From a virus: DNA of 64,000 nt. Under the pieces are notes generated by a model. It saw nothing but the letters and a program-made list of their open reading frames with translations, did not search any database and was not told the origin of the DNA. The position numbers and the translations under genes are program-made. Of this stretch, positions 1 to 64,000 are shown one piece after another. Positions within the stretch are counted from its first letter, which is position 1, and each line of letters opens with the position of its first letter. The DNA is taken from the IMG/VR virus record IMGVR_UViG_3300045012_000053, positions 1-64,000 of that record. One strand, given 5' to 3'.

Positions 1-409
1 GGATGTCCTGATCGTTGTCGATATCCGTGATCGAGAGAACGATGCCTCCCCGCTTGATGATCTCGTTCGCGAGCATGCGGATGATGCTCGTCTTGCCGCA
101 CCCGGCGGGTCCGTAAAAGAGCACGCCGCGCTTATACACCAACCCGAGTTCGTTAAAGAAGTCTTCCCTGCCCCAAAATTCCTCGATCTGTTGGAGCACG
201 TAGGAGACGGGCGTGCCGGGGATGAGCACCAGCTCGTCGGAGGGGAACGCGATCTCCCTCATGTATGTGTTGCCGTCCGAGTCTTCCCTCGTCTCGTACA
301 CGGCTGAGGGGATGGTGTCATGGGTGACCAGCGTCGGATAAAAGCGGTCCTTGCGCTTTGCCCAGTGCGAGTAATTTTTCTCTTTCTTGATCTCTTCTTG
401 CTTTCCCAT
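1..409 (-). CDS. AAA+ ATPase (partial, runs off window)
   Basis: Manual translation from ATG 409 (GGAG RBS): ...VYKRGVLFYGPAGCGKTSII, a Walker A in AAA context. Confidence 0.85.
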   Translation of the reverse strand, partial: MGKQEEIKKEKNYSHWAKRKDRFYPTLVTHDTIPSAVYETREDSDGNTYMREIAFPSDELVLIPGTPVSYVLQQIEEFWGREDFFNELGLVYKRGVLFYGPAGCGKTSIIRMLANEIIKRGGIVLSITDIDNDQDI

Positions 410-515
410 ATAACGCTCCATCTTAGAGTTAAGTGCGTCTTCTAGTACCTGTCCTTGATAATTCCTGCTCACAAAGTAATTGCGACACGCGCGTGTTAAC
501 CTTTGAGCCTCTTTG

Positions 516-2153
516 CTATTCATCCTGCGACCTTTCGTCCTCGAACTCTTCGATCTCTTCCACGAAGTCGTTCAAGAACTGGCTGCGATTCTTCGAGAAA
601 CTAATTTGCAACTCGTCCGCCGCGCGGGAACATGCGACGAAGAAAATTCTAGATTCCTCCAACAGCTCCCCGTCTTTGTGCGGCATCGTACCTTGATTCG
701 CGCCCACAACGAACACGTTCTTCCACTCCCGGCCCTTGGCTTGGTGCACCGTGGACAACGTGAGAATTGGCTCGCTCTTCGAGCGGCGCATGTACGTGAT
801 TTTACGTAGCCAGTCGAGGAACTGCAAGATCGTGAGCGGCTGCTTCGTTTCCTTATGGCGTCTTCCCGCCATGCGGACGATATCGTTCAAGTTCTCCACC
901 GGGTCCTTGTCCATCGGGTTCGACTTTGCGCCAGAGTAGCGGCGGACCAGCTCGTGCTCCTGAATCAAGCTGCGCATCACCACTGCTGCGGGACGCGGGT
1001 CCATGACGTTCTCTCTCGTCAACTCGATCAGGTGCTTGACTTCGTTCTCCTGCCATACGTTCTTTTTGCCGAGGATTTCCGCCTTGATGTTGCGGCTCAT
1101 CGCGCGGCGCTGAATCAGCTGTAGCTGGCGGTTGGTGCGCGCCAAGATGGCCGTGTCGTTCGGTTCCTTAACGAGGTCCAGCACGTCGTTCGCTTCCTCG
1201 TCCTCATTCGAGTAATGCACGAAGCGGACAGGCTCGCCCTCTCCCCTCATCGAGACCATGTGGCTCCCCAGCCCGTTGTCTACAGGGAGGATTCGCTTGA
1301 AGAATTCGACAAGTCTTCGAGTGCTGCGATAATTTTTGCCAAGATAAAGCGTCCTTGCTTGGGGGAAGCCTTTGCCGAAAGATGATAAGTTTCCCGCCCG
1401 AGCGTTACGCCATTCGTAGATAAGCTGGTTTTCATCTCCAACGACAAAGATATTTCCGTCGTATAACAGCTGTAGGAGTTTAAACTGGGTTTCGTCGGTG
1501 TCTTGACACTCGTCGACGGCAATGTACTTTCTCTTATTTCTTGTTCTGACTTCATCATTTACCTCCAATAGTCTGACCGTTTCTTTCACGAGCGCGTCAA
1601 AGTCTAGCCAGCCTTGCTCTCTCTGCTTCACTTCGTAGTCGCGGTACGCGAGCGCGTAAAAGTATCCTATACCCGCGTTGAACTCCTCGTCCAGCGCGCG
1701 CTCCGGACTGATGTTCTCTGCCTTCCACTTGGTGATGCGGTCGTAAAGAGCGTTATAAGACGTGATCGGCGGGTAAATCTTGAGCAGGTCCTTCATCAGC
1801 ATGAACTGCTCCCCCCGCACCGGAATAATTGTGGGGCACGTGGGGAACGGAAGGTAGGCGCGTTCTCTCTTGGCGAGATCGAGCGCGAAGCCGTGGAAGG
1901 TGCGGAAGACTTGGTCCGCGTTCAACAGCCCGACGCGCTCCAACATTTCCTTGGCGGCGGCGTTGGTGAACGTCAGATTCAGAATGTCGCGGTCTGGTAT
2001 GCCGCGCGCTCTCATCTCCAAGTAGCGCTCCACGAGCACGCGCGTTTTTCCAGAGCCGGGACCGCTTATGACAACCGTAGCCCCTTCAATTGAATCAACA
2101 GCCTGTCTTTGATCTTCATTAAGCTGCATGAGGGCAGTATCCATAGGCTCCAT
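516..2153 (-). CDS. uvrD: UvrD/Rep/PcrA-family SF1 helicase
   Basis: GPGSGKT, LTFTNAAAKEM, VDECQD, VGDENQLIYEWR, NYRS, STVHQAKGREW motifs. Confidence 0.95.
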   Translation of the reverse strand: MEPMDTALMQLNEDQRQAVDSIEGATVVISGPGSGKTRVLVERYLEMRARGIPDRDILNLTFTNAAAKEMLERVGLLNADQVFRTFHGFALDLAKRERAYLPFPTCPTIIPVRGEQFMLMKDLLKIYPPITSYNALYDRITKWKAENISPERALDEEFNAGIGYFYALAYRDYEVKQREQGWLDFDALVKETVRLLEVNDEVRTRNKRKYIAVDECQDTDETQFKLLQLLYDGNIFVVGDENQLIYEWRNARAGNLSSFGKGFPQARTLYLGKNYRSTRRLVEFFKRILPVDNGLGSHMVSMRGEGEPVRFVHYSNEDEEANDVLDLVKEPNDTAILARTNRQLQLIQRRAMSRNIKAEILGKKNVWQENEVKHLIELTRENVMDPRPAAVVMRSLIQEHELVRRYSGAKSNPMDKDPVENLNDIVRMAGRRHKETKQPLTILQFLDWLRKITYMRRSKSEPILTLSTVHQAKGREWKNVFVVGANQGTMPHKDGELLEESRIFFVACSRAADELQISFSKNRSQFLNDFVEEIEEFEDERSQDE

Positions 2154-2550
2154 AGGATTGATTGCAGTTGTGGCAAAGAACTCTAAAACCTTTAGGAAAT
2201 TTATTTCTTTTTAACCAAACGTACAAATGTGAACCGACGATGTTTTTCTTATGCTGCGTGCCACCGCCTTTGATATGGTCAATACTAAGAAATTCCAAAA
2301 CAGTAACCCCGCAACAGGCACAAAAAGGTTTTACATTTTTACTGTAGTGTTGTAATACTTCCAGACGGAGTGCAACTCGGTATACTTTTGATTGCTTTGC
2401 TTTGGATTTCAAGTACTTTTTAGAAATCCTCTTCATGCAGTCTTTACACCACCCATGCAGTCCATCGAAACGACAGCGAGATATAGAAAATCGTTTCCAG
2501 TATTTTCTCTCGTTGCATTTTGGACAAATTTTAAATCTTTTGTGCGTCAC
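2119..2550 (-). CDS. HNH-type homing endonuclease
   Basis: CACCG...LSIDHIKGGG...VLCHNCN; N-terminal CxxC pairs; AT-richer than neighbours and overlaps both. Confidence 0.85.
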   Translation of the reverse strand: MTHKRFKICPKCNERKYWKRFSISRCRFDGLHGWCKDCMKRISKKYLKSKAKQSKVYRVALRLEVLQHYSKNVKPFCACCGVTVLEFLSIDHIKGGGTQHKKNIVGSHLYVWLKRNKFPKGFRVLCHNCNQSYGAYGYCPHAA

Positions 2551-3782
2551 TTAACCCCAAGAGTATCGTTGATGTACTTCACCAAGCCCTTCATTTGATT
2601 CTTGGCGACGAAGCCCTCGAACCACGAGAGCGCTTCCTCCCACTGATCTGTGGTCATGAATTGAGGCGGCGTACCCATCATGTGGGTGATGAACGCGCGC
2701 ATCTTCGGCACGCTCCCCAGCCCCTCGCTGCTGGGTAGTTCGGCGGTATATACAACCAGTCGACGGCGGTAATCAACCATCTGTTCCTGAGTCGGCTTGC
2801 CAGCATAATCCACTTGTTCCGGCACAACAGGATTCACTTGCGTTGGCACGGGGGCCGCGACCGGGTTATTGGTTACGGTGACGGTTGCGGGTACGGTTAC
2901 AAGGGGCGCTGGCAACGCTGGGGCGGGCGTAGAGACGACTTCCGGCTCCGGGCCGTCCATCGAGACCGTGTTACGCGACTTGCGGGCGCGCTTCGGCTTT
3001 TCAGTCTTTGGGGCAGTTTCAACAGGCGTTGAAACAGGCCCCGCTGGTGAAACTGTTCCGGGCATCGCGGCCAGTGCGGCTGCGCCTTCTGCGTACACCT
3101 GCCGAATGCTAGTCGTCTGGTCAACAAGTTCTGGCTTCAAGGCAACGGCGTGCCGGGTCTCGGGGGAATCCGGAATCTTGGTGATGCTGGGGTGATTCGG
3201 GTCCGCTGTGGGATTTTGAGCGGTCGGCGTGATGTCTTTGCCCGGCGCGTTGTTTGGAGCGACTGCGGGAGGGATGACCATTGGACCGTTCACGAGTGTT
3301 GCGCCAGCTGCGGGATTCGCGGTGCTACCAACGACGGCTTCGACTTCGCTCTGATCGAGGATACCCAGCTTGGTGAACTGCATCGTGAGTCTGCGGATCG
3401 CACGAGTGCTGGCTGTCATGATAGCATCATCGAGAGCCTTCCCTTGAAGGCCTGTGATGTACTTAGAGCCAGTCGCGATCTCTTGGCGCTTGTCTTTGTT
3501 CTTGCCTGTCGCGGTGAAGACGATGCTGCCGTTCACCATTTTGTCTGTCAGGCTATCGACCTCGATGCCGTTGATATCTCGAAGAATTTCAGCGGTACCA
3601 CGGCGCGCGTAAACTACCAGCGACTGTCCGGGTCCGTTCTCGTTCTGCATCCAAATGGTGTCGAGTCCGTTCAAATCGGGATCCAACCCGATAAACGCGC
3701 TGACGTCGCGGAGGTACTGTGTTAGCTCTTCTGGCGACAACTTCGAGAGATCGTGCTGAATGACAAGCTGCTTCTTACTCAT
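2547..3782 (-). CDS. Putative single-strand annealing protein (RecT/Rad52-like N-terminus, Pro/Ala-rich linker)
   Basis: DLSKLSPEE...YARRGTAEILR...AIMTASTRAIRR...GILDQSEVE pattern of phage SSAPs; replication context. Confidence 0.6.
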   Translation of the reverse strand: MSKKQLVIQHDLSKLSPEELTQYLRDVSAFIGLDPDLNGLDTIWMQNENGPGQSLVVYARRGTAEILRDINGIEVDSLTDKMVNGSIVFTATGKNKDKRQEIATGSKYITGLQGKALDDAIMTASTRAIRRLTMQFTKLGILDQSEVEAVVGSTANPAAGATLVNGPMVIPPAVAPNNAPGKDITPTAQNPTADPNHPSITKIPDSPETRHAVALKPELVDQTTSIRQVYAEGAAALAAMPGTVSPAGPVSTPVETAPKTEKPKRARKSRNTVSMDGPEPEVVSTPAPALPAPLVTVPATVTVTNNPVAAPVPTQVNPVVPEQVDYAGKPTQEQMVDYRRRLVVYTAELPSSEGLGSVPKMRAFITHMMGTPPQFMTTDQWEEALSWFEGFVAKNQMKGLVKYINDTLGVK

Positions 3783-3800
3783 ATTTTCCTCACTTTGGGC

Positions 3801-3829
3801 ATAGTACCATAGTTTAGAGAGAAAGTCAA
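3801..3829 (-). promoter_or_regulatory. Sigma70-type promoter
   Basis: TTGACT-17 nt-TACTAT on minus strand upstream of the gene starting at 3782. Confidence 0.7.
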
Positions 3830-3832
3830 GTA

Positions 3833-4237
3833 CTATTCATCTACAGCGCGCACAACTTCGATCTTAACCTTCTCTACGCCGTACTTCTTCAAATCGATGC
3901 GGTCTGCGATGCGCTCCGAAACATCCATCTCCCGGCCTTCCTCGTACGGGCCTCGGTCGATCACACGGCCAAATTCACTGTGTCCGGTGCGGACATTGGT
4001 CACTCGGACCATTGTACCGCACGGGAGGTAGGGGTGTGCCACGGTTAACGCCGCTGGGTTGAATATCTTGCCGCACGCGGTCCTCTTCCCGGCCCACTGA
4101 CTTCCGTACCACGAGGCCATGCCAAACCAAGGCTTGCTGAACTTAATCTGCTTCCCTGCCGTCTTCGGGGCGTCCGCTTTCACGTCCATGAGGGGCAGAA
4201 GTGCTACCACGGTTAGAACAGCGAGTAGTTTTCTCAT
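3833..4237 (-). CDS. rlpA: RlpA-family (DPBB) lytic transglycosylase with signal peptide
   Basis: GMASWYG...TACG...LTVAHPYLPCGTMVRVTN...VIDRGPY...MDVS; hydrophobic N-terminus. Confidence 0.9.
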   Translation of the reverse strand: MRKLLAVLTVVALLPLMDVKADAPKTAGKQIKFSKPWFGMASWYGSQWAGKRTACGKIFNPAALTVAHPYLPCGTMVRVTNVRTGHSEFGRVIDRGPYEEGREMDVSERIADRIDLKKYGVEKVKIEVVRAVDE

Positions 4238-4243
4238 CCAAAG

Positions 4244-4272
4244 AGTGTAGCATAAAACAATCTTGTTGTCAA
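4244..4272 (-). promoter_or_regulatory. Sigma70-type promoter (leaderless geometry)
   Basis: TTGACA-17-TACACT, then 6 nt, then ATG 4237. Confidence 0.75.
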
Positions 4273-4294
4273 GTCCTTTATTTTCAACAAATCG

Positions 4295-5390
4295 TCACTT
4301 ATGGTAGTATGTCTCCTGATAGCCGTCTGCCCCCAATAAAAGACCGGGACACCAGTCAATAGGCGTGCTCATGATCTCAACCATATCGTGTACCGTGGGA
4401 GATAACAGGTCATCCTCAACGAGCGTAATTCCCTCGTCATGCACGTGCCCTACCAGCGGCATATCTCTCTCCTCAAACTTCAACAGACTGGTTGCTAGAA
4501 TGTCGCGCGCGATGCCTTGCACCGCGTTTTCAAAAAGCTTGCCCCCGTGGGTCGAGACCCAGATGTCCCACTGCTTCGTCTTCTGATTGGTGCCTGCGTA
4601 GATCAGAGAGTCGCGGTAGACGTCGATCTCGTTGCCGTCGTCGTCCACGCCCTTCCACGGCATCATCGTCGGCTCTAGCCGCGCGTCCATATAATGCAGG
4701 TAACGTCCGGAAGGCAGACGCATTCTCATCATCGGTTGACGGCCTTCGATGTTGATGCGGTCGAGGACGATGCAGCCGTTCGGGCCGAGCGTGCGCGTTG
4801 TCGCCGGACGCTTCGGGTCCATGACTTCCGCGACTGCTATCTCGAACTGCTTCCAGATGCCGCGCTGCGGGTCGCAGATTTCCGGATAGCTGTTGCGGAA
4901 AATATCCGTCGCGGAGTGCGCCTGCTCCTGCGACATCTCGATGCCCATGTTATCCGCGTATCCCCACAGCCCGGTCTTGATGCGATCTCGAACCTCCGGG
5001 CAGAGGCAGCGCTTCACGCCGATTCCCGGATTCTTCGCATCGCAGTTTTCTTGGTGGTCCTTATACGGCGCGCCCAAACCCCAGCCGCCGCCCGCCATGC
5101 GGTAAAGAGATGCGAGCACGGGAGGCTTCGCGATTTGACGCATGCGCTTTGCCGCCGCCTTGCGCTCCGGCCCGTTCTTTCCCTTATAATCCGCGTAAAG
5201 GACTTCGAACGGGATGCCGTACATCTTGGATGCGAACGCGAGGTACGGGTCTCGTCCGTTCTTCTGGTACACGCCGAACTGATCGGTGTACGGTTCGAAG
5301 ACCTTCATCAGGTCCGTGCACCCGGCCAACCATGCGCCTACTCTCGATTCTATGGCGTTAAAGGTCGCAGACGTTAAATCTTGTGCTCAT
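4295..5390 (-). CDS. Family A DNA polymerase, C-terminal catalytic part; needs +1 frameshift at 5363-5357
   Basis: ATG 5390 MSTRFNVCDL then +1 frame NAIESRVGAWLAG (motif A); RQIAK...Y (motif B); ENAVQGIARD and HVHDE (motif C). Confidence 0.85.
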
Positions 5391-5959
5391 CGCTGCTTCT
5401 CCTTATTGTAATTTCTTATTAAGGTGCGAATTCGTACATCACTCATTCTCTGAAAAATTCCTTCGACTACATTACAGGCGTTGTGTGTAAATCCTAGAAC
5501 TTTGCCTGTTTCATGAGAGTGATGCAGGGTTGGTCTCGTCGAGGATATCCAATCTAATTCTCCGCCGCAAAGAACACAAATTCTGCTCTCATAGAATTTT
5601 AATACTTGTTCCGCAGTCGCTTTCGGCTCAGCATATCTTTGTATTTTGGAGTGCGCTTTAATATCGCGCAATAGTCGCTTCGCCCAACCGAGAGGTGAGC
5701 ATAATTGACATTGGTAGCGACGGGCATCATGTTCACAAATACCGCCGCCATTACATTGCCCACAACGATACCACTCACGATTATGCTGGCACATAGACTG
5801 CCCATGTTTGTTATATTTCTTAGACGCATACTTTTTACGCAATCGTTCACCGTTCATTTCGCGTTTTTGCCTGCGCTCAGCACGTCTTGTACGCTCTTCG
5901 CTAATAAGGCGTTTGCGATGTTTCTTATAATATCGTTTATTGTACTCTCTAGTTGTCAT
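5387..5959 (-). CDS. His-Me finger (HNH/EndoVII-like) endonuclease inserted in the polymerase gene
   Basis: CxH..CxxC repeats; CVLCG...LHHSHETGKVLGFTHNACN; ATGA overlaps at both ends. Confidence 0.8.
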   Translation of the reverse strand: MTTREYNKRYYKKHRKRLISEERTRRAERRQKREMNGERLRKKYASKKYNKHGQSMCQHNREWYRCGQCNGGGICEHDARRYQCQLCSPLGWAKRLLRDIKAHSKIQRYAEPKATAEQVLKFYESRICVLCGGELDWISSTRPTLHHSHETGKVLGFTHNACNVVEGIFQRMSDVRIRTLIRNYNKEKQR

Positions 5960-7164
5960 GGCGCGACGAACACCGTTCGAATTAAGCTCTTCACCACAAG
6001 CAACACGCTTCCGTACTTCCCCTTGATTCCCTCATAGTCTTCCGCATACACCATAGCGCGCGCGTCTCTCACAACTTTTTGGTCTTCGAAGTCGTATCCA
6101 CCGACCACAGCAGGGCGAGCCATATTGTGCAGCTGCACCGCGTTCCCGGACCAGCGACCGCAGCGGCTGCTGCCCATAAACACAAACTGCCCGCATAACC
6201 TGCCATCCGGGGAAACTGCTTCTAGTATTTTGCCCAACTTCTGATAGCTGGTGCTCGCGGCTTCCGCGCGCATCTTCAAAGCCGCGCGACAAGTGTCGGT
6301 CAGTTTGATCTCCGGGTCCTTCAACACGGAGGTGACCGTGTCCTTCTTCAACGTGCCGTACGGGTAGCCTTGAGTCTTCGCCCACTTCTTGATCTGGGTG
6401 GGAGAATTGGCGTTCGTGACCCCGGTCATCTTCTCGAAGCCTTCTTTGGCTTCCTTTTTGGCGCGCACAGCCAGCGCGTACATCTTCTTCACGAAGTCTA
6501 CGTCTACAGGCATGCCCCGGTCGTTGACCTTCTGGTCCAGCAGCCACAGCTGTTGCTCGAACTCGGGTAGGGGAAGCGCGCGGAGAATTCGCATTCTGCG
6601 AAGTAGCTCCTCTTCCGCAACAATGTCCTGCCGACCGTAGTTAAGAAACTCCTCCCACTCTTTCGGGTGAGAGTTCCAGTCGTTGTAGTATTCCCGTCCT
6701 TCTCTTTTCTTGGTCGCCTTTACAACAACCTTTTCGCAGAACAGCTTGATGAGTTCTTCTCCCCGCTTGTCCTTGCCGAGATAGGTAGGCACACCGAGCA
6801 CGTCGCATTGAACGCCCATGCTGGCCGGAAGTGATAGATAGCGACCGCCGACCTGTGGGTCGATGAAGCGGCTCGCGGGAATTTTGTAGCCCAGCTTGCG
6901 AAGCATGTAGCGCTCGAACGCGCTGTTAAAGGCGACGATCATCACTTCCGGATTCAAGAACGCGTCATGCAGCTCCGGGGGCGCGAGAAGCGCGCCACAA
7001 TTGTTGTGCTCCTGCTCCCAAATGCGCCAGCACTTATATTCGCCGTTCAGCTTGTACCAAAAGAACAGCGGTTCGGTGAGAGGTGAGAATATATAATTGT
7101 GCAGCCCGACGTCCGAAAGGTGGAACGGGCTGCGCGATTCGAAGTCGCCGAGGAGTTCAATCAC
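5956..7164 (-). CDS. Family A DNA polymerase, N-terminal part (3'-5' exonuclease to pre-motif A)
   Basis: DFESRS (ExoI), AFNSAFER, NDRGMPVD, NSPTQ, GRWSGNAVQLHN; ends LIRTVFVAP. Confidence 0.9.
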   Translation of the reverse strand: MIELLGDFESRSPFHLSDVGLHNYIFSPLTEPLFFWYKLNGEYKCWRIWEQEHNNCGALLAPPELHDAFLNPEVMIVAFNSAFERYMLRKLGYKIPASRFIDPQVGGRYLSLPASMGVQCDVLGVPTYLGKDKRGEELIKLFCEKVVVKATKKREGREYYNDWNSHPKEWEEFLNYGRQDIVAEEELLRRMRILRALPLPEFEQQLWLLDQKVNDRGMPVDVDFVKKMYALAVRAKKEAKEGFEKMTGVTNANSPTQIKKWAKTQGYPYGTLKKDTVTSVLKDPEIKLTDTCRAALKMRAEAASTSYQKLGKILEAVSPDGRLCGQFVFMGSSRCGRWSGNAVQLHNMARPAVVGGYDFEDQKVVRDARAMVYAEDYEGIKGKYGSVLLVVKSLIRTVFVAP

Positions 7165-9205
7165 CGCTGCCTCCCATGTTACGAAGCATGCGCACCATTC
7201 TCGGGTCTCCCTTGCAGCCCTTGCCCTCCAACACCACGTAACGGGCGTTGACCAGACCGTAGAACGCTTTGTTCCACACTGATATCCCGTAGCGGTTCGC
7301 GTGCATCACGTTCTCGATCTTGTTCTGGCGCATCGTGCCGCCGTTGCGGCGAAGCAGGTGCATCACGCCTTGCTGAATCTTTGATTCATCGTTCCGCGCT
7401 TCATACTGCTCCAGATATTTCACGACCGCGCGCTCATACTGCACCATCTCGATGCCGCGCGCCACGCAGTCCTCGTCGATCTCATCCAGACCTAGGTCGA
7501 TAGCGAAGTACAGCGCCCACTTCTCCGCGCGAATTTCGGTGCGGCTCCCGTACACTTCCATGATGCGCTTCAAAGGCGTCTGATCGAAGAACTCAAAAGT
7601 CTTCTTGTTTACTGCGCGGTCCATAATCTTCTTGGTCGCGAGCGCAGCCTCATTGTAATTGATGAACTGCTCCAGCTTCTTCTCCGGCAGCTCCCTCGGT
7701 TGCAGCACGAACGTGAATCGTTCATTCAACCCGGTGTCCTGCCCGGCCAGCTCTGCCCACAAATCATTGAACTTCAAGTCGGTGGTCGCGGATACGAGTG
7801 TGGTGCAGTATGTATCGCCTTCGATGTTAAACGTGTCCTTCTTCGCCTTAATCGAGTTACCGAACGCGGACGATTCGTACATCTTGAGAAGTGTGCTCGC
7901 GAGGCTGCTGCCCTCGATGCGCGCCTTGCTCACTAGAGAAGACAGCTCGTCATAGAAGAGCACAGCGTTCTTGCAGTTGGTGCGCTGCATATCGGTGCCG
8001 AGGCCTTCGGTCGAGCCGACTTCCCACACGACCGATCTGCCGTCTGCGTTCTTCACGTCCTTGGAGTAGTGCGTGAGCGTGCTTGCGTATTCGAGGAACT
8101 TCATTCCGTCCTTGATGGACGAAGACTTGTGGCCCTCTCCCGCAGCGCCGATCAGCACCATGTAGAACGAAGGCTTCCAGCGCTTCATAGGGACGTTGAC
8201 CTTGGTGCCGAGATAGTTCATCATCATCGCAGCCGTGGGCATCCACATGAAGTAATCGATACGGGAGTTGACTTCGCAGTAAGGCTTGACAAAGCCTTCA
8301 TAGATAGAGGTGCCAAACATTACGTGGCGGGGAAATATCGGATACTCGACCTGACTGAGGTCTAATTCGTCTTCCGGCTCGAACTCGGGCGCAGCTTCTA
8401 CTGCCGCTTGAGGCGCTTGCGTGAGCTGAATGCTTTTGTCTTGTCCGGGTTCATAGATGCAGATGGAGCGCGCCATCTGCCGAACCTTGTCGTCGTCAAT
8501 CGGCTCCTCGCACTGTTCGTGCACGATGCGGAGAAGAGCGGTCTCGATTTCGTCCTGCGTGAGTCCAGCGTTGCGGAGACGTCCGGCCTGCGTGAGCATG
8601 AATCCGTGAATGCTGCCGTGAGGAACCTTGCCGCGTTCGTTGCGCGGCGTAACATCCGCGACAGTCTCGGCCTTCTTCTGAATCTTCTGACTGATGAGCC
8701 AATTGATGAGCCAGTCGGGCGCTTCCGCGATCTCCGTCCCCCAGTTCAATGCTTCGTACGGCTTCAACGTGTCCGGGTGAATGCTGCCGGGACCGACAAC
8801 GTACTCGCGGTTCGTGCGGACGGACCAGTCTTGTCCCACGACATAGGTCTGGGAGATGTTGCCCATCGCCATCGACGCCTTCGTGTGGCGAAAATAGAAG
8901 TGGCCGCGCCCGGGGCGAGAGCGCACCTTGAAAGTGTTGGGCATCGTTTGCCCGGTCCCTTGTTGCATGCGGGGGAGAACATTCGGGGAGTCGACTTCGA
9001 GGAACCACACACCGCCGTCTTCCGCGCGCGCGACGCACGCAGCGTTGCAGTCCGGATACTGTTCGTTCCACTTGGCGATCTGTTCTAGGTTGGATGTTGC
9101 TGTGGTGGGAAAGTCGGGGAGAAACGCACGCTTGGTGCCGGGACGCACCGGAGTAACCGGGATTCCCAGCTTTGCAAGCGGCTCAGCAATGTCGATAAAT
9201 GCCAT
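7157..9205 (-). CDS. Bifunctional primase-polymerase + PriCT + DUF3987-like ATPase domain
   Basis: LEVDS, GRGHFYF, YVVGPGSIHP; GAAGEGHKSS, STEGL, LFYDELS, GLNERF. Confidence 0.85.
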   Translation of the reverse strand: MAFIDIAEPLAKLGIPVTPVRPGTKRAFLPDFPTTATSNLEQIAKWNEQYPDCNAACVARAEDGGVWFLEVDSPNVLPRMQQGTGQTMPNTFKVRSRPGRGHFYFRHTKASMAMGNISQTYVVGQDWSVRTNREYVVGPGSIHPDTLKPYEALNWGTEIAEAPDWLINWLISQKIQKKAETVADVTPRNERGKVPHGSIHGFMLTQAGRLRNAGLTQDEIETALLRIVHEQCEEPIDDDKVRQMARSICIYEPGQDKSIQLTQAPQAAVEAAPEFEPEDELDLSQVEYPIFPRHVMFGTSIYEGFVKPYCEVNSRIDYFMWMPTAAMMMNYLGTKVNVPMKRWKPSFYMVLIGAAGEGHKSSSIKDGMKFLEYASTLTHYSKDVKNADGRSVVWEVGSTEGLGTDMQRTNCKNAVLFYDELSSLVSKARIEGSSLASTLLKMYESSAFGNSIKAKKDTFNIEGDTYCTTLVSATTDLKFNDLWAELAGQDTGLNERFTFVLQPRELPEKKLEQFINYNEAALATKKIMDRAVNKKTFEFFDQTPLKRIMEVYGSRTEIRAEKWALYFAIDLGLDEIDEDCVARGIEMVQYERAVVKYLEQYEARNDESKIQQGVMHLLRRNGGTMRQNKIENVMHANRYGISVWNKAFYGLVNARYVVLEGKGCKGDPRMVRMLRNMGGSGD

Positions 9206-9290
9206 TCTGTCTCCTCGGATATTGTAGGTCGCGCTCTGGCGACCGCGTCAAGCCTTGTTTAACCTCGGCTTTCAGGTCTCCGAGGGAAGA

Positions 9291-9893
9291 TTAGAAGGCG
9301 TCGTTTTGAACTTGCTGTGGCGCGTTCAAACTGACCGTGTTGGCTGCTGGCTGTGCTTGAGACGTCTGTGCATACGTTTGCACCGGGCGACCTTGTGGTC
9401 CGGCCTGCGTCTTCGGCTTGTCCTTGAAGCGAACGAAGTTTGCGGGCGCTTTAGGCGCTACTACGCCTTGAGGAAGCGGGGATGCTCCACCGACGAAGGT
9501 TACCATCGGTTGCTTCCCATCCGGTCCCACAGACTTTTTCTGGTCCGGTTCCTGCGTGAGGAACAGGCTGTTGGAGCGGCCCAGTAACAAACGCGCTAGG
9601 TCTTCCGTGTTCTGAACCAGAGGCGGCTGAGTCCCAAGAATCTGACGAAGAATCTTCGTGAGGTTCGAGTTGTCCGTCTGAGTCGCATTGTAAAAGCCCG
9701 CGATGGTGAAGGGATTGCCTTCGCTGTCGAGATACGGCGCGCCGTTCACGAGCGATAGGACCCACAAAATGCGAACCTTATCCTTCGGCCCGAACTTCGT
9801 TGGGAACTGCGGCATATCAACCACGTCGATGATCGTTCCGAGGAACGGTCCACCTGCTGGCTGTTCGAATACTTTTCCTTGTCCGATATTCAT
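9291..9893 (-). CDS. Putative ssDNA-binding/replication protein (NGO0469-like)
   Basis: IIDVVD..KVRILW..PFTIAGFYN..NSNLTKIL; flexible tail ending in DAF; next to primase. Confidence 0.55.
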   Translation of the reverse strand: MNIGQGKVFEQPAGGPFLGTIIDVVDMPQFPTKFGPKDKVRILWVLSLVNGAPYLDSEGNPFTIAGFYNATQTDNSNLTKILRQILGTQPPLVQNTEDLARLLLGRSNSLFLTQEPDQKKSVGPDGKQPMVTFVGGASPLPQGVVAPKAPANFVRFKDKPKTQAGPQGRPVQTYAQTSQAQPAANTVSLNAPQQVQNDAF

Positions 9894-9924
9894 CTATTAT
9901 TCTCCTGCGCTGTGCGCTTTGAGT

Positions 9925-10650
9925 TTACTGCTGTTCGTCTTCCAAGTCCTCCGGTTGCAAATCGAGAACCTGCATACGAAATTCGTTGTTGACCTTCTTG
10001 GAGAGGTTGTCGATGTCCATCTCCTTGACCGCTTTCCACCAAATCTGTCGCTCCGGGTTCCAGCGAAACTTGTGCTTCTTGGCCTTCGAGTTTTCGTTCC
10101 GCTTTTGCAGCGACTGCACTACAACTATCGGGGACTGCGCGCGCTCCAAAACTATCTCAAAGGGGAACTTCGCCATGAGTCGCAGCATCGCGCTAACATC
10201 AGCGCCAGCTTCGTGCGGGTCGTAGTAGATGCCCATCTTGGCGCACATTGTAATCAGTTCTTGGCCGGGCATAGGCAGGTCTGTGAACGGGTCGATCAGA
10301 AGTTTGTCGGGGAATTTTCTTTTCAATCGGCTCGCCCACGCGTGGTACATGGGGATGTCGAAGCGGCGACCGTTGAATGCAACGATGGCCTCAGCGCGGT
10401 CAACGAAGTACATCGTCTCCTCGTACGCTTCCTCCTGCTCGTAGCCGAACTTGTTACACATCGCTTGAGTAACGCCAGTGATCTCGGTGATTTCGTCTGT
10501 GACGGGGACGCCATCAGACTGGACAAGGAACGCGCGAGTATCAAGACTACGGCTTAATTTTGTAGTCCACAAGGCCACGCCAACTTCTATTGGGCGATCT
10601 TTGACTTTGTCGAGACCCGTGCTTTCAATGTCCAATCCGGCGACGATCAT
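9925..10650 (-). CDS. DEDDh 3'-5' exonuclease (DnaQ-like)
   Basis: LDIESTGL, AFNGRRFD, HEAGADV. Confidence 0.9.
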   Translation of the reverse strand: MIVAGLDIESTGLDKVKDRPIEVGVALWTTKLSRSLDTRAFLVQSDGVPVTDEITEITGVTQAMCNKFGYEQEEAYEETMYFVDRAEAIVAFNGRRFDIPMYHAWASRLKRKFPDKLLIDPFTDLPMPGQELITMCAKMGIYYDPHEAGADVSAMLRLMAKFPFEIVLERAQSPIVVVQSLQKRNENSKAKKHKFRWNPERQIWWKAVKEMDIDNLSKKVNNEFRMQVLDLQPEDLEDEQQ

Positions 10651-10685
10651 GCAGTTAGCTCCACAAGTACCACCAGCGGTGGCAT

Positions 10686-11036
10686 CTATTGTTTCACTGG
10701 TTCCGAGCCATCGATCAGACGCTCCACTCCGTTTTCATCCGGCGTTGACAGCTCCCCGGTGATCGGAATAACATCGGCATCAATGCTTACAATCCACTTG
10801 AGTGGCACCAGCATGCGCTCTGCCGGGGTTTGGCGAATGTCGATGATCTGTCCTTGGTCCTTTTGCACGAACATCGCTTGAGAGCGGATGAACGCGCCGG
10901 ACTGTGCCTCGATCAAATCGTTGATGCCCTTGGTGTCGTCTCCGAGGTAAATCATGTACGCGTAAATGGTCTTGGGCAGGCCGTTCATCTGCCCGTCCCA
11001 CGACACGTGCCCGTTGAGCCTGATTACGGTTTGCAT
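10686..11036 (-). CDS. Hypothetical protein
   Basis: ATG 11036 overlaps upstream stop; operon-like packing. Confidence 0.65.
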   Translation of the reverse strand: MQTVIRLNGHVSWDGQMNGLPKTIYAYMIYLGDDTKGINDLIEAQSGAFIRSQAMFVQKDQGQIIDIRQTPAERMLVPLKWIVSIDADVIPITGELSTPDENGVERLIDGSEPVKQ

Positions 11037-11392
11037 TAGTCTGTCAGCTGGACCTTGGCCTTGCCGCCTTCGCGGATGGCCTGTTCGGCTGCCTTGGCTT
11101 GCGCCGCAGCGTTTGCCGCTGCGATCACCGCCGCCGGATTGACGGCTGGGATGATCTTGGACGGCTCCGGAATATTGTGCTTGCCCGCGCCCACGCTCTT
11201 CACTTCGCAGACGTCGGAGCAATACGCTAGGTTGCGACCGTCCGCCGTTTGAGTGAGGCGCACGCCCATCAACCACGCGTTATCCGGATTGGCGATCACG
11301 GCCTTGTGCTGCGACTGTTCGTACGTGATCGTCTTGGTGCATTCTGGTCCGTCACACGTGATGGTGCGGACTTGTGTATCGATGATTGGCAT
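11036..11392 (-). CDS. Hypothetical zinc-binding protein
   Basis: CDGPEC...YCSDVC; coupled to neighbours. Confidence 0.65.
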   Translation of the reverse strand: MPIIDTQVRTITCDGPECTKTITYEQSQHKAVIANPDNAWLMGVRLTQTADGRNLAYCSDVCEVKSVGAGKHNIPEPSKIIPAVNPAAVIAAANAAAQAKAAEQAIREGGKAKVQLTD

Positions 11393-11961
11393 TATTTTAT
11401 CCTTTGTAGATTGTAAAGTTGTCTAAATCGAGTGAGAAATGCTTGTTTTGCATATCCGGGTGCCCACTCGTGAATCGTGATATCTGCTTCTGTTTCATCC
11501 GTGCCCCACTTTTTTGATTCGTACTGCGTGGCCTCGGTGACATTCATTAGCTGCGCCTTCTCCGCATACAGCATTTGAACGTCGTACTTCTTTACTTCCT
11601 CGGACATCGGGTAAGGCAGTCCAAACTTCTTGAAAATCGCCTGCTCTACCTTCTCCTCGATTTGAAGATACGCAGGCCCGGCTGCTGTGAAGTGTTTCAG
11701 CGGGCGGTTCATATCTCCCAAATAGGCTTCGCTCGCGTCGTGCATCAAACACTCGAACGCGATCTCCTGCGGGCAGATAATGCTGGCGTAAACGCTGTGC
11801 TGGGCCACGCTGTAATGAAATCGTGTGTGCCCGGTCCAGCGGCACAGCTGCGACAACGAATGAGCGATGTCTTCCTCGCACACCATCTCTGGCTGGGGAT
11901 TCAGGTGGTAAAACTTCTTCCCCGTGTACGTGATAATCCACGCCTTTTGTTCGTCTGTCAT
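11392..11961 (-). CDS. HD-domain 5'-deoxynucleotidase (YfbR/YfdR-like)
   Basis: DIAHSLSQLCRWTGH, YSVAQHS, MHDASEAYLGD. Confidence 0.9.
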   Translation of the reverse strand: MTDEQKAWIITYTGKKFYHLNPQPEMVCEEDIAHSLSQLCRWTGHTRFHYSVAQHSVYASIICPQEIAFECLMHDASEAYLGDMNRPLKHFTAAGPAYLQIEEKVEQAIFKKFGLPYPMSEEVKKYDVQMLYAEKAQLMNVTEATQYESKKWGTDETEADITIHEWAPGYAKQAFLTRFRQLYNLQRIK

Positions 11962-12644
11962 TTGTGCCCCTTGAGCGCGCGTAGGTAGTGCACGAGCGTC
12001 ACAGCGTACTCCTCCAACAAAGGCAGATCGCCCGTCTTCACGGTGATTTGATAGTCGACGTTGTATCCGTCGAGTTGTGTCTCCGAGGTATGCTTCGGGT
12101 CGCGGCTATCATCAACGTACGGTGTGCCGTCTGAGTTCAAGCGGCTCACGCGCACGGTATATCCGCCCACGCTTTTCACGGCCTGCGCCTCGTTGATGAA
12201 GCGCATATCCGTTGCCATCACAATGCTGGCCTTTGGATTGATTCCATCCTTCCACTGCTTGACCCAATAGTCCTGATCTTGTGCGCGACGGTACTCGGTG
12301 CCCCACCACTGTAGCAGCTTCGCGTGCTTGCCGTACGGCGCGCGTGCGCTCACTTCCGCATTCGGGTCCGGCTGCACCCACGCAGGAATAGCAATCGTGT
12401 TTTCAATCTTCAAATCTAAAGCACCACGAAGCCACCAATCGCCATACGGCGACTTCAAAAAATCGTTGACTTCTTTATACAGTGCGTCCGCGAACGCGTG
12501 GCGTTGAATAATGACAGGCTTGTGATTTCTCAACCCATGCTTTGCCGCAGCCGCATCGATCTTCGCGAAATAGCTGTCGATGGCTGTGGCGAAGCTGTCC
12601 TTGCCGTGGCGAGCGCGATTCCCGAGGCCCAAGATTAGTGTCAT
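11958..12644 (-). CDS. Deoxynucleoside monophosphate kinase
   Basis: GNRARHGKDS, AFADALY, LLQWWGTE, TDMRFINEA, HTSET. Confidence 0.9.
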   Translation of the reverse strand: MTLILGLGNRARHGKDSFATAIDSYFAKIDAAAAKHGLRNHKPVIIQRHAFADALYKEVNDFLKSPYGDWWLRGALDLKIENTIAIPAWVQPDPNAEVSARAPYGKHAKLLQWWGTEYRRAQDQDYWVKQWKDGINPKASIVMATDMRFINEAQAVKSVGGYTVRVSRLNSDGTPYVDDSRDPKHTSETQLDGYNVDYQITVKTGDLPLLEEYAVTLVHYLRALKGHK

Positions 12645-13084
12645 AAATCGCTCTCGAATGGCGTTAGCTTCACGCCGCCTGCTATCAGAATCTTCTTGCT
12701 CGTTTCAAATCCATAACGCGGGTCAGCCCAGCGCTCCGGTTTCACGGTGTACACCAGCTCCGAAATACCGACCGCGACAATCGCTCTCGCGCAGTCTGCG
12801 CAAGGAAACCAGTTGAGGAACATGACGCAACCTTGCAGGTCATGACCGTTCTTCCCGTAAATAGCGTTACGCTCTGCGTGTTCAATCCAGTTGTATTTTT
12901 CGGGGCGGCTAAGACGCTCCGGCGTTTTATCTATATCATAAGGCAAGCGATTCGAGTCGGTCGTGAACGGGTTATATGCACCCGGCTCATAGATAGCGCA
13001 CCCGGTTTGAGTGTCCGGGTCATCCGACTCTCGGGACGCGTGTATCGCCATATTCATGCCGCGAACGTAGAAGTCGTTTATCAT
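12641..13084 (-). CDS. dCMP deaminase
   Basis: HAERNAI, PCADCARAI; start placed at ATG 13084. Confidence 0.9.
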   Translation of the reverse strand: MINDFYVRGMNMAIHASRESDDPDTQTGCAIYEPGAYNPFTTDSNRLPYDIDKTPERLSRPEKYNWIEHAERNAIYGKNGHDLQGCVMFLNWFPCADCARAIVAVGISELVYTVKPERWADPRYGFETSKKILIAGGVKLTPFESDL

Positions 13085-13320
13085 GCTGCTCTCCTGATCG
13101 CATCTTTGATATCGTTCCTGTCGCCGCAGATCGGACACGGTACAGCCTTGTGCTCCGGATTCAAATCAACCACCAGCCAGCCGTTACCGCAACGGCCACA
13201 TACCAGCTTGCCGTTGAAGTAGACGACCTTCTTCACGCCTTCCCGCTTCCTGCGGTCGGTGCGCTTCACGCCGTCGACTGCGCCGGGTTCGCGGCCTTTA
13301 TTAGTGCGATGATCTGTCAT
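13081..13320 (-). CDS. Small zinc-ribbon protein
   Basis: CGRC...CPIC; overlaps both neighbours. Confidence 0.65.
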   Translation of the reverse strand: MTDHRTNKGREPGAVDGVKRTDRRKREGVKKVVYFNGKLVCGRCGNGWLVVDLNPEHKAVPCPICGDRNDIKDAIRRAA

Positions 13321-14318
13321 TGACGCGCCCTCGCTTCGTATCGTTCTAACAAAGAGATTAGCTTATCCAATTCCGCTCTGTCGCTCTTGATTTGTTCCAA
13401 AAACGACACAGGAGCAACTTCTTTTGCTCTTCTTTTTCTTCCGGGACACTCTTCGTGCGCTTCGTGCAACTCTTTTCTTTCACAACGCAGCATTATTTTC
13501 TTCTCCTCTAAGGTCTCTTTCTGCAAAATAGGCGAGAGCAAGAAATGCTGCTGCCGCCACTGCTGGAACTTGTCCGTTTCCAGTGGCTTTATATCTGTCC
13601 ATCCAGCGGGCCACCCCATCAACCACTCTTGGTCTATTGGGTTCGGACGAGGACTTTCGTTTCCCTCGTAAGGCCACAACTTTGCTCCCTCGTTCTGCTT
13701 CCGAGAATCCTTTGCTGTAGAGTCCGTGCCTTTCGTTGACAGATTCCCTTGTCCAACCCTCGGGTTCTTTTGACCAAATGCGCGGATATAATTCTTGCAC
13801 CCCTCGTGCTTGTACATTGAAGGAGCTAAGTAATTGGCGGCTGTCGTCGGCGTATGCAAGAAGCCAATATCTGGAACGGTTATGATCTGCACCCAAGTCT
13901 GCCGCCGAAAGGGCGAGTGTTTTAGTTCTATATCCGCCTTTACGGCAGTCGGCAGCTGCTTTTGAAATGGCTTTAATTGATACGTTTTCAGCGAAAACCA
14001 ATCGGGGTTTAACTTCGTCCACGATGCGAAACATCTCAGGCCAAAGATCGGCTGCTGTCGACCTTCCGTGTGTTGCTGTGGAGAAGGCTTGGCAAGGAAA
14101 GCCTCCCGAAACCAAGTTAACAGAGCCTCTCCAAGGCTCTCCTTTAAAGGAGCGAATGTCATCCCAGATAGGGAACGGGTGGAAAAATCCATCATTCTGT
14201 CTTTGAATAAGAATGCTTGTGGCGTAGGGTTCAATTTCAACAGCGCAGACAGTTCTCCATCCGAGGAGTTCGCTCGCGAGTATTCCTCCACCAGCGCCCG
14301 CGAAAAGTGCCAACTCAT
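13317..14318 (-). CDS. Overlapping-frame partner (beta-like subunit) of the C5 methyltransferase
   Basis: Own RBS (AAGGAG); carries NPIDQEWLMGWPAGWT (motif IX-like), which the main frame lacks. Confidence 0.6.
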   Translation of the reverse strand: MSWHFSRALVEEYSRANSSDGELSALLKLNPTPQAFLFKDRMMDFSTRSLSGMTFAPLKESLGEALLTWFREAFLAKPSPQQHTEGRQQPIFGLRCFASWTKLNPDWFSLKTYQLKPFQKQLPTAVKADIELKHSPFRRQTWVQIITVPDIGFLHTPTTAANYLAPSMYKHEGCKNYIRAFGQKNPRVGQGNLSTKGTDSTAKDSRKQNEGAKLWPYEGNESPRPNPIDQEWLMGWPAGWTDIKPLETDKFQQWRQQHFLLSPILQKETLEEKKIMLRCERKELHEAHEECPGRKRRAKEVAPVSFLEQIKSDRAELDKLISLLERYEARARQ

Positions 14319-14358
14319 TTATTTTATTCTCCTTATCAGCGTTCTCCCTTCTCCCCAT
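13480..14358 (-). CDS. DNA (cytosine-5)-methyltransferase
   Basis: LFAGAGG (I), GGFPCQAFS (IV), ENV (VI), HNRSR (VIII), GNGQVP (X); GAGGAG RBS before ATG 14358. Confidence 0.9.
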   Translation of the reverse strand: MGRRENADKENKINELALFAGAGGGILASELLGWRTVCAVEIEPYATSILIQRQNDGFFHPFPIWDDIRSFKGEPWRGSVNLVSGGFPCQAFSTATHGRSTAADLWPEMFRIVDEVKPRLVFAENVSIKAISKAAADCRKGGYRTKTLALSAADLGADHNRSRYWLLAYADDSRQLLSSFNVQARGVQELYPRIWSKEPEGWTRESVNERHGLYSKGFSEAERGSKVVALRGKRKSSSEPNRPRVVDGVARWMDRYKATGNGQVPAVAAAAFLALAYFAERDLRGEENNAAL

Positions 14359-14368
14359 TATTTTCTCC

Positions 14369-14722
14369 TCACTGGGATAGGCGATATTCAAAAATTCCAT
14401 CTGCTCTCTTACGAGTATCAATTACGTATGAACCCATCTCTGGCTTCCGTAGCGTTCTAATACACGCCGACAACCCCGTAAGACTTTTATAGCCAGACAA
14501 TCGTGATATCTCGTCCAACGAAGACCAGCCACTTGCAGCCATTGCAGCCAGAACGCTATCTACCTTGCGACTTACAGCGGTGCGATGGTTGACGACGCAA
14601 TCACCCAAACTCTCTGATGTGATGTGAAATGTTTTGTAGTCTGGGTCTCCTACATATCGCACTTCTGATAGCGAACCGCTCGTGCTCACTACTTCTACTT
14701 GCTTGCCTTTATAGTATGCCAT
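14369..14722 (-). CDS. Hypothetical protein, possible winged-helix C-terminus
   Basis: WSSLDEISRLSG...LSACIRTLRKPEMG; RBS present. Confidence 0.55.
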   Translation of the reverse strand: MAYYKGKQVEVVSTSGSLSEVRYVGDPDYKTFHITSESLGDCVVNHRTAVSRKVDSVLAAMAASGWSSLDEISRLSGYKSLTGLSACIRTLRKPEMGSYVIDTRKRADGIFEYRLSQ

Positions 14723-14743
14723 GACTCACCTACCTTTCAAGAA

Positions 14744-15463
14744 TCATACTAGCATAAGTTCAGGCTGATTGTCAAGAGTTATTTTAGCAGTATTTCCGTA
14801 GGAGACGAACTGCTTTATTAAATCAGATTTAACACCGCTAATTGGCGCACGGACATTTGTCATCCAATCAACAGCCGCTTCCACGAATAAATGTCCTTCT
14901 GTGGTCAGCGTGCCATCGTTATTGTACATGCGACCTGAATCAAAAAACCTATGAAAAGAAGGAATCGGGTAACCACTGTATATGCCTGCTTTGGCTTCTT
15001 TCGTAAGCTCAGTAAGGTGTGCTGAATCCATAAAATCTATCAAAACCGAGGGAATATCATAATTACTAAGGATATCTTTGGACCAAATCTGCTGTCGCGT
15101 GCGCCTATTTACAACACATTGGGTAGTTCCTGTGTTGCCGGGAACTCGCGGAATATTATTAGGCGACGGAGAACTCGCCCCGATCTTTAGGAACCCAAAA
15201 AATGCCTCACCCATATACCTGCCTTGGCTGCGCCTAGGTTGACTTGTAACGTGAGAAGGTATTGTGGTGCCAGTAAATAAAGCCCGTGCAACAGCCACGT
15301 GGTCAAGTGTTGTTTGAGAATAAGTACCGGGCGCACCCATCATCGCTAAGAAAAACTTACTTGCCGCCCCTCCTTGAGTTGTTGCTCCGTAAGCGCCGCG
15401 AATCTTACCACCCGAAAGAATGAGATTTCGGATGACATCTTGAATCTGGTTCTTTGTTGACAT
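14744..15463 (-). CDS. Hypothetical protein (AT-richer)
   Basis: 239-aa ORF in operon orientation, no recognised motif. Confidence 0.65.
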   Translation of the reverse strand: MSTKNQIQDVIRNLILSGGKIRGAYGATTQGGAASKFFLAMMGAPGTYSQTTLDHVAVARALFTGTTIPSHVTSQPRRSQGRYMGEAFFGFLKIGASSPSPNNIPRVPGNTGTTQCVVNRRTRQQIWSKDILSNYDIPSVLIDFMDSAHLTELTKEAKAGIYSGYPIPSFHRFFDSGRMYNNDGTLTTEGHLFVEAAVDWMTNVRAPISGVKSDLIKQFVSYGNTAKITLDNQPELMLV

Positions 15464-15478
15464 TAATTATTCACCTTA

Positions 15479-17095
15479 CTAGGCTCTCCATTCTCCGTTG
15501 TAAATCGTGACAATAGTGCGCTTCCCGTTCGAATACGTCAACGTATGACTGTGAGTTGCTGCGCTAGGCCCCAAATTGTAGTCCCAGCGGGGCTTTGCAC
15601 TCGTGCCTGCTACGTACAAACCACCAAAGATACCAGTGGCGTGGGTGTGGGCTGTGTTTGCCTTCCGAGCCATCTTGCTCAGATTGTCAGGGGTTCCGAA
15701 GCGTCCTGCGGGACCTAGGTGTCCGTGCATGCCTGTCTCGATGCGCTTGCCGCAAATCAGGTACGACTCATCAGCAATAAGAAACTTCGCGCCTGTCAAG
15801 CCAAACTTTCGCATCACGTGCTCGATGACACTGATGTCACGGGGCATCTTGCCGGAGCGAATCTGGGCGTACATCCAAGATTGCAATTCTAGAAACAGTT
15901 CTGCGTTCGCTGGGTCTACCCGATAATCGAAGTCTCGAAGCCACTTCTTAACCCAAGCATCATCGTGGTTTGAATCAACGACAATCATCTTAGAAAAAGG
16001 GCGCTCATAAGTCTTAATAAGAGCTACCGTGTCTTCTACTTCCTTGCTGAACTTGCTATAACCGCGCAGGTACGTGTGGAACTTAGCGTGGTTGTCCTTG
16101 TGTTTACGATTATGCGGATTAATACTGGCACCTTCCATAATGTCGTGAAGAAATTGATATTTCGGGTTCAACGTGTCCAGCATATCATGAGACGCCTTAA
16201 CAACGACGGGGTCTGCGAACGTGCCGTGCAGGTCGCCGAAGGTGAGCGCTTCCACTCGCACGCCTTGAACAACTTTACCTTTGGTGACAAGCACGTCCAA
16301 GTCCTGCATCGTGTTGGTGCCTTCATCCTGATTCAGCTGTCGCACCCACCAGTTGCCGTCCGAGTTAATCTCGACGAGTAGCCCGCCGTAGATGTGGTGA
16401 AATTCAGCGATTACTCCCTCACGCTTCTGAATGTAGTTGCGCTGAGTAACCGTGCCCGTGGTGTAGTTCAGCTTCACGCCCTCGCCCTGCATCGTTGCAA
16501 TCGAACGCATCGCTAGCTTGGCGTGGGGGAAGATTGCGCTCTTGCGTCCGGTGTAGGATTCCAGCCCGGCCAGCGGGTTGACCATCGTGGGCAGGATGTT
16601 CATCTCTCCGCACCACACGAGTCCCTTCCCGAGTTCGATACGCCGATCTTGGATATAATCGTAGCCTGCAATCTTCGGGTCGTACCAGAGTTCCTTCTGT
16701 TCGATCTTGTCCTTGCCGCGCTTCACGCTCAACTTTCCGTATGCGTTCTGGTTGTACGTGTAAGTGCCAACGATAATCTGAGCGTTGTAGTAAGCTGCAA
16801 GCGCTTTCAAATTATTCCACGCATCGTCGTTGACCAGCGTGTTATTCTGCGCGGATGTTAAGATATAACGAGCCACCTTCCCCTTCTCGGGCAGCGGATA
16901 CTTCTCAGCCTGCGTGCCAGCGCGTGTGCCCGCAGCAATCGGCTTCTCTGCTACGCCAGTGGGAACGAGAATGCGCCGCACCGATGAGCGTGAGATGCCT
17001 AGCTCTTTCGCGGTAGCGCGGATGTTGCCGCTGTGCTTCTCGTAAATCTTGGCTACTTCGTCTTGAGACTTGCGCTTGCTCTTGGGTACGTTCAT
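15479..17095 (-). CDS. HTH + calcineurin-like metallophosphoesterase
   Basis: NIRATAKELGISRSSVRR; GDLH, HD, SNHD, HGH, AHTH. Confidence 0.75.
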   Translation of the reverse strand: MNVPKSKRKSQDEVAKIYEKHSGNIRATAKELGISRSSVRRILVPTGVAEKPIAAGTRAGTQAEKYPLPEKGKVARYILTSAQNNTLVNDDAWNNLKALAAYYNAQIIVGTYTYNQNAYGKLSVKRGKDKIEQKELWYDPKIAGYDYIQDRRIELGKGLVWCGEMNILPTMVNPLAGLESYTGRKSAIFPHAKLAMRSIATMQGEGVKLNYTTGTVTQRNYIQKREGVIAEFHHIYGGLLVEINSDGNWWVRQLNQDEGTNTMQDLDVLVTKGKVVQGVRVEALTFGDLHGTFADPVVVKASHDMLDTLNPKYQFLHDIMEGASINPHNRKHKDNHAKFHTYLRGYSKFSKEVEDTVALIKTYERPFSKMIVVDSNHDDAWVKKWLRDFDYRVDPANAELFLELQSWMYAQIRSGKMPRDISVIEHVMRKFGLTGAKFLIADESYLICGKRIETGMHGHLGPAGRFGTPDNLSKMARKANTAHTHATGIFGGLYVAGTSAKPRWDYNLGPSAATHSHTLTYSNGKRTIVTIYNGEWRA

Positions 17096-17102
17096 GTTCC
17101 CT

Positions 17103-17825
17103 CTAGTGAAATAAGCCGATGAATGCTGCGACTGTTACCGCTACGCCTGCAACGAAGCCCTGCTTACGTCCCTTCCATAGTGCTTTGTGAATCTGAGTCT
17201 TCGCAACCTTGGCATCTTCCGCGCGTCCGGTCTTTTCGAGCGTGAGGCTGGTGTTCAATCCGGTGATCTGTGTGTCGAGTTGAGCGCGAACAGCGGTGCA
17301 GCCTGTTAGCTTATCTTGCGTGGCGGCAAGCTGATCGGTGAGCGCAGGAATCTTTTCTAATTCCGCGACTGTGGTGTGAGCGGCATCCGTGGTGACCGCA
17401 ACGGTGCCGTTGGTTTGAGGAGTAATACTGCCGGGGGACAGCTTTAACATATCTTCCCAGTGAGAGGAGAGAAGCGGGAGGGGAAGCGCCGCGTCCGCTT
17501 GCTGTACCACCACAAGTTTCTGTTTCGATGCCGCGATCTTCGCGTCGTCGATCTTGGCCTTTGCATCCACGCTGGCCTTTAACTGTGCAATCTGTACTTG
17601 TAGCGCGAGATTATTCTTGTCAACTTGTGCGATCTGCGCGTTGGTTGCGGACTGTTCGGCCTTCAAGTGGTTGCTGTACGCATCATAAGCTTTATCGCCA
17701 TAGTGCCAGAGAACGCCGGAGATGATGAGTGCAAGGAGGAGCTTTTCGTGGGCCTTAATGAGTGTAACCCAATGCGAGATGATCGGGTGTGTTGAGGTGG
17801 CTATTACTGTCGGCTGTGTTGCCAT
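17103..17825 (-). CDS. Membrane-anchored coiled-coil protein (possibly spanin-like)
   Basis: Hydrophobic segments at both ends around Ala/Gln-rich helices. Confidence 0.55.
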   Translation of the reverse strand: MATQPTVIATSTHPIISHWVTLIKAHEKLLLALIISGVLWHYGDKAYDAYSNHLKAEQSATNAQIAQVDKNNLALQVQIAQLKASVDAKAKIDDAKIAASKQKLVVVQQADAALPLPLLSSHWEDMLKLSPGSITPQTNGTVAVTTDAAHTTVAELEKIPALTDQLAATQDKLTGCTAVRAQLDTQITGLNTSLTLEKTGRAEDAKVAKTQIHKALWKGRKQGFVAGVAVTVAAFIGLFH

Positions 17826-17834
17826 TTTTCCTCT

Positions 17835-18365
17835 CTATCTAGGTAAAAGATGTTTCACGGGTGGCATCAATTTGCGTTCCTTGCGCAGCCGCTTCCTATG
17901 CGCCTTGGTTCCAGTTCGGCCAGTGTACCCTATGTGCTTCATTCCGAGCGCGATGCGGACGGGCGGATTGAGCAGATACGCGGCTATTCTTTCCACCACA
18001 ATAGCCACAGAAAGGTTCTTCACCTTACCGAGGCCATAACGCTTGTACGCGTTCTCGATTTTACCGATTAAAGGATTGCATCGGGAGCACGCGAGACCGC
18101 GTATTTCTCCAGTGTCATGATCGTGATCGACTGACAGCCTGCGTCCCTTCACAGGCTCCGGACACCAGCAGATGTAACAAACGCCGCGCTGGTGCGCAAG
18201 TATGATCTCGTACTGCGCAATGGTCAGCTTATAGTTATCCCACAACCGTTTCGCGCGAGCGCGTTCTTTCGCTTGATCTTCCACAAGGGGAGTACAAGCG
18301 GTGGCATTCAGTACCCAGCAAGGGTTCCCTGATCTCGTTTTCCGAGGTCCGAAACATTTCATCAA
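17835..18365 (-). CDS. Endonuclease VII-family protein
   Basis: CYIC...LSVDHDHDTGEIRGLACSRCN. Confidence 0.9.
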   Translation of the reverse strand: MMKCFGPRKTRSGNPCWVLNATACTPLVEDQAKERARAKRLWDNYKLTIAQYEIILAHQRGVCYICWCPEPVKGRRLSVDHDHDTGEIRGLACSRCNPLIGKIENAYKRYGLGKVKNLSVAIVVERIAAYLLNPPVRIALGMKHIGYTGRTGTKAHRKRLRKERKLMPPVKHLLPR

Positions 18366-18390
18366 GGAATTTCTGAAAACTCAATCCGTT

Positions 18391-18666
18391 TTAGGCACAC
18401 ATATCCCAGCGCTGAACCCGGCGGCTTCCACGGGTGCCAATCGTTGGACGATATTTCCCCCTCCCCTCGGTGACCTTTACAATTCGAACGCCTGCCAGCG
18501 CTTCCGGATTGCGGTGCTCGCCTCTCCGCGTGATGCGGTAGTTGTACGCCATCGAATCAAGAAGCCCGTCCTGATCTAGCGCGGACAGCTGAGGCGGGAA
18601 CAGCCTTGCCAGCGTATTCTCCCACGAGAATCCACCGCTGCCTGCTGGGAGTAGGATGAACTTCAT
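18391..18666 (-). CDS. Hypothetical protein
   Basis: ATGA overlap with upstream ORF. Confidence 0.4.
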   Translation of the reverse strand: MKFILLPAGSGGFSWENTLARLFPPQLSALDQDGLLDSMAYNYRITRRGEHRNPEALAGVRIVKVTEGRGKYRPTIGTRGSRRVQRWDMCA

Positions 18667-18923
18667 AGCAGTCCCTTCGCCACCATACGGCGGCGGAACA
18701 ATTCGTAAGCGAAAATGTTCTCCATCGAATCAAGGGTGAGAAGGATGAGGCGGTACTCATCATCGCGTGTCAATTCCGGATGCGTAGCGAGGATACGTGT
18801 CAGCTGTTCGCACTCCGGGCCGTCGTCGGTGGGGTCATACTGATACACCTCCGCGCAGTTGTGTCGCTCCCAAAATTCTTGGTGTGCGGTCGGTGGTGTC
18901 CAAAACTCGCTATTACTTTGCAT
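18663..18923 (-). CDS. Hypothetical protein
   Basis: Operon packing, plausible composition. Confidence 0.55.
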   Translation of the reverse strand: MQSNSEFWTPPTAHQEFWERHNCAEVYQYDPTDDGPECEQLTRILATHPELTRDDEYRLILLTLDSMENIFAYELFRRRMVAKGLL

Positions 18924-19017
18924 CCTTGCCTCCGGGGAATCCGTCGTGCGCGTTGAACAGCGCGAGCCATCCTAAGATGGCGACCGCGAGCGCGCCTAAC
19001 CACATCATATAGGTCAT
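18913..19017 (-). CDS. Small membrane peptide (34 aa)
   Basis: AGGAG RBS; MTYMMWLGALAVAILGWLALFN. Confidence 0.55.
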   Translation of the reverse strand: MTYMMWLGALAVAILGWLALFNAHDGFPGGKDAK

Positions 19018-19039
19018 TGCACACTCCTGTACAAATCTG

Positions 19040-19243
19040 GGAACTTGTACGCTTTCGTACAAAGGCGTTGTGCGCCTAGCAGCTAACAGTTGGTTTCTAA
19101 GAGAGTCGCGTACTCTCTGGGATTGTGTCCCCCGCCGCGTCCCACCGCTCTCGGACTTACGTGGGTGCTGTACACGGCATTCACTGTTAGCTGCTAGATG
19201 CACGGGGCGGGTCTCTCAGGTCCGCCCCCGCTGTGCTCTACTG
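19040..19243 (-). ncRNA. Unclassified structured RNA or long leader
   Basis: Perfect 15-bp stem 19076-19090/19183-19197 enclosing three hairpins; own promoter. Confidence 0.55.
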
Positions 19244-19248
19244 AATAC

Positions 19249-19277
19249 AGACTACCACCGATCTGGTTTACCGTCAA
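19249..19277 (-). promoter_or_regulatory. Sigma70-type promoter
   Basis: TTGACG-17-TAGTCT with extended -10 TG. Confidence 0.7.
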
Positions 19278-19284
19278 TGGTACT

Positions 19285-19731
19285 TTAGTTCTTGACCGTC
19301 GCGGCGTACCGTCCGACTTGACCGCGAACGAATTTGATGTGCTTGCAGTTGCGGTTCTTCTTGAACATCGTGAAGAAGAAGTTTTCGCAAGAACAAATCC
19401 ATCCACGGAAGTTTGAACGGCGAATGTAGGCCACGTTGTACTCCTTGCCCGATTCGCCTTGCACTTTGCCGTAAACTTTCAGCCCGGTCTTCTGGGTGCT
19501 GCGCTTCAAGCTGACGACCCTCATGCCCGGTGCGCTAATGATCTTCGTAGCAGGAACCTCTTGTACCGCGCTGGCCCTGAATGCGCCGCGCTTCCCTGCC
19601 ATCGTGCCAGTTTCCATATCGAGACTGATACAGCCGTAGCTGAATATATGATTGATCTTGCCGATACCAGTCCAGAAAGGATTGGAACTCTCGGGCACAA
19701 AAACCCTGTCACCCACTTTCAAGTTTTTCAT
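19285..19731 (-). CDS. SWIM zinc-finger protein
   Basis: YNV...WICSCENF...NCKHI. Confidence 0.75.
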   Translation of the reverse strand: MKNLKVGDRVFVPESSNPFWTGIGKINHIFSYGCISLDMETGTMAGKRGAFRASAVQEVPATKIISAPGMRVVSLKRSTQKTGLKVYGKVQGESGKEYNVAYIRRSNFRGWICSCENFFFTMFKKNRNCKHIKFVRGQVGRYAATVKN

Positions 19732-19802
19732 GTTTCCTCTTTTCTCGACTTAACGTCGAACGAGAGGGGCGATCTCTCGCCCCCTTCGCTCGCTGTTAGG
19801 TG

Positions 19803-20615
19803 TTATGCGCCCACCTTGATCTCTGCCATCTTGCTAGCGAGAGACCAGAGCGCGCGGTTCAACTTGGTGTTCTCCGCGATGCCCACGACCGCGCGGGTGC
19901 GGTTACGGCGACCATTGGGTGTATAAGTGCGCAACCCGCCTTCCACCGTGTTCTCTTGAATCCGGTTGAACGTTGACCACAGGTCCGTGCCGATGTCAGA
20001 GGAGCGGCGGGGTTGGAGAAGCTTCTCCGCTTCCGGTGCGACCGCGCCCTCTTCAAACCGCAAACTGTGGGCCTCTTCCGCGAGGATGCGCGCTTCCGAG
20101 GGACGCAGGTCAATAGTCTTCCACAGTTTCACGGATTCCACAACCTTGGGAGCTGCTTCCAAGATGCCGCGAGTGGCGTCGATCACGTTCTGAATGATAT
20201 TGCCCGTGTGGCGAATCTTGATGACCTCGCACAGCCCCTCCGCAACCATCAAACCATTGAGGCAAGCGAGACGGAATGCGCCGAGAGACAGTTCATAGCG
20301 TGAGGTTCCATCGTGAGAGTTGACGAGCACAACTTCTACCGCCGTGTCGCCAACCTGAGTCAGGTTAGCGTCGTTGGAGCGGAAACGAATGATGTGCTTG
20401 GTGAAATACTTTTTGTCAAGGATGCGGGAAAGAGACTGCGCAGCATTGTAGGGCTGAAAACCCGCTTCGCGCATGCCATCGATCACGTTCGACGTGGGCA
20501 CGAACGAATAACGTTCCGACTGCGCGTACCACGGTTGAGTGGCGAACGCGGAGGGAGCGATCTGGTTCAGTTCTTCGTTGCTGAGCGGACGATTCTGAAA
20601 GGTGCGACGGTTCAT
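19803..20615 (-). CDS. DUF932/DUF945-family protein
   Basis: SERYSFVPT, TKHIIRFR, NSHDGTS, FRLACLNGL, DLWSTFNRIQEN, LNRALW. Confidence 0.9.
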   Translation of the reverse strand: MNRRTFQNRPLSNEELNQIAPSAFATQPWYAQSERYSFVPTSNVIDGMREAGFQPYNAAQSLSRILDKKYFTKHIIRFRSNDANLTQVGDTAVEVVLVNSHDGTSRYELSLGAFRLACLNGLMVAEGLCEVIKIRHTGNIIQNVIDATRGILEAAPKVVESVKLWKTIDLRPSEARILAEEAHSLRFEEGAVAPEAEKLLQPRRSSDIGTDLWSTFNRIQENTVEGGLRTYTPNGRRNRTRAVVGIAENTKLNRALWSLASKMAEIKVGA

Positions 20616-20663
20616 GTTATCTCTTTTCTGTTGGGTTGGCTCTAGGCCGTTCCAACTGTTAAC

Positions 20664-20692
20664 AGTATCTCACAAGTGCTACAAATTGTCAA
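20664..20692 (-). promoter_or_regulatory. Early promoter
   Basis: TTGACA-17-GATACT with TG extension; GTACTAGTAC upstream. Confidence 0.7.
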
Positions 20693-20835
20693 GAGGAAAA
20701 ACGTACTAGTACAGAGGTCCTAGTACGTCGCTCGATTTGTGTTTCCGCTTCGACTTAGAGTTAGACTCCAGCTTATAATTGGCGCACAACGAAAGAACGG
20801 TCAGTCCTAGAAATAGCAGGATAGCGCACAATGAA

Positions 20836-21156
20836 TCAATCATAGACATTTTCGTTCTCCCACAGCCACGCACGTGCGGCAGATTCATCAAGTCCGAATT
20901 GCTTAACACGGCGTTTGCCTATATAGCCATTCCAGTTGTCCCATTGGTTCTTCCAGATTCGCCGCTGCTTGCTAAGCGGTACAACAGGCTCATCCTTTTT
21001 GTCTTCCATTCCAACACACTCAGCGACGGCGTCCTTGATACTGATATCCCCCTCCAAAATCTGAGAGTCGCTGTACAACACGGTCTGCCCATCGTGCTCT
21101 TGAAAGAAGTCGTTGATTGATTCCAAAATCTCAATCGCTCTTGCGAGTCTGCTCAT
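20836..21156 (-). CDS. Hypothetical protein
   Basis: GGAGG RBS; RRIWKNQWDNWNGY. Confidence 0.65.
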   Translation of the reverse strand: MSRLARAIEILESINDFFQEHDGQTVLYSDSQILEGDISIKDAVAECVGMEDKKDEPVVPLSKQRRIWKNQWDNWNGYIGKRRVKQFGLDESAARAWLWENENVYD

Positions 21157-21258
21157 TTTTAGCGGCCTCCGTTTTCCTGATCTGCTGGTACGTGATGTCG
21201 AGGACGCGGCGAAGCTTGGTGCCTTTATGCGGGCGGTGAAGCTTACGGCGGTCAGGTT

Positions 21259-21447
21259 TCATGCTGCCCTCCATGATTTTACTTTCATTGCCGTGGCCCG
21301 CAGACTGTCGTTCAAATCGTTGGCTTCCCGGCGCAGCGCTTGCGCCTTCACGCGGCCTTCTTCGCTCTGCCGATCTTCAAACAGATTCGCTTCACGGTAG
21401 AGCATGCTGATCTTCGCGCGAATTGCGTATCGCTCTCCCTTTGTCAT
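21259..21447 (-). CDS. Hypothetical helical protein
   Basis: AGGTGA RBS before ATG 21447. Confidence 0.5.
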   Translation of the reverse strand: MTKGERYAIRAKISMLYREANLFEDRQSEEGRVKAQALRREANDLNDSLRATAMKVKSWRAA

Positions 21448-21604
21448 AATGTCACCTGTTCGTCGTGAATCTCCCACTGCAATCGCGTGATGGTATTAAT
21501 CGCTTCCATCCTGTTCCACCAATCGTCGTTCCATAACGCTAGCTTGGTGTGCTGCAAGATGCGCTGAGCGCGGCGCAGCATCCAATAGCGCCGAGTTAAA
21601 AACT

Positions 21605-21856
21605 TCATAGCAGTTTCGCAATCTGGCTCGCCGCGAAGGCAGCGGCCTCTTTCTTGGTGTTGAAATTCTTCGATTCGTTCCAGTCGTAGACGCCGCCGAT
21701 ATAAACCTCGACGTCATATCCAGCAGTGCCGATATCCGGATTGCATCGGTGCCAATCTGCAATGCGCACGACTAGGTCACGCTTGCGGCACTCAATGCTG
21801 GGCACAGCGGTGCGAGGCCACTGGTTTGCATTCTCGGTTGGCTTGATGCGTTTCAT
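21605..21856 (-). CDS. Hypothetical protein
   Basis: GGAGG RBS, directly downstream of a promoter. Confidence 0.65.
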   Translation of the reverse strand: MKRIKPTENANQWPRTAVPSIECRKRDLVVRIADWHRCNPDIGTAGYDVEVYIGGVYDWNESKNFNTKKEAAAFAASQIAKLL

Positions 21857-21874
21857 ATTGCCTCCAATAAATAC

Positions 21875-21903
21875 ATTCTCTCACGCGCGCCAACAATTGT
21901 CAA
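21875..21903 (-). promoter_or_regulatory. Early promoter
   Basis: TTGACA-17-GAGAAT with TG extension; GTACTAGTAC upstream. Confidence 0.7.
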
Positions 21904-21932
21904 CAAAAATCTCGAACAAAAACGTACTAGTA

Positions 21933-22430
21933 CTAGCGCCACACTATTGGAGTGCCAAAAGATATGCCGTTGTGCTTCCATGTGATTCTGCCCTTGTTTA
22001 CCTTACGGGAGCATGGGCTGTGATAGCCTGTCAGTAGCATATTGGGGCCGGGTCGACGGCTGCGGTACACTACCGCGCCGCAATCGCCGCACGTACCAGC
22101 GTATGGCTTCTCTACTTGAACCACTTCTGATATGTCCGCGCACCGTTCCGCCTTCGCGCCGATGCTCCTCGCCATCACCTGCCACATTCTGCCGTGCTTG
22201 GCTTCGTGTCCGGCGAGCGCGTGCGCTATCTCGTGCAGTATCGTATCCAGCACTATGTCCTCGGAGTTAATCTCCGCAAGCGGGCCGGACACGGTGATAA
22301 GCTTTTTCCAAAACATGCAGCAACCGATGCGCTGGGTCGCGCGATCAAATTCGAACCGCCATCCTTGCTGCGCGAGTCCGTGGTGATAGAAGAGGTCTTG
22401 TGCCATCATGCGAGCGCGTTCCAAGTTCAT
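21933..22430 (-). CDS. SprT-like zinc metalloprotease
   Basis: DTILHEIAHAL...HGRMW...CGDC. Confidence 0.9.
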   Translation of the reverse strand: MNLERARMMAQDLFYHHGLAQQGWRFEFDRATQRIGCCMFWKKLITVSGPLAEINSEDIVLDTILHEIAHALAGHEAKHGRMWQVMARSIGAKAERCADISEVVQVEKPYAGTCGDCGAVVYRSRRPGPNMLLTGYHSPCSRKVNKGRITWKHNGISFGTPIVWR

Positions 22431-22502
22431 GGCTTACCCCATTTGATTATCTCGTACACGCGTCGCACGATCAGCAGAGTGATCGCCCACGTAATTCCGA
22501 CC

Positions 22503-22793
22503 TTAGTTAACATAAGCAACCACTTCGTAGCGGCCAGACTCGTGGCGGTACCAAGTCATGGTCAGATACTTGCCTTCCCCGCATTCAGCGTGGATGCGCG
22601 TGTTCTCTCCTGCTGTTTTCACGTCATCATAAGCGGGGAGGGTGAAGCCGTTCGCTTGTAGCGCGGTATCGATGCGCATGTAAGGGATAGAGTTCCACAA
22701 GCTTTGTCCCAAGGTGTGGAGCGCCGCGTTAACGCGCATCAGACGGCGCGCCATCGTTGGTATCTTGGCCTTGCATTGTGTGCACAGTGTCAT
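22503..22793 (-). CDS. Hypothetical protein
   Basis: GGAGG RBS; WYRHESGRYEVVAYVN. Confidence 0.65.
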   Translation of the reverse strand: MTLCTQCKAKIPTMARRLMRVNAALHTLGQSLWNSIPYMRIDTALQANGFTLPAYDDVKTAGENTRIHAECGEGKYLTMTWYRHESGRYEVVAYVN

Positions 22794-23014
22794 ATCGAAA
22801 CCTCCATAACTTTGTCGTGCTCCATCACTCCGTTTGGTACGATACATATGCTGTGAAGAGGATAGCGTCCTCGGTCCCACAGCCCACGCTCTGATCTTGC
22901 GGCGAACACTGCATCTGATTCCTGTCCACGTATAGCTCTGTTGGCATCTATACCAACTAGGAATCTGTATATCGCAGCCGTTTCACGATCACGGATGACC
23001 ACGCGGAACGTCAT
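22790..23014 (-). CDS. Hypothetical protein
   Basis: ATGA overlaps on both sides. Confidence 0.5.
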   Translation of the reverse strand: MTFRVVIRDRETAAIYRFLVGIDANRAIRGQESDAVFAARSERGLWDRGRYPLHSICIVPNGVMEHDKVMEVSI

Positions 23015-23226
23015 GACTTCCTCGCTTTCATTGCCCTTGCGATCTTGCCCTCATCCTTGCGCTTCCCAGTGACTTCCAAGCACAGCAGCGTGTACGTTAC
23101 GCCTTGCGCTGTGACTGTCTCTTCATACTCGCGGCAATCGAATCCTTGAGAGACACAGGATGCAACGACATCAGCGCGGACTTGGCGTCCTGCCAGATTG
23201 TTGCTGAATGTGTATCTCCCTGTCAC
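23011..23226 (-). CDS. Hypothetical protein
   Basis: Operon packing. Confidence 0.5.
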   Translation of the reverse strand: MTGRYTFSNNLAGRQVRADVVASCVSQGFDCREYEETVTAQGVTYTLLCLEVTGKRKDEGKIARAMKARKS

Positions 23227-23357
23227 GACTTCACCTCGATCTTATAAGCGTGCTGAACTCTCGACCTCGGGCTTGGCGCGCCGTTGTCATATATCACGCC
23301 CATGTTGCACTCGTCAAGGTTGCTGGGCTTGCCGCCGTCGGTGATCTCGTATCTCAT
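23223..23357 (-). CDS. Small hypothetical protein (44 aa, not in ORF track)
   Basis: MRYEITDGGKPSNLDEC...; ATG 6 nt after a -10 box; stop overlaps next start. Confidence 0.5.
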   Translation of the reverse strand: MRYEITDGGKPSNLDECNMGVIYDNGAPSPRSRVQHAYKIEVKS

Positions 23358-23363
23358 GGTATG

Positions 23364-23392
23364 ATTCTCTCACGAACCCAGTTTCGCGTCAA
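23364..23392 (-). promoter_or_regulatory. Early promoter (leaderless geometry)
   Basis: TTGACG-17-GAGAAT, AGTAC upstream. Confidence 0.7.
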
Positions 23393-23416
23393 TAGTACTT
23401 GACTGGTACGAACGGC

Positions 23417-23818
23417 CTAGTACGTGTAAGCCGCGCTCATGCCTCTCTCGTTTAAAAGCACAGCGCCTGCGCCCTCCACAACAAATACGCTATCAGTTAG
23501 ATTATCGCAGTAAAAGTGTCCGCACTCGTAAGGATTATATCTGATGCGCGCGGGCAAGTCTGGGCCTGTTTCATCGATTCCCGCCGCGCCTTCGACTGCC
23601 AGCTTGCCTATCACGAACGCGTGCACGTTCTTCCGCTTCTGTTTCAACACGCGCTGGCGTCCTGATTCGAGCACGAGGAATACGGCAGAGGAAAGCAGCA
23701 CACGGTGGCGACGGGCCTTGACCTTGCCGTCCTGCATGATAGAGTACAATGGCTTGGCGTTCTTGCCGTGTTTCAGGTTGCGGTAGACCTTGACGGAGCG
23801 CGTGATGTCGATGCTCAT
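23417..23818 (-). CDS. Phage hypothetical protein
   Basis: VKVYRNL...GRQRVLKQKRKNVHAFVIG...YNPY, a pattern I recall from phage early proteins. Confidence 0.7.
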   Translation of the reverse strand: MSIDITRSVKVYRNLKHGKNAKPLYSIMQDGKVKARRHRVLLSSAVFLVLESGRQRVLKQKRKNVHAFVIGKLAVEGAAGIDETGPDLPARIRYNPYECGHFYCDNLTDSVFVVEGAGAVLLNERGMSAAYTY

Positions 23819-24066
23819 ACCTTACCCACAAAATAGAAGACGTCGCTGTGAGAGTTTCCGCATCGCGCGGTCTCTTCTGCAACCAGAGAATTCCATCGGT
23901 CAACTAATTCCAAAGCCTCTGCGCGCGTCTTGGGATTGCACGCGACCTGTGAGAATGGCACTATCTCAATGCGCGCAACGTCGCCACGCATCAAGACACG
24001 CTTGTAATACGTTGTTGGAGTCTCCGCGTTTAGGAGTATTTGATTCGCTGGTCCTGTGATGTTCAT
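23815..24066 (-). CDS. Hypothetical protein
   Basis: Coupled overlaps. Confidence 0.55.
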   Translation of the reverse strand: MNITGPANQILLNAETPTTYYKRVLMRGDVARIEIVPFSQVACNPKTRAEALELVDRWNSLVAEETARCGNSHSDVFYFVGKV

Positions 24067-24434
24067 TAAAGCACCCTTTCAATCATGAATGGACTAAGCC
24101 CCAGAGTTTGCTGGTTGAAATAATCCAGCTTGGCTGTAAATAGGCCGTGTTCTTGTACACCGAGAATCGTGGCGGGTCCATTGTGCGTTTGGACGCGGGT
24201 GCCGACTGGGAGAATTCGCAAAGTGATGTTGCCGAGGACTTCGGCGACTTCCTTTTTATTCAAACGTGACTTCATCCACGGGTCGCCGCCGTACTCCTGC
24301 CACGGTGTTCCCGGAACGTGAAATTCAACCCATAGAAAGAATTTCACAGTTGAACCGTGTCCGTATCGACGCACAACGAAACGGTATTCAAAGTTCAGAT
24401 GCTTGCGAACGTTCTTGCCTTTGTAGATGTTCAT
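24066..24434 (-). CDS. Hypothetical protein
   Basis: ATG 24434 overlaps upstream stop. Confidence 0.55.
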   Translation of the reverse strand: MNIYKGKNVRKHLNFEYRFVVRRYGHGSTVKFFLWVEFHVPGTPWQEYGGDPWMKSRLNKKEVAEVLGNITLRILPVGTRVQTHNGPATILGVQEHGLFTAKLDYFNQQTLGLSPFMIERVL

Positions 24435-24664
24435 AGCGAATCCTTTAAATGGCCTGCCTCGTGAACTTCCCACGCTTGCCATCCCGAATGATAAACACCG
24501 TCAGGCGTGGTGTTTCCAGAATGCCAGCCAGTCGGCCAGAATGTCAGGATAGAGCAGCGCTTGCGCATCGCGTCCCAAATGTAGAAATGACGACGACACT
24601 GGCGACCAAATACTTTGGTCACCTTGGACCACGGCTCAAACGTGAATGCTGGCTTGATCTTCAT
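24431..24664 (-). CDS. Hypothetical protein
   Basis: Directly follows promoter 24671-24699. Confidence 0.5.
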   Translation of the reverse strand: MKIKPAFTFEPWSKVTKVFGRQCRRHFYIWDAMRKRCSILTFWPTGWHSGNTTPDGVYHSGWQAWEVHEAGHLKDSL

Positions 24665-24670
24665 GTTCCG

Positions 24671-24699
24671 ATGATCTCACCCGTTCAGTTTATTGTCAA
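24671..24699 (-). promoter_or_regulatory. Early promoter (leaderless geometry)
   Basis: TTGACA-17-GATCAT, AGTAC upstream. Confidence 0.7.
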
Positions 24700-24874
24700 T
24701 AGTACTTTCGGTTGGTACTCGCAGATTGGCATCGATGTTCGCGGTGAGCCGGGCGATGGAATTGTCGACACACCAGCGAACTAGGGCCGCGAGCGGCTGA
24801 TTGGAACGCTGGGACAGCGCGTCGAGCGCGGCCAGCTGCTCCGCGGTGAACCGGATGCGTGTCGCGATCTTCAT
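24677..24874 (-). CDS. Ribbon-helix-helix (CopG-like) DNA-binding protein
   Basis: TRIRFTAEQLAALDALSQRSNQPLAALVRWCVD. Confidence 0.75.
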   Translation of the reverse strand: MKIATRIRFTAEQLAALDALSQRSNQPLAALVRWCVDNSIARLTANIDANLRVPTESTIDNKLNG

Positions 24875-24880
24875 AAGAGC

Positions 24881-24909
24881 ATGCTAGCACAACCGGGCAC
24901 GGTTGTCAA
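24881..24909 (-). promoter_or_regulatory. Promoter of the RHH gene, with a repeat unit in its spacer
   Basis: TTGACA-17-TAGCAT; spacer is the imperfect palindrome ACAACCGTGCCCGGTTGT. Confidence 0.7.
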
Positions 24910-25337
24910 GTGGAATCTTGCGGTGTAAGCGCGCGGAACAGTGTTTTGGGGGAACGCGTAACACCGATGTGCAAACCGGGCACGCTTTTGCACACTCAGG
25001 CATTCTATAACCAAATTCTATCGCATACCCTTGGTTATAGAATTTTGGCACGTAATGTGATGAAAACAAAGGACATCATAAATTCTATAACCAAAAATAG
25101 GGGGGTCAGCAGAGAGAGAAGGGTGACAACCGGGCACGCTTTTCACTGACAACCGGGCACGCTTTGCACACGATCAGATGCAAACCGGGCACGCTTTGCA
25201 AAAGCCAGTTGTCGAAAAAACAGTGTTTTTTGCAACTGACATTACGTATCAGAGAATAGATTGTAAATATAACATAACAAAGGACTTAGTAAAATGTAAC
25301 AAAATTACCCAATGAAAGACTGCGCAAACCGGGCACG
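24891..25337 (+). repeat. Six direct repeats AACCGGGCACG(CTTT), iteron-like
   Basis: Copies at 24891, 24974, 25128, 25151, 25183, 25327. Confidence 0.9.
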
Positions 25338-25475
25338 CTTTTCACGCTCGCTTGTGCTTTCTCTCTCTACGACGATAGGCATTTTTGGTTATAGCATTTT
25401 GTAAGATCAATCTAATCAGTAAGTTAGGAGCGAAAATTCTATAACCATGCTTTGGCGTTAGCATTGGCTATAGAA
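25003..25475. repeat. TTCTATAACCA motif in both orientations
   Basis: 25003, 25083, 25437 forward; 25032, about 25386 and about 25465 inverted. Confidence 0.8.
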
Positions 25476-26316
25476 TCCTGTGACAGGCCGAGATCAGGCA
25501 AGATTTGCTGCCCAAATATCGGCACAAGAGCTAAGTCGTTTATAATCAACAGATGCGAAAAACAGCTTGGTTCGATGCCACTCCTCGTGCTCCTTTTGCC
25601 CACTTTCGAGCGATCTATCGGGTGACAGTTCATTGAGAACTAGCCCAAATTAAAATCCCGTGATCGCTGATAAGTCGCACGATATCAATAACTTGCAGAT
25701 GATGTCACGTCTGATCTGTCGACGCGTGATTGCCAGAAAATTCTTAGACGAGAATTTCTATCGCGCAAGTCCTGTGTTTTCAACGATTTGTGATCGTGGC
25801 AACGAAATTGCTCCCCCAGCAAGCCGATTGCCAAACTCAAAAGCCTTTAGAATGAGCAACTTAGTAGCAAACCAGCGAGTTGTGGATTAATAGAGCATTA
25901 AACCACAGCGCCTCGGGCAACGATTGGCAACGCGCAACGATCTGACGTGTTGAGCCGTCAGCGAATCGAAACCGAAACGTTAAGTGCTTGCGAATCAATG
26001 AGATAGTCTTTGGTTGTGATCTTGCTCCCCCAGCAATTCGGGGACCAAACGTAGGACCCGCCGCCTGCCGGGAGTCGTGGTCGCCCCAAGGGGCCTCGCG
26101 AGGGGCGCGGACGTTTACGTGGCAACCACGCGCGCACTACCCCCGCCGTCACGCCGGGTCGCACCCGCCAGCCGTACCCGGTCATTTATCCGGACACGCT
26201 GACCGGAAACAAAGGACTTAGCCGCCTACTATAAGCGGCGCGTGGGAAAGATCGTGTGACAGATCGGATTTCCATAAGTTTTACTTATAACCAATCCCGG
26301 CGCGAGCCGGACAAGG

Positions 26317-27216
26317 ATGCACCCAATGAAAGTGAACAAACAGGTTTCGGACCCGCGCACCACTCTGGCCGCACTGCTCGACAAGATTCAGAGCCGCCTC
26401 ATCCACACCGCTGATAAGACCCGTCAGAACTCCGACGAGATCGCGGCGCTCCGCGACGAGACCCGATTAAAGGTCGGGACGTTGCAGCGACAAGTGGGCG
26501 AGAAGACTGGAAGCATCGAGACTTCCATCGAGACGCTGGAACACCAAGCGGTCACAGCGGACAAGAAGCTGACCGAACGCGTGGACGCAATCAACGAGTT
26601 GCGCATCGACATCCAGTCTCGTTTGGACCAACACATTAGAGAATCGGTCGACAAGGAGGCGAAGCAGACCCTCCGCGATCAGTCGAACGTTCAATCTCTC
26701 ACGAATCTTCGCGACTCAGTGCAGAAGGCCTTCAATCAGGTGAAGGACGACGTCGCAAGTCTATTGAAGACCATCCAGCGCTTGAACGAGCGCGTCGGTC
26801 AAGTCGAGAGTCAGAACCTGTCTCTCGCCAGCGCAGTCAGTTTGTTGCAGAACCGCATGGACTCCCCGGCACCAGCACCGCAGATGCCGTCCGACCACGT
26901 TTGGATTAACCGCAAGCTGTCGGGCGTTTACGACACCACCACGGATTTGGAAGCGCGTCTTCAAAAGCTGGAAGCTGGGAAGGAAGTGAAGCAGCCAGCA
27001 GGTCGCGCGCCTCGCACGGAAGTCGTCGACGGGCAAACGCTTGTCGTATACGCGAAGGCCCCGATCACGGTATCGGACCCGGCGGACGAATTTCCTATCG
27101 TCGCGCAAGTGTACCGCGTGGTCGCTGATCGCGTCGGTCCCACGCTGAGTTTGATTCCAATCAGTTCTCCCGTTCGCATCACGCAGAAGGAAGCGCGAGA
27201 GGCCGGACTCAAGTGA
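26317..27216 (+). CDS. Coiled-coil hypothetical protein
   Basis: Long heptad-rich helix; first plus-strand gene. Confidence 0.75.
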   Translation: MHPMKVNKQVSDPRTTLAALLDKIQSRLIHTADKTRQNSDEIAALRDETRLKVGTLQRQVGEKTGSIETSIETLEHQAVTADKKLTERVDAINELRIDIQSRLDQHIRESVDKEAKQTLRDQSNVQSLTNLRDSVQKAFNQVKDDVASLLKTIQRLNERVGQVESQNLSLASAVSLLQNRMDSPAPAPQMPSDHVWINRKLSGVYDTTTDLEARLQKLEAGKEVKQPAGRAPRTEVVDGQTLVVYAKAPITVSDPADEFPIVAQVYRVVADRVGPTLSLIPISSPVRITQKEAREAGLK

Positions 27217-27488
27217 ACCGCCGCAAGTTCCTTCAATGGATGGGGGTGGGTACTGCGGTAGCCGCAGTCGCCCCAAGCCTACTCTCCGCGATGGAACCCG
27301 TTGCCACACCAGCAGCCTACTCCACGTACGTGATGGGGCAGGATGCATTTATCGCCGGGTATGTGGATTACGCTAATTTTTCTGATTTCGCGATATCAGC
27401 CGCGATAGATGAGTGCGTATCGAAGGCAGCGGAAGAGCTGGCACACACTCACGCGCGCCGCATCAGCTATCTTTGTAGGACGGCGTGA
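27213..27488 (+). CDS. Twin-arginine-signal protein containing major-capsid-like segments
   Basis: MNRRKFL + hydrophobic stretch; 16/24 identity to residues 95-118 of the capsid protein at 48261. Confidence 0.75.
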   Translation: MNRRKFLQWMGVGTAVAAVAPSLLSAMEPVATPAAYSTYVMGQDAFIAGYVDYANFSDFAISAAIDECVSKAAEELAHTHARRISYLCRTA

Positions 27489-27727
27489 TGAATCAGTTCT
27501 ACATTCCAGCTGGAGTTTATTACCGTAACGTCCGCACGGTTGTCTACAAGGACTCGACGGATTACGCTAGCATTTTCTTTTTCGAGAACACGAGCGAGAA
27601 GTTGGTTCGCATCACTTACCGGGGTAAGACCGAATTCTTGGAGCCGGGAGAGAAGACACAAGTAAAAGTTTCCGAATACTCGGAAGAGATGCCAGAAGTC
27701 ACCACGTTGAACAACGGGGTGTCTTGA
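27485..27727 (+). CDS. Hypothetical protein
   Basis: Coupled overlaps. Confidence 0.6.
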   Translation: MMNQFYIPAGVYYRNVRTVVYKDSTDYASIFFFENTSEKLVRITYRGKTEFLEPGEKTQVKVSEYSEEMPEVTTLNNGVS

Positions 27728-27978
27728 TGGCGTTCCGCGTATCCGAAGAGCTGAACCGCATTTGCACCGAGGCGGGAGTTCAGTGCACCGTAACGCTAGA
27801 CCCGCAGGACTTTAAAAAGATTTTCCAGTTCCGCAGTTTCAGTTTGAACTCTGTTGAGATCAGCTATGGCAAGCAGACCTACATCTTGCAGCCGTCCTCC
27901 ACTTTCGTCTTTAAATCATTGGACGGAGTGGAACCGAAGATCACCAAGTGGTTCGTGTGGTACTCACGAGTAACATGA
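27724..27978 (+). CDS. Hypothetical protein (weakly similar to previous gene: I(T/S)YxxxTxxLxP)
   Basis: Coupled overlaps. Confidence 0.55.
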   Translation: MMAFRVSEELNRICTEAGVQCTVTLDPQDFKKIFQFRSFSLNSVEISYGKQTYILQPSSTFVFKSLDGVEPKITKWFVWYSRVT

Positions 27979-28160
27979 GCAAGAAAAACATTCTGTCGAA
28001 AGACAAGATAGACAATAACACCGTCCGAGTGACTTTCGAGAATCCGGATGGTCAACGAGTTTACGAATACAAGGGCAGCTCGATGCGCGCGATCATGCGC
28101 GGGAGAGACCCACAAGGTTTGACGGGCGGAAGGCTCGTGGAACACAAGAAGGACTCATGA
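27975..28160 (+). CDS. Hypothetical protein
   Basis: MSKKNILSK...VYEYKG. Confidence 0.55.
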   Translation: MSKKNILSKDKIDNNTVRVTFENPDGQRVYEYKGSSMRAIMRGRDPQGLTGGRLVEHKKDS

Positions 28161-28378
28161 ACAAACTTATGAACGTGGAGAACACAAACTGGACCGGGGA
28201 TTACGTGTACGTTCACCCGACCATCACCACTCCATATATCAACCCCCTTCCAATCCCGAACACCTATCCGGTGTATCCGCAGCAGCAGCCTAACATCTGC
28301 CCCGGATGCGGACGTTGCCGCCAGTGCGGCCAGCCAGCACCACAGCAGGTTCAAATTACCTGCCAGAATAATTCTTAA
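28157..28378 (+). CDS. Small Cys-rich protein
   Basis: CPGCGRCRQCG. Confidence 0.6.
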   Translation: MNKLMNVENTNWTGDYVYVHPTITTPYINPLPIPNTYPVYPQQQPNICPGCGRCRQCGQPAPQQVQITCQNNS

Positions 28379-28387
28379 AGAGGTTTT

Positions 28388-28741
28388 ATGGCAGAGACAA
28401 AGAAGAGCACGCCCGGCGCGAGCGGCACATTCGAAAGCGGCGCGTGCGGTAGTCCGGAAGATTACAAGCCGACATACGGCGACCCGAAGGTCACTGCGGC
28501 GAACGACGTGGCCCTTCAAAAGGAACCGCGTTTCGGCGCGAAGCAGGGAATTCTAGAGACCCAGAAGGAAGTCGGCGGGCAGAGCTATCCGGGCCGCGCG
28601 ACTCCCCCAGTCCAGCAGGTAACAACTGCCAAGGAAGAGACTGGCACAACCGTAAAGTGTGTGAAGAGACAGACGGGCTTGAACCGCTATCCGATCAATG
28701 AGCACGAAGAGAAGCACAAGACTCACGGACCCAATAACTAA
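28388..28741 (+). CDS. Hypothetical protein
   Basis: GAGG RBS. Confidence 0.65.
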   Translation: MAETKKSTPGASGTFESGACGSPEDYKPTYGDPKVTAANDVALQKEPRFGAKQGILETQKEVGGQSYPGRATPPVQQVTTAKEETGTTVKCVKRQTGLNRYPINEHEEKHKTHGPNN

Positions 28742-28749
28742 GGAGCAAT

Positions 28750-28944
28750 ATGATTATCGCAATCGTAGCAGGCGTGGCAGTACTTGCCGCAGCCGGAATT
28801 TACGTGAAGAACCACGGCGTCGCGGCATCACTCGTGGCAGCGAAGGCCGAGATCGCAAAGATCGAAGCGGAAGTCGCGGCGGAAGAGCCAGTCGTGAAGG
28901 CGAAGGTTCTAGCAGTGATCGCGCGCTTGAAGGCGCTTCTATAA
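28750..28944 (+). CDS. Small membrane-anchored protein
   Basis: AAGGAG RBS; N-terminal hydrophobic helix. Confidence 0.7.
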   Translation: MIIAIVAGVAVLAAAGIYVKNHGVAASLVAAKAEIAKIEAEVAAEEPVVKAKVLAVIARLKALL

Positions 28945-28951
28945 ATAAGAC

Positions 28952-28980
28952 TTGACAAACGTCCCGACTTGTGGTAGGAT
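28952..28980 (+). promoter_or_regulatory. Promoter of the tRNA array
   Basis: TTGACA-17-TAGGAT with TG extension, just before the first tRNA. Confidence 0.85.
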
Positions 28981-28989
28981 GTTTGCAGT

Positions 28990-29065
28990 GGTGAGGTTAG
29001 TGTAGCGGTCAGCACGGGAGACTGTGAATCTCTCGGCACGGGTTCAAATCCCGTTGGGACCGCCA
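28990..29065 (+). tRNA. tRNA-His(GTG), poorly paired acceptor stem
   Basis: GGAGA-CTGTGAA-TCTCT; T arm ACGGG-TTCAAAT-CCCGT; CCA. Confidence 0.7.
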
Positions 29066-29187
29066 ATTTTACCGGAGTAACGCCCGGGTAGTAAAAGTTC
29101 TCGGACTTAAACCGAGTGGCTGTGACCTAGGACTCGAACCGAGCATCTGTCTCGTTAACAGTGAATCCCTAAAAGGAAACACTGAAA

Positions 29188-29580
29188 ATGAAATGTGCTT
29201 GGAGATGTTGCAGTGAAGAAGTTGTTGGTCGTAAGAACAAAAAATTTTGTACCAAGAATTGTTCTGTAAAACATCATGTTGCTCAGAATCGTACTCAGTA
29301 TAAGATTCGAGCAGTTAAGTTGTTTGGCGGTAAGTGCTCTCGATGCGGCTACAACAGATGTATTCGAGCACTTCAATTCCATCACGTTGACCCGACTTTG
29401 AAAAAGTTTGGCATAGCGGCGAAGGGATTTACGAGGTCTTGGGAGAAGTACAAAGAAGAATTATTTAAGTGCATTCTACTGTGTGCAAATTGTCATGCAG
29501 AAGAAGAGCACCGACTGCTAGGGTGTGGCTCAACTGGTACAGCAGACGACTGTTACTCGTCCAGTGCGAAAGCACATTGA
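29188..29580 (+). CDS. HNH endonuclease (3' end runs into tRNA-Asn)
   Basis: CSRCGY...LQFHHVDP...CILLCANCHAEE. Confidence 0.9.
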   Translation: MKCAWRCCSEEVVGRKNKKFCTKNCSVKHHVAQNRTQYKIRAVKLFGGKCSRCGYNRCIRALQFHHVDPTLKKFGIAAKGFTRSWEKYKEELFKCILLCANCHAEEEHRLLGCGSTGTADDCYSSSAKAH

Positions 29581-29606
29581 AGGTTCGAATCCTTCTGCCC
29601 TAGCCA
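29519..29606 (+). tRNA. tRNA-Asn(GTT) with long variable arm
   Basis: GACGA-CTGTTAC-TCGTC; variable hairpin GTGC-GAAA-GCAC; GCCA end. Confidence 0.8.
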
Positions 29607-29616
29607 ATTTTGTTGT

Positions 29617-29690
29617 CAGGTATTCTGATAGTGGTAGTCTACGTGCGTCGGAAGCATGAGGCCGTGGTTCGATTCCACGATTCCTGACCA
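29617..29690 (+). tRNA. tRNA-Pro(CGG)
   Basis: CGTGC-GTCGGAA-GCATG; T arm; ACCA. Confidence 0.75.
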
Positions 29691-29830
29691 GATGTTGCAA
29701 CAGAGAGTTAAACATCTCCGGGTAGCTTCCGTGACGTGGCCTCGTCGACTGGTAAGGGGCAAAACTCTCGCGGACCCAAAAATCCGCCAAAGCGCTTCTG
29801 GCGGGGCGCGTTGACAAATACCGCCCGGAT
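29691..29830 (+). ncRNA. Unclassified pseudoknotted RNA
   Basis: GATGTT/AACATC hairpin; loop GAGAGTT matches AACTCTC 29763-29769; TCCGGG/CCCGGA stem. Confidence 0.45.
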
Positions 29831-29836
29831 TTTTGT

Positions 29837-29919
29837 GCCCTGCTGGCGGAACTGGCAGACGCGGCGGTCTTAGAAACCGCTCCGAAAGGGTGTAGGTTCA
29901 AATCCTATGCGGGGTACCA
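29837..29919 (+). tRNA. tRNA-Leu(TAG)
   Basis: GCGGT-CTTAGAA-ACCGC; long variable arm; ACCA. Confidence 0.92.
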
Positions 29920-30002
29920 ATCTTATATAAGAGGCCATGGTAGACGGCTACGTCACTCGTCTTAAGCGAGAGGGCAACTGGAAAATAGTCGACCGAGACT
30001 TT

Positions 30003-30078
30003 GGTCCTGTCGTTCAATGGATAAGGACGCTGCACTTCTAAGGCAGCTATCTCGGTTCGAGTCCGAGTAGGACCCCCA
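30003..30078 (+). tRNA. tRNA-Arg(TCT)
   Basis: Loop CTTCTAA; cloverleaf; CCA. Confidence 0.9.
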
Positions 30079-30154
30079 ATCTTCGGTCGGTGTGGGATAC
30101 GTCACCGCTAAGTGCCGCGCTCGTTGTTCCTCGGCTCCGAACTCTAGTTTCAGT

Positions 30155-30230
30155 GGACTGTTCGTTCAAACGGATAGGACGTGGCCCTGCGAAGGCCGCA
30201 ATACAGGTTCGACTCCTGTACGGTCTACCA
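30155..30230 (+). tRNA. tRNA-Arg(GCG)
   Basis: Loop CTGCGAA; cloverleaf; ACCA. Confidence 0.88.
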
Positions 30231-30238
30231 TTTTCTGA

Positions 30239-30314
30239 GGGCTGTTCGTCTATCGGAAAAGACGCGGAGCTTCGAACTCCGAAAGCGTGGGTTCGATTCC
30301 CCGATGGCCTTCCA
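30239..30314 (+). tRNA. tRNA-Arg(TCG)
   Basis: CGGAG-CTTCGAA-CTCCG; TCCA. Confidence 0.85.
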
Positions 30315-30323
30315 TTTTTCTGT

Positions 30324-30409
30324 CGCCTGCTGGCTGGAATTGGCAGACGCGGCGCACTCAAAATGCGCTCCTTAACCGGGTACAGGTTCGAGTCCTGTGC
30401 GGGCGACCA
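30324..30409 (+). tRNA. tRNA-Leu(CAA)
   Basis: GCGCA-CTCAAAA-TGCGC; long variable arm. Confidence 0.9.
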
Positions 30410-30517
30410 AGTTTGACTAGCGCACGCAATTGTAAGCCGTGTGACGGTCCCTCGATGATGGAGTGCCGCTAATGCAGGCAATCCTATTAGGCGTGTGAAC
30501 GCAGTCGAGAAAAGTTT

Positions 30518-30603
30518 GCGCGTGTGGCGGAATGGCATACGCGGCGCACTTAAAACGCGCTACCCCTTTGGGTGTGAGGGTCCGACTCCCTCGACGCGCA
30601 CCA
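30518..30603 (+). tRNA. tRNA-Leu(TAA)
   Basis: Loop CTTAAAA; long variable arm; ACCA. Confidence 0.88.
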
Positions 30604-30608
30604 AGATC

Positions 30609-30683
30609 GCATGAGTAGCCAAGTGGTAAGGCGTTCGTCTGCAAAACGAATACACGCTGGTTCGATTCCAGCCTTGTGCTCCA
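30609..30683 (+). tRNA. tRNA-Cys(GCA)
   Basis: TTCGT-CTGCAAA-ACGAA; TCCA. Confidence 0.92.
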
Positions 30684-30756
30684 AGTTTGTCGGTCCCTAC
30701 ACGTTAGGCAAACCGAATCGTTCTGAGGCTCGGTCAACGAAAGACCGTCCATCTTT

Positions 30757-31070
30757 TTGGTAGCGTAGACGAACGCGGCGTAAGGAAGGCTCATAACCTG
30801 ACCCTTGTTTGCTACGCCGAGGAAGTTCAGACCACGCCTCAACACGTAACTGTGGAAGTTGCAGGCCGCGTAAGCGGACGGGTAAGGCCCGATGTATCGG
30901 TGAGAGCCATCACAAGGTGAGCGTAGATAGTCGATACCATTCAAGTCGGGGCACTCCCTTACGGTGCAAGTTCAAATAGGACCTGAGTGCTTGTTGAGCA
31001 TGCTGACGGTCGGGTTGAACGCTTAGAGGAATGTTCGTCCTCGACAGAAGTCTGGCTATAGCGCAACCAA
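30757..31070 (+). ncRNA. rnpB: RNase P RNA (compact; no P13/P14 or P18 seen)
   Basis: GAGGAAGTTCAGAC pairs with ACAGAAGTCTGGCT (P4 with bulged U); P1, P2, P3, P5-P9, P12, P15-P17 traceable; P6 CTCAACA/TGTTGAG; L15 GGU. Confidence 0.88.
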
Positions 31071-31080
31071 ATAATTTTTC

Positions 31081-31155
31081 GGGCTGCTAGTGTCAATGCA
31101 GCACAGCGGACTTTTAATCCGACGAGTGTTGGTCCAAGTCCAACGCGCTCCACCA
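31081..31155 (+). tRNA. tRNA-Lys(TTT)
   Basis: CGGA-CTTTTAA-TCCG; ACCA. Confidence 0.82.
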
Positions 31156-31242
31156 TCTTTACCGTGACGAGTAAATTAGCAGATACTCACGGCAAGACCC
31201 TGACGGTCTGTTGAACTTACTAGTCGGGGCACAATTTTCTGT

Positions 31243-31318
31243 AGCTTGTTAGCAAACTGGTCGTATGCGCCTCTCCTACAAAGAGGTGGGAAGAGTTCGA
31301 TTCTCTTACGAGCTACCA
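31243..31318 (+). tRNA. tRNA-Val(TAC)
   Basis: CCTCT-CCTACAA-AGAGG; ACCA. Confidence 0.85.
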
Positions 31319-31326
31319 ATTTCTGT

Positions 31327-31411
31327 GGGAGTAAGTTCGAGCGGAACGTGAACGGTCGCGCAAGGGTATACACCTACGCGGACAGCCGTGGTTAAAGTCC
31401 ACGTGCTCCCA
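31327..31411 (+). ncRNA. tRNA-like element without canonical anticodon arm
   Basis: GGGAGTA/TGCTCCC acceptor, GTTC/GAAC D stem, CGTGG-TTAAAGT-CCACG T arm, no CCA. Confidence 0.5.
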
Positions 31412-31417
31412 GACTTC

Positions 31418-31508
31418 TGTCGGTAGCATCAGCTATGCAGCGGACTCTTATAAAGTCCGAGCGCTAGATTGGCGCGCCGAGACGGGGCAGCACCGTCACC
31501 GACAACCA
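31418..31508 (+). tRNA. Atypical tRNA with TAT (Ile) anticodon
   Basis: TGTCGGT/ACCGACA + ACCA; GGACT-CTTATAA-AGTCC; long variable arm; T loop GGCAGCA. Confidence 0.6.
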
Positions 31509-31511
31509 GTT

Positions 31512-31584
31512 TACCGGGCGGTTCGATTCCGCCGTGCCTGACTCAGACTAGTCAACGGGTCAAAGCATGAAGTGGTTCCGGTAC
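31512..31584 (+). ncRNA. Permuted tRNA-like (Y-RNA-like?) element
   Basis: T arm GGCGG-TTCGATT-CCGCC near the 5' end, inside a TACCGG/CCGGTA stem. Confidence 0.4.
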
Positions 31585-31593
31585 AGTTTAAGT

Positions 31594-31669
31594 GGCGATG
31601 TCATCTAGTGACTCAGGATGCCTGCTTCTCAAGCAGGTCACGCGGGTTTGAATCCCGCCGACGCTACCA
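31594..31669 (+). tRNA. tRNA-Glu(CTC)
   Basis: CCTGC-TTCTCAA-GCAGG; ACCA. Confidence 0.85.
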
Positions 31670-31786
31670 ATTTTGACACCGTCTCAAATATAACGGACGG
31701 GCTAGCAGTATCGAAGTTTGCCGTAACAGGAATACTCCGAGTCCCGTAAGGGTCGGAGCCAACGAAGGAGCGGCAACAGTTTCAGC

Positions 31787-31862
31787 GGAGTTATCATCTA
31801 GTGGTCTAGGATGCAACCCTTTCAAGGTTGTCACATCGGTTCGAATCCGATTAGCTCTGCCA
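31787..31862 (+). tRNA. tRNA-Glu(TTC)
   Basis: CAACC-CTTTCAA-GGTTG; GCCA. Confidence 0.92.
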
Positions 31863-31871
31863 ATTTTCCGT

Positions 31872-31945
31872 GGGCTGTTAGTCTACCGGGATGACGGCTC
31901 GCTTGCACCGAGCAGGACGGGGTCCAATTCCCCGACGGTCCACCA
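31872..31945 (+). tRNA. tRNA-Ala(TGC)
   Basis: GCTCG-CTTGCAC-CGAGC; G3:U70; ACCA. Confidence 0.88.
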
Positions 31946-31954
31946 ATTTTCTGT

Positions 31955-32029
31955 AGTCATCTAGCACAATGGCGGTGCAGGCTCTTGATAGGGGCACGGT
32001 TGAAGGTTCAAGTCCTTCGGTGACTACCA
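31955..32029 (+). tRNA. tRNA-Ile(GAT)
   Basis: Loop TTGATAG; AGTCATC/GGTGACT; ACCA. Confidence 0.82.
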
Positions 32030-32119
32030 ATTTCGAACAGTCACGGGTTCCGCGTACGCGGATAAAGACTGAGACGGTGATGAAGTCCCGATAAGGCACC
32101 GATAAATTTCTGGTGACAC

Positions 32120-32362
32120 ATGACGATAGCAGATGCAGCTTCGGTTGCAGCACTGGCAGTCGATTTGATCGCCTTGTATTTTCTGATCGGCATTTGGAAA
32201 GATGACCGCGCGATGAGAATCGCGGCGGAAGAATCTTTGAAGGCCCAGTTGGAGTATCTGGGACTCAGACGTAAGTGGTACGAATCTAGGACCAAGAAGA
32301 AGGACAATGATAAAGCAGCTGAGCCTAGATCAGAGAATGGCGCTGGTGAGGACGGTTTGTAA
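32120..32362 (+). CDS. Small membrane protein
   Basis: N-terminal hydrophobic helix then charged helix. Confidence 0.6.
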   Translation: MTIADAASVAALAVDLIALYFLIGIWKDDRAMRIAAEESLKAQLEYLGLRRKWYESRTKKKDNDKAAEPRSENGAGEDGL

Positions 32363-32425
32363 CGTGCTCGCGGTCATCATCACCGCTGTATACGTTTTCT
32401 GGATGATGACAAAATAAATTTCTGT

Positions 32426-32514
32426 GCCGGGGTAGAGCCAGTGGTCGACGCCGGGGGTCTCATAAGCCCTCTTCCGAAAGGAACGCGTGGGTTCGAATCC
32501 CACCTCCGACACCA
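32426..32514 (+). tRNA. tRNA-Met/Ile2(CAT) with long variable arm
   Basis: GGGGT-CTCATAA-GCCCT; variable hairpin TTCC-GAAA-GGAA; ACCA. Confidence 0.8.
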
Positions 32515-32546
32515 GTTTTGTACGCCGAAGATGGCGAGGATGCAGT

Positions 32547-33110
32547 ATGTCATTACCTCTCATTTCTCAGCCGTCTAAAAACACCGCGATAGGCGTATTT
32601 GAGAATAACGGGAAAAGCGACATTTTTCAGATTGTCGGGCCAGACGGTGCTCTGCAAGTACACATGAATCATGACGGGTCCATTGACCCGCCAATTTATC
32701 CGCAGATTATCTCGGCACACGTCACGTCGGCTCAGTTGTTGGCTTTGAATACAACGTTCGTTCCGATTATTCCAGCGCCGGGACCGGGTCTCAGAATTTT
32801 GCCGCAGCAGTTCTCGGTAATTTATAATTTCGGCGGCACCCCATATACCGTAACGGGCGGCGATAACAATTTTTTCGCTATATGGCAAGGCCAAACAGAT
32901 TCCATGAACACAGCGTTAGGTGCTGTCCCAGACGTCGGTTTCCTAGACCAAGCGGTTTCTCAGATATTTATAACAGCGGCTGGCGCTATCGTAGCAACGC
33001 CTCTCGTGCAGTCGAACAACAAGGCTGTTGGGTTATTATCAAACGACATTTATACTTTAGGAAACGGAACTCTTGATATAACCATGTCCTACGTCATTTC
33101 AGCAGTATAA
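32547..33110 (+). CDS. Putative virion structural protein
   Basis: Beta-rich; DIFQIVGPDG..HMNHDGS resembles DLLQIVGLGG..NVDSNGT of the 36854 protein. Confidence 0.65.
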   Translation: MSLPLISQPSKNTAIGVFENNGKSDIFQIVGPDGALQVHMNHDGSIDPPIYPQIISAHVTSAQLLALNTTFVPIIPAPGPGLRILPQQFSVIYNFGGTPYTVTGGDNNFFAIWQGQTDSMNTALGAVPDVGFLDQAVSQIFITAAGAIVATPLVQSNNKAVGLLSNDIYTLGNGTLDITMSYVISAV

Positions 33111-33227
33111 TTTTACAATACCTCGAAGGCCCAACCCAAAAGAGGACCCATGAAGGAAAGAATAGAAAGGTTGGAAAATCACATCTGGTTTCACGATTCC
33201 TACAAACGTGAACTAAGGGAGATACTG

Positions 33228-33446
33228 ATGGCATTTGCAGACAGCATCGCAAAGTTGCAGGCAGACGTAGCAAAGTTGATCGCAGAGAACGGCCCGGGTG
33301 CAGTCGCGGCGGCAGTTGCAGCCAAGGACGCATCGGACGCAGCAGCGGTTGACGCAGTCGACGCAACAGTAGTAGCGGCACTTGCCCCGGCCCCAGCGGC
33401 TCCGGCAGCGCCAGCAGCAGCGGCCCCGGCAACTCCGGCGGCGTAA
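33228..33446 (+). CDS. Small Ala-rich protein
   Basis: GGAG RBS before ATG 33228. Confidence 0.6.
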   Translation: MAFADSIAKLQADVAKLIAENGPGAVAAAVAAKDASDAAAVDAVDATVVAALAPAPAAPAAPAAAAPATPAA

Positions 33447-33481
33447 CACTTCCCCGTCGTTAACTCGACGGGACATTTTGA

Positions 33482-33555
33482 GCGGGTGTGGTGTAATGGC
33501 AGCACCTCATCCTTCCAAGTTGAATGTGAGAGTTCGAATCTCTTCACCCGCTCCA
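33482..33555 (+). tRNA. tRNA-Gly(TCC)
   Basis: GCGGGTG/CACCCGC; loop CTTCCAA; TCCA. Confidence 0.92.
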
Positions 33556-33562
33556 AGTTTGT

Positions 33563-33636
33563 GCTTTGTTAGTTCAACGGCAGAACGCCGCATTGGTAAT
33601 GCGGAAGTAAAGGTTCAATTCCTTTACGAAGCTCCA
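33563..33636 (+). tRNA. tRNA-Thr(GGT)
   Basis: CCGCA-TTGGTAA-TGCGG. Confidence 0.9.
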
Positions 33637-33637
33637 C

Positions 33638-33713
33638 GCACTGGTCATACAGCGGCCTAGTATACCGAGCTTGTACCTCGGTCACGTTGGTTCAAATCCA
33701 ACTCGGTGCTCCA
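33638..33713 (+). tRNA. tRNA-Thr(TGT)
   Basis: CCGAG-CTTGTAC-CTCGG; 1-nt spacer from previous tRNA. Confidence 0.9.
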
Positions 33714-33722
33714 AGTTTCTGA

Positions 33723-33796
33723 GCGATGTTGGTATAGTGGTAGAACGGCACCTTGCCAAGGTGCAGGCGCGGTTTCGATTACCGCACGTCGCTCCA
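33723..33796 (+). tRNA. tRNA-Gly(GCC)
   Basis: GCACC-TTGCCAA-GGTGC; TCCA. Confidence 0.9.
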
Positions 33797-33902
33797 AGTT
33801 TTGTGTCGCGTCAAGTCCTTCGCCAGCTCCAACCAGTCCTAGACTGCCGGGTTGCAAGGCGCGGTAATCTCTGTGGTTCAGAGCAAACACAAGAATTTTT
33901 GA

Positions 33903-33976
33903 GCACCGCTGGTCCAGTGGCAGGACGCGCCCCTCGTAAGGCCGAAGCATAGGTTCGATTCCTGTGCAGTGCTCCA
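33903..33976 (+). tRNA. tRNA-Thr(CGT)
   Basis: Loop CTCGTAA; cloverleaf; TCCA. Confidence 0.85.
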
Positions 33977-33984
33977 AGTTTTGT

Positions 33985-34074
33985 GGATGAGCGGCGAAGT
34001 AGGAGTGTCGCGGCGGGCTGTAACCCCGTTGGGCCTTTGGTCCTCAGAGAGTTCGATTCCCTCCTTATCCACCA
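33985..34074 (+). tRNA. tRNA-Tyr(GTA)
   Basis: Loop CTGTAAC; long variable arm; ACCA. Confidence 0.88.
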
Positions 34075-34085
34075 AGTTCTTTTCT

Positions 34086-34257
34086 CTCGCGCCTGAAAAA
34101 CGTGAGGGACCATGACGCCGAACGGCAAGGCGCATCTAGTACGAGGTAGACTCGAAGGCGGCTTAGTCCGTACGTGCTGACCTAGATAGCATTCGTCCAT
34201 CGAGTCCACGTGTGAGTTCGAATCTCACTGGGAGCGGGTGATTTCAACGCGAGTCCA
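34086..34257 (+). ncRNA. Enlarged CCA-terminated tRNA mimic (about 170 nt)
   Basis: CTCGCG/CGCGAG + TCCA; D-like GCC-GAACGGCAA-GGC; T arm GTGAG-TTCGAAT-CTCAC; expanded anticodon domain. Confidence 0.55.
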
Positions 34258-34311
34258 AAGGGCTGTGGCACGGCCAGCCACGCGATGAAATAGGATGCTC
34301 AGATTTTCTAC

Positions 34312-34385
34312 AGGTTGCAAGTGTTACGGTAGCACATCCGGCTCCAACCCGGCGAGAGTGGGTTCAATTCCTACGCGGCCTGCCA
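34312..34385 (+). tRNA. tRNA-Trp(CCA)
   Basis: CCGG-CTCCAAC-CCGG; GCCA. Confidence 0.9.
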
Positions 34386-34404
34386 ATTTACCCTCGGGGA
34401 TTCG

Positions 34405-34824
34405 ATGGACGTTCTGCACAAGTTGTTGCTGACTGGTGAGATCACCACAGCGGTAATTTCTGGACTCATCGCAATCTCTGCGATCATGGGCTTTACGCGT
34501 GAGTTGCTTCACGGACCTGACCCGACGTGGCACCCTGATACAGACATTCCCGTTGCGATGGCAAAGGCCGCGAACGAAGGATGGGTTCACCGTCAACTCG
34601 TCGCATTCGACATCGCATTCAATGTCATCGTGCTTCGAGGCCAGCAGGATGAAACGATTTCTACTCACTCGTACCGCGCGATGCTGGAAGGTAAGACGTG
34701 GGGCAAGTTGATGTGCAAATGGCTCAACGGCTTCCAAGCCAATCACGGGCCGAAGGCAACCTCTGGCGATTACCAGCGCGCGTTAACACGAGTTCAGATG
34801 TTGAAGAAGGCCCTCGGGCTTTAA
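34405..34824 (+). CDS. Phage membrane protein
   Basis: Hydrophobic helix; DIAFNV..GQQDETISTH. Confidence 0.65.
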   Translation: MDVLHKLLLTGEITTAVISGLIAISAIMGFTRELLHGPDPTWHPDTDIPVAMAKAANEGWVHRQLVAFDIAFNVIVLRGQQDETISTHSYRAMLEGKTWGKLMCKWLNGFQANHGPKATSGDYQRALTRVQMLKKALGL

Positions 34825-34927
34825 GAGTTTAGGAGACGACAATGGTGATAGGAATTATGGTTCTCGTTGCCGCAGCTCTCGGATACGTCATCTATTTGGT
34901 TGTAACTGATTCAAGGTACGAAGAGTA

Positions 34928-35254
34928 ATGTGGCAGCTGACACTTCTCGCCATGACACCGCTGATCGTAGCGTGTCTCTTCCTGATCGGCGCTAGCGTCT
35001 TTGACGGCATCACAACCGTGAAGATGTTGAAGGCGGGCTATCACGAAAACAACCCGTTGTTTGGTAAGTACCCAAGCGCTCTCCGCGTGTTCCTAGAAGG
35101 CATGGGACTGATCGCGGGCGAGATCGCACTAGCGTTCCTCGCGAATCATTTTTCTTCCGACTTCGGTCTGCTGTTCGCAGCAACGTTTCTGATTCAAGGC
35201 GCGATTCACATTTACGACGGGCGTCACAATTTGAGTTTATCAGGAGTGAAATGA
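34928..35254 (+). CDS. DUF5658-like multi-pass membrane protein
   Basis: DGITT...GYHENNPL between hydrophobic helices. Confidence 0.65.
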   Translation: MWQLTLLAMTPLIVACLFLIGASVFDGITTVKMLKAGYHENNPLFGKYPSALRVFLEGMGLIAGEIALAFLANHFSSDFGLLFAATFLIQGAIHIYDGRHNLSLSGVK

Positions 35255-35592
35255 GCAATCTCGGCGGCTTCACAGACGCACAAACGTGGCAGGCAGCAGG
35301 ATGTGCGGCAGCATTCTTGGGCGCATACATGGCTGACCGTTACACCACGACAGTTGGACTGGCACACGGTTTGGTTGAAGGCAACCCATTGATGAAGTGG
35401 TTGAACTCCAAGATCAGCTTTTCTCTCGCGGCGTTTCTGGTCGGCGGCGCAATTCTGATCGGCGGCGCGGCGATGACCAACATCTCGGTTTACGCGGCAG
35501 ACGCTTTCTGGGGCATCATCGCAGTCGGCGAAGCTGTTACAGCGATTTTGAATTACAAGAAGTTGAAGGCTGCTAAGATCAGCCTGTTGTAA
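35251..35592 (+). CDS. DUF5658-like multi-pass membrane protein (tandem paralogue)
   Basis: DRYTT...GLVEGNPLM. Confidence 0.7.
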   Translation: MSNLGGFTDAQTWQAAGCAAAFLGAYMADRYTTTVGLAHGLVEGNPLMKWLNSKISFSLAAFLVGGAILIGGAAMTNISVYAADAFWGIIAVGEAVTAILNYKKLKAAKISLL

Positions 35593-35602
35593 AATTTTCA
35601 AC

Positions 35603-35688
35603 GGAACGGTGCCGAAACGGTAGCCGGACTGGTTTGCTAAACCAGCGTGTGAAAGCACGTGAAGGTTCGACTCCTTCTCGTTCCGCCA
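35603..35688 (+). tRNA. tRNA-Ser(GCT)
   Basis: CTGGT-TTGCTAA-ACCAG; long variable arm; GCCA. Confidence 0.9.
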
Positions 35689-35694
35689 AGTTTT

Positions 35695-35786
35695 GGAGTG
35701 CGGGGACCGATGGCGGTCAACTGTCTTGAAAACAGACCCTCGTTACTTTGTAGCGGGACAGAGTTCGATTCTCTGGCTCTCCTCCA
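35695..35786 (+). tRNA. tRNA-Ser(TGA)
   Basis: CTGT-CTTGAAA-ACAG; long variable arm. Confidence 0.85.
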
Positions 35787-35845
35787 TTTTCGACGTCGTG
35801 CGTAGATTAGATGCCTTATTCGACGCATCGATGCTAGTTTTCGAC

Positions 35846-35930
35846 GGAAGAACGTGCGAATGGCTCGCAACTGGTTTCGAACACCAGACCAGCCGCAAGG
35901 CTGACAGTTCAATTCTGTGCTCTTCCTCCA
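35846..35930 (+). tRNA. tRNA-Ser(CGA)
   Basis: CTGGT-TTCGAAC-ACCAG; long variable arm. Confidence 0.82.
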
Positions 35931-35931
35931 T

Positions 35932-36006
35932 CCCCTGATAGCTGAGACAGATTAGCACCACTCTGAAAAAGTGGAGACGAGGACGCGAGCACCTCTCTCG
36001 GGACCA
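35932..36006 (+). tRNA. tRNA-Phe(GAA), degenerate T arm
   Basis: CCACT-CTGAAAA-AGTGG; ACCA; no TTC in T loop. Confidence 0.7.
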
Positions 36007-36011
36007 AATTT

Positions 36012-36200
36012 ATGCCAAATGATTACTCAGTACCGCGCGCAGCACGCAAGCTGCCCGAGTCAGACAAGAAGACGCTGACACCAAAGTATTTGTTGCAGCA
36101 TGAGAATCACTTCGACCCGAACGTGTACACGCCGGAAGCGATTGAACCGCGCACGGGTAGTTTCGCTGGAACGAAGAGTCCAGATATTTCTAAAACTTAA
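36012..36200 (+). CDS. Small hypothetical protein
   Basis: Fills the gap between two tRNAs. Confidence 0.45.
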   Translation: MPNDYSVPRAARKLPESDKKTLTPKYLLQHENHFDPNVYTPEAIEPRTGSFAGTKSPDISKT

Positions 36201-36208
36201 TTTTCTGT

Positions 36209-36284
36209 TGGACGATGGTGTAACTGGAAACACGGCTGACTTTGAATCAGTAAGATGAAGGTCCGAATCCTTCTCATCCAACCA
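36209..36284 (+). tRNA. tRNA-Gln(TTG)
   Basis: GCTGA-CTTTGAA-TCAGT; ACCA. Confidence 0.9.
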
Positions 36285-36314
36285 GTTTAATCTTCGGGGT
36301 TGCTCCCGAAGATA

Positions 36315-36358
36315 GATGGGGAGAGCCTATACTCTCCCCGTCGCTCTTATAGGAGAGT
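36315..36358 (+). promoter_or_regulatory. Kissing-loop leader motif, copy 1
   Basis: Loop CCTATA complementary to loop TATAGG; overlaps RBS of HNH 36359. Confidence 0.75.
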
Positions 36359-36796
36359 ATGATGAAGATATGCAATATTTGCAAGGAACGCGAAAGTCTT
36401 CCTTACGGTTATAAATGTCGAGTATGTCATTGTGAGTATCAAAAAGCATACCACAAGAATCACCCACAAAGCATAGCGAAGTCTCACAAGGCTAGACAAA
36501 AGCATCGCAGAGATTTAATTAAAGAGCGTAAGAATGCGCCTTGTTTTGATTGCGGAGTGCGCTATCCTTGGTATGTGATGGATTTTGACCATGTGCGGGG
36601 CGAGAAGAAATTCAATTTATCGATTGCAAGCAACAAGATGTTTAGTGTGGATGTAATTAACGAAGAGATTGAAAAGTGTGACTTGGTTTGTGCCAATTGT
36701 CACCGTATCAGGACTTTTACAAGAACTCAATTGCCCGATAGTGTAACTGGAAACACGCGTGGCTCTGAACCACGAAACTCTAGGTCCGAATCCTAG
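36359..36796 (+). CDS. HNH endonuclease (3' end runs into tRNA-Gln)
   Basis: CFDCG...MDFDHVRG...CDLVCANCHRIR. Confidence 0.9.
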   Translation: MMKICNICKERESLPYGYKCRVCHCEYQKAYHKNHPQSIAKSHKARQKHRRDLIKERKNAPCFDCGVRYPWYVMDFDHVRGEKKFNLSIASNKMFSVDVINEEIEKCDLVCANCHRIRTFTRTQLPDSVTGNTRGSEPRNSRSES

Positions 36797-36807
36797 TCAG
36801 GCAACCA
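36732..36807 (+). tRNA. tRNA-Gln(CTG)
   Basis: CGTGG-CTCTGAA-CCACG; ACCA. Confidence 0.9.
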
Positions 36808-36814
36808 ACTTTAC

Positions 36815-36842
36815 GCCTCGCAGACGCGAGGCTTTTTTATTT
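36815..36842 (+). terminator. Rho-independent terminator ending the tRNA array
   Basis: GCCTCGC-AGAC-GCGAGGC + T tract. Confidence 0.85.
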
Positions 36843-36853
36843 ACGGAGATAAC

Positions 36854-37231
36854 ATGGGCGTAGCAACACCAACAGCGATGTATTCGCAAAATAGTTCGCA
36901 ATCGAGTTTAACCGTTGCGGGCGCGTTCCCCCAAGTCACGCCTAACGGTGTCGCGAGTCAGAACCTTGATCTTCTACAGATCGTCGGACTCGGCGGCAGC
37001 GTTCTCTTGAACGTCGATAGCAATGGCACAGTTCATAACCCGGCAGTTGCCGCAACGAACGGCACCCGCATCGGTCAGTTTCAAACCAATCTTTCCAGCA
37101 GCGCAACCACCGCGCAGCTTTTCGCGAGCGCCTTCGCGAATCCTTCCCAGTTGGACATCCTCCAAGTTGTTAACCTCGGAGACAACGTCCACTATTACCT
37201 CGACTATCTAGGAGTAGCGCACGGCTCTTAA
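36854..37231 (+). CDS. Putative virion protein with internal repeat
   Basis: LDLLQIV...LDILQVV duplicated unit; GGAG RBS. Confidence 0.7.
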   Translation: MGVATPTAMYSQNSSQSSLTVAGAFPQVTPNGVASQNLDLLQIVGLGGSVLLNVDSNGTVHNPAVAATNGTRIGQFQTNLSSSATTAQLFASAFANPSQLDILQVVNLGDNVHYYLDYLGVAHGS

Positions 37232-37345
37232 TCCTGCGCTAAATCCTCGTGTGGCAACGTCGTTGTCCGCGTTGTGGTAGGGACCTTCGGAAGTTGAATC
37301 CGGCAGACGTCATCGTGTGTCTGTGCGGATGGATTTGGAGATGAA

Positions 37346-37582
37346 ATGGCAAATTTGAACAACCGTCAGAATCTGACGCCAGAAGAAGCAGCAAATGCTG
37401 TTGAAGTTTACAACAGCGCAGGCCGTCTCGATACAGTGAAAACAAATGCAGCGAACAACGACATTTTTCACGTGCGCAACGTAGTCATCGTTAACTTAGG
37501 CGGCGCTCTTGTAAAGGACGTACCAGCCACAGTAGTGAAGGCCAAGGCAGCGCGCGACAAGTTTTTATCGGACAACCGATAA
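37346..37582 (+). CDS. Hypothetical protein
   Basis: GGAG RBS. Confidence 0.65.
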   Translation: MANLNNRQNLTPEEAANAVEVYNSAGRLDTVKTNAANNDIFHVRNVVIVNLGGALVKDVPATVVKAKAARDKFLSDNR

Positions 37583-37594
37583 GCGGGAGATTTT

Positions 37595-37888
37595 ATGGCG
37601 AGTACGATCAGTGGTAACGTAGGCGGCGCGGCAGCATCAGGTGCGCAAGTCCAGTGTTTGAACATTGCGACTAAGGTGATTACTTACGGCGCTGGCGATG
37701 GTTCCGGTAACTACTCGATTCCCAGTCTCGCGGCTGGTACATACATCATCTCTGCATCCTTGAGCGCCAACGTTTACTACCACCCGGTTCAAGTTGTAGT
37801 GGACGGCGTAGCAACGTTCGCAGGAATCAATTTGAACCCGGTAGCGTTGAACGCGGCGAACGCGATTCAGCAAGCCACAAACTATTAA
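37595..37888 (+). CDS. Carboxypeptidase-regulatory-like (Ig/prealbumin fold) protein
   Basis: TISGNV...DGSGNYSIPSLAAGTYIISAS. Confidence 0.7.
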   Translation: MASTISGNVGGAAASGAQVQCLNIATKVITYGAGDGSGNYSIPSLAAGTYIISASLSANVYYHPVQVVVDGVATFAGINLNPVALNAANAIQQATNY

Positions 37889-37991
37889 AGACTTTTGGCA
37901 ATCCGTTCAGCACGTTCCAAGAACGGTTTCCAATAACAGCGTCTTCAAGGCGGTTCCCCGTCTCGAAGGCGTACACTAAAAGGAAAACACA

Positions 37992-38597
37992 ATGAGTAAC
38001 GTATTGGATTTTCAGGTATCCGGAGCATTCCCATCAAAGGTGGGCGGTCTCGGAACCACAGTTAAGTATTTCCCTCGTCCGATTGGTCCTTCCATCGGCG
38101 TGGCACCCTCGACCCCGTCTTCGACAAGCGCCATCGGCGCTCTGTTTCTCCCGGCACAGAACGTGTTTCAGGGACAGCAGATCAACGTCGTAGCGAGCGG
38201 TTTCTATGGTTCCGACACGGGCGACCCGTCGGGTACCGTAACCGTTCAGTTGTATGCGGTGACAGGTTCGTTGGCATCCCCGACGTACACCTCTCTCGCA
38301 ACAACGGGCGCGATCACTCCGTTCTTCGCGCAAGAGCCTTGGGGACTTAACGTAGAACTGATTGGCGCATCGAACGCGGGCGCAAACGGATTGCTGCTTG
38401 GTGCATACGAAGCATACATCCGTGGCTCTGTAACCGCTCCGACCACCGTGACCAACATCGTCACCGGGTTGGACTTCAACGCAGGTAACCCGGCGTTGCA
38501 GCAGGGCGCGGTGCTTGGCTTCGTTGTCGGCGTAACGTTCGGAACCACGGACGCGTCGAACAAAGCAGCCTTGTGCGAATTCACCATCGAGTCGTAA
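37992..38597 (+). CDS. Putative virion structural/decoration protein
   Basis: G/S/T-rich beta protein, strong RBS, downstream hairpin 38604-38629. Confidence 0.65.
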   Translation: MSNVLDFQVSGAFPSKVGGLGTTVKYFPRPIGPSIGVAPSTPSSTSAIGALFLPAQNVFQGQQINVVASGFYGSDTGDPSGTVTVQLYAVTGSLASPTYTSLATTGAITPFFAQEPWGLNVELIGASNAGANGLLLGAYEAYIRGSVTAPTTVTNIVTGLDFNAGNPALQQGAVLGFVVGVTFGTTDASNKAALCEFTIES

Positions 38598-38737
38598 TCA
38601 CCGGGGGCGAGCCTTTAGCGACTCGCCCCACTTCTTCCTAGTTGGCTGGGACACTCCCAAGAGAGTGACCACCACAGGCACGTGCGGAAACCACGGCACG
38701 CTGGGTAACAGCCCCGGCAAATTTTAAGGATATCACG

Positions 38738-39052
38738 ATGGACCCAGCAGCTCTTACGTTGGGACAGATTTCCTCGGCCCTCAGAGATTTTACTGTGGTA
38801 GGAGTTCTTTTAACTGTCGCGTGGAAGTCGCGCGGCATGTACGAATCGGCGAAGAACTTCTTTGAGCGATTGACGAAGCACATGGATAAGATGGAGAGTG
38901 GTATGGAAACTCTCTTGACTAACCATCTGTTCCATATCGAAAAAGAATTGAAAGTGATGGCTCGCCGACAGGTGAAGGCTATCGAGGTGTTGCAGGCTCA
39001 GTCTGATGTAATGACAGACGACGGCGCACCACCGCCAGTAATAGAGGCGTAA
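38738..39052 (+). CDS. Single-pass membrane protein (holin-like)
   Basis: Hydrophobic helix then coiled coil with NHLFHI. Confidence 0.55.
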   Translation: MDPAALTLGQISSALRDFTVVGVLLTVAWKSRGMYESAKNFFERLTKHMDKMESGMETLLTNHLFHIEKELKVMARRQVKAIEVLQAQSDVMTDDGAPPPVIEA

Positions 39053-39252
39053 TGCCAGCAGTATCGAAGAACCAGCGCATCGCGATGGCGATTGCGGAAC
39101 ATCATCCGGAAGACCTGAACGAGAAGAACAAGGGTCTGGCGGATATGTCGCACAAGCAGCTGCACGAGTTTGCTGCCACACCGGAGAAGGGTCTTCCGGC
39201 ACACGTTCACAAGAAGGCATCGTATCAAGCTGCTCGCGCAGCAAGGAAGTAG
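39052..39252 (+). CDS. DUF3008-like protein
   Basis: MPAVSKNQRIAM...MSHKQLHEFAATPEKGLP. Confidence 0.7.
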   Translation: MPAVSKNQRIAMAIAEHHPEDLNEKNKGLADMSHKQLHEFAATPEKGLPAHVHKKASYQAARAARK

Positions 39253-39254
39253 TC

Positions 39255-39527
39255 ATGGAAAGCAACAGCAACCCAGAAGAGACACTCCGCAACGGCAGCA
39301 AGCCGACGGGCAATGGCGGTTTGAAGGCTCCCGGCAACAGCCAAGCCGCAGCCGTGAAGACGACTTCGGACGGCGGCTCGAACCTTGAGTCTCTACGTCA
39401 AGGCAGCATTCCGAAGCCGGAAGGCGTAAAGGAAGTTTCCTACGATCAGGCTTGCCTAGCGAAGGCTCGTGCGCTCTACAACGAGACCACACACGACGCG
39501 AATCGCGCGAATAACGACAAAGAATAA
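39255..39527 (+). CDS. Hypothetical protein
   Basis: Operon packing. Confidence 0.55.
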   Translation: MESNSNPEETLRNGSKPTGNGGLKAPGNSQAAAVKTTSDGGSNLESLRQGSIPKPEGVKEVSYDQACLAKARALYNETTHDANRANNDKE

Positions 39528-39535
39528 TTCAACCT

Positions 39536-39674
39536 TGGACTGGTGACGCAGAAGAACTCTTCGCCATCAGGAACCCGAAGAGCGGAACCCGGGAATCATA
39601 CCGGGATGGTTGAGTGCCATCTTCCTAAGCCCCCACTCAGGGGTGTAGAAGAGCATGCGTCATCAGTGGTTCCA
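39536..39674 (+). ncRNA. Unclassified multi-branch RNA with complementary loops
   Basis: Closing stem CTGGTGACGCA/TGCGTCATCAG; four hairpins; loops TGAGTG and CACTCA. Confidence 0.55.
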
Positions 39675-39697
39675 GCAAATTTTGTGCACAATCGGTC

Positions 39698-39740
39698 GGG
39701 CGTGCCACTAACACGCCCTCCTACTCTTTAGTGGAGAGTA
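39698..39740 (+). promoter_or_regulatory. Kissing-loop leader motif, copy 2
   Basis: Loop CCACTAA complementary to loop TTAGTGG; overlaps RBS of EndoVII 39743. Confidence 0.75.
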
Positions 39741-39742
39741 TC

Positions 39743-40102
39743 ATGACTTTAAGTTTACGTGAGCGCAATAATCTTGCGGCTCAAAAGTATCGGAAAAATC
39801 ATCCCGAGAGAAGGCGTTTTATTCAAGCGCCCAAACGTGGAACAACCAAAGCACAAGCTGACGCCAAACTTTTGGAGCAAGAGAATAAGTGTGCGATTTG
39901 TGAAGAAATTTTTATAAAGACGCCCCACATTGACCACGACCACGTAACAAATCAATTTAGAGGGCTACTGTGTAGAGCCTGCAATCACATGCTAGGCAAT
40001 GCACGAGATAGCATCACTGTTTTACAAAGTGCAGTTGTGTATTTGAAAAAGTATGGAGCCTACAATGGTAAAGAAGCACCCATTCAGCCACACGGTGGTT
40101 GA
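39743..40102 (+). CDS. Endonuclease VII-family homing endonuclease
   Basis: CAIC...HIDHDHVTNQFRGLLCRACN. Confidence 0.9.
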   Translation: MTLSLRERNNLAAQKYRKNHPERRRFIQAPKRGTTKAQADAKLLEQENKCAICEEIFIKTPHIDHDHVTNQFRGLLCRACNHMLGNARDSITVLQSAVVYLKKYGAYNGKEAPIQPHGG

Positions 40103-40352
40103 ACATCACAGAGATGGTTCTCACACCATTCATCACATCCACGAAAAGCACGGACATATCCACAGCGTTCCGAAGCGTGACGGCGATGTGCGTGGCGCTG
40201 CGGGCGATCACGATGGGATGCTGGACCACGTTATGGACCACACCTCTCAAATGAACCCGGGCGAAGGCCACGACGAAAACAACGAAGCGCTTGCGGCAGC
40301 AGGTCCGGCGGCAGCAGCCCCGGCGGCAGCGGCGGCACCTCAAGGGGCCTAA
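40065..40352 (+). CDS. His-rich hypothetical protein
   Basis: HTVVEHHRDGSHTIHHIHEKHGHIH; GGAG RBS. Confidence 0.65.
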   Translation: MVKKHPFSHTVVEHHRDGSHTIHHIHEKHGHIHSVPKRDGDVRGAAGDHDGMLDHVMDHTSQMNPGEGHDENNEALAAAGPAAAAPAAAAAPQGA

Positions 40353-40353
40353 A

Positions 40354-40536
40354 ATGGCAACTTCCTTTTACCGCTCGATGCACCACCTTCGTAAGGGCGG
40401 ACTGCACGACGCGCTACACATCCCGAGAGACGAGAAGATTCCAGCAGAGCGTCTAGCCTCGGCGAAGAAATCTCCCAATGCTCATGTGAAGAAGATGGCT
40501 GTGATGGCCGATAACATGAAGCACTGGAATCACTAA
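40354..40536 (+). CDS. Small basic phage protein
   Basis: KGGLHDALHIPRDEKIP. Confidence 0.65.
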   Translation: MATSFYRSMHHLRKGGLHDALHIPRDEKIPAERLASAKKSPNAHVKKMAVMADNMKHWNH

Positions 40537-40814
40537 TGAACTTCGGTCCAGCGAAGCAGTTCTTGAAGGCTGCGTTCAGCGACAACGGTACTCCTAGCAG
40601 CTCCCGTTTGTTGACGGTGCCTCATAGCATCGCTGCGATCTTTGTTCTCGTTTATCTTACCATCCACACAGGACACTATCCGGGTATGGATGAGGCAACA
40701 GGGTTGGGCGCGTTCGCTACGGCGCACTATGCGATCAACCGCGTCAGCAATATGTTCGGCGGGCAGAAGAACGCCGCACCTCCTCCGGTTCCACCAGTAC
40801 CACCACAGATTTAA
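40536..40814 (+). CDS. Two-pass membrane protein (holin-like)
   Basis: SDNGTPSSSRL + two hydrophobic segments. Confidence 0.55.
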   Translation: MNFGPAKQFLKAAFSDNGTPSSSRLLTVPHSIAAIFVLVYLTIHTGHYPGMDEATGLGAFATAHYAINRVSNMFGGQKNAAPPPVPPVPPQI

Positions 40815-40888
40815 CGCGGAGCAAGGGGTCCTTCGGGAACCGCGTACGCGCGATGGTGCCTTGCCAAGGGTCGCCCGTGGATAACAAC

Positions 40889-41764
40889 ATGAAACTGTTC
40901 CTCGCAGCAGCGTTAGTGATCGCGTCGCTGTTTGCAGTTCCAACTCCTGCCAAGGAGGCGAAGCCTGATTTAGCGAAGGCGACGCTGCTCGTCTACCAAG
41001 GCAAACAGGTCTGCAAGTATCACGAGGAAGCGTTCTTCATTTTCGAGGAACAAGTCTGGGGCTGTGAGTTCAAGTCGAATTTCACCTGCACCGCTACGGT
41101 AGTGGGAGAGTCAGGACACGAGTACATCGGACTGACAGCGGGACACTGCTTCGATTGGAACGCGGTGGACAAAAACGAATACTATGTCGCTGACAAGCTG
41201 GACGAGAAACCAGTCCTACACAAGATTAAGATCGTCAAGTTCGAGAACGACGAGCGCTACGATTACGGCGTCTTCACGTTCGAATCGCTGGAACGCTACG
41301 ACGTCATGCCAATCGCGGACAACGTCGACCCCAAGGTGGGCGACGAAGTTCTCAACATCAACTATTCGCTCGGCCTCACGCAGCAGGTTACGGTCGGAAA
41401 GATAGAGAGCGGCATCATCGAATCTCCTGCTATGGAGCAGCTGAAAGACACCAAGGGCAGATTCCTCGCGTCCATCAATGGCGGTCCCGGCGCGTCCGGT
41501 TCCGCAGTCGTGGACAAGAAGAGCGGACAGATCATCGGCTTGTTGGAGGGACACTTCCCCAACACGCGCATGGGTATGATCGTCATGCCTACAGGCCAGA
41601 AGCTAAAGAATTTTCTGCAAGACGACTCGGCTGGGCTTCGTCCTCAAAAGGCGGGTCCTCTTCCGAAGCCGCACGTGGCACCGAAACCGCCAGCTCCAAC
41701 GTTCTGGGAACTGGTACAAGAGCTGATTCGCCGCATCCTTCATAAGATCGGCATTAGAGGATAA
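40889..41764 (+). CDS. Trypsin-like serine protease with signal peptide
   Basis: LTAGHC, YDYG, GPGASGSAV triad. Confidence 0.85.
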   Translation: MKLFLAAALVIASLFAVPTPAKEAKPDLAKATLLVYQGKQVCKYHEEAFFIFEEQVWGCEFKSNFTCTATVVGESGHEYIGLTAGHCFDWNAVDKNEYYVADKLDEKPVLHKIKIVKFENDERYDYGVFTFESLERYDVMPIADNVDPKVGDEVLNINYSLGLTQQVTVGKIESGIIESPAMEQLKDTKGRFLASINGGPGASGSAVVDKKSGQIIGLLEGHFPNTRMGMIVMPTGQKLKNFLQDDSAGLRPQKAGPLPKPHVAPKPPAPTFWELVQELIRRILHKIGIRG

Positions 41765-41765
41765 C

Positions 41766-42032
41766 ATGGCATCAGATTTCGTATCCAACGCGCTAGCGAG
41801 CGCACACAAGTATATGGACGCCGAGAAGAAATCGAGCGTCGGAACCAAGAGCGACTTCGCTCCGAAGGCGGCATCGAAGCCTCAAGCGGAATCGAGCGAC
41901 TATGCTCACGCGAGAGCGGCCCGTAAGCCGGGCGGCTCGTTCATGGGCGTGGAAGCGAGCGAAGATCGTGGCAAGGAACTAAAATCGGCGCAAGAACAGC
42001 ACGACACCAATGTGAAGGCGCTGGACCAGTAA
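41766..42032 (+). CDS. Hypothetical protein
   Basis: GAGG RBS. Confidence 0.6.
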   Translation: MASDFVSNALASAHKYMDAEKKSSVGTKSDFAPKAASKPQAESSDYAHARAARKPGGSFMGVEASEDRGKELKSAQEQHDTNVKALDQ

Positions 42033-42053
42033 CACCCTAATAGGAGTTCGACC

Positions 42054-44357
42054 GTGGCACTTACCGACGCACAGAGACAGGCAAATAGCAGAGCAAGAAA
42101 GAAGGGACTACCTGAACCTTACAGCGCAGCAGAATCGAAGGCACAAGCGGAGGCGCACGCGGCAAAGGAATCAAGACTCGTAGAACTGTTGGAAGAAGTT
42201 GCGGCCCACGACAGAGAAGGAAAGAGATACAAGAGCGAGGCCCGCAGCTATACGAAGTTGGTGCGTCTGTATTACGGTCAACCTGAGAATGGAGATGCCG
42301 ATGACGATGAGACCAGCGACGGCAAGACCGCCAAAAAGCCGAAAGGCCCGAAGCGTCCCAACCCATCAGAGACTCGTATACGAATTCAAAACTCCGACGC
42401 TGCTCCCTTGGAGCCAGTTAAGGGTAAATCCCGCAAGCGCGCAATCGAAGACATCACCTACGAAGTAGATGATATCGTCGGTTTCTGGCGCTGGCTCGAT
42501 CTGCGAGATCGCGCGCGAAAAGATTTGTATTGGCTCTGCCGACTACTCGGGCTGGGCGTGTACCGCGACGTGCACCAGATCACCTGCGACCAGTTCGTGC
42601 AGAAGAACTTCGGCGGACCTTGGCTGAATCGGGACGGCACGGTAGATCGTGAACGCACCCCGCTTGAGCCGATGTACTTTGAAGGCTACACGCTGGACGA
42701 TTTTCACGAGATGATCGATGCGCAAGAGCGTTTTGATGCGCAAGGTCGCTCGACAAAAGAAATGATGCTGCTCGACTCTCGTGGCTTTTACAAGTCAACG
42801 ATTGACGGAGTAGACTCGGTTCAATGGCTGCTGAACTGCCCTGATATCCGCGTGCTCATCATCACTGGTGAGTACAAGCTGGCGCTGTCGTTCATGCTTG
42901 AAATCAAGGGCTACTTCTTTGCAGCGGAAGGCCAAGACTTTACCTCGTTCCAGCTATTGTTTCCCGAGTACGCGCTGTACGGCGTGGATGGGACTTCGAA
43001 GGAACCGCTATTCTCTCCCGCTCGTATCCTGACACAACGTCAAGGCTCGATCTGGGTGAACTCAATCGTTGCGAACGTATCCGGTTGGCACTGCGACATC
43101 AAGAAGGGTGACGATGTTGTCACCAACGCGAACTCGAACACGGAAGACACGAAAGAGAAGCTAAAGAAAGATTACAACGGCACCGATGACTTGCTCGACC
43201 CGCACGGGTTTAGCGATCACATAGGCACCCGTTACTTCACCGACGACTGGTACGGCACGCGTCTCACGCCTCAAGACGGAGAGAGCGAGATCGCGCCGAT
43301 CAAGTACCACTGTCGCGGATGCTGGGAAGTTAGACCGGAATACGCAGAAGTTCCGATCATGCGCCTCACCGAAGAGATGGTGAAGCTGACGTTCCCGCAG
43401 AAGTGGACCTTTGCGAAGTTGCACCGTTTGCTCTTAAAGAAGGGCGAGCGCGACTTCCGCAACCAGCAGCTCAACGAGCCTACGGACGCCGCAGAAGACA
43501 GCGGCTTCAAGGTCAGCTTCACGGAGCATGACTTACGCGCGCACAGCTATCAGCGCGAGGCCGCGCCGAAGGCTGGAGACGTTTACATTACGTGGGACTG
43601 GGCGCTCTCGGACAAGAAGACATCAGACTACTCGGTCGGCGTCGTGGCTCGTTTGTACAAGAACGACATGAACGAGTGGGCGTTCGTAATTCTCGAAGTC
43701 ATATACGACAAGTGGAAGTACTCGGAACTCGCTTTTCAGATCGTGGCGCTCTCGAAGCGCTGGGGTCCGAAGGTCACCATGATCGAAGCGTCCAACGCTT
43801 TCGATCTTTTGAGAGACGAGATCACACGAGTCGGCCAGCGTCAAGGCTACCAGCCGTACATATACTGGAAGCAGCCATCGCGGGAAGAGAATGCGAAACG
43901 AAACCGAATTAAATCGTTGGAAATCCTTTTAGCGGAGCACCGTTTGCACTTCGTGCTCGGCCCGTGGATTGACGAAACGTTCAAACAGTTCACCCAGTAC
44001 ACAGGCGAGAAGAAGAACAAAGGCCGCAAGGAAGATATCCCGGACGCCATCTCATACATGACGTATATTCTCCCGGCGGAAGCTCGACCAATCATCGACA
44101 AGATCGACCCGGAAGAAGAGAAGAGACTGGCAGAGGAACGAGACAAGCAGTTTTTGAAAGTGCGCCACTACGAAGCGTACTTTGGACAGAGAGTTAGAAC
44201 GAAAGAAGAAGGCGGAAACCTTCCCGCTCCGACGTGGCGACAGTGGTCGCGTGGAGACTCGGGCGAGGTAAAACCGCCGGAGCCAGAGCCAGAACCGCCA
44301 AAGCCGCAGGACCCGAGAATGAAAATCTTCGGCAATAAAGGGCCTTGGCGCTTGTAA
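42054..44357 (+). CDS. terL: Terminase large subunit
   Basis: SRGFYKST, GWHCDIKKGDD, IGTRYFTDD, TWDWA...DYSV, EDIPDA; precedes portal. Confidence 0.88.
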   Translation: MALTDAQRQANSRARKKGLPEPYSAAESKAQAEAHAAKESRLVELLEEVAAHDREGKRYKSEARSYTKLVRLYYGQPENGDADDDETSDGKTAKKPKGPKRPNPSETRIRIQNSDAAPLEPVKGKSRKRAIEDITYEVDDIVGFWRWLDLRDRARKDLYWLCRLLGLGVYRDVHQITCDQFVQKNFGGPWLNRDGTVDRERTPLEPMYFEGYTLDDFHEMIDAQERFDAQGRSTKEMMLLDSRGFYKSTIDGVDSVQWLLNCPDIRVLIITGEYKLALSFMLEIKGYFFAAEGQDFTSFQLLFPEYALYGVDGTSKEPLFSPARILTQRQGSIWVNSIVANVSGWHCDIKKGDDVVTNANSNTEDTKEKLKKDYNGTDDLLDPHGFSDHIGTRYFTDDWYGTRLTPQDGESEIAPIKYHCRGCWEVRPEYAEVPIMRLTEEMVKLTFPQKWTFAKLHRLLLKKGERDFRNQQLNEPTDAAEDSGFKVSFTEHDLRAHSYQREAAPKAGDVYITWDWALSDKKTSDYSVGVVARLYKNDMNEWAFVILEVIYDKWKYSELAFQIVALSKRWGPKVTMIEASNAFDLLRDEITRVGQRQGYQPYIYWKQPSREENAKRNRIKSLEILLAEHRLHFVLGPWIDETFKQFTQYTGEKKNKGRKEDIPDAISYMTYILPAEARPIIDKIDPEEEKRLAEERDKQFLKVRHYEAYFGQRVRTKEEGGNLPAPTWRQWSRGDSGEVKPPEPEPEPPKPQDPRMKIFGNKGPWRL

Positions 44358-44375
44358 TAATGAGGACATGACAGC

Positions 44376-46487
44376 ATGGCGGACATCGACGTAGCAGTAG
44401 CCAACTTGGAACAGGTGCCAGCAGCTGAGATCACGACGGACAATACCTACGTGGACTCGGAGACTGGGACGATTCAGTTCAATGATACTGCGGCTATCAA
44501 ACTTGTGCTCGACAGCGCGGAGATAGCGGACAATTTCATCAACATTAATCAGTGGGCCAGCGGTTGGACAATGTCCGACTTGCTATACCAGTCGCCGATG
44601 TCTACCAGCGACGGAGGCTCCGGCAGCACAGACGTAGCGAACTCGGCGGTGCCGAAGTTCATGGTCTCGAACCACATCAGTTCGATTGTTCCGAAGATCA
44701 TGGGCGGCATCTTCTACGAAGACCCGTGCTTCCTGCTTCGTCCGGCCCCGAACACAGATCAGGACGTGATCGCCGCGAAGACCGCGCTGTTCACGTTTCA
44801 GCTCAAGGCTATGCGCTTTGAGGAACAGATCGAACTTGGGCTGGAGCAGATGGCGCTGCTTGGCACTGCTATCTGGAAGTGGGGCTACACCGAGTACGAA
44901 AAGACCGAGAAGAAGTACAAGCGCTATGCGCCCAAGGTTAATGTGCCGGATGGTCTAGAGACCGCGCCGATTGACACGCCGGACTCCGACGACTTCGAGA
45001 TCGAGTTCTACAAGAAGACAGTCTCTCACCCGTGGTTGAAGTTCTGCGACATCCGTACAGTCCTAGTGGACCCGGGATGCCGCGTGGGCGACATCCGTAC
45101 AGCCAAGTGGGTTGTGTGGCGCGACTACGCTACTTACGATGATTTGGAAAAGCTTCGCGGGATGGAAGGTTACGAGATTCCTAGCGAGGCAATTCTTCGC
45201 TCGATGTTTGCGAAGGCCACTTCTCCGGGACCTGACAACATTACGATGACCATCCCGGAAGGGATGATGGGTTATTTGCAGCACTCGAAGCCGAGAAGCT
45301 ACAAGACTTCGGCGGACCCAAACAAGGCTCCGCTGGAAGTGTTGGAGTATTGGGACAACGACAAGGTTATCGTTGTGCTCATCTACAACGGCCACAACAT
45401 TTTGATTCGCAACGAAGCCAATCCGTTTGGAAAGATTCCTTTCTACTCGGCAAACTGGCGCAACATTCCTGACTCGTTCTACGGGCAGGGACTGGGCTTG
45501 CTAATCGGTAGCGAGCAGATCGTAGAGCAGGGTGTAACCAACCTCGCGCTCGACCTGCTGGCGTACTGCTTGCAGCCTGTCGCGCTTCGTAAGAAGGGCT
45601 TCAATGCACCGACACAGAACACGCGATGGGAGCAGGGCGGCATCATCGACGTCGAAGAGGACGTTGACAAGGCCTTCAAGTTCCTGCAAATGCCTCCTGT
45701 GCCTGCGGAAGCGTTCAGCTTCATCCAGCAGTCACAGAGCGCGGGCGCATCCACGTCGGGCGCGAACGAGCAGGTGGTGCAGGGCGCGGGACACGCGGGT
45801 ATCAGCACGACGGGTATGAGAAGCGGCACGGGCGCGGCGGCTGTTATTCAAGCCAACGCATCTCGTCTCGACGGTCCTACCGGACGTTTCGTGCGCCAAG
45901 TTTTCGAACCGTGGCTCTTTCAGATGGATGATCTCGACAACGACCTGTTGCCGACTAGCGTCATCAAGGATATCCTCGGCGAGAAGATGGGCAACGACTT
46001 CAAGGTCGACCACATCGAAATGCGTAACGCGAAGGTCGAATATGAAGTGCTCGCGGGCAGCAGCCTAGGTGCCAAGAAAGAAATGGCACAGGCTCTTCCG
46101 ATCATGATTCAGTTGTTGAACAACCCGACGTTCACTGCAAACGCGAACGACGCCGGATATCAGTTCGACGCGGTCGCCATCTTCCAAGCGTTCGTGGACG
46201 CGGCTGGTTGGAAGTTCAGCCAGAAGTTCTTACGCGAGATGACACCGGACGAGAAGAAGAAGCACGACGCGAACAGCCCAGCGGCTATCGCGGCGGCGCA
46301 GCAGGCATCAGCGCAGAAGATGCAGCAGGACAAGTTCCAACAGGAACAGGTTCTGGAAAACCAGAAGCAGCTCGGCAAGGCGGGTAACGAAGCCTTCCGC
46401 TCTTCTATCGAAAAGTCAACCGCCCCGCCGTTGCTGGGCACAGGCCCGGACCAGACACAAGGGTTCGGCGCAACAGACTCTCTATAA
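44376..46487 (+). CDS. Portal protein
   Basis: 703 aa after terminase; GTAIWKWGY, NPFGKIPF, SFYGQG; Gln-rich C-terminus. Confidence 0.85.
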   Translation: MADIDVAVANLEQVPAAEITTDNTYVDSETGTIQFNDTAAIKLVLDSAEIADNFININQWASGWTMSDLLYQSPMSTSDGGSGSTDVANSAVPKFMVSNHISSIVPKIMGGIFYEDPCFLLRPAPNTDQDVIAAKTALFTFQLKAMRFEEQIELGLEQMALLGTAIWKWGYTEYEKTEKKYKRYAPKVNVPDGLETAPIDTPDSDDFEIEFYKKTVSHPWLKFCDIRTVLVDPGCRVGDIRTAKWVVWRDYATYDDLEKLRGMEGYEIPSEAILRSMFAKATSPGPDNITMTIPEGMMGYLQHSKPRSYKTSADPNKAPLEVLEYWDNDKVIVVLIYNGHNILIRNEANPFGKIPFYSANWRNIPDSFYGQGLGLLIGSEQIVEQGVTNLALDLLAYCLQPVALRKKGFNAPTQNTRWEQGGIIDVEEDVDKAFKFLQMPPVPAEAFSFIQQSQSAGASTSGANEQVVQGAGHAGISTTGMRSGTGAAAVIQANASRLDGPTGRFVRQVFEPWLFQMDDLDNDLLPTSVIKDILGEKMGNDFKVDHIEMRNAKVEYEVLAGSSLGAKKEMAQALPIMIQLLNNPTFTANANDAGYQFDAVAIFQAFVDAAGWKFSQKFLREMTPDEKKKHDANSPAAIAAAQQASAQKMQQDKFQQEQVLENQKQLGKAGNEAFRSSIEKSTAPPLLGTGPDQTQGFGATDSL

Positions 46488-46529
46488 TCCGGATGGGGCC
46501 GCAAGGCCCCGTACCGACAGGATGGACCA

Positions 46530-46895
46530 ATGTCAGAGGAACGTAAAGTGTTGGGGGAAACCCTGACGTTTGAAGAGCGCTTGTCGCTCGCACAACTCGT
46601 GAATCAGCCGGGATGGAAGATTCTTGTTCGCTTGATGGCAGAGTCATGCCGCCGCGCGACTGAGGAAGTCATGAAGCTGAACCCGAGTGCGGAGCGTTAT
46701 CCAGAACTGCTGGTAGGAATGCAGACCACGGCTCGCGCGATGCACAAGTTCTCCGCTGAGGTGCTTGACTCCGTCAAGTTGCACCAGCGCACAGCAGTAT
46801 CGGAAGCACAGCAGAGAGAAAATCCTCAGCCCGTTTTAGAGGGCGTGAAGAACCGTTTTCGTCTGCCCATAAATCCCCCCGAGGGGAAGCAGTAA
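46530..46895 (+). CDS. Small head-morphogenesis protein
   Basis: LVNQPGWKIL helix, between portal and scaffold. Confidence 0.6.
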   Translation: MSEERKVLGETLTFEERLSLAQLVNQPGWKILVRLMAESCRRATEEVMKLNPSAERYPELLVGMQTTARAMHKFSAEVLDSVKLHQRTAVSEAQQRENPQPVLEGVKNRFRLPINPPEGKQ

Positions 46896-46916
46896 CAATC
46901 AAATACAGAGGACCAA

Positions 46917-48218
46917 ATGGCTATTACAAAGGAAGCAGTGCTGCTCATGGACTTGAAGTCCATCTTCGCAGCCGTGAAAGACCCCGCTACCTCGAAAGAG
47001 ATGCAGAACATTATTCGAGACCGTCAGGTTGCGTCTCGTATTTCGGAGTTGATGCTGGAAGCTCAGAACCGCGAGGCCGAAGTCGATGCGCAGATCGCGC
47101 GCGTCGTTCCTCCCACCACAGAAGAGCTGGCAGCGCAGGCCGCAGTGATGGCAGCAGAGCCAGCCGCAGTCGTGGCCCCCGCCACTCCCGTCGCGCCCGT
47201 CGTCGAACCTGTAGTTGACACAACTCTGTCGACCAAGGAAGAAGACGAGGCCTACAAAAAGGTAGGCGTAACAATCGTTCGAGACGCCAAGGGCGTCCCA
47301 ACCCGCTACATCCAAGACTACCAAGTCCGCGATGAGAAGGGGCAGGCGATTGGTCGTCCGACGCATTTGGAAGCGCGCACGCTACCCGACCTGATTTTGA
47401 AGAAGCAGGAAGCGCACGAGAGCGCGACCCGCGCTTTTCATCGCATGAAGATGCAGAACCTGACCTTCAAGCAGAGCAAAACAATTTTGACGCCGGAACA
47501 AATCTCGGAAGCAGCGAGACTAGCATTGGAGTCCAAGGACCCGGCGAAGGTCACCGAAGTTATTAGCGAGGTGATCGAGAGCCAGTATCAGCAGCGCGAG
47601 AAGGATTTGAAGGCGAAGGAGTGGCGAGAAGAAGGACGCGCCATCGCCAACGAATTCATGCGCCGCCATTTGCACGACTACAACCCGTGCGATGCCAACC
47701 AGAAAGAGCTTGGTGTTTATCTTTCTGAACATAATCTTGAGTTTACCGTGGACAACCTAGAGTTCGCACTTGCGGACCTCTTGGAACAAGGTGACAAGCT
47801 TGTCAAGGTGGAAAACACCGGGACAACGAAACATGCGGTTGAGGTCGCTAATCCGACCACACCCGCTACTGTAGCAGCCTCCGCAGCTCCGGCAATCCCG
47901 GTCGTGGACCCAGCCGCCGCAGTACCAACAGAACCAACACAGCCCGCAGCGCCTAGTCAGCCTGTGGCAGAGATAACGGTAACGACGCCTGCCGCCGCAC
48001 CCAATGTGCAACCAGCGGCCCGTCGTCCGGGAGTGAATGGGAGCCTACCTCCGGGTACGTTGAGCGCACAACGTCCGGGAGCACAAGACCCAGCACTCGC
48101 AAGGAAGGAATTCCTACAGTCAGTAAAGAAAATGGACCCGGAAACAATGAAGAAGAAGTTGAAGACGGACCCTCAATTCGTCAAGACTTTGCTATCTTAC
48201 GGGATTCGTATTCAGTAA
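46917..48218 (+). CDS. Putative scaffolding protein
   Basis: Helical with Ala/Pro linkers, directly before capsid gene. Confidence 0.65.
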   Translation: MAITKEAVLLMDLKSIFAAVKDPATSKEMQNIIRDRQVASRISELMLEAQNREAEVDAQIARVVPPTTEELAAQAAVMAAEPAAVVAPATPVAPVVEPVVDTTLSTKEEDEAYKKVGVTIVRDAKGVPTRYIQDYQVRDEKGQAIGRPTHLEARTLPDLILKKQEAHESATRAFHRMKMQNLTFKQSKTILTPEQISEAARLALESKDPAKVTEVISEVIESQYQQREKDLKAKEWREEGRAIANEFMRRHLHDYNPCDANQKELGVYLSEHNLEFTVDNLEFALADLLEQGDKLVKVENTGTTKHAVEVANPTTPATVAASAAPAIPVVDPAAAVPTEPTQPAAPSQPVAEITVTTPAAAPNVQPAARRPGVNGSLPPGTLSAQRPGAQDPALARKEFLQSVKKMDPETMKKKLKTDPQFVKTLLSYGIRIQ

Positions 48219-48260
48219 CTGGCACCCCGCACAGCGGGAGCAAAAGACTAGAGCAACACC

Positions 48261-49286
48261 ATGAGCGGACCAAATCCCTCAGCATCAAACGTAGCAAACG
48301 TCCTGACAGCACAGGCAATCATTTTCGACAAGGAACTGATTCCGAACTTGAAGGGCAACACCAACGCATTCGTTGGCGCGGCAGAACGTCGTGTTCAGGG
48401 CCTTCACATGGGCGTGAACCGTACGTTCTTCCAGTACAACACACTTTCGGGTGACGTTGTGCAGAACTCCGATGGTACCGTGGGCAACCCGGAAACCATC
48501 ACTCAGTTGTCGTCTCCGGCACAGATCGGAGAATGGAACAACTACAGCAACTTCTCATCGTTCGCTATCGCAGCGGCGATTGACGAGCTTGTTGGCAACA
48601 GCGCAGTCGAACTTGGCTACCAAGCCGGGCAGTCGATCAGCGAGTTGTACAGCGCAGTTGCAGACAGCGCATCTGGTGTGGACGCAAACGTCAACCAGTC
48701 GTCGTTGCTTGCATCTCCGTACACCATTGACTTGGGCACCATCCGTGAATTGAAGCAGCAGCTTGTTTCAAAGAACGTATTGCCTTGCAAGCGTGGCATG
48801 TTCTTGGGCGCAATCAGCCCGAACGTGTTGGGTGACATCTACAACGCAACGACAGTGAACAACTCTATCGTTGACTTGTGGAAGTACGAAAACATGGAGA
48901 AGTTTGATGCAATGGCAGGCAGCGACCAGAACAAGGTCATTGTCCTACCGGGCACCAACATCGGCTTCATGCAGACCCCGTTCGTAACCACAACGGCCAA
49001 CTACAACGGCTCGGGTAAGATCGGATACCGCACATATGTTTTTGGCAATTATGCCATGATCGGTGTCTGGCTTCAAGTGCCGGGAGACACTGATCTTGAT
49101 GAAGGCGATTGGAAGACCATCGATTGCCGCGTCGTGACAGATGCCCCTGCATCCAGCTTTGACCCTGTCTCAACAATTGGTGGGTGGTGCAGCTATAAGT
49201 TCCACCAGACAGTTACGTTGCCACCAGCAACTGGCGCGAATACCCAGCGTATTCGCTACATTGACTCGGTTCCGGCAATTCAGTAA
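48261..49286 (+). CDS. Major capsid protein (HK97 fold, N4-gp56-like)
   Basis: 341 aa; FAIAAAIDE, AISPNVLGDI, YRTYVFG, FDP..IGGWCSYK; synteny. Confidence 0.85.
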   Translation: MSGPNPSASNVANVLTAQAIIFDKELIPNLKGNTNAFVGAAERRVQGLHMGVNRTFFQYNTLSGDVVQNSDGTVGNPETITQLSSPAQIGEWNNYSNFSSFAIAAAIDELVGNSAVELGYQAGQSISELYSAVADSASGVDANVNQSSLLASPYTIDLGTIRELKQQLVSKNVLPCKRGMFLGAISPNVLGDIYNATTVNNSIVDLWKYENMEKFDAMAGSDQNKVIVLPGTNIGFMQTPFVTTTANYNGSGKIGYRTYVFGNYAMIGVWLQVPGDTDLDEGDWKTIDCRVVTDAPASSFDPVSTIGGWCSYKFHQTVTLPPATGANTQRIRYIDSVPAIQ

Positions 49287-49294
49287 ATATTCCT

Positions 49295-49323
49295 CTTGAC
49301 ACAGGTTGCAACTTGTGTTAAGA
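49295..49323 (+). promoter_or_regulatory. Sigma70-type promoter with palindromic spacer
   Basis: TTGACA-17-TAAGAT; ACACAGGTTGCAACTTGTGT. Confidence 0.75.
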
Positions 49324-49327
49324 TGCA

Positions 49328-49380
49328 GATTGGGGGTGTGTGCCCAAACACACGCCCCTAATCAACTCTTTTGGGAGAGT
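49328..49380 (+). promoter_or_regulatory. Kissing-loop leader motif, copy 3
   Basis: Loop CCCAAA complementary to loop TTTGGG; overlaps RBS of EndoVII 49386. Confidence 0.75.
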
Positions 49381-49385
49381 ATAAA

Positions 49386-49751
49386 GTGAAAACATCGACT
49401 TTGAAAGTTCGTCAATGGCGTGAGAAAAATACAGAACGTAATCGAAACAATGGCCGTCGCTGGTTTGAGAAAAACAGGCAATATGATAGGCTACGTCGAC
49501 ACAGTCTCACACAAGAACAATACGACGCAAAGATGCAAGAGCAAGATAGTCGTTGCGCTGTCTGCTATAAAGAATTCACAGGAACGCCGCACGTTGACCA
49601 TAATCACAGATGCTGCCCAATACGAAGAAGTTGTGTCAAATGCCGACGCGGCCTTCTCTGTGAAGATTGTAATCTAGGCCTCGGCAGATTCAAAGACTCA
49701 ATAGAAGTTCTCAGCAACGCAATCGAATATCTCAAAGGATACAAACAATGA
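49386..49751 (+). CDS. Endonuclease VII-family homing endonuclease
   Basis: CAVC...HVDHNHRCC...RGLLCEDCNLGLG. Confidence 0.9.
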   Translation: MKTSTLKVRQWREKNTERNRNNGRRWFEKNRQYDRLRRHSLTQEQYDAKMQEQDSRCAVCYKEFTGTPHVDHNHRCCPIRRSCVKCRRGLLCEDCNLGLGRFKDSIEVLSNAIEYLKGYKQ

Positions 49752-50440
49752 CCATTCATCAGCCGGGCCAGCCCTTCATCAAAGGCACGGATGTCGAGAA
49801 TCCGTTCAACGAACGACACGACATAGACGCTACACATGAAGCGATTCAACAGATGCTCGCGGGCGGCACGCCGAACTGGGTGAAGTGGCCGCACGAGTAT
49901 AAGTCATACGTTAAAGAGTCATTCGCCGCCGAGAAAGAAATCTCGAACAAGATGGCAGCGGCGTACAAGTGGGACGATCAGGAGAACCTCACGAACGAGG
50001 CCGCTCGTCACATCAATCGAACCACCACAAGAGATTTTTTGAAGAAGTTAAACGATAACGGCATTAAGACGGCGATCTTCGATAACGGCTGGGTAGGACC
50101 CGGCGGCATTCCGACGGTCGGATTGTTTTGTGTTCCCCCCTCGAATCCGCGCAAGCTTCGTCCTGTTTGCTACATGGATGTGCCCGCGATGTGGGAGTGG
50201 AGCGTTCTCCTTCTAGACAGCCACGGCATCCCGAACGGGGAGAAGTCGCGCGGATGGCGCACCATAGCGATTCAGCTCGTCGAGAAAGAGATCATCACCG
50301 AACAAGAGTGCCACAAAATTTTTGGGGTACCATCACCCAATGCAGTATCCGCCAGATATTTCCGCAGTCTTTGGGAGAAGCGTAACGGCAAACGTTACAT
50401 GGATATCGAAGATCAGGAAAGTCTCGGACAATCTGCCTGA
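49748..50440 (+). CDS. Hypothetical protein
   Basis: 230-aa ORF in the late operon. Confidence 0.75.
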   Translation: MTIHQPGQPFIKGTDVENPFNERHDIDATHEAIQQMLAGGTPNWVKWPHEYKSYVKESFAAEKEISNKMAAAYKWDDQENLTNEAARHINRTTTRDFLKKLNDNGIKTAIFDNGWVGPGGIPTVGLFCVPPSNPRKLRPVCYMDVPAMWEWSVLLLDSHGIPNGEKSRGWRTIAIQLVEKEIITEQECHKIFGVPSPNAVSARYFRSLWEKRNGKRYMDIEDQESLGQSA

Positions 50441-50493
50441 CCCCGGGCTAGTACAGGGCGGTTGAAGAAGTTTGCCAACCTTGAAGGTGTAAA

Positions 50494-51072
50494 ATGACGA
50501 ACCAGAATCAGAAGCCTGCGGCCACTGAAGTTGATGTGAACGCAGTGCTAGCAGAAGCACAAAAGACCGGAAATCTTTCCGAGTCTAAGTTCATGGCACT
50601 TCTCAGCATCATGATGGCGAAGGAAGCCCGCATCGCTGAAAAGGAAGCGGCGCTTGAAGTTGCTTTGAAGGCGCGCGACGACCAGCGCAGAAAAGAGTCG
50701 GAGAATTACACGGTCAGCAAGATCGAAACCCAGAAGGCTTGCAAGCACTTGAAGGGCGGCAAGGGACGCACCCGTGGTCAGCAGCGCGACCCGGCGGTCT
50801 ACAGCCACGTCTTCACCGATGGCACCCGAGTCATCAAGTGTCAGCTGTGTGGAGCGCGTTGGCTTCCGGGCGACACCGACGAGTACTTGACACGCAATGG
50901 GAGCAAGATTCCTAACTGGACGAACATCGGTTGGGGTCGAGCACAAGAGATGTGCGAAGACAGCAGCAACAAGCCGTCGTCTTCGGAGCGTTTCGGCGGT
51001 TCACAGTTTGGTTCCAACGTCTCAGACGTTGACAAGGCCAAGACCGCAGCGATCAAGAACCTACAGATTTAA
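50494..51072 (+). CDS. Hypothetical zinc-binding protein
   Basis: CKHLKG...CQLCG. Confidence 0.75.
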   Translation: MTNQNQKPAATEVDVNAVLAEAQKTGNLSESKFMALLSIMMAKEARIAEKEAALEVALKARDDQRRKESENYTVSKIETQKACKHLKGGKGRTRGQQRDPAVYSHVFTDGTRVIKCQLCGARWLPGDTDEYLTRNGSKIPNWTNIGWGRAQEMCEDSSNKPSSSERFGGSQFGSNVSDVDKAKTAAIKNLQI

Positions 51073-51224
51073 CCTTTACCCGAGGGGCGGCGGTTCCGCC
51101 CCATTCTTTTCTCCGAGGAAAGATGACGACAGTAGCCACCACACAAACTTCTCAATCGACCTCCTTCGGCTGCATCCAAACACAATTTAAAAGCGCTCCC
51201 ACCGCTGCGCTTGAGGTATTTTAA

Positions 51225-53603
51225 ATGGCAAATAACCAACTCCTAGCTTCTGATAATTTTGCGTCCGGCTCTCTTGCGGCGGGATGGTCCGCTCTACCGG
51301 GTCTGTCTATGACGCAAGTGGTCGCGGGTTCCCCGAACGTAACAGAGCCAAATTCTGTAGGGACAGGAGCCGGACAAATATGGACAGGCATAACATGGCC
51401 TGCGGACCAAATTTCAGAAGTTACGTTGAACAATCTTAATGTGAGCGGTTCTACGGTCGGTCTTGCAGTTCGTATGAATTCTGTTGTACAATCGGGCTAC
51501 TTGGCTGTTTTTAATTTTCAAGGCGGCGCTGGCGCGGGAAGGCTTACCGTTTTTAAAGACGTTTCTGGTTCTGTAACACAGTTAGGCAGCGCAGTTACTA
51601 CACTAACTTTTGCTGCCGGGGATGTTTTAACCTTTCAGGCTGCCGGATGCGCTCTTACTGTTAATAAAAATGGCAAGAGAATTTATTATTTTTACGACAC
51701 AACCTTCACGTCTGGCGGAAGTCCCGGCTACGACCAAAATTCGGCGGGGAGCGTTACCAATTCTCAGGTGAGTTCTTGGCGCGGTTATTCTGCTGTTCAA
51801 CAAGACGGTATTTGGAATAAACAGGGCATTGTCATCGCCCCGGTCATTGCTGATTTAAATGGTGCAACCGCTGGCGTCGGCATTCAATCTTGGTCCGTGT
51901 TTCAAGATACGAACGCCCAGATACTGTCAGGAACAGTATATAAAACTTGGCTCGTTAGTGATTGGTCGAATGACGCGACATCGAGTATGTATTACGCCGA
52001 GTCTCTTGACGGAGTTAGTTGGACCCGCAGAGGAGCAGCGGTTCTTGCAAACGTCACAAACGGCTTTGTTTTTAAGAACGGCTCGACATATTACATGTAC
52101 GCTCAAACTGCGGGCGCGTCTGGCACTGGCAACATGCTGGTATATACCAGCAGTGACGGAATAAATTGGGCTTTGCAGTCTCCGTCAAGTGTCCTAGTCA
52201 AAGGTACAGCAGGAGCATGGGATTCAGGTTCTTTTTATAACATTATTTGCGTAACAATTGTCGCGGGAACTTGGTACGGGTTCTATAATGGTAACAACGG
52301 CGGGGCGTTTTCGGTTGGTTTGGCAACATCAACGGACGGAATAAACTGGACAAAGTATTCCGGCAATCCTGTTATTTCTGGGGCCGTAACTACAGGAAAT
52401 AACATCGTTAATGTTGGCGGAACGTACTATCTATGGGGTGCCGCAACCCAGCCGGGCCAAGGTGGTTCTGTGTTGGACCCATACGAGGCCGTACGTTATA
52501 AGTCTACTAATTTGACGTCTTGGTCTCTTTCGTCGCACTCCCTTCACCGTAGTCAAATATTTGAATCTCTCAACGCTGTTACTGGAGGCGTTCAGGGTTT
52601 GGCTATGCTTAATGTGGGAGGAAGTACCTATCTTTATACGAACAGTTCTCAGGGAGATGCTGTTGCCCCTCAGATTGGACAAATTGGATTAGCGATAGCG
52701 CCCGTACCTGTAAGTTCTATAGTTTTGTTTCCAGAAGACGGTGCTTCACAAGTTGCAACCGACTTGTTCACTAGTGGAGCAGGAGATTTAAGTTCAAATT
52801 GGGTGACCCCGACTGGATATACAAAATTACAATTAACTGCGGGAGCTTTAGCGGAGCCTTCGGCAGCAAATACGGCTTGCGTTATGGCGTATACCGGAGC
52901 CTCTTTTTCTACAAATCAGTATTCGGAAATTACGCTTAAATCACTTGCAACAACCAGCGATACGTTTAGTCCGAGCGTCAGAACGCAAACCGGGTCAGAA
53001 GGTCTCTACAGCTTTAATTTGGTTGGACCAATTGGGAGCGCATATGCGTTTCTTCAACTTTATAAAGTCGTTTCTGGCGTTTCAACCAGCTTCGGTCCTG
53101 TCGTACAAATAACGCCGCAAATTGGAGATGTCATTAGGCTATCTGTCATCACGGGAAGTGACGGATTTCCGATTCTTTCTATCTATCAAAATGGTTTTTT
53201 AATTCTACAGTCAGAAGACTACGGAAATTCTCTTACAACAGGTTTTCCGGGAATGGTTGCTCTTGGTGTCGCTGCCGTAACAAACGCTCAAATAAGTTTG
53301 TGGTCCGGCGGAAATACAAATGTCACACCCCCGTATCCGCCGCCCGGGTCCAACGCGTACAGCGTCCCAGATAGCAGAGTTTCGACGGCAACAACACCAA
53401 ATTCTTCCCGTAATGTTCAGGGTACCTTGATATACGACGTCCCTAAGGTCTACTCTTTGCAGTATTGGTTCGACATTCTTTTCAACCGAACACAACCCTT
53501 GCCGGAAGACTGCCGTGCAGCAGGTGCGCCAGTAGATTGCCGCATCAGTCCCAACATTCCGCAGAATTCACGAGCACCGGGCACTTACGGGCCGGGAGAA
53601 TAA
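51225..53603 (+). CDS. Virion-associated carbohydrate-active/receptor-binding protein
   Basis: Asp-box-like repeats (SLDGVSW, SSDGINW, STDGINW), KYSGNPV; two flanking lectin-like domains (DQISEVT/NQYSEIT). Confidence 0.7.
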   Translation: MANNQLLASDNFASGSLAAGWSALPGLSMTQVVAGSPNVTEPNSVGTGAGQIWTGITWPADQISEVTLNNLNVSGSTVGLAVRMNSVVQSGYLAVFNFQGGAGAGRLTVFKDVSGSVTQLGSAVTTLTFAAGDVLTFQAAGCALTVNKNGKRIYYFYDTTFTSGGSPGYDQNSAGSVTNSQVSSWRGYSAVQQDGIWNKQGIVIAPVIADLNGATAGVGIQSWSVFQDTNAQILSGTVYKTWLVSDWSNDATSSMYYAESLDGVSWTRRGAAVLANVTNGFVFKNGSTYYMYAQTAGASGTGNMLVYTSSDGINWALQSPSSVLVKGTAGAWDSGSFYNIICVTIVAGTWYGFYNGNNGGAFSVGLATSTDGINWTKYSGNPVISGAVTTGNNIVNVGGTYYLWGAATQPGQGGSVLDPYEAVRYKSTNLTSWSLSSHSLHRSQIFESLNAVTGGVQGLAMLNVGGSTYLYTNSSQGDAVAPQIGQIGLAIAPVPVSSIVLFPEDGASQVATDLFTSGAGDLSSNWVTPTGYTKLQLTAGALAEPSAANTACVMAYTGASFSTNQYSEITLKSLATTSDTFSPSVRTQTGSEGLYSFNLVGPIGSAYAFLQLYKVVSGVSTSFGPVVQITPQIGDVIRLSVITGSDGFPILSIYQNGFLILQSEDYGNSLTTGFPGMVALGVAAVTNAQISLWSGGNTNVTPPYPPPGSNAYSVPDSRVSTATTPNSSRNVQGTLIYDVPKVYSLQYWFDILFNRTQPLPEDCRAAGAPVDCRISPNIPQNSRAPGTYGPGE

Positions 53604-53606
53604 TAG

Positions 53607-55181
53607 ATGGCATACGGATATTTTTCAAGCTTGTCAACCGTACAGTTGCAGCACTTGGTTGATGTCGCGCAAACGTACGGTGACATAGAACCCGTACTCA
53701 ACGCGGGCGGATTCACGCAGACCATCGCGCTCTCTTGCGCGAACACTGTGATGAACGATATCTGCGCCGTAGCCTTCCCTCACAAGTGGAACGAGTTCGT
53801 CATCCCCCCTATTTACTCCAATAGCTTTCAGCAGGATTACGCGGTCGTAAACGCTGCGGGCGTGTCCGGAATCCTGACGCTCACATCGGTATCTCAAGTC
53901 TCGACCTCATCGAATACCACGACCTATCTCGGTACAATCGTTGGCGGTGACTTCGGTGGTTGGGTCGGTGTGCCGTTCGTGATCGCGGGCTTCACCAATT
54001 CGAACAACAACGGAACCTTCATGTGCGTCGCCTCATCGGCTGGCGCGCTCGTTCTACAAAACACAGGGACCGTGGAAACTCATGCGGCGACTGCAATATC
54101 AGCCGCAGGCCCGCTGCTTAATATGTCGTGGTTGGAGCGCGGCGTCGGATTCGACATCAATAACACGGCCATTCCGAAGCCGTTCGTTCGCATCGAGTGC
54201 GGACGTCAGCTACCACAGTTTACCGCGAGCTACACGGGCGGCGCGGGACTCGGCGACCCCGGCTTCCGCGTCAATTGGTTCCCGAACCGCACGCTGTACT
54301 ACGGCACGTGGGGACAAGCCAATGTTGGCGGTGCTACGCTGGGGAACAACCCCGGCCCGGGTTCGCTGTACATCAACCCGCTCGGCGCTTCCATCAGCGC
54401 GGCCTCGTGGGTCGGCGGGCACGCTGCGTTCACAGTCAACTACATCCCGTCTACGGTCACGCTCGGTTCGATTCTCACTGTCACCAGCGTGTTCCCGGTA
54501 GCCTACAACGGCAACTGGGTTGTCACCAACATCAGCGACTCGGTGCAGACTGCGCCCGTTATCACGGTTACGATGGTTGCTAACCCCGGCACATACGAGT
54601 CGGGCGGCATCATCAATAACACTGCGCCTCTATCTCAGCCGGACAACCCGATCACTCAGATCATTGACGCCAATGGAAACTTCTTGCTCCTAACCACGTA
54701 TGGTACCGAGGGCACTACAGCGCCTCTAGCAGCTGCGAACGCGGTTCCCGGCACCACAGTGTCAGGAACTGGCGCAACGACTGTGTGGACGGTTCTTGAC
54801 CCGAATGGGTGGGGCTTCCGCTTCTCTCCAGTTCCGTCTCAGACAGGCACCGAATGGCAGTTTAATCTGATCGCACAAATGAAGCCTGTTCGCTTCGTCA
54901 GCTTGAGCCAGACGCTGGCACCGTTGCCCGACGAATTCGAGCCACACTTTCGTGAAGGGTTTATTGCGCAGCTGTACAAGCGCTCCCCCGAGAAGGCGGT
55001 GTACGCGAAGTTCAAGGATATGTATCAGGTGTGGAAGGAATCTTTGAACAGCATGCGCGTGAAGGAAGACCGTGAGCTGGAAGAAAATAAGTTCATTCCC
55101 AGCCGCACCATCTTTGGCGCAGCACGTAGCCGCAATAACTTCCAAGGCGGCGCTTGGCCGTATAACTACCCGAGACCATAA
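53607..55181 (+). CDS. Putative head-tail adaptor with inserted beta domains
   Basis: FPHKWN...QQDY...PVPSQ...PLPDEF; synteny. Confidence 0.6.
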   Translation: MAYGYFSSLSTVQLQHLVDVAQTYGDIEPVLNAGGFTQTIALSCANTVMNDICAVAFPHKWNEFVIPPIYSNSFQQDYAVVNAAGVSGILTLTSVSQVSTSSNTTTYLGTIVGGDFGGWVGVPFVIAGFTNSNNNGTFMCVASSAGALVLQNTGTVETHAATAISAAGPLLNMSWLERGVGFDINNTAIPKPFVRIECGRQLPQFTASYTGGAGLGDPGFRVNWFPNRTLYYGTWGQANVGGATLGNNPGPGSLYINPLGASISAASWVGGHAAFTVNYIPSTVTLGSILTVTSVFPVAYNGNWVVTNISDSVQTAPVITVTMVANPGTYESGGIINNTAPLSQPDNPITQIIDANGNFLLLTTYGTEGTTAPLAAANAVPGTTVSGTGATTVWTVLDPNGWGFRFSPVPSQTGTEWQFNLIAQMKPVRFVSLSQTLAPLPDEFEPHFREGFIAQLYKRSPEKAVYAKFKDMYQVWKESLNSMRVKEDRELEENKFIPSRTIFGAARSRNNFQGGAWPYNYPRP

Positions 55182-55183
55182 TC

Positions 55184-56122
55184 ATGACTTTTACACTACA
55201 AAACACAATCAATTTCGTCGAGACCTACATTCAGTACGCGCCTCTCACAGCAGGTCTGGGGCAGGAGCCTGCGGTCTCAACAGGCTCTATGGTTCGCAAC
55301 TCGATGCTGAACGCGCCGCTGACGTGGCAGTTCAATCGCAACGAGGTTACGTTTCCCACTGTTGTGGGACAGCAGGACTACACCTTAGCAACGATGCCAG
55401 ATATGTCGTTCGTGGAAAAAGTCGCGCTGACAGATGATGCGGGCAACGTCTACGAAATCAAAGACATTTATAACAATTCAGCCTTGGCGGTTTCATCGTT
55501 TCAACAGCGTCCCAGCGCGGTGTCGGTAGAGTCTTCGTCCGTCATTACCAGCGTGTTGAACTACAAGCTTCGTTTCCTCGGCGTGCCGGACAAGATTTAT
55601 ACCGTGACGGTGACCTATCAGAAGCTGGCTCCTCAGTTTGGGCCATACTTTATCACCTCTGCGGCGAACGCGGCTGGCGGCAACACGGTATACACGGGTA
55701 GCTTTGACCCTCTATCGTTCCCCACGGGCGCGACTGCGATCATCACCGGATTCAAGACCAACGCGGTAAACAACGGCTCTTTCACTGTGGTGAGCGTCAC
55801 GACTACGACGCTGACTCTTGCAAACGCGGCGGGCGTTGCGGAAACGATTTCGGCTTACGCGAACAACTTCTCGTGGGCACCCATCCCCGATCAGTATTCG
55901 GATGTTTACAACAATTTGTTCCTTTCGGAAGCTATGGCTGGCGTCGATGACGCTCGCGCGCAGCTTTACCGCCAGCGTGGAGTAGCCGCGTTGATGGCGA
56001 AGTCAACAGGCTTGACAGAAATGCAGAAGAACGCGTTCGCCCAACAGTGGCTGGCGCGCGGCACGGAACGCGCCGCAGCAGCAGGAATGGCGCAGATAGG
56101 AAATAACAGCAGAGGCGTTTAA
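55184..56122 (+). CDS. Putative head-tail adaptor/tail tubular protein A
   Basis: TWQFNR...TVVGQQDYT...GVPDKIYTVTVTY...PIPDQY. Confidence 0.65.
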   Translation: MTFTLQNTINFVETYIQYAPLTAGLGQEPAVSTGSMVRNSMLNAPLTWQFNRNEVTFPTVVGQQDYTLATMPDMSFVEKVALTDDAGNVYEIKDIYNNSALAVSSFQQRPSAVSVESSSVITSVLNYKLRFLGVPDKIYTVTVTYQKLAPQFGPYFITSAANAAGGNTVYTGSFDPLSFPTGATAIITGFKTNAVNNGSFTVVSVTTTTLTLANAAGVAETISAYANNFSWAPIPDQYSDVYNNLFLSEAMAGVDDARAQLYRQRGVAALMAKSTGLTEMQKNAFAQQWLARGTERAAAAGMAQIGNNSRGV

Positions 56123-56128
56123 AGACTA

Positions 56129-59100
56129 ATGACTACACTTGTTGAGAGCAGCGGAGGCGGACCACAGAAGCAGCCCAAGTACGTTCCTATTTTCATGGAC
56201 CGTGCCTTCACCGGGTTGTACACCCAGCGTGCGGTGCTGCACGACCCGTCCGACGTTTACACAGCAAGATTCTACGGCGGACGACCGGATGCACTTCTAG
56301 GCGGACGCAACATCGAGCTGACCAACCGTTTGACGTTGCAGCGTCGCCCCGGCATGAGTGTGTTCGGCGGCGGCTCGCTTTATCCGACCACCCCAGATCG
56401 TGCGTTCTCTTTCCAATTGTCTGACGGAACCATTCGCGTAATTATCGACACCTCGTCGAGCGGTCTGCTGACAGTTACCAGCGCTAACAACGCGTCTGCG
56501 GGCACCACGGTTTACAACGGCACGTTTCCCGGCGGCGGCTCGAACGGATATGTAGGACTAAAGTTTTTGATCGCGGGCTTCGGAACCAACGCGGGCAACA
56601 ACGGTACGTTCACTGTAACGGCCTCAACAACAACGACATTGACGTTGAACAACCCGGCTGGTATCGCGGAAACAATCGCTGCGACAGCGATCACAGCGGG
56701 CGGCGTTTACTGGGATGAGCAGAACGGCAGCAAGGTTCTCTTGGTAGCCAAGTCTCCGGGCGCGGGCCAGATGTATTTCGTCTCCGTAGCTGGCATCCTT
56801 TACATGGGCGATGGCATTGACACGAGACAGTACACCCCGCTGAATTTGAACGGAACGATTTGGAACTGGGGAATTGTAGCACCGACGACCCAGCCGTCGG
56901 TTACGATCACATCTTCGGGCGCTGCGGCATCGAAGTGGCAAGCCTCGACCGTATTCTCAACGATGGGTCTGACGCTCGACACGAACGCTACGCCGCAAAT
57001 TTGGCAGGTCATCGGCACGAACGCGGACGGCTCTAACCCGTCCAATCCGCAGTTCGGCACAACCGGAACGGGAGAACCGAACTGGGCATCCGCGACTGCG
57101 GAGGGTTCGACGCTGGTTGACGGCGGCGTTACGTGGCAGAACGCGGGTATCATGAACGATTGGAAGGCCAATTCGTTCTACACCGATCTTGGATTTTTCG
57201 GCCACACTCCGGCTCCGTCGTTCGCAGATCCGGCGGCTATTGCGGTCGCGAACGTAAGCGCGATCTACGGTAACTATAAGAACTCTGGAAGCCTCGGGCA
57301 AACGGGAGCTGCGGCGAACGAGCCGCACTTCTCCGGCGTGTATCCGGGTTCGAGCTACTTCGACAACAACACGCACTGGTTCGCGGTTGGCAACTATTCG
57401 ACACCTGCTGGCATGGCGCTGATGCGCTGGAAGCCGTCGCATGTGTACACAGGGTGGCAGGGCGGCGGCAGCACGCTGTCTTTGAATGGCACGCCAAACT
57501 TCATTCTAACAAACAATCTTCCTGCGCCGCCTCTCACAACGGTTTATATGTTCGTACCGAAGGTTGGCGGAACATCGTCGTCAGGCTACCAGCCGTTCCC
57601 CGCAAGCGCGGGAATCGGTACCACGGTCAGCGACGGACAGATTCAGTGGTTGAATCTCGGACAAGGTGCGTGGCAGGCCAGCACGCCATACATTCAGTGG
57701 CAGGCTCAAGGCTTGACGTTCGGCGTAATTTGGGACGGAGCAAACTTTCAAGTCTGTATCGCAAGCGGAACCAGTGGGAGCCACATTCCGGGAACTACGC
57801 TCGCGACAGCGGTCAGCATCACGGCTGGTAACGCTTCGGGCGGCAACACGACGTACACGCTCGGCTCCGGCACATGGACCGTTACTCCGGCTGCGGGCGA
57901 TCAGATCACATTCAGTGGATTTACGAACGCGGGAAATAACGGAACGTATCAGGTTGTGTCCGCAACAACGAACACAATAACGGTCAAGAACGCGCAAGGC
58001 GTCTCGGAAACGCACAGCGCCTCGGCAGCGTACACCGCGTGGGCAACCACGTACGGCGGAACCACACAGGACGGCAGCATCACGTGGACCTGCGTAGGAC
58101 AGAACGTTGCGTGGGCTGCGGCACAAACTTGGAATTTCCCTTCGGTAGGATTTCAGCCGCCCGGTCCCTCAGAGCCGTTCGGTGGTTCCGAGGTCGACGG
58201 CACAAACAACTTCGTTCAAGCTGTAATCGAATCAGGAACATCAGGCTCGGTTCAACCAACATGGGTCACCCCGTCTTCCATCCCGCCGACAGTAACGGAT
58301 GGTACGATCACGTGGCAGGCGGTTGGACCTGTATCGACAAACTCGCTCTCGTGGTTGTTCGGTCTTGCATATGCATATGCATATAAGTCTCGAACGCTGA
58401 CGGACGCTTATTCGCCTCTGCCATTGGGCGGCGGACTAGTTCCCCCGGGCAGTGTCGTTCTAGGACCGCCGTTCGGTTCCGAGACGGGCGCGATTTCATC
58501 CGCGTCGCCCGCAAATCAAATTATCGGAGCGAATTCTGGCGCGGTAAACACAATTTTAGGAAACTATTCGCCGGACCCACAGGTTGATACGATTGTCATC
58601 TATCGTTCCGCAGACAGCGCGAGCGGTGCTGCGGATATGTTTGAGCTAACAGAAATCCCGAACATCCCGTCTCAGGCTGGAATCTCGAAGTGGCAGTTCC
58701 AAGACTTCCTGCCCAGCGTTGCGAACAGCGTTTTCCCGGGCTTGAACATTCTTTTCCCGGCTCCGATTGACGGAGTCAACAATCCGCCGAACTCTGCGTT
58801 CCTTCCGATGGTATACAACTACCAGCGTATTTGGGGCGCGCTCGGACAGAGCGTGGCCTTTTCGGGAGGCCCGGACACGGAAGTTGGAAATCCGAATCAA
58901 GCGTTTAACGTTGCTGACAACCTTCCGTTCCTCGCTCCAGTCATCCGTCTTGTGAAGACGCCGCAAGGCATCGTCACATTCTTGACTGACAGTATTGAAA
59001 TGATCGGCGGCGGTCCAGCAACTGCGACCTTCTTCTCGGTCACGATGGCACCGGGCGTGGGACTGTTATCTTACAACGCGTGCGACGTGTTTGCGGGAGA

Positions 59101-59890
59101 AATTTACTTCTTCTCCGCAGACAATATGTTCCGTGTAATCACTCCTGCGTTGAACCTTTCAAACTTTGGATTCCCGCTGGGCGATCAATTCGCTAATCAG
59201 CCGTCGTTCGGAAGTTTGGATACAACGTGGAACCCGAAGAACGTATACGTGGCGGTTCACCAAAACGGCACCGACAACTGCATCTTTGTTGCGGACGGCT
59301 CAACTGGGTGGTACCGCTTGAACCCGCACCAAGTGCCGGGCGCTGCGCAAGGACCGGAACCGATCTGGTCTCCGTTCGCGGCGATCACGGACGGTGTCAA
59401 GCTGGTTCAAAGCGTGGAAACATCTCCGGGCATTAAGCAGCTGCTTGCTGGCTCGGTTCTCCCAGCCGACAATCTAACGTTCCGCGATCTGACAGTCTTT
59501 CAAGACGAGGGCGTTTCATATGATGCGTTCTTCACGATGGGCAGTATCTCACTGGCTCACCCGGGACAGCTAGCGCTCGTGAAATTCTTAGAGTTCGACT
59601 TCTCCGGAATTGGGTTTCAGCCGACCGTTAGCTATTTGCTCAACGAGATCAGCGGCACATTCACGCCGTTCGTAAATGGTGCGAACGCGGTGCCTCAAGC
59701 CGACCCGCCGTCGATCTACGGGGCTACCTCTATCGCGACGAGCTACAGCCCGAACCGCTATTACTTTAGTTCGAACCCGGTGCTTGCGCGCTGCCGTCAC
59801 ATGCAGGTGAAGGTTGATTACGGCACAAACGCAACCGGAAACGAGCTGTACAGCATGACGATCTATGGTCGTCTAATGATCGAAACGTAA
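56129..59890 (+). CDS. Putative tail nozzle/tubular protein B with large insertion
   Basis: TLQRRPG N-terminus, propeller-like C-terminus (RCRHMQVKV), central DGxxTW repeats. Confidence 0.65.
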   Translation: MTTLVESSGGGPQKQPKYVPIFMDRAFTGLYTQRAVLHDPSDVYTARFYGGRPDALLGGRNIELTNRLTLQRRPGMSVFGGGSLYPTTPDRAFSFQLSDGTIRVIIDTSSSGLLTVTSANNASAGTTVYNGTFPGGGSNGYVGLKFLIAGFGTNAGNNGTFTVTASTTTTLTLNNPAGIAETIAATAITAGGVYWDEQNGSKVLLVAKSPGAGQMYFVSVAGILYMGDGIDTRQYTPLNLNGTIWNWGIVAPTTQPSVTITSSGAAASKWQASTVFSTMGLTLDTNATPQIWQVIGTNADGSNPSNPQFGTTGTGEPNWASATAEGSTLVDGGVTWQNAGIMNDWKANSFYTDLGFFGHTPAPSFADPAAIAVANVSAIYGNYKNSGSLGQTGAAANEPHFSGVYPGSSYFDNNTHWFAVGNYSTPAGMALMRWKPSHVYTGWQGGGSTLSLNGTPNFILTNNLPAPPLTTVYMFVPKVGGTSSSGYQPFPASAGIGTTVSDGQIQWLNLGQGAWQASTPYIQWQAQGLTFGVIWDGANFQVCIASGTSGSHIPGTTLATAVSITAGNASGGNTTYTLGSGTWTVTPAAGDQITFSGFTNAGNNGTYQVVSATTNTITVKNAQGVSETHSASAAYTAWATTYGGTTQDGSITWTCVGQNVAWAAAQTWNFPSVGFQPPGPSEPFGGSEVDGTNNFVQAVIESGTSGSVQPTWVTPSSIPPTVTDGTITWQAVGPVSTNSLSWLFGLAYAYAYKSRTLTDAYSPLPLGGGLVPPGSVVLGPPFGSETGAISSASPANQIIGANSGAVNTILGNYSPDPQVDTIVIYRSADSASGAADMFELTEIPNIPSQAGISKWQFQDFLPSVANSVFPGLNILFPAPIDGVNNPPNSAFLPMVYNYQRIWGALGQSVAFSGGPDTEVGNPNQAFNVADNLPFLAPVIRLVKTPQGIVTFLTDSIEMIGGGPATATFFSVTMAPGVGLLSYNACDVFAGEIYFFSADNMFRVITPALNLSNFGFPLGDQFANQPSFGSLDTTWNPKNVYVAVHQNGTDNCIFVADGSTGWYRLNPHQVPGAAQGPEPIWSPFAAITDGVKLVQSVETSPGIKQLLAGSVLPADNLTFRDLTVFQDEGVSYDAFFTMGSISLAHPGQLALVKFLEFDFSGIGFQPTVSYLLNEISGTFTPFVNGANAVPQADPPSIYGATSIATSYSPNRYYFSSNPVLARCRHMQVKVDYGTNATGNELYSMTIYGRLMIET

Positions 59891-61650
59891 TGGCCGACAA
59901 CTTCATAGACGAGAAGAAGGTACCCGAGAATCTGACGCCGATTGATGTACCTGCGACGGTTCCCGGGAGAGCGCCACTAGGTGCACCTGCGCCGCCTATC
60001 CCGCACAATATGCCGCAGTTCTTCTCAGGTTCTATGCCGCCGTCATTGCAGCACGACGTCAGCTTCGTGGGCACGGAAGTCGGGACACCGCGCATCGATA
60101 AGTATTCTTTGATGCCGTTCGGCAACCAAGCGAATCCATTCACGAACGCGGCAGCACAGAGTGCCGTGATTCAAACGGGTGGTTCGTCCACGCCTGTGGC
60201 TCCGTCCACGGACGTGGAGTCAATCGCGACCAACCTGCAAACGGGAACCAACTATACGGTTCAAGTGTCGGACTTGGACACGCTGATCTCGATCTCGAAT
60301 TCATCTCCGGGGACGGTGATTCTGCCGGGACCCCCGGGCGGTTCGTTCGCGCACGTTCAAACGGTGAACTTCAACGCGAGCGCGATGTCGGCTACCACGA
60401 CGATCACGAACACGGCTGGCAATCTGATGGTGCTATCTGTCAAGACCAGCGACGGTGGTTTGACATACCCGACGGTTGTCGACAGTAACGGTAACACGTG
60501 GAGAAAGATCACGGTCGTTCTCGACGGTGGAAATATTCCAACGTCTCTCTGGTACGCTTACAATATCGCGGGCGGTTCGAACACTATCGTCGTTACAAAC
60601 ATCTCGACAAGTTCGTTCTGCTTGCCGACCGTGTCCGAGTACTCGGGATTTTCGTCGGCTGACCCGCTCGATGCATTTGCAGACTATACAGACGCGGTTG
60701 GCACGCTGACGACGGTAGCAACAAATTGCGCTATTTATTCGGCCATCAACTGGGGAACGGTTTCCAACCCGACGTCTCCTGCGGGATGGACGCAGCGCTT
60801 CACCAATACAGAACAGCTAGTTCAAGATCGCCTCGCGCCTCTCGCGGCAACTACCGTAACGGTGGACAGCGTTCCGACTGTGGCTGGTGGTGATACTGCG
60901 TCGGTTGCGGCCAGTTTCAAGACAACGAACGGCCCGAACTTCTCCCGGTTCCCCTCGGGATGGTTCACGTACATTGAAAACCGGGGCACCGGAATCGTAA
61001 TGGTAACATCGGCGGCTCTAATCGATGGCAGTTCCTCGGCCATTTCGCTCCCGCCAAACACGGGCATTTTGGTTGTGTTCAACGGCGTGGGCTGGTACAC
61101 AATGCGCGGCGTTCCGCCGGGCGTTCTGCCTCAAGGATTCACGCTCGTCTCGAACGAGTTCCTAACGTCGTACAACGCGGCAACCGGATTGTTCACAGCG
61201 GCCAAGGCAGCGTTCATCGGATTGTCGGATACTCCGGCCAGCTATTCAGGTTCGGGAAACTTCGAGGTCGACGTCAACAGCGGCGCGACAGCGCTGGTGT
61301 TTAACCCGAGACCGTACGTTGTTTGCGCATTCGCTGGCGGCACGTACACGAACTCTCAGATTATTTTGGCGTACCCGGTAGACCGTGCGGTAACGTTTGC
61401 TGCAAACTTCTCCGGTTCCAAGGCAACGCTGACTGCGGCTGTAACAGCCTCGACAACGTTCTTGGTTCAAAAGAACGGCTCGACCATCGGGACAATCGTG
61501 TTCGCATCCGGCACTACAGCGACTTCGTTTACAACTTCCGGCGGCACTGCACAGACGTTCGCTGCGGGCGATATTCTATCTGTTCTAGGTCCGGCATCAG
61601 CAGACGCCACAGCGGCAGGTCTCGGATTCTCGTTGCAGGGAACTAGATAA
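59890..61650 (+). CDS. Putative tail fibre/appendage protein
   Basis: G/S/T-rich beta domains, FIGLSDTPASYSG. Confidence 0.65.
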   Translation: MADNFIDEKKVPENLTPIDVPATVPGRAPLGAPAPPIPHNMPQFFSGSMPPSLQHDVSFVGTEVGTPRIDKYSLMPFGNQANPFTNAAAQSAVIQTGGSSTPVAPSTDVESIATNLQTGTNYTVQVSDLDTLISISNSSPGTVILPGPPGGSFAHVQTVNFNASAMSATTTITNTAGNLMVLSVKTSDGGLTYPTVVDSNGNTWRKITVVLDGGNIPTSLWYAYNIAGGSNTIVVTNISTSSFCLPTVSEYSGFSSADPLDAFADYTDAVGTLTTVATNCAIYSAINWGTVSNPTSPAGWTQRFTNTEQLVQDRLAPLAATTVTVDSVPTVAGGDTASVAASFKTTNGPNFSRFPSGWFTYIENRGTGIVMVTSAALIDGSSSAISLPPNTGILVVFNGVGWYTMRGVPPGVLPQGFTLVSNEFLTSYNAATGLFTAAKAAFIGLSDTPASYSGSGNFEVDVNSGATALVFNPRPYVVCAFAGGTYTNSQIILAYPVDRAVTFAANFSGSKATLTAAVTASTTFLVQKNGSTIGTIVFASGTTATSFTTSGGTAQTFAAGDILSVLGPASADATAAGLGFSLQGTR

Positions 61651-62324
61651 TGTCACTGGCTTATGTTCAATCGAGTTCTGGATTTTCATCCGGCTCATCG
61701 TTCACGATAAACATCCCGGGAACCACGTTAGGCTCCTTGATTCTTTTGATGATCGTTACGGCTCCGGATACTGGCGGTCCAACAATCTCGTCCATCGTTG
61801 ATACGTTCACGAACACTTATCACTTGATAGATTCGAATCACGACAACGCCAGCTTCGGTGGAAAGATTTATACCTACGCCTGCTATCAGAATGCTGGAAG
61901 CGGTGGAAACAATGTCACGGTGAATTTGTCCGGCGCGTCGACATTTCTTTTAATCGGTTACGAGGAAATCACAGGACAGGATACGACGGCCCCTATCAGC
62001 GCGTTCGGGGCTTACCAGTATGTTTCATCTGGGACGTCGCCGTCCATTAATCCGGTGACCACTACCTTTCTCAGTCAGATGGTATTGGGGTTTGGATATC
62101 AAGGGTCAAACTCAGCATCAACGCCGGGTTCAGGATATACAGTTCGAGCCGGATTTGCCAACAGTTTTTTCACGGAAGATCAGCTGTTTTTTGGAACTGG
62201 AACTTTTACGCCGACAGCTACAAATAGCTCGGAAAAGTGGTTTGTTGGTTCGTTGGCAATCAAACCAGCGGGTGCTGTACCGCCATCTTCCGGAGCAGGG
62301 ACTATAGTGTTTGTGATAACATGA
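61650..62324 (+). CDS. Putative virion beta-sandwich protein
   Basis: DTFTNTY motif resembles DSNGNTW domain of the preceding gene. Confidence 0.6.
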   Translation: MSLAYVQSSSGFSSGSSFTINIPGTTLGSLILLMIVTAPDTGGPTISSIVDTFTNTYHLIDSNHDNASFGGKIYTYACYQNAGSGGNNVTVNLSGASTFLLIGYEEITGQDTTAPISAFGAYQYVSSGTSPSINPVTTTFLSQMVLGFGYQGSNSASTPGSGYTVRAGFANSFFTEDQLFFGTGTFTPTATNSSEKWFVGSLAIKPAGAVPPSSGAGTIVFVIT

Positions 62325-62746
62325 TAGAATTCAGAGATTCAACAGCTCAAGATCAGCCGCAAATTCTTGCGTGGACGTTGGCTGACCCGTATCACGGCCA
62401 TCAAGCGGAATACTCCGGGCCGGGATGGTGGTTGACCAATGCGGCTGGCAGTCTACTCGCCTTCTGTTTGAAAGATGAGCGTGGCCCCCTGAGTTACGTT
62501 CGTATCGATGCGGAAGGCGAGTACATTCGCATCCACATTCAGTTCGCGCCGGAGTCGGAAGTCTCGAAGCGCAGGTTGATAGCCGGGCTGATTACCGGGC
62601 TGAGAGCCATTAGAAAGTTTTACGAATCGTTCGGCGTGAAGGGGATGATCTTCAATTCGGTCAGTCCAACGCTGATAGCGTTCATGGAAAGACAAGGATT
62701 TAAGTCGGTGGGCAGTGATGACTATCGATTGGACTTCGAGGGATAA
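62321..62746 (+). CDS. GNAT-like protein before ejection genes
   Basis: IAFMERQGF; position typical of podoviruses. Confidence 0.5.
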   Translation: MIEFRDSTAQDQPQILAWTLADPYHGHQAEYSGPGWWLTNAAGSLLAFCLKDERGPLSYVRIDAEGEYIRIHIQFAPESEVSKRRLIAGLITGLRAIRKFYESFGVKGMIFNSVSPTLIAFMERQGFKSVGSDDYRLDFEG

Positions 62747-62751
62747 TAAGC

Positions 62752-63429
62752 ATGTGCGGACCATCGTCAAGTGAGAAGTCGTTACAGCAAGGGAGCGAAA
62801 ATTTCTCCCAGTTGTTGAACAACAACTATCAAGCGCTGTACGGCAATCAAGCGGATGTTTTAAAGGAAATCGGCAACTCTCTTTCGCCGACTCTGGCTGC
62901 GGGACCTAGCCAGCAAGGGTTCAGCGCGGCTGAACTGGCTGCGCGCAATACGCAGGCCATCAACAGCTCTGCTGCTGCGGGTCGTAACGCGGCGCAGGCG
63001 GCTCGTACGTTTGGCGCGGGTGAGGGCGGTGGCGGTACCAGCGGCTTGACATCCGGCATCACCAAGCAGATCGAGGGCAGCATTGCGTCCCAGACAACGA
63101 ACAACTTGGCGACCCAGCAGAACAACATCGTTAATGAGAACTACCAGCAAGGCAACCAGAACTACTGGCGCGCGGAAGGTGGGCTGCAAACTCTCGGACA
63201 GCAGTACGGCAGCGCAGCGTCTTCGGCAGAGACCGGAGCCATCAACGAAAACGCAGACTCCTTTGGACAAGCATCTCAGATCACGAAGGAAAACAATCAG
63301 GAAGCGGAGACCATCGCGGGCGGTATTACTTCTCTCGCGGGCGCGGCAATTCCCTTCGCTAACAACAACAACTTTTTGAGCGGTCTCGGCGGCGGCAAAA
63401 TATTTGGCCCCGGCGGATTCTTCGGATAA
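62752..63429 (+). CDS. Putative DNA ejection/pilot protein
   Basis: MCG start, Q/N/A/G-rich helical. Confidence 0.6.
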   Translation: MCGPSSSEKSLQQGSENFSQLLNNNYQALYGNQADVLKEIGNSLSPTLAAGPSQQGFSAAELAARNTQAINSSAAAGRNAAQAARTFGAGEGGGGTSGLTSGITKQIEGSIASQTTNNLATQQNNIVNENYQQGNQNYWRAEGGLQTLGQQYGSAASSAETGAINENADSFGQASQITKENNQEAETIAGGITSLAGAAIPFANNNNFLSGLGGGKIFGPGGFFG

Positions 63430-63440
63430 GGAATATATCA

Positions 63441-64000
63441 ATGACGATTCAAGATAGCGCCACACCACAGTTAGATCAGAACGGGAACCCGCTTCCCGCG
63501 CAAGGCGCGGCACCCGGTGCGCCTCCTCCATCACCGATTGTTTCCGGTGCGCCGGACTTGGCAACTGCGGTCGCGCAAGCATTTTTGAAGCATACGGCTC
63601 AGATCGCGCAGAACTCGACAGTGGCTCAAAGCGCGAGAGCGGCGGAAGCGCAGAAGGCTCTTGCCTCCGCAACTCCCGCAGTCGACCGTCCTGTAGATGA
63701 CGACAATCAAGCGTCAGCGCCCGGCTCATTTGCATCCAAGCTGACTGGAGCGCTCGGCGACGCGGCTCACGCGACCGACCGCCCGGGCGGGTGGTTGAGC
63801 GGCGTGGTGAATACATTGAACGCGAAGAATGTGCGTCTCGCTCAAGAACAGAAGGACGCAGTTTTGATGGCGAAGTCACAAGCGGAAAACATTGCGCTGC
63901 ACCGCAACTTCTATCAGCAGGATTTGCAGCACCGTCAGCAGTTTCAAGAAGGTAACAAGGCGTTCTTCTCTCAGTACAGAGAGTCGAACGATGTGCAAGA
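63441..64000 (+). CDS. Putative internal virion/ejection protein (partial)
   Basis: ATG 63441 with AAGGA RBS, apparently open to window end. Confidence 0.6.
   Translation, partial: MTIQDSATPQLDQNGNPLPAQGAAPGAPPPSPIVSGAPDLATAVAQAFLKHTAQIAQNSTVAQSARAAEAQKALASATPAVDRPVDDDNQASAPGSFASKLTGALGDAAHATDRPGGWLSGVVNTLNAKNVRLAQEQKDAVLMAKSQAENIALHRNFYQQDLQHRQQFQEGNKAFFSQYRESNDVQ

Follow-up and report, generated by a model that had tools for sequence, protein, structure and literature searches.

A phage mini-protein that joins a Tat-type leader to pieces of the major capsid protein, with a possible role as a capsid mimic

Analysis of the first 64 kb (hereafter, the window) of a complete 101,360-bp soil phage record with direct terminal repeats revealed a small gene for a protein in which a Tat-type leader precedes a body assembled from two pieces of the major capsid protein (MCP) encoded by the same phage (Table 1). 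That this ORF is a real gene under selection is hardly in doubt, and the derivation of the body from the MCP is firmer still, bordering on certainty. Taken as a whole, the explanation favoured here, a functional accessory gene whose product carries a Tat-type leader and an MCP-derived body and would act as a mimic of the capsid, appears an even call.

Table 1. Coordinates of the mini-protein gene, its parts, their sources and related features (positions in the window unless a locus is given).
Feature	Position	Strand	Remarks
Promoter-like site	25519..25546	+	Head of the rightward small-ORF block with the cassette; consensus match only
Coiled-coil protein gene, 299 aa	26317..27216	+	Directly upstream of the mini-protein gene; cassette in five related genomes
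GAGAGG, Shine-Dalgarno-like	27197..27202	+	10 nt 5′ of the GTG; read from sequence
Mini-protein gene	27213..27488	+	91 aa, GTG start; 12 close and at least 97 clustered full-length homologues
Tat-type leader, residues 1–24	27213..27284	+	R-R-x-F-L-[K/Q], then uncharged Gly/Ala/Val-rich stretch to Pro21; Pfam TAT_signal; modelled helix 3–24
Variable linker, residues 25–35	27285..27317	+	Length and sequence vary in the family; highest pN (0.54)
Strand-like segment, residues 36–50	27318..27362	+	Homologous to MCP 256–270, out of order; scoring-matrix scan
Helix segment, residues 45–91	27345..27485	+	Homologous and collinear to MCP 87–140; model helices 56–62 and 67–90
Terminase large subunit	42054–44357		Upstream of the MCP gene
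Portal	44376–46487		Upstream of the MCP gene
MCP gene, 341 aa	48261..49286	+	Source of both segments; downstream of terminase, portal and scaffold-like genes
MCP residues 83–140	48507..48680	+	End of the presumed E-loop return strand and long helix, copied into the mini-protein
MCP residues 256–270	49026..49070	+	Strand, placed ahead of the helix in the mini-protein
Terminase large subunit, 725 aa	L021:330–2504	+	phrog_5989, E 2e-10
Leader protein, 229 aa	L021:2588–3274	+	Unrelated viral contig, between terminase and portal-like gene; twin contig L068

The mini-protein gene and its Tat-type leader

The preliminary description of this DNA had pointed out a 91-aa ORF with a Tat-like N-terminus, and both are borne out. 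The GTG start codon is shared with the stop of the upstream coiled-coil gene (GTGA), giving a 4-nt overlap, and the TGA stop codon shares 1 nt with the ATG of the next ORF at position 27488. The gene call in the database corresponds to a 65-aa product starting at Met27 (position 27291) and misses the leader; since an M-N-R-R leader opens every homologue of the mini-protein, we consider the GTG to be the true start. Gene-call trouble at the GTG is also seen in the relatives P0003, P0018 and P0062, some of which are fused to, or continue from, the upstream coiled-coil gene; within the family, the GTG codon often leads to a mis-called start. The only PHROGs match to the mini-protein was phrog_14111, a family without a functional name (E 6.5e-4), no functional name was obtained from NCBIfam, PHROGs or PADLOC, the PADLOC-DB profiles yielded no defence or anti-defence match, and a protein-atlas search with the mini-protein gave no usable match.

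The leader scores above the cut-off of the Pfam TAT_signal model (PF10518; 23.0–24.3 bits vs. 22.7), or 21.9 bits if the GTG is read as valine, and slightly below that of TIGR01409 (16.4 vs. 16.7). Its twin-arginine motif, N-R-R-K-F-L-Q, conforms to the (S/T)-R-R-x-F-L-K consensus, and no other ORF of the whole 101-kb genome matches TAT_signal. Across the family, the arginine pair is present in all 76 members, F6 in 72, L7 in 65 and a lysine or arginine in 47, and the uncharged, Gly/Ala/Val-rich stretch that follows has a median length of 19 residues and a mean Kyte-Doolittle value of 1.53. At E ≤ 0.01, the TAT_signal model is matched by 37/76 members and TIGR01409 by 44/76; through the leader, 25/76 also match TIGR02811 and 2/76 the Rieske PetC anchor model (PF25471). 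The host Tat system is predicted, with fair confidence, to use this leader.

An A-x-A signal-peptidase site was sought, and the family alignment contains no conserved small-x-small column; in many members, a proline directly follows the candidate cleavage position. Because a conserved signal-peptidase site is lacking, the leader could be cleaved off as a signal or stay in place as an anchor, and the signal-anchor reading appears equally possible. The AlphaFold model of the mini-protein consists of a helix at residues 3–24, coil at 25–55 and helices at 56–62 and 67–90, with pLDDT above 90 at residues 70–90.

The capsid-derived body and its source

The similarity between the mini-protein and the MCP is highly significant. 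By BLASTP, residues 41–87 align without gaps to MCP residues 83–129 (21/47 identical, E 1e-9), and an all-against-all comparison within the genome recovered this pair as the only one joining a small ORF to a structural protein. An hhalign comparison of the 76-member family profile with a 28-member MCP profile yielded a probability of 99.3% and an E-value of 1.5e-20 over 60 columns. The family profile also matches the MCPs of phage Tunturi_3 and of eight related genomes (E 1e-14 to 1e-18), and two of the 76 family members match TIGR04387 (capsid_maj_N4). The residue counts given in the preliminary description, 6/10 identical between YSTYVMGQDA and capsid 256–265 and 16/24 for a second match to capsid 95–118, are correct, and so, to the nearest kilobase, is the 21 kb said to separate the two genes (20.8 kb).

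The second, shorter segment is only weakly similar to its counterpart in pairwise comparison (mini-protein 36–50 vs. MCP 256–270, E 0.069) and was assessed with a scoring matrix of 15 columns derived from the 18 family members in which the motif is present. When the 101-kb genome was scored at 130,390 six-frame positions, MCP 256–270 was the top non-self hit with 24.1 bits, against 7.2 bits for the next; a 7-mer version of the matrix gave 18.1 bits vs. 11.0, and the collinear alternative, MCP 78–92, scored below 0. Since the matrix scan places MCP 256–270 so far ahead, the reversed order of the segments, as claimed in the preliminary description, is real in this protein; it does not extend to the family at large, in which the second MCP piece is kept by only about 20 of the 76 members, or about a quarter.

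The helix and strand-like segments overlap at a common motif, A-x-I-G-x-[W/Y], and the two source sites in the MCP echo each other at precisely this motif: A-Q-I-G-E-W at residues 87–92 (48519–48536) and A-M-I-G-V-W at residues 265–270 (49053–49070). The pieces join exactly on A-x-I-G-x-W, which hints at recombination across duplicated copies of the capsid gene. In nucleotide sequence, the mini-protein and MCP copies are only ~55% identical, which implies that the copying event is old.

The body does not amount to a capsid protein. A complete HK97 fold comprises the N-arm, the E-loop and the P and A domains in ~300 aa or more, whereas the mini-protein holds only the equivalents of MCP 87–140 and 256–270, and its model consists of helices and coil without a domain. 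A complex prediction for the MCP with mini-protein residues 28–91, run without controls, scored 0.00 and speaks neither for nor against an interaction.

In one subfamily, the linker preceding the body carries a four-Cys insertion (L007:2465–2800; P0013, P0035, P0064, P0066 and P0075), the Cys pairs of which flank a conserved S-F-W-[E/D]-G core; by its sequence, this insertion could bind metal or form disulfides.

The source protein is encoded after the terminase and portal genes and a gene for a 433-aa scaffold-like protein. Along 99% of its length, it shares 36% identity with the protein annotated as major head protein in Tunturiibacter phage Tunturi_3 (PP885686; E 2e-43), a 97.6-kb podovirus with an Acidobacteriota host (PMC11924767). 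The MCP of Tunturi_3 retains the motif, although this phage has no mini-protein gene. For the source protein, the closest protein-atlas clusters are those of the Phage_capsid_3/4 and N4-gp56 families. A PDB profile search produced weak matches to the capsid chains 9d82 and 9e99 (E 0.1–0.2), confined to the N-terminus, and further PDB searches produced none. Since the AlphaFold model of the MCP is poor (pLDDT 30.8), the placement of the copied pieces within an HK97 fold is presumptive. Residues R257, T258, Y259 and G262, in the strand that was copied, are invariant among MCPs. The MCP is unusually conserved, with 75%–98% identity among loci L011–L080 and a non-synonymous divergence (pN) of 0.09, and a cut-off of E ≤ 1e-5 retrieves 266 database clusters for it; the small genes of the early block in these phages are only 30%–60% identical.

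Family, constraint and genomic distribution

The mini-protein has 12 close homologues (43%–73% identity), and an exhaustive search extended the family to at least 97 clusters (50% identity, E ≤ 1e-3), nearly all of 75–135 aa and matching over their full length. The combination of a Tat leader with a capsid fragment, sought in relatives, is thus found throughout a sizeable family. No relative was detected when prokaryote genome contigs were scanned with the single mini-protein, and no longer proteins with the mini-protein leader were found at E ≤ 0.01. A FastTree phylogeny of the shared 44-aa segment (90 sequences) shows little resolution, with the MCP types scattered among the mini-proteins, and is compatible with one origin as well as with several.

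Although the mean column identity of the family is 28%, six residues (Y53, F56, S57, D66, A73 and L76) are conserved in 90% or more of its members, and each of these residues matches one kept in at least 27 of the 28 MCPs. Across eight genomes with DNA, pN is lowest in the leader (0.22), intermediate in the capsid-like part (0.40) and highest in the linker (0.54). Set against the MCPs of these genomes, the mini-protein body changes ~4 times as fast at non-synonymous sites (pN 0.39 vs. 0.09); these comparisons are given as differences in pN rather than as dN/dS, because synonymous sites are saturated (pS 0.71). The invariant arginine pair, the conserved residues that match the capsid and the low pN of the leader argue that the gene is no decaying duplicate. 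A decaying copy of the capsid gene, or chance resemblance in a spurious ORF, might be read from the shortness of the ORF and from the truncated database gene call, but both are extremely improbable given the size of the family, in which relatives are intact and full-length, the conservation, the profile match, the matrix scan and the recurrence of start/stop overlaps with the upstream gene in related genomes; we regard this reading as refuted. Accordingly, neither of the outcomes that were to count against the preliminary description, namely similarity short of significance and homologues disrupted in frame and free of constraint, was observed.

The same figures bear on the possibility that the gene encodes an envelope or lysis-timing protein, an antiholin- or spanin-like helix anchored N-in/C-out, for which capsid sequence served as mere raw material. 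The modelled N-terminal hydrophobic helix and C-terminal amphipathic helix would suit such a protein, as would the leader being the most constrained part. However, the best-kept residues of the otherwise divergent body are precisely those that are invariant in the MCP, which is unexpected if ancestry is irrelevant, and no lysis genes were recognized beside the mini-protein gene, so that this function has a small, if appreciable, probability.

In five related IMG/VR genomes, the mini-protein gene is immediately preceded by a coiled-coil gene homologous to that of the window; the 4-nt start/stop overlap is present in four of the five, and the small ORFs downstream are also homologous in four of those genomes. 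The coiled-coil gene was considered as a possible copy of the scaffold gene, which was ruled out as the two share no similarity. Every mini-protein-bearing genome that was checked contains exactly two matches to the family profile, the mini-protein and its own MCP. By contrast, four relatives that are 99%–100% complete and carry the same MCP have neither the mini-protein gene nor the coiled-coil gene, nor does any of their ORFs match TAT_signal; in one of these four, the matching site is occupied by other ORFs. The mini-protein gene is therefore accessory, and its absence from these four phages argues against a core role in assembly. This weighs, in particular, on the notion of a morphogenesis factor that would tether to the membrane and there nucleate or organize head assembly. 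Such a factor would be in keeping with homology to a portion of the MCP in contact with its other parts and with the coupling to a coiled-coil protein gene, but the gene lies far from the head genes and the predicted topology places the body outside the cytoplasm; we consider this role very unlikely.

The region 24670–25550 lies between the replication genes, which run leftward, and the rightward small-ORF block with the cassette, and contains promoter-like sites in both directions, four of which match 10/12 consensus positions. Near the mini-protein gene of a related phage, a 61-aa ORF without a leader (L004:3532–3717) includes a stretch of 34 aa that matches the portal protein with 41% identity (E 4e-6 in a comparison with the ORF set of that genome).

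Other bodies behind the same leader, possible functions and known systems

A scan of IMG/VR showed that a near-identical leader is also carried by proteins with other bodies. In the 229-aa protein encoded by L021, the body is a copy of part of the terminase of that contig, with 41% identity to terminase residues 482–639 over 158 aa (E 1e-35) and with an Asp of the terminase motif substituted. Three further proteins of 125–151 aa with the same leader (L018:4176–4550, L026:10001–10435 and L010:1761–2195) share a common body of no traced origin, for which no counterpart was detected in the respective loci or in the record of L026, which is 64% complete; those of L018 and L026 are encoded directly 3′ of terminase large-subunit genes. 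The L026 terminase (L026:4207–8238), a large subunit of 1,344 aa, contains an intein that carries a LAGLIDADG domain. The terminase copy placed behind the same leader in L021 is easier to reconcile with a general mimic or decoy than with an anchor specific to the capsid.

The body, a strand like that of MCP 256–270 joined directly to the long helix of MCP 93–140, keeps the residues that never vary in the MCP and hence probably engages whatever those residues engage, as expected of a mimic. We envisage that the Tat receptor of the host would engage the leader and that the body would then be exported, anchored in the membrane in the N-in/C-out orientation or kept at the translocon, where it may mimic a very conserved surface of the capsid and compete for a factor that recognizes this element of the MCP. 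For this factor, a capsid-sensing protein of the host is the favoured candidate, in which case the mini-protein would be a decoy or antagonist; a phage partner would be a less likely target. Because the gene is dispensable for the capsid and the same leader is found on a terminase copy, competition for a factor able to recognize such conserved morphogenesis proteins, for example a host sensor, is favoured over a part in assembly. Several points run against this scheme: the leader lacks a conserved cleavage site in the family, the second MCP piece is confined to about a quarter of the members, the capsid helix is buried, leaving no obvious partner in the periplasm for a mimic, and binding of a decoy might equally well trigger the sensor. 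Mimicry or decoy activity as the function of the mini-protein is a tentative proposal, possible but doubtful.

A membrane-directed leader on a small accessory protein encoded in a variable block of small ORFs would also be compatible with superinfection exclusion or another form of interference with rivals, whereby the fragment, from a position in the membrane or periplasm, would stop related phages from entering or assembling. It would be a dominant-negative piece that export keeps apart from assembly of the phage's own capsids. With MCPs so similar across the clade, one fragment would fit many rivals, and the terminase-domain copy of L021 could work likewise. Yet, capsid assembly is cytoplasmic, whereas the body is predicted to be periplasmic, as a single hydrophobic stretch comes after a charged N-terminus; moreover, a fragment that poisons such a conserved MCP would poison that of its own phage too, and no similarity to known exclusion proteins was found in PHROGs, Pfam or PADLOC. 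We consider exclusion unlikely, though it ranks with the envelope or lysis role as a main rival to the mimic. The wider form of the decoy proposal holds that unrelated phages Tat-tag copies of their own conserved morphogenesis proteins, the capsid protein here and the terminase in L021, as decoys that capture sensors and are held at, or carried through, the translocon. Its probability is rather low; if it is true, Tat-tagged decoys that hold or export sensors would represent a new principle of anti-defence.

If the mimic works as proposed, the mini-proteins would form a new class of phage accessory proteins, in which pieces of the phage's own virion are sent to the export pathway of the host. 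The family is large and unannotated, and the MCP that was copied hardly varies within an abundant clade of soil phages, relatives of the Acidobacteriota phage. Literature searches on phage proteins combining Tat leaders with capsid fragments, on capsid decoys and on Tat in connection with superinfection exclusion found nothing relevant, and as far as the literature was searched, this would be the first described use of the Tat route by a phage for such a purpose.

Among known proteins, the mini-protein resembles Tat signal peptides and small anchored Tat substrates in its R-R-x-F-L-K-like motif, a mildly hydrophobic stretch of ~19 residues and small size. It differs from the substrates described by PF10518, TIGR01409, TIGR02811 (the formate-dehydrogenase-region target) and PF25471 in being encoded by a phage and in carrying capsid pieces instead of a redox subunit, and from cleaved substrates in having no conserved cleavage site, its export being a prediction. 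A 2026 review of the Tat system includes no phage-encoded substrate of this kind (PMC13673990). In Tat ‘hitchhiker’ export, one subunit bears the signal for a bound partner, as in PaoABC (PMC4273604; PMC10924467), and, by analogy only, the small leader-bearing mini-protein may carry a partner or hold it at the translocon. With the MCPs of the N4-gp56 type (HK97 fold), both its own and that of Tunturi_3, the mini-protein shares ~55 homologous residues, including those invariant in the MCP, but its body corresponds to ~16% of the MCP, in two permuted pieces, and is unable to form the MCP fold.

CapRel, Lit and Avs are bacterial pattern-recognition defences that sense conserved phage morphogenesis proteins; the Lit protease senses the Gol peptide of T4 gp23 and CapRel senses the capsid protein. 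The mini-protein parallels the Gol peptide/Lit and CapRel cases in that a short conserved stretch of an MCP stands as a recognizable unit of its own. The targets of Lit and CapRel, however, are parts of the full capsid protein and have no export leader, whereas the mini-protein is the product of a separate phage gene.

Follow-up and report, generated by a model that had tools for sequence, protein, structure and literature searches.

An RNase P RNA of bacterial type A layout encoded within the tRNA array of an uncultured tailed phage

The DNA analyzed in this study, referred to as the window, comprises the initial 64 kb of an IMG/VR virus record. The record is 101,360 bp long, is complete, and has direct terminal repeats. 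The proteins encoded by the phage include a large terminase, an SU10-type portal, a primase-polymerase, and a UvrD-type helicase, and a tyrosine recombinase gene located outside the window (Table 1) indicates that the phage may be temperate or may use the recombinase otherwise. Its closest cultured relative, the soil Acidobacteriota phage Tunturi_3 (a Tunturiibacter phage), is very distant (26% TerL identity), and a search of Tunturi_3 with the Rfam model RF00010 gave no match.

Between positions 28995 and 36807, the window contains an array of 28 tRNA genes, each of them on the + strand. As an earlier model-generated reading of the same DNA (hereafter the sequence-only reading) had stated, the tRNAs encode CCA (28/28), and the spacing is tight: 11 spacers are 10 nt or shorter, and the shortest, a single Thr-Thr spacer, measures 1 nt. 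The array is preceded by a promoter-like site and followed directly by a hairpin resembling an intrinsic terminator (Table 1). The pre-tRNAs carry U at N-1 in 16 of 28 cases and G in none (0/28). Their leaders share the consensus UUUUCUGU before position +1, with G at -2 in 19/28 and U at -1 in 16/28, and 3' of CCA the trailers mostly read AGUUU or AUUUU, similar to an RNase E-type site; these common leaders and trailers suggest that the whole array is processed by one code. Open reading frames located within the array encode HNH endonucleases, whose 3' ends overlap tRNA-Asn and tRNA-Gln, or carry function-less annotation, the latter kind being represented by several ORFs; no array ORF matched RNA-binding or RNase P protein families.

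The sequence-only reading had placed an RNase P RNA between tRNA-Cys and tRNA-Lys, and this gene position was borne out (Table 1). The downstream tRNA-Lys(UUU), found by Rfam and missed by Aragorn, starts 6 nt past the end of the RF00010 match and 10 nt past the last P1 pair (31070). Part of the 73-nt spacer on the upstream side (30684-30756) is conserved where relatives have the same gene order, with CCA followed by AGUUUGUCGG, CGAAUCGUUY, and a hairpin with an AACGAAA loop. The stem of this leader hairpin covaries, and the hairpin is kept in approximately 10 of 12 aligned relatives sharing the Cys/Leu - RNase P RNA - Lys layout; it may serve as a leader or processing signal, or may be a separate small RNA.

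Table 1. Features of the RNase P RNA locus, its tRNA array, and the phage genome (window coordinates unless marked otherwise).
Feature	Position	Strand	Remarks
RNase P RNA gene, 318 nt, bacterial type A layout, trimmed specificity domain	30757-31074	+	RF00010
tRNA-Cys(GCA), upstream neighbor	30609-30683	+	CCA encoded; ends 73 nt before RNase P RNA
tRNA-Lys(UUU), downstream neighbor	31081-31155	+	CCA encoded; Rfam tRNA match 40.9 bits
Promoter-like site TTGACA-17-TAGGAT, TG before second hexamer	28952-28980	+	consensus match only; ahead of first array tRNA
Intrinsic-terminator-like hairpin and T-run	36815-36842 (hairpin 36815-36832)	+	directly 3' of last tRNA (Gln, ends 36807)
Leader hairpin, invariant AACGAAA loop	30731-30747	+	about 10 nt 5' of RNase P RNA
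Two HNH endonuclease ORFs	29188-29580; 36359-36796		inside array; PHROG 2255, E ~1e-24
Tyrosine recombinase (Phage_integrase)	genome 73415-73840	-	PF00589, 46.7 bits; outside window
P1	30757-30767 / 31059-31070	+	double changes in 9/11 pairs
P2 GACGAAC/GTTCGTC	30768-30774 / 31033-31039	+	99% paired, 6/7 pairs covary
P3 hairpin CGGCGTA/TACGCCG	30776-30819 (stem 30776-82 / 30813-19)	+	2 basal pairs 100% paired
CR-I: J3/4 GAGGAA and P4 5' strand	30819-30832	+	bulged U at 30827
P6 pseudoknot	30839-30844 with P17 loop 30992-30997	+	88% paired, compensatory changes in 6/6 pairs
P7 CGTAA/TTACG	30845-49 / 30959-63	+	94% paired, covarying
P8 hairpin	30850-64	+	100% paired, covarying
P9 hairpin, GUAA loop	30865-79	+	97-98% paired, covarying
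Reduced specificity-domain interior (P10, internal loop, P11, P12, joiner)	30880-30957	+	
P10	30881-82 / 30956-57	+	
P11	30888-92 / 30946-50	+	91.5% paired, 5/5 pairs covary
P12 hairpin, variable	30894-30937	+	84% paired, 6/6 pairs covary
Joiner CAUUCAAG	30938-45	+	family consensus CAUUCRAG, most members
P5 3' strand, J5/15 GCAA, P15-P16-P17 arm with L15 internal loop	30964-31020	+	
L15	CAAAUAG 30973-79; GGGU 31012-15	+	GGGU holds the CCA-binding GGU
J15/2 with CR-IV AGAGGAAU (31025-32)	31021-31032	+	no P18 hairpin in window copy
CR-V: J2/4 ACAGAA and P4 3' strand (31050-31057)	31044-31058	+	alignment, covariation, RNAalifold

RNase P RNA is the ribozyme that trims the 5' end of new tRNAs. Using Infernal and Rfam 15 with permissive filters, the bacterial type A model RF00010 (RNaseP_bact_a) was matched over its whole length (model positions 1-367 of 367) with 84.6 bits, the E-value being 3.4e-26 for the window region and 1.4e-27 in a search of the whole genome. 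Since the gathering cut-off of RF00010 is 100 bits and the window copy lies below it, a default gathering-threshold Rfam scan of the window misses the gene and reports tRNAs only. The other two models proposed for this check by the sequence-only reading behaved differently: bacterial type B (RF00011) gave no match at E<=10, and archaeal RF00373 reached 35.3 bits against a cut-off of 84. This outcome contradicts the impression that the RNA was more archaeal-type than E. coli-type. The minimum-free-energy fold of the window copy was no more stable than those of shuffles (z -0.62), which is a weak argument where a pseudoknotted RNA is concerned.

Among terminase-based relatives taken from IMG/VR (43-78% identity), a full-length RF00010 match was found in 9/22, and in 5/7 of the near-complete ones. 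A family-specific pattern built on CR-I and the P8 loop matched 48 viral contigs, and 30 further records with full-length RF00010 matches were found; the family comprises 40 copies on IMG/VR phage contigs, 34 of them distinct, with lengths of 260-351 nt. The RF00010 cut-off is passed by 11 of the 40 copies (100.2-131.8 bits). The clade carrying the gene consists of uncultured tailed phages of approximately 70-120 kb, including several complete genomes with direct terminal repeats. The gene is absent from the complete relatives G009 and G011, and is thus accessory and dispensable in the clade. In 36 loci, all tRNAs within 1.5 kb share the strand of the RNase P RNA; 34 of these loci hold 7-21 such tRNAs, and in 17/36 a tRNA begins no more than 9 nt downstream of the RNase P RNA (often 2-9 nt). 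In one member, L056 (G002), the actual 5' end (UUGGUAGCGUAGACGAAC) is located upstream of the start of the Infernal match, whose boundaries are wrong owing to a large P3 insertion.

Starting from the window copy, the type A structure with its P4 and P6 pseudoknots was transferred to a MAFFT alignment of the 34 distinct sequences, and covariation was counted on this sequence alignment, which is not structure-aware and therefore yields conservative counts. Base-pair cells were paired in 89.4% of cases, compared with 34-39% when the 3' partners were slid by 1-3 columns, and compensatory double changes occurred in 71 of 82 pairs, P4 and the P6 pseudoknot included. The covariation score was 0.559 versus 0.08-0.10 in the slid controls, and no shuffle reached any of the observed measures (0/500). 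RNAalifold, blind to the mapping, independently recovered P4, P7, P8, P9, P10, P11, P15, and P16. Covariation across 34 copies shows purifying selection on the RNase P fold and not a decaying capture. With a full-length RF00010 match, a complete phage genome, and a fold kept in 34 homologues, the proposal that positions 30757-31070 encode a phage RNase P RNA is upheld.

These data also bear on the explanation that the gene is a non-functional passenger, namely a remnant of host rnpB, an attP-type fragment for rnpB integration, or an artefact of assembly or binning. Such an origin could be read into the presence of a tyrosine recombinase (PF00589) in the phage and into the score of the window copy under the Rfam cut-off, yet the gene is full length rather than a 3' fragment, it lies 42 kb from the recombinase gene, its covariation in 34 distinct copies reflects purifying selection on the fold, and several of the genomes that carry it are complete, with direct terminal repeats. 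A further point against a passenger comes from cellular genomes. The family signature pattern gave 116 matches over 185,579 species genomes, 114 of which were rejected as chance matches or ordinary host rnpB CR-I segments (<=21 bits with the family profile). The remaining two, similar over the full length, are located on contigs CABMCB010000059.1 (L242) and CABMCB010000038.1 (L252) of a single metagenome-assembled genome named 'uncultured archaeon LFW-28'. Besides a phage-type RNase P RNA, these contigs (99.9 kb and 36.7 kb) carry the terminase of the present phage group (36% and 42% identity, respectively) and 19-21 tRNAs, which identifies them as phage contigs mis-binned into an archaeal MAG. 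No cellular donor lineage was identified among the 185,579 species genomes. On the grounds of full length, covariation, complete genomes with direct terminal repeats, and the 42-kb distance to the recombinase, the attP, pseudogene or relic, and artefact readings were excluded, and a passenger of any kind appears scarcely credible.

Judged by its motifs, the catalytic domain is canonical, with the elements for catalysis and CCA binding all intact. The helices P2, P3, P4, P6, P7, P9, P12, P15, and P16 and the L15 GGU listed in the sequence-only reading are located where proposed and are backed by covariation, with two corrections. In P15 (GTTCA/TGAAC), four pairs are supported and the fifth (A-U) is not; in P6, proposed as 30838-44/30992-98, six pairs covary, and the first of the proposed pairs (C82-G242) competes with P17 and pairs in 22/34 sequences. 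In CR-I, GAGGAA, the bulged U, and the following C are invariant in the 34 sequences (GAGGAAnnUC). The covariation of P4 and P6 in homologues, suggested earlier as a check, was found in 6/8 pairs of P4, which is 100% paired, and in all six pairs of P6, where UCAACA/UGUUGA is replaced in other members by GAGUC/GACUC or UAGAC/GUCUA. P3 varies in length across the family, and its distal part is variable. In CR-V, 8 of 15 positions are invariant (A288, C289, A292, A293, G298, U301, A302, and the base that pairs with A68); in CR-IV, the motif AGAnGAAU is nearly invariant across the family. P15 is 100% paired, with 4/4 pairs covarying, and P16 (92% paired) and P17 (94% paired) both covary. The J5/15 GCAA motif contains the invariant A212 and A213. 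The GGU of L15 pairs with the 3'-CCA of tRNA, and in the 34 sequences the CGGGU on this side of the loop is invariant and the CAAAUAG nearly so.

The specificity domain differs from that of the model. Its interior spans 25-60 nt, against 101 model positions, and in the window copy and the best-scoring relatives Infernal deletes the positions of P13/P14, J11/12, and J12/13; the gap between P11 and P12 on the 5' side is reduced to 1 nt. The failure of the sequence-only reading to find P13/P14 and P18 thus reflects model segments that Infernal itself deletes. Neither P13/P14 nor a CR-II/CR-III module that would read the tRNA elbow was recognizable in any member of the family. In the place where CR-II/CR-III would be, the family carries a conserved internal loop with UAAGG on the 5' side, opposite which A 30953 is invariant and CU 30954-55 nearly invariant, and most members also have the CAUUCRAG joiner; the joiner is absent from the shortest members, e.g., L105. 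In bacterial RNase P, CR-II/III contact the D and T loops of tRNA (PMC4919922), and the loss of CR-II/CR-III together with P13/P14 should therefore reduce affinity and specificity.

The P18 hairpin is absent from the window copy, in which the model segment of 24 positions is reduced to 0, and from most copies. Six relatives (L051, L114, L107, L115, L119, and L133) have a hairpin at the P18 position (alignment columns 373-411), which in L051 and L114 is a GNRA hairpin, and many members have an extra, often GNRA-capped, J2/4 hairpin between P2 and the P4 3' strand (columns 429-470). The window copy has neither. As both hairpins are present only in some members, these peripheral elements appear to be gained and lost freely.

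Among known RNase P RNAs, the bacterial type A (E. coli M1 RNA encoded by rnpB, T. maritima P RNA; RF00010) is the best-scoring model and is matched end to end. The phage RNA shares with it the catalytic domain P1-P6 and P15-P17, CR-I/IV/V, the bulged U in P4, the P6-L17 pseudoknot, and the L15 GGU, as well as the order of P7-P12. It differs in lacking P13/P14 and CR-II/CR-III and, in the window copy, P18, in its length (318 nt compared with 340-420 nt typical of bacterial type A RNase P RNAs), and in being encoded by a virus, within a tRNA array, by a genome that carries no rnpA as its partner. RNase P RNAs of archaea retain CR-II/CR-III and function together with four to five proteins; the phage RNA keeps neither of these regions, and its only feature in common with archaeal type A (RF00373) is the lack of P13/P14 and P18 (PMC4919922). 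The minimal Pyrobaculum-type RNase P RNA (type P/T) has a reduced specificity domain and relies mainly on the catalytic domain (PMC4919922); in contrast to this type, from which nearly the whole specificity domain is missing, the phage RNA keeps covarying P7-P12 that are bacterial in sequence.

The gene for RNase P RNA is considered to belong strictly to cells and organelles. Our literature search found no publication on a phage-encoded RNase P RNA, and the only virus-encoded RNase P-like RNA found was the candidate from orthopoxviruses (camelpox), which shows some similarity in secondary structure only and does not cleave pre-tRNA in vitro (PMC3001073). Unlike that candidate, the phage RNA is a homologue on secure statistical grounds and has every core motif. 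When four family members were compared by BLAST with 50,697 GenBank phage records, no match was obtained, and an exact 31-mer search in IMG/VR was likewise negative. A survey of huge phages lists tRNAs and tmRNAs without mentioning RNase P (PMC7162821). Similarly to the tRNA arrays and tmRNAs of large phages, the RNA described here is a host-like non-coding RNA among many tRNAs; it would differ from them in being of a ribozyme type that acts on tRNA precursors and is not a substrate of translation.

The simplest and most likely role of the RNA, as far as sequence can tell, would be to cut the phage's own polycistronic pre-tRNAs together with host RnpA. According to this proposal, an RNA descended from bacterial type A RNase P RNA would be inherited within the clade of ~70-120-kb tailed phages and transcribed as part of a ~7.9-kb transcript of the tRNA array. 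Given its same-strand location in the array and the close tRNA-Lys, the RNA most likely forms part of the array transcript and is freed from it as the tRNAs are processed: cleavages that mature the tRNAs on either side would also excise the RNase P RNA, and its 3' side would be set where RNase P cuts the 5' end of tRNA-Lys. The released RNA would fold into a catalytic domain (P1-P6, P15-P17, P4 with the bulged U, L15 GGU) joined to a specificity domain of P7-P12 only and, with host RnpA, would cleave the 5' leaders of the 28 tightly spaced, CCA-encoding pre-tRNAs. The outcome would be tRNA-maturation capacity either added to that of the host enzyme or made independent of it.

This proposal builds on a demonstrated homology, on a fold that selection has kept, on the place of the gene in the genome, and on the intactness of the elements for catalysis and CCA binding; from these we infer expression, the processing route, the use of host RnpA, and catalytic activity. 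The promoter-like site before the array and the terminator-like hairpin after it would fit a single transcription unit, and CCA-encoding tRNAs with short spacers and an N-1 base that is never G would fit as substrates. RnpA proteins are interchangeable between bacterial species, and by itself the catalytic domain is able to cut pre-tRNA in the presence or absence of RnpA, at lower rate and affinity (PMC4919922). Against the proposal stand the score below the cut-off, the trimmed specificity domain, the missing P18, the dispensability of the gene in some relatives, and the precedent of the inactive orthopoxvirus RNA. Considering both sides, we assign a probability of approximately 70% to the whole explanation, i.e., a phage RNase P catalytic subunit transcribed with the array that matures phage pre-tRNAs together with host RnpA.

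The protein partner can also be viewed differently. The observation that no rnpA is visible, made earlier for the window, holds for the complete 101,360-bp phage genome, in which a profile search for rnpA (PF00825) found none even at E<=1. The RNA might accordingly be an active ribozyme independent of host RnpA, acting alone in vivo or with an unrecognized phage protein, its specificity domain being tuned to phage pre-tRNAs. Replacement of the specificity domain by a family-specific conserved module (UAAGG loop/A/CU, CAUUCRAG), the common consensus of the pre-tRNA leaders, and the several function-less ORFs inside the array would be in line with such an enzyme. However, in vivo the P RNAs of bacteria depend on RnpA, the array ORFs match no family of RNA-binding or RNase P proteins, and CAUUCRAG is missing from the shortest members such as L105. 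In the T. maritima structure, the RnpA-binding regions are reportedly P15, J18/2 (CR-IV), and J2/4 (CR-V), and it is these regions that are best conserved here. An RnpA-independent or phage-protein-dependent enzyme is therefore possible but unsupported, and we consider it unlikely.

Conservation of the catalytic core likewise argues against a decoy or regulator that would soak up host RnpA or pre-tRNA and thereby stop host tRNA maturation or time the supply of phage tRNAs. A protein sponge would have no need of the L15 GGU, the J5/15 adenines, or the bulged U of P4, yet all are invariant in the 34 sequences, P4 pairing is 100% conserved, and sequestration of RnpA would also block the phage's own 28 tRNAs. 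Although a trimmed specificity domain could lower catalysis and keep protein binding, and the inactive RNase P-like RNA of orthopoxviruses has been considered in such a role (PMC3001073), we regard a decoy as quite improbable. More speculatively, the clade may have evolved a dedicated sub-type of RNase P RNA with a new structure, in which the otherwise universal elbow module was swapped for a small family-specific one and substrates are read mainly via the acceptor stem, CCA, and U-rich leader; it would serve dense arrays with spacers as short as 1 nt and be independent of host RNase P RNA during infection. We put this forward as a tentative idea that is doubtful as matters stand.

If the RNA matures phage pre-tRNAs with host RnpA, the translation-related functions carried by phages would extend to a ribozyme. 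This raises the question of whether phages with dozens of tRNAs are limited by tRNA 5'-end maturation or whether infection compromises the RNase P of the host. The family also offers natural, minimized P RNAs of the bacterial type (260-351 nt) with which the need for the specificity domain could be gauged. For viral annotation, the family shows that standard Rfam thresholds overlook such genes. In two loci (L050 and L052), Aragorn reported a 'tmRNA' (tag AADASGSNGAF; 1299-1596, - strand) that covers tRNA-Lys and the 3' portion of RNase P RNA and is almost certainly a false positive arising from a tRNA-like end beside a structured RNA.

Follow-up and report, generated by a model that had tools for sequence, protein, structure and literature searches.

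A two-hairpin leader RNA with complementary loops at the ribosome site of mobile nuclease genes in uncultured soil phages

We describe a leader RNA of 45–60 nt in which two successive hairpins with exactly complementary loops precede the start codon of phage nuclease genes. The leader is part of free-standing cassettes of the homing-endonuclease type in a clade of soil phages of about 100 kb and in some other phages, and it defines a large RNA family that figures in no catalogue. The pattern of sequence change among relatives indicates that the complementarity of the two loops is under selection. We regard it as rather probable that this nuclease-cassette leader alternates between two folds and keeps translation low.

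Expression of a homing endonuclease gene is necessary but must not damage the phage in which it resides, and to our knowledge nearly all rules known so far for such expression come from T4. In the uncultured soil phages studied here, a single compact RNA module is common to at least five nuclease families unrelated to each other, and over a hundred natural variants show a 6–7-bp loop-loop helix that varies freely with perfect complementarity. The catalogues thereby gain a structured RNA family that is new and well supported, and nature supplies with it a collection of orthogonal kissing-loop pairs such as RNA nanotechnology and synthetic riboregulators make use of. It also raises the question of whether selfish genes carry a portable brake on translation and whether such a brake works in one molecule, as a two-state switch, or between molecules.

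Three leader copies in one phage genome

The window (the whole 64,000-nt stretch of DNA that was analysed) comes from the 101,360-bp genome of an uncultured soil phage and contains the leader, a hairpin H1 followed by a hairpin H2, ahead of an HNH gene at 36359 and of two endonuclease VII-type (EndoVII) genes at 39743 and 49386, all on the plus strand. In copy 1, H1 (36315–36342) has 11 bp including one G-U pair and closes the loop L1 CCTATA (36326–36331); H2 (36343–36358; GCTCT/AGAGT) follows with a linker of 0 nt and carries the loop L1' TATAGG (36348–36353), the exact complement of L1. This H1 is part of the minimum-free-energy fold (z -4.5) and matches the covariance model presented below (E 3.8e-7). 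Copy 2 has a shorter H1 of 7 bp (39698–39718; loop CCACTAA, 39705–39711; covariance-model match E 2.4e-12), separated by 3 nt from H2 (39722–39740; TACTCT/AGAGTA; loop TTAGTGG, 39728–39734). In copy 3, the 15 bp of H1 (49328–49363; loop CCCAAA, 49343–49348) comprise an 11-bp G+C-rich core and an outer extension GATT/AATC; its fold reaches z -6.1, and H2 (49365–49380; ACTCT/AGAGT; loop TTTGGG, 49370–49375) lies 1 nt downstream. The nested folds of copies 1 and 3 are predicted to be far more stable than those of shuffled sequences.

The Shine-Dalgarno sequence GGAG, read from the sequence at 36352–36355, 39733–39736 and 49374–49377, is made in each copy of the final two loop bases of H2 and the two bases that open the 3' strand of H2, its GG falling in the loop-loop helix and its AG in the H2 stem. 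An earlier note on this DNA had claimed two hairpins with exactly complementary loops ahead of the three genes, loop sequences differing between copies and a GGAG straddling the loop-loop helix and the H2 stem; its coordinates and sequences proved exact, the loops are strict Watson-Crick complements of 6–7 nt that differ from copy to copy, and the straddling is seen in all three. The pattern CTCT-N6/7-AGAGTAT occurs three times in the window against 0.01 expected, and these three are the only occurrences in the whole genome. A scan for hairpin pairs with exactly complementary loops returned the three leaders and one other pair on the plus strand, where shuffled windows gave about 0.2 each; this fourth pair, at 39611, belongs to a separate multi-branch RNA and was rejected as a leader copy.

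A further hairpin, H0 (36290–36313, plus strand; 10 bp, loop of about 4 nt), lies between a tRNA 3' end and H1 of copy 1, and hairpins of this type also stand upstream of H1 in many relatives (context types B and D). An N4-like virion RNA polymerase was sought to explain these upstream hairpins, and the window contains no open reading frame (ORF) above 1,253 aa.

The first nuclease gene (36359–36796, 145 aa) is assigned to HNH endonucleases by PHROGs (phrog_2255, E 5.6e-25), its product gave no match in a Pfam search, and its 3' end overlaps a tRNA gene at 36732–36804. The second (39743–40102, 119 aa; Pfam PF02945, E 8.8e-19; PHROG endonuclease VII) and the third (49386–49751, 121 aa, GTG start; PF02945, E 6.9e-19) both encode Endonuclease_7 proteins, so that the two nuclease subtypes proposed earlier hold, the HNH assignment resting on PHROGs and not on Pfam. 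The third gene sits between the major head protein gene (48261–49286), whose product is 36% identical to that of Tunturiibacter phage Tunturi_3, and the next structural gene (49748–50440). The genome has three further EndoVII genes, each on the minus strand and each lacking the leader, which is also absent from Tunturi_3, the nearest cultured relative; the leader is therefore not universal and is dispensable for EndoVII genes.

Copy 3 has its own putative promoter, as the earlier note had proposed: a sigma-70-like element on the plus strand (49296–49324) with TTGACA at 49296–49301, a 17-nt spacer, a TG and TAAGAT at 49319–49324, or 10 of 12 matches. It is the best match in the 14.5 kb between 36000 and 50500, ends 3 nt ahead of H1, and has a palindrome in its spacer, with GTTGCAAC at the centre. 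Upstream of 23 family members the same promoter is found.

An RNA family carried by nuclease cassettes

A covariance-model search, suggested in the earlier note as a check, was run with a model (R1) that describes the two stems only. At E < 1e-3, R1 picks out 76 copies in related soil-phage contigs that total 1.08 Mb, every one of them on the gene (coding) strand. All five distinct non-seed matches have 6–7 complementary loop bases. Among 56 R1 matches from 15 further records, 55 are complementary over the full loop, and adding the three copies of the window to these 55 gives 58 copies with 38 different loops. An unbiased pattern scan of IMG/VR put no constraint on the three central bases of either loop: of 72 distinct matches, 70 are complementary at all three free positions, with 18 different triplets, and the two that are not have no H1 stem. 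The same pattern gave 13 matches in bacterial and archaeal genomes; nine of them lack full complementarity and score 0–2 of 3, and of the four scoring 3 of 3, three possess a complete H1 stem and come from contigs that are likely viral. A first viral scan with a 14-base pattern had returned, among the matches listed, mostly chance hits and one extra true copy (L074).

Each central loop-loop pair occurs as three to four Watson-Crick types and never as G-U, and the pair counts reveal strong compensatory change. Loop complementarity, which the earlier note had made the test of its idea, is thus kept in relatives. The H2 stem covaries as well (CTCT/AGAG, ATCT/AGAT, GTTCT/AGAAC, CCCCT/AGGGG), and H1 contains G-U pairs, so the structure is read as RNA on this strand. 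Every family copy lies on the coding strand, 3–8 nt before the start codon, with GGAG in a fixed place. These last features make a DNA-level signal, double-stranded or extruded, that serves as a recombination or homing target or as a binding site for a dimeric protein highly improbable: the element is a set of inverted repeats, T4 endonuclease VII is known to cut branched DNA, as EndoVII-type enzymes do, and one site holds different nuclease ORFs behind the same leader, but the many G-U pairs of H1 would be A-C mismatches on the other strand, the strand, spacing and GGAG position are fixed relative to the gene, and crossed inverted repeats form no cruciform.

The ORFs downstream of the leader are EndoVII in 24 of 49 and 18 of 58 cases (two samples) and GIY-YIG in 10 of 49 and 18 of 58, the other types being HNH, PD-(D/E)XK, Vsr/DUF559 and AP2. 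Near the portal gene, about 36 of 43 EndoVII-like and 13 of 15 GIY-YIG ORFs carry it. A single loop sequence is found with different nuclease families, and at one site the same leader is followed by different nuclease ORFs. In ten relatives, no nuclease gene separates the head protein gene from the next gene, and the interval holds just a terminator-like hairpin and no leader, which places the leader in the mobile cassette. The earlier suggestion that the motif travels with mobile nuclease genes is thereby borne out, across at least five families and by its absence from nuclease-free sites.

At gathering thresholds Rfam returned only tRNAs; with the threshold relaxed to E 10, the three loci gave no match on the motif strand, and a weak opposite-strand match to Termite-leu is noise (24.8 bits against 51 needed). 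The model of the int-alpA RNA motif (RF02996) matched nowhere in the genome even at E 10, and nowhere in the three loci, and the leader is not a detectable member of it. The earlier impression that no described family applies hence stands for Rfam, and in the literature search no paper linked homing endonucleases and ribosome sites to kissing or loop-loop pairing. The search for a cultured carrier came back empty: megablast of 36000–40200 against GenBank phages gave nothing, a portal protein search of GenBank phages returned only Tunturi_3 (36% identity), and R1 matches nothing in the complete Tunturi_3 genome. Proteins related to the EndoVII of copy 2 occur at eight distant loci, two of them on contigs longer than 360 kb, none with an R1 match. 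One soil metatranscriptome with related reads holds 13% of the words, its contigs covering the head protein gene only.

Geometry of the leader and its predicted effect on translation

H1 is G+C-rich, with an 8-bp core that mostly bears a weaker outer extension of 3–6 bp and a loop CC-NNN-AA; H2 has 4–6 bp and a loop UU-NNN-GG, the exact complement of that of H1. The Shine-Dalgarno strand UUNNNGG-AGAG can thus pair over 10–13 consecutive bases, with the H1 loop and the H2 5' strand. H1 positions 9–13 are paired in 62–73% of copies versus 27–59% in slid controls, and in about two thirds of copies H1 has 11–16 bp and abuts H2. The linker measures 0–2 nt in 76 of 112 family members, in which H1 and H2 total 14–20 bp. 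Fully paired loops of 6–7 nt are known from the solved kissing complexes TAR-TAR* and ColE1 RNA I/II, and by analogy with these, all helices would be unable to coexist in one molecule where a long H1 abuts H2. The earlier note had proposed a tertiary kissing structure; its complementarity stands, whereas two closed hairpins kissing within one molecule are sterically doubtful, given linkers of 0, 3 and 1 nt in the three copies here and of 0–2 nt in most of the family. This points either to a two-state fold or to pairing in trans.

We favour the two-state fold, as abutting H1 and H2 would bar the loop-loop helix while all stems are closed. The first fold would be a nested rod of extended H1 and H2, and the second a pseudoknot of the H1 core and the loop-loop helix. 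Half or more of GGAG is paired in both, and no translation-permitting state is evident. Nuclease translation is most likely held down by burial of the Shine-Dalgarno sequence in these proposed folds, and would be kept low as it is in T-even homing endonuclease genes by their ribosome-site hairpins. Of the 23 promoter-type copies, 11 have a -10 box that ends 3 nt ahead of the H1 extension, and a start about 7 nt past this box, as predicted, would drop only the outer H1 extension and keep loop L1. Transcripts from the cassette promoter, since their predicted start lies inside this extension, would lean towards the pseudoknot.

A less probable reading, to which we give a minor share, holds that the two loops are kept apart on a rigid H1-H2 rod and pair only between molecules: the partner that kisses the H2 loop of the full-length message would be a short transcript ending after H1 or another molecule of the same mRNA. 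It draws on the same steric argument, by which cis pairing of closed hairpins would be ruled out in those 76 of 112 copies, although partners in cis would keep their advantage of proximity if the outer H1 pairs open. A terminated H1 RNA would fit copy 3, whose H1 is the top terminator-like match of the terminator scan and is followed by a pyrimidine- and U-rich tail (AACTCTTTTG); as intrinsic terminators (G+C-rich hairpin and U tract), copies 1 and 2 fail this simple scan on the plus strand, and H1 tails are pyrimidine-rich and not U runs. The terminator hairpins native to empty sites have the same GGGG...CCCC stems, and fully pairing loops of 6–7 nt are the format of antisense kissing pairs such as ColE1 RNA I/II. 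Across 16 genomes, no two copies of one genome share a loop, but with 1.7 shared pairs expected and 0 seen this falls short of significance (P 0.17). Were pairing in trans the case, which we hold to be improbable, repression would depend on RNA concentration and each loop pair would be a private address, giving every mobile nuclease gene its own programmable translational brake. It would be a same-strand counterpart of antisense RNA, none of which was found described for phage or bacterial messages in the literature searched.

It is unlikely, more so than pairing in trans, that the element is primarily an RNA processing or stability signal (an RNase III-type site of stacked helices, a terminator of the upstream gene or a protective 5' hairpin) with pairing of the ribosome site secondary. 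RNase III needs roughly two helical turns, and the stacked H1 and H2, at 14–20 bp, or 21–27 bp with the loop helix, come close to this; H1 also stands behind the head protein gene in place of the native terminator, and the predicted 5' end of transcripts from the promoter falls at H1. Such a signal leaves unexplained why the second loop is the ribosome site and why the loop pairs are strictly Watson-Crick and always 6–7 nt long, and the element is tied to nuclease genes rather than to operon boundaries in general.

Comparison with known systems

Sequestration of the ribosome-binding site has precedent in T4 I-TevI, I-TevII, I-TevIII and segB and in Aeh1 mobE (PMC2988022). Like the leaders of these T-even homing endonuclease genes, the leader described here precedes a mobile nuclease gene and is predicted to pair its Shine-Dalgarno sequence, the putative promoter is placed such that the 5' side of the structure would differ between transcripts that start there and those that read through, and the gene is part of a unit transcribed late and strongly. 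Each T-even structure is one nested hairpin specific to its gene, whereas here one modular two-hairpin design serves at least five nuclease families, and the ribosome site enters a crossed loop-loop helix, its partner being a hairpin loop whose address is free and covaries. Unlike theirs, the start predicted here would remove only the outer H1 extension and leave the inhibitory partner in place.

Mini-ykkC, the guanidine-II riboswitch, has two tandem small hairpins near the start codon, with loops proposed to kiss and the second hairpin overlapping the Shine-Dalgarno region (PMC7544219). The tandem arrangement before the start codon, with the second hairpin at the Shine-Dalgarno sequence, is shared. 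There, conserved ACGR tetraloops bind guanidinium, forming two pairs, and the linker spans 7–40 nt; here, the loops are 6–7 nt long, variable and fully complementary, the linker is mostly 0–2 nt, and no ligand pocket is evident. With loops CC-NNN-AA/UU-NNN-GG in 38 variants among 58 copies and no Rfam match, the leader is not a guanidine-II member.

Fully complementary kissing loops of 6–7 nt occur in ColE1 RNA I/RNA II and TAR-TAR*, and the leader has the same loop length with every loop base Watson-Crick complementary. The partners in those systems are on separate RNAs, transcribed from opposite strands or designed, whereas here a single strand carries both loops, some 20 nt from each other, and the ribosome site lies in one of them. 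Loop-loop pairing between RNA molecules is also known from phi29 pRNA, bicoid mRNA domain III and retroviral dimer initiation sites, which resemble the leader in that one RNA carries complementary loops barred, in the leader presumably, by geometry from pairing in cis; those RNAs assemble packaging rings or transport particles, and nothing in the leader points there.

Hairpin pairs before three nuclease genes

The genes starting at 36359 (HNH), 39743 and 49386 (both EndoVII) are preceded by leaders referred to here as copies 1, 2 and 3, and re-reading of the three stretches agrees exactly with the layout described in the earlier note. Each copy opens with a G+C-rich hairpin (H1), whose loop (L1) has 6 or 7 nt; a short second hairpin (H2) comes after a 0-3-nt linker, and the start codon is another 0-5 nt downstream. 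In all three copies, the H2 loop (L1') is exactly reverse-complementary to L1, the H2 stem reads (A/G)CTCT ... AGAGT, and the Shine-Dalgarno sequence GGAG straddles loop and stem, its GG closing L1' and its AG opening the H2 3' strand. H1 plus H2 is the predicted energy minimum under nested folding; the z-scores are -4.5 for copy 1, -2.1 for copy 2 and -6.1 for copy 3.

The leader pattern is not explained by chance. The H2 pattern was observed three times in the window for 0.01 expected, and the rest of the genome (101,360 bp, complete, with direct terminal repeats) contains no further example. A scanner for adjacent hairpins with exactly complementary loops retrieved the three copies and one unrelated pair from the window, against about 0.2 pairs per shuffled window. 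The nuclease subtypes had also been named correctly: one product matches the PHROG HNH family (E 5.6e-25) and two match Endonuclease_7, a Pfam search with the product of the HNH gene at 36359 giving no match.

The window also encodes 25 tRNA genes, a large terminase and an SU10/N4-type portal. Its major head protein is 36% identical to the counterpart in Tunturiibacter phage Tunturi_3, an Acidobacteriota phage and the only named relative found, and 78 IMG/VR contigs from metagenome samples carry a portal 63-89% identical to that of the window. The copy 1 cassette is flanked by two tRNA genes, and the HNH ORF (36359-36796) overlaps the next of these (36732-36804) by about 65 nt, its final 21 or so codons being tRNA sequence. 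Immediately 5' of copy 2 lies another conserved RNA, distinct from the leader and about 135 nt long (39541-39676, plus strand). Its closing stem of 12 bp encloses three hairpins, and the blocks GAAGAAC, CUUCCUAAGCC and CAGAAGAGCA are invariant. Both-sided changes affect 19 of its 32 predicted pairs among six homologues. In some members, that of the window included (TGAGT/ACTCA), two of the inner loops are complementary, and in others they are GNRA-like tetraloops; a comparison of this RNA with Rfam gave no match.

Family size and selection on loop pairing

The complementary-loop scanner yielded about 60 more copies in 1.0 Mb of these related contigs; over 25 distinct loop pairs are represented among them, and their H2 stems covary. 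Because this scanner demanded complementarity, two tests free of that demand were applied. The first, a covariance model (R1), was built from H1 and H2 alone, leaving the loop-loop helix out of account; it found 76 copies with E < 1e-3 in 1.08 Mb, all 76 on the gene strand, and all five distinct non-seed matches have 6-7 complementary loop bases. When R1 was applied to 15 further records, the loops were fully complementary in 55 of the 56 fetched matches, and together with the three of the window these make 58 copies, among which 38 different loops occur. Genomes hold 0-6 copies, always on one strand within a genome (19 records).

The second test fixed the conserved flanks and left the three central bases of each loop unconstrained. 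This pattern matched 72 distinct sequences in IMG/VR, for an estimated one or two by chance; all three free positions are complementary in 70 of them, which use 18 triplets, and the remaining two are devoid of the H1 stem. Bacterial and archaeal genomes totalling 596 Gb contained 13 matches to this pattern, nine scoring 0-2 of 3 and four scoring 3 of 3. Three of these four have a full H1 stem and come from metagenome bins, where their contigs are likely viral; one carries the label Acidobacteria. Pair counts give three or four Watson-Crick types at each central loop-loop pair and never G-U, a pair type that is present in H1.

The earlier note had named preserved complementarity in a covariance model and phage metagenome search as its test, and complementarity was indeed preserved. 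These comparisons indicate that it is under selection and that the leader is a member of a large RNA family. H1 usually exceeds its G+C-rich 8-bp core: positions 9-13 are paired in 62-73% of copies versus 27-59% in slid controls, with all six pair types, giving an extended H1 of 11-16 bp that touches H2.

Leaders as parts of inserted cassettes

The idea that the leader travels with mobile nuclease genes gained support from both the genes behind it and the sites lacking them. Pfam assigned Endonuclease_7 to 24 of 49 and 18 of 58 ORFs behind the leader in two sets, and GIY-YIG, mostly with NUMOD3, to 10 of 49 and 18 of 58; other types are HNH, PD-(D/E)XK, Vsr/DUF559 and AP2-type proteins. The identical loop sequence is seen with different nuclease families. 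Near the portal gene, the leader precedes about 36 of 43 EndoVII-like and 13 of 15 GIY-YIG ORFs, counts that take in four copies missed by the strict scanner and read by eye.

The site of copy 3 is bounded by the head protein gene on one side and the following structural gene on the other. In ten nuclease-free relatives, no leader was found at this site, where the 71-157-nt gap holds a terminator-like hairpin. Occupied sites contain a regulatory box, the leader and the nuclease ORF, whose 3' end provides the ribosome site of the following gene; the comparison of empty and occupied sites therefore indicates that the leader belongs to the inserted cassette.

The leader is not obligatory for EndoVII genes, being absent before three more of them in this genome (all on the minus strand) and from the Tunturi_3 genome; no cultured phage carrying it was found. 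Of the three leaderless genes, one (5387-5959) divides ORFs 5956-7164 and 4295-5329 (window 4295-7164), which resemble the two halves of a family A (polA-like) DNA polymerase; the stop of the upstream half and the start of this EndoVII-type gene overlap. A 231-aa EndoVII-like ORF, also leaderless, occurs in contigs L147, L154 and L159 where the head protein match is N-terminally truncated, suggestive of an insertion, perhaps an intron, within or next to that gene.

Three contexts precede H1, and the leader is the sole part common to them. Copy 3 and 22 others have a sigma-70-like promoter whose spacer contains a GTTGCAAC palindrome; in copy 1 there is a hairpin (H0) and then a few bases; the third context is the palindrome TTGTAGCTACAA. 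The -10 box of promoter-type copies most often ends 3 nt 5' of the first paired base of H1, so that a predicted start about 7 nt downstream (about 49331 in copy 3) would fall within the outer H1 extension. In copy 3 (49300-49319) and, at the equivalent position, in 22 related leaders, the 17-nt promoter spacer forms an inverted repeat around a GTTGCAAC centre; cassettes with unrelated nucleases have this operator-like sequence in common.

The terminator-like hairpins of empty sites (L139, L145, L151, L152, L153, L156, L157, L178, L204 and L205) have GGGG...CCCC stems as in H1, one sharing the stem GGGGAGAG/CTCTCCCC with copy 1, and loops self-complementary at their centre (TCGA, GTCGAC, TCGCGA and GATCGATC). 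H1 may derive from, or replace, a resident terminator. ORF 37992-38597 is followed by an H1-like hairpin (38604-38629, plus strand) that reads GGGGCGAG ... CTCGCCCC and has a pyrimidine-rich tail. Devoid of H2 and matching R1 weakly (E 0.04), it has the appearance of one of the phage's ordinary terminators.

Alternative folds, function and known systems

Where structures have been solved for kissing loops of 6-7 nt that pair along their full length (TAR-TAR*, ColE1 RNA I/II), the loop helix is roughly coaxial between both stems. Kissing loops would therefore place the stem bases 18-25 bp apart, a distance that a 0-3-nt linker should be unable to span; the linker measures 0, 3 and 1 nt in copies 1, 2 and 3 and 0-2 nt in 76 of 112 copies. 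Of the kissing-loop picture drawn in the earlier note, loop complementarity stands, and simple kissing within one molecule is sterically doubtful and calls for revision. We infer that the four helices, all of which covary, cannot coexist in one molecule, leaving two readings: alternating folds or pairing between molecules. One of the alternating folds would be a nested rod formed by H2 and the extended H1; the other would be a pseudoknot that keeps the H1 core, forms the loop helix and uses the H2 5' strand as crossing loop. Under this reading, promoter-initiated transcripts are predicted to differ from read-through ones at the H1 extension. Pairing between molecules would instead join the loops in trans, through a terminated H1 RNA or a dimer.

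Computation establishes the structure, its covariation and its link to mobile nuclease genes; for function, a translational brake is the best-supported and a well-founded reading. In nested rod and pseudoknot alike, at least half of GGAG would be paired, and in the loop-paired state the entire strand UUNNNGG-AGAG would be double-stranded. Such a brake would suit a nuclease gene inside a heavily transcribed late unit, low expression in this setting being the rationale given for T4 I-TevI, segB and Aeh1 mobE (PMC2988022). A rival reading would make the leader an RNA processing or stability element. A DNA-level signal fares worst, since the G-U pairs of H1 and the constant orientation before start codons point to a structure in RNA.

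Five unrelated IMG/VR contigs (L038, L081, L097, L107 and L117) carry a different leader, in which the large loop of a long hairpin includes CTCCCCC, the complement of GGGGGAG in a CTCT...AGAG hairpin just 5' of the start codon; this may be another design of loop-to-RBS pairing.

The Rfam comparison proposed in the earlier note returned no family matching the leader at gathering or permissive thresholds, the int-alpA model had no match in this genome, and our literature search found no paper on a loop-loop leader of homing endonuclease genes. The guanidine-II riboswitch likewise places two hairpins, proposed to kiss, at the ribosome site; unlike those of the leader, its loops are conserved ACGR tetraloops, and its linker spans 7-40 nt. 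Homing endonuclease genes are already known to use RBS sequestration, and what is new here, and matters to RNA and phage specialists, is the modular, addressable loop-loop design.
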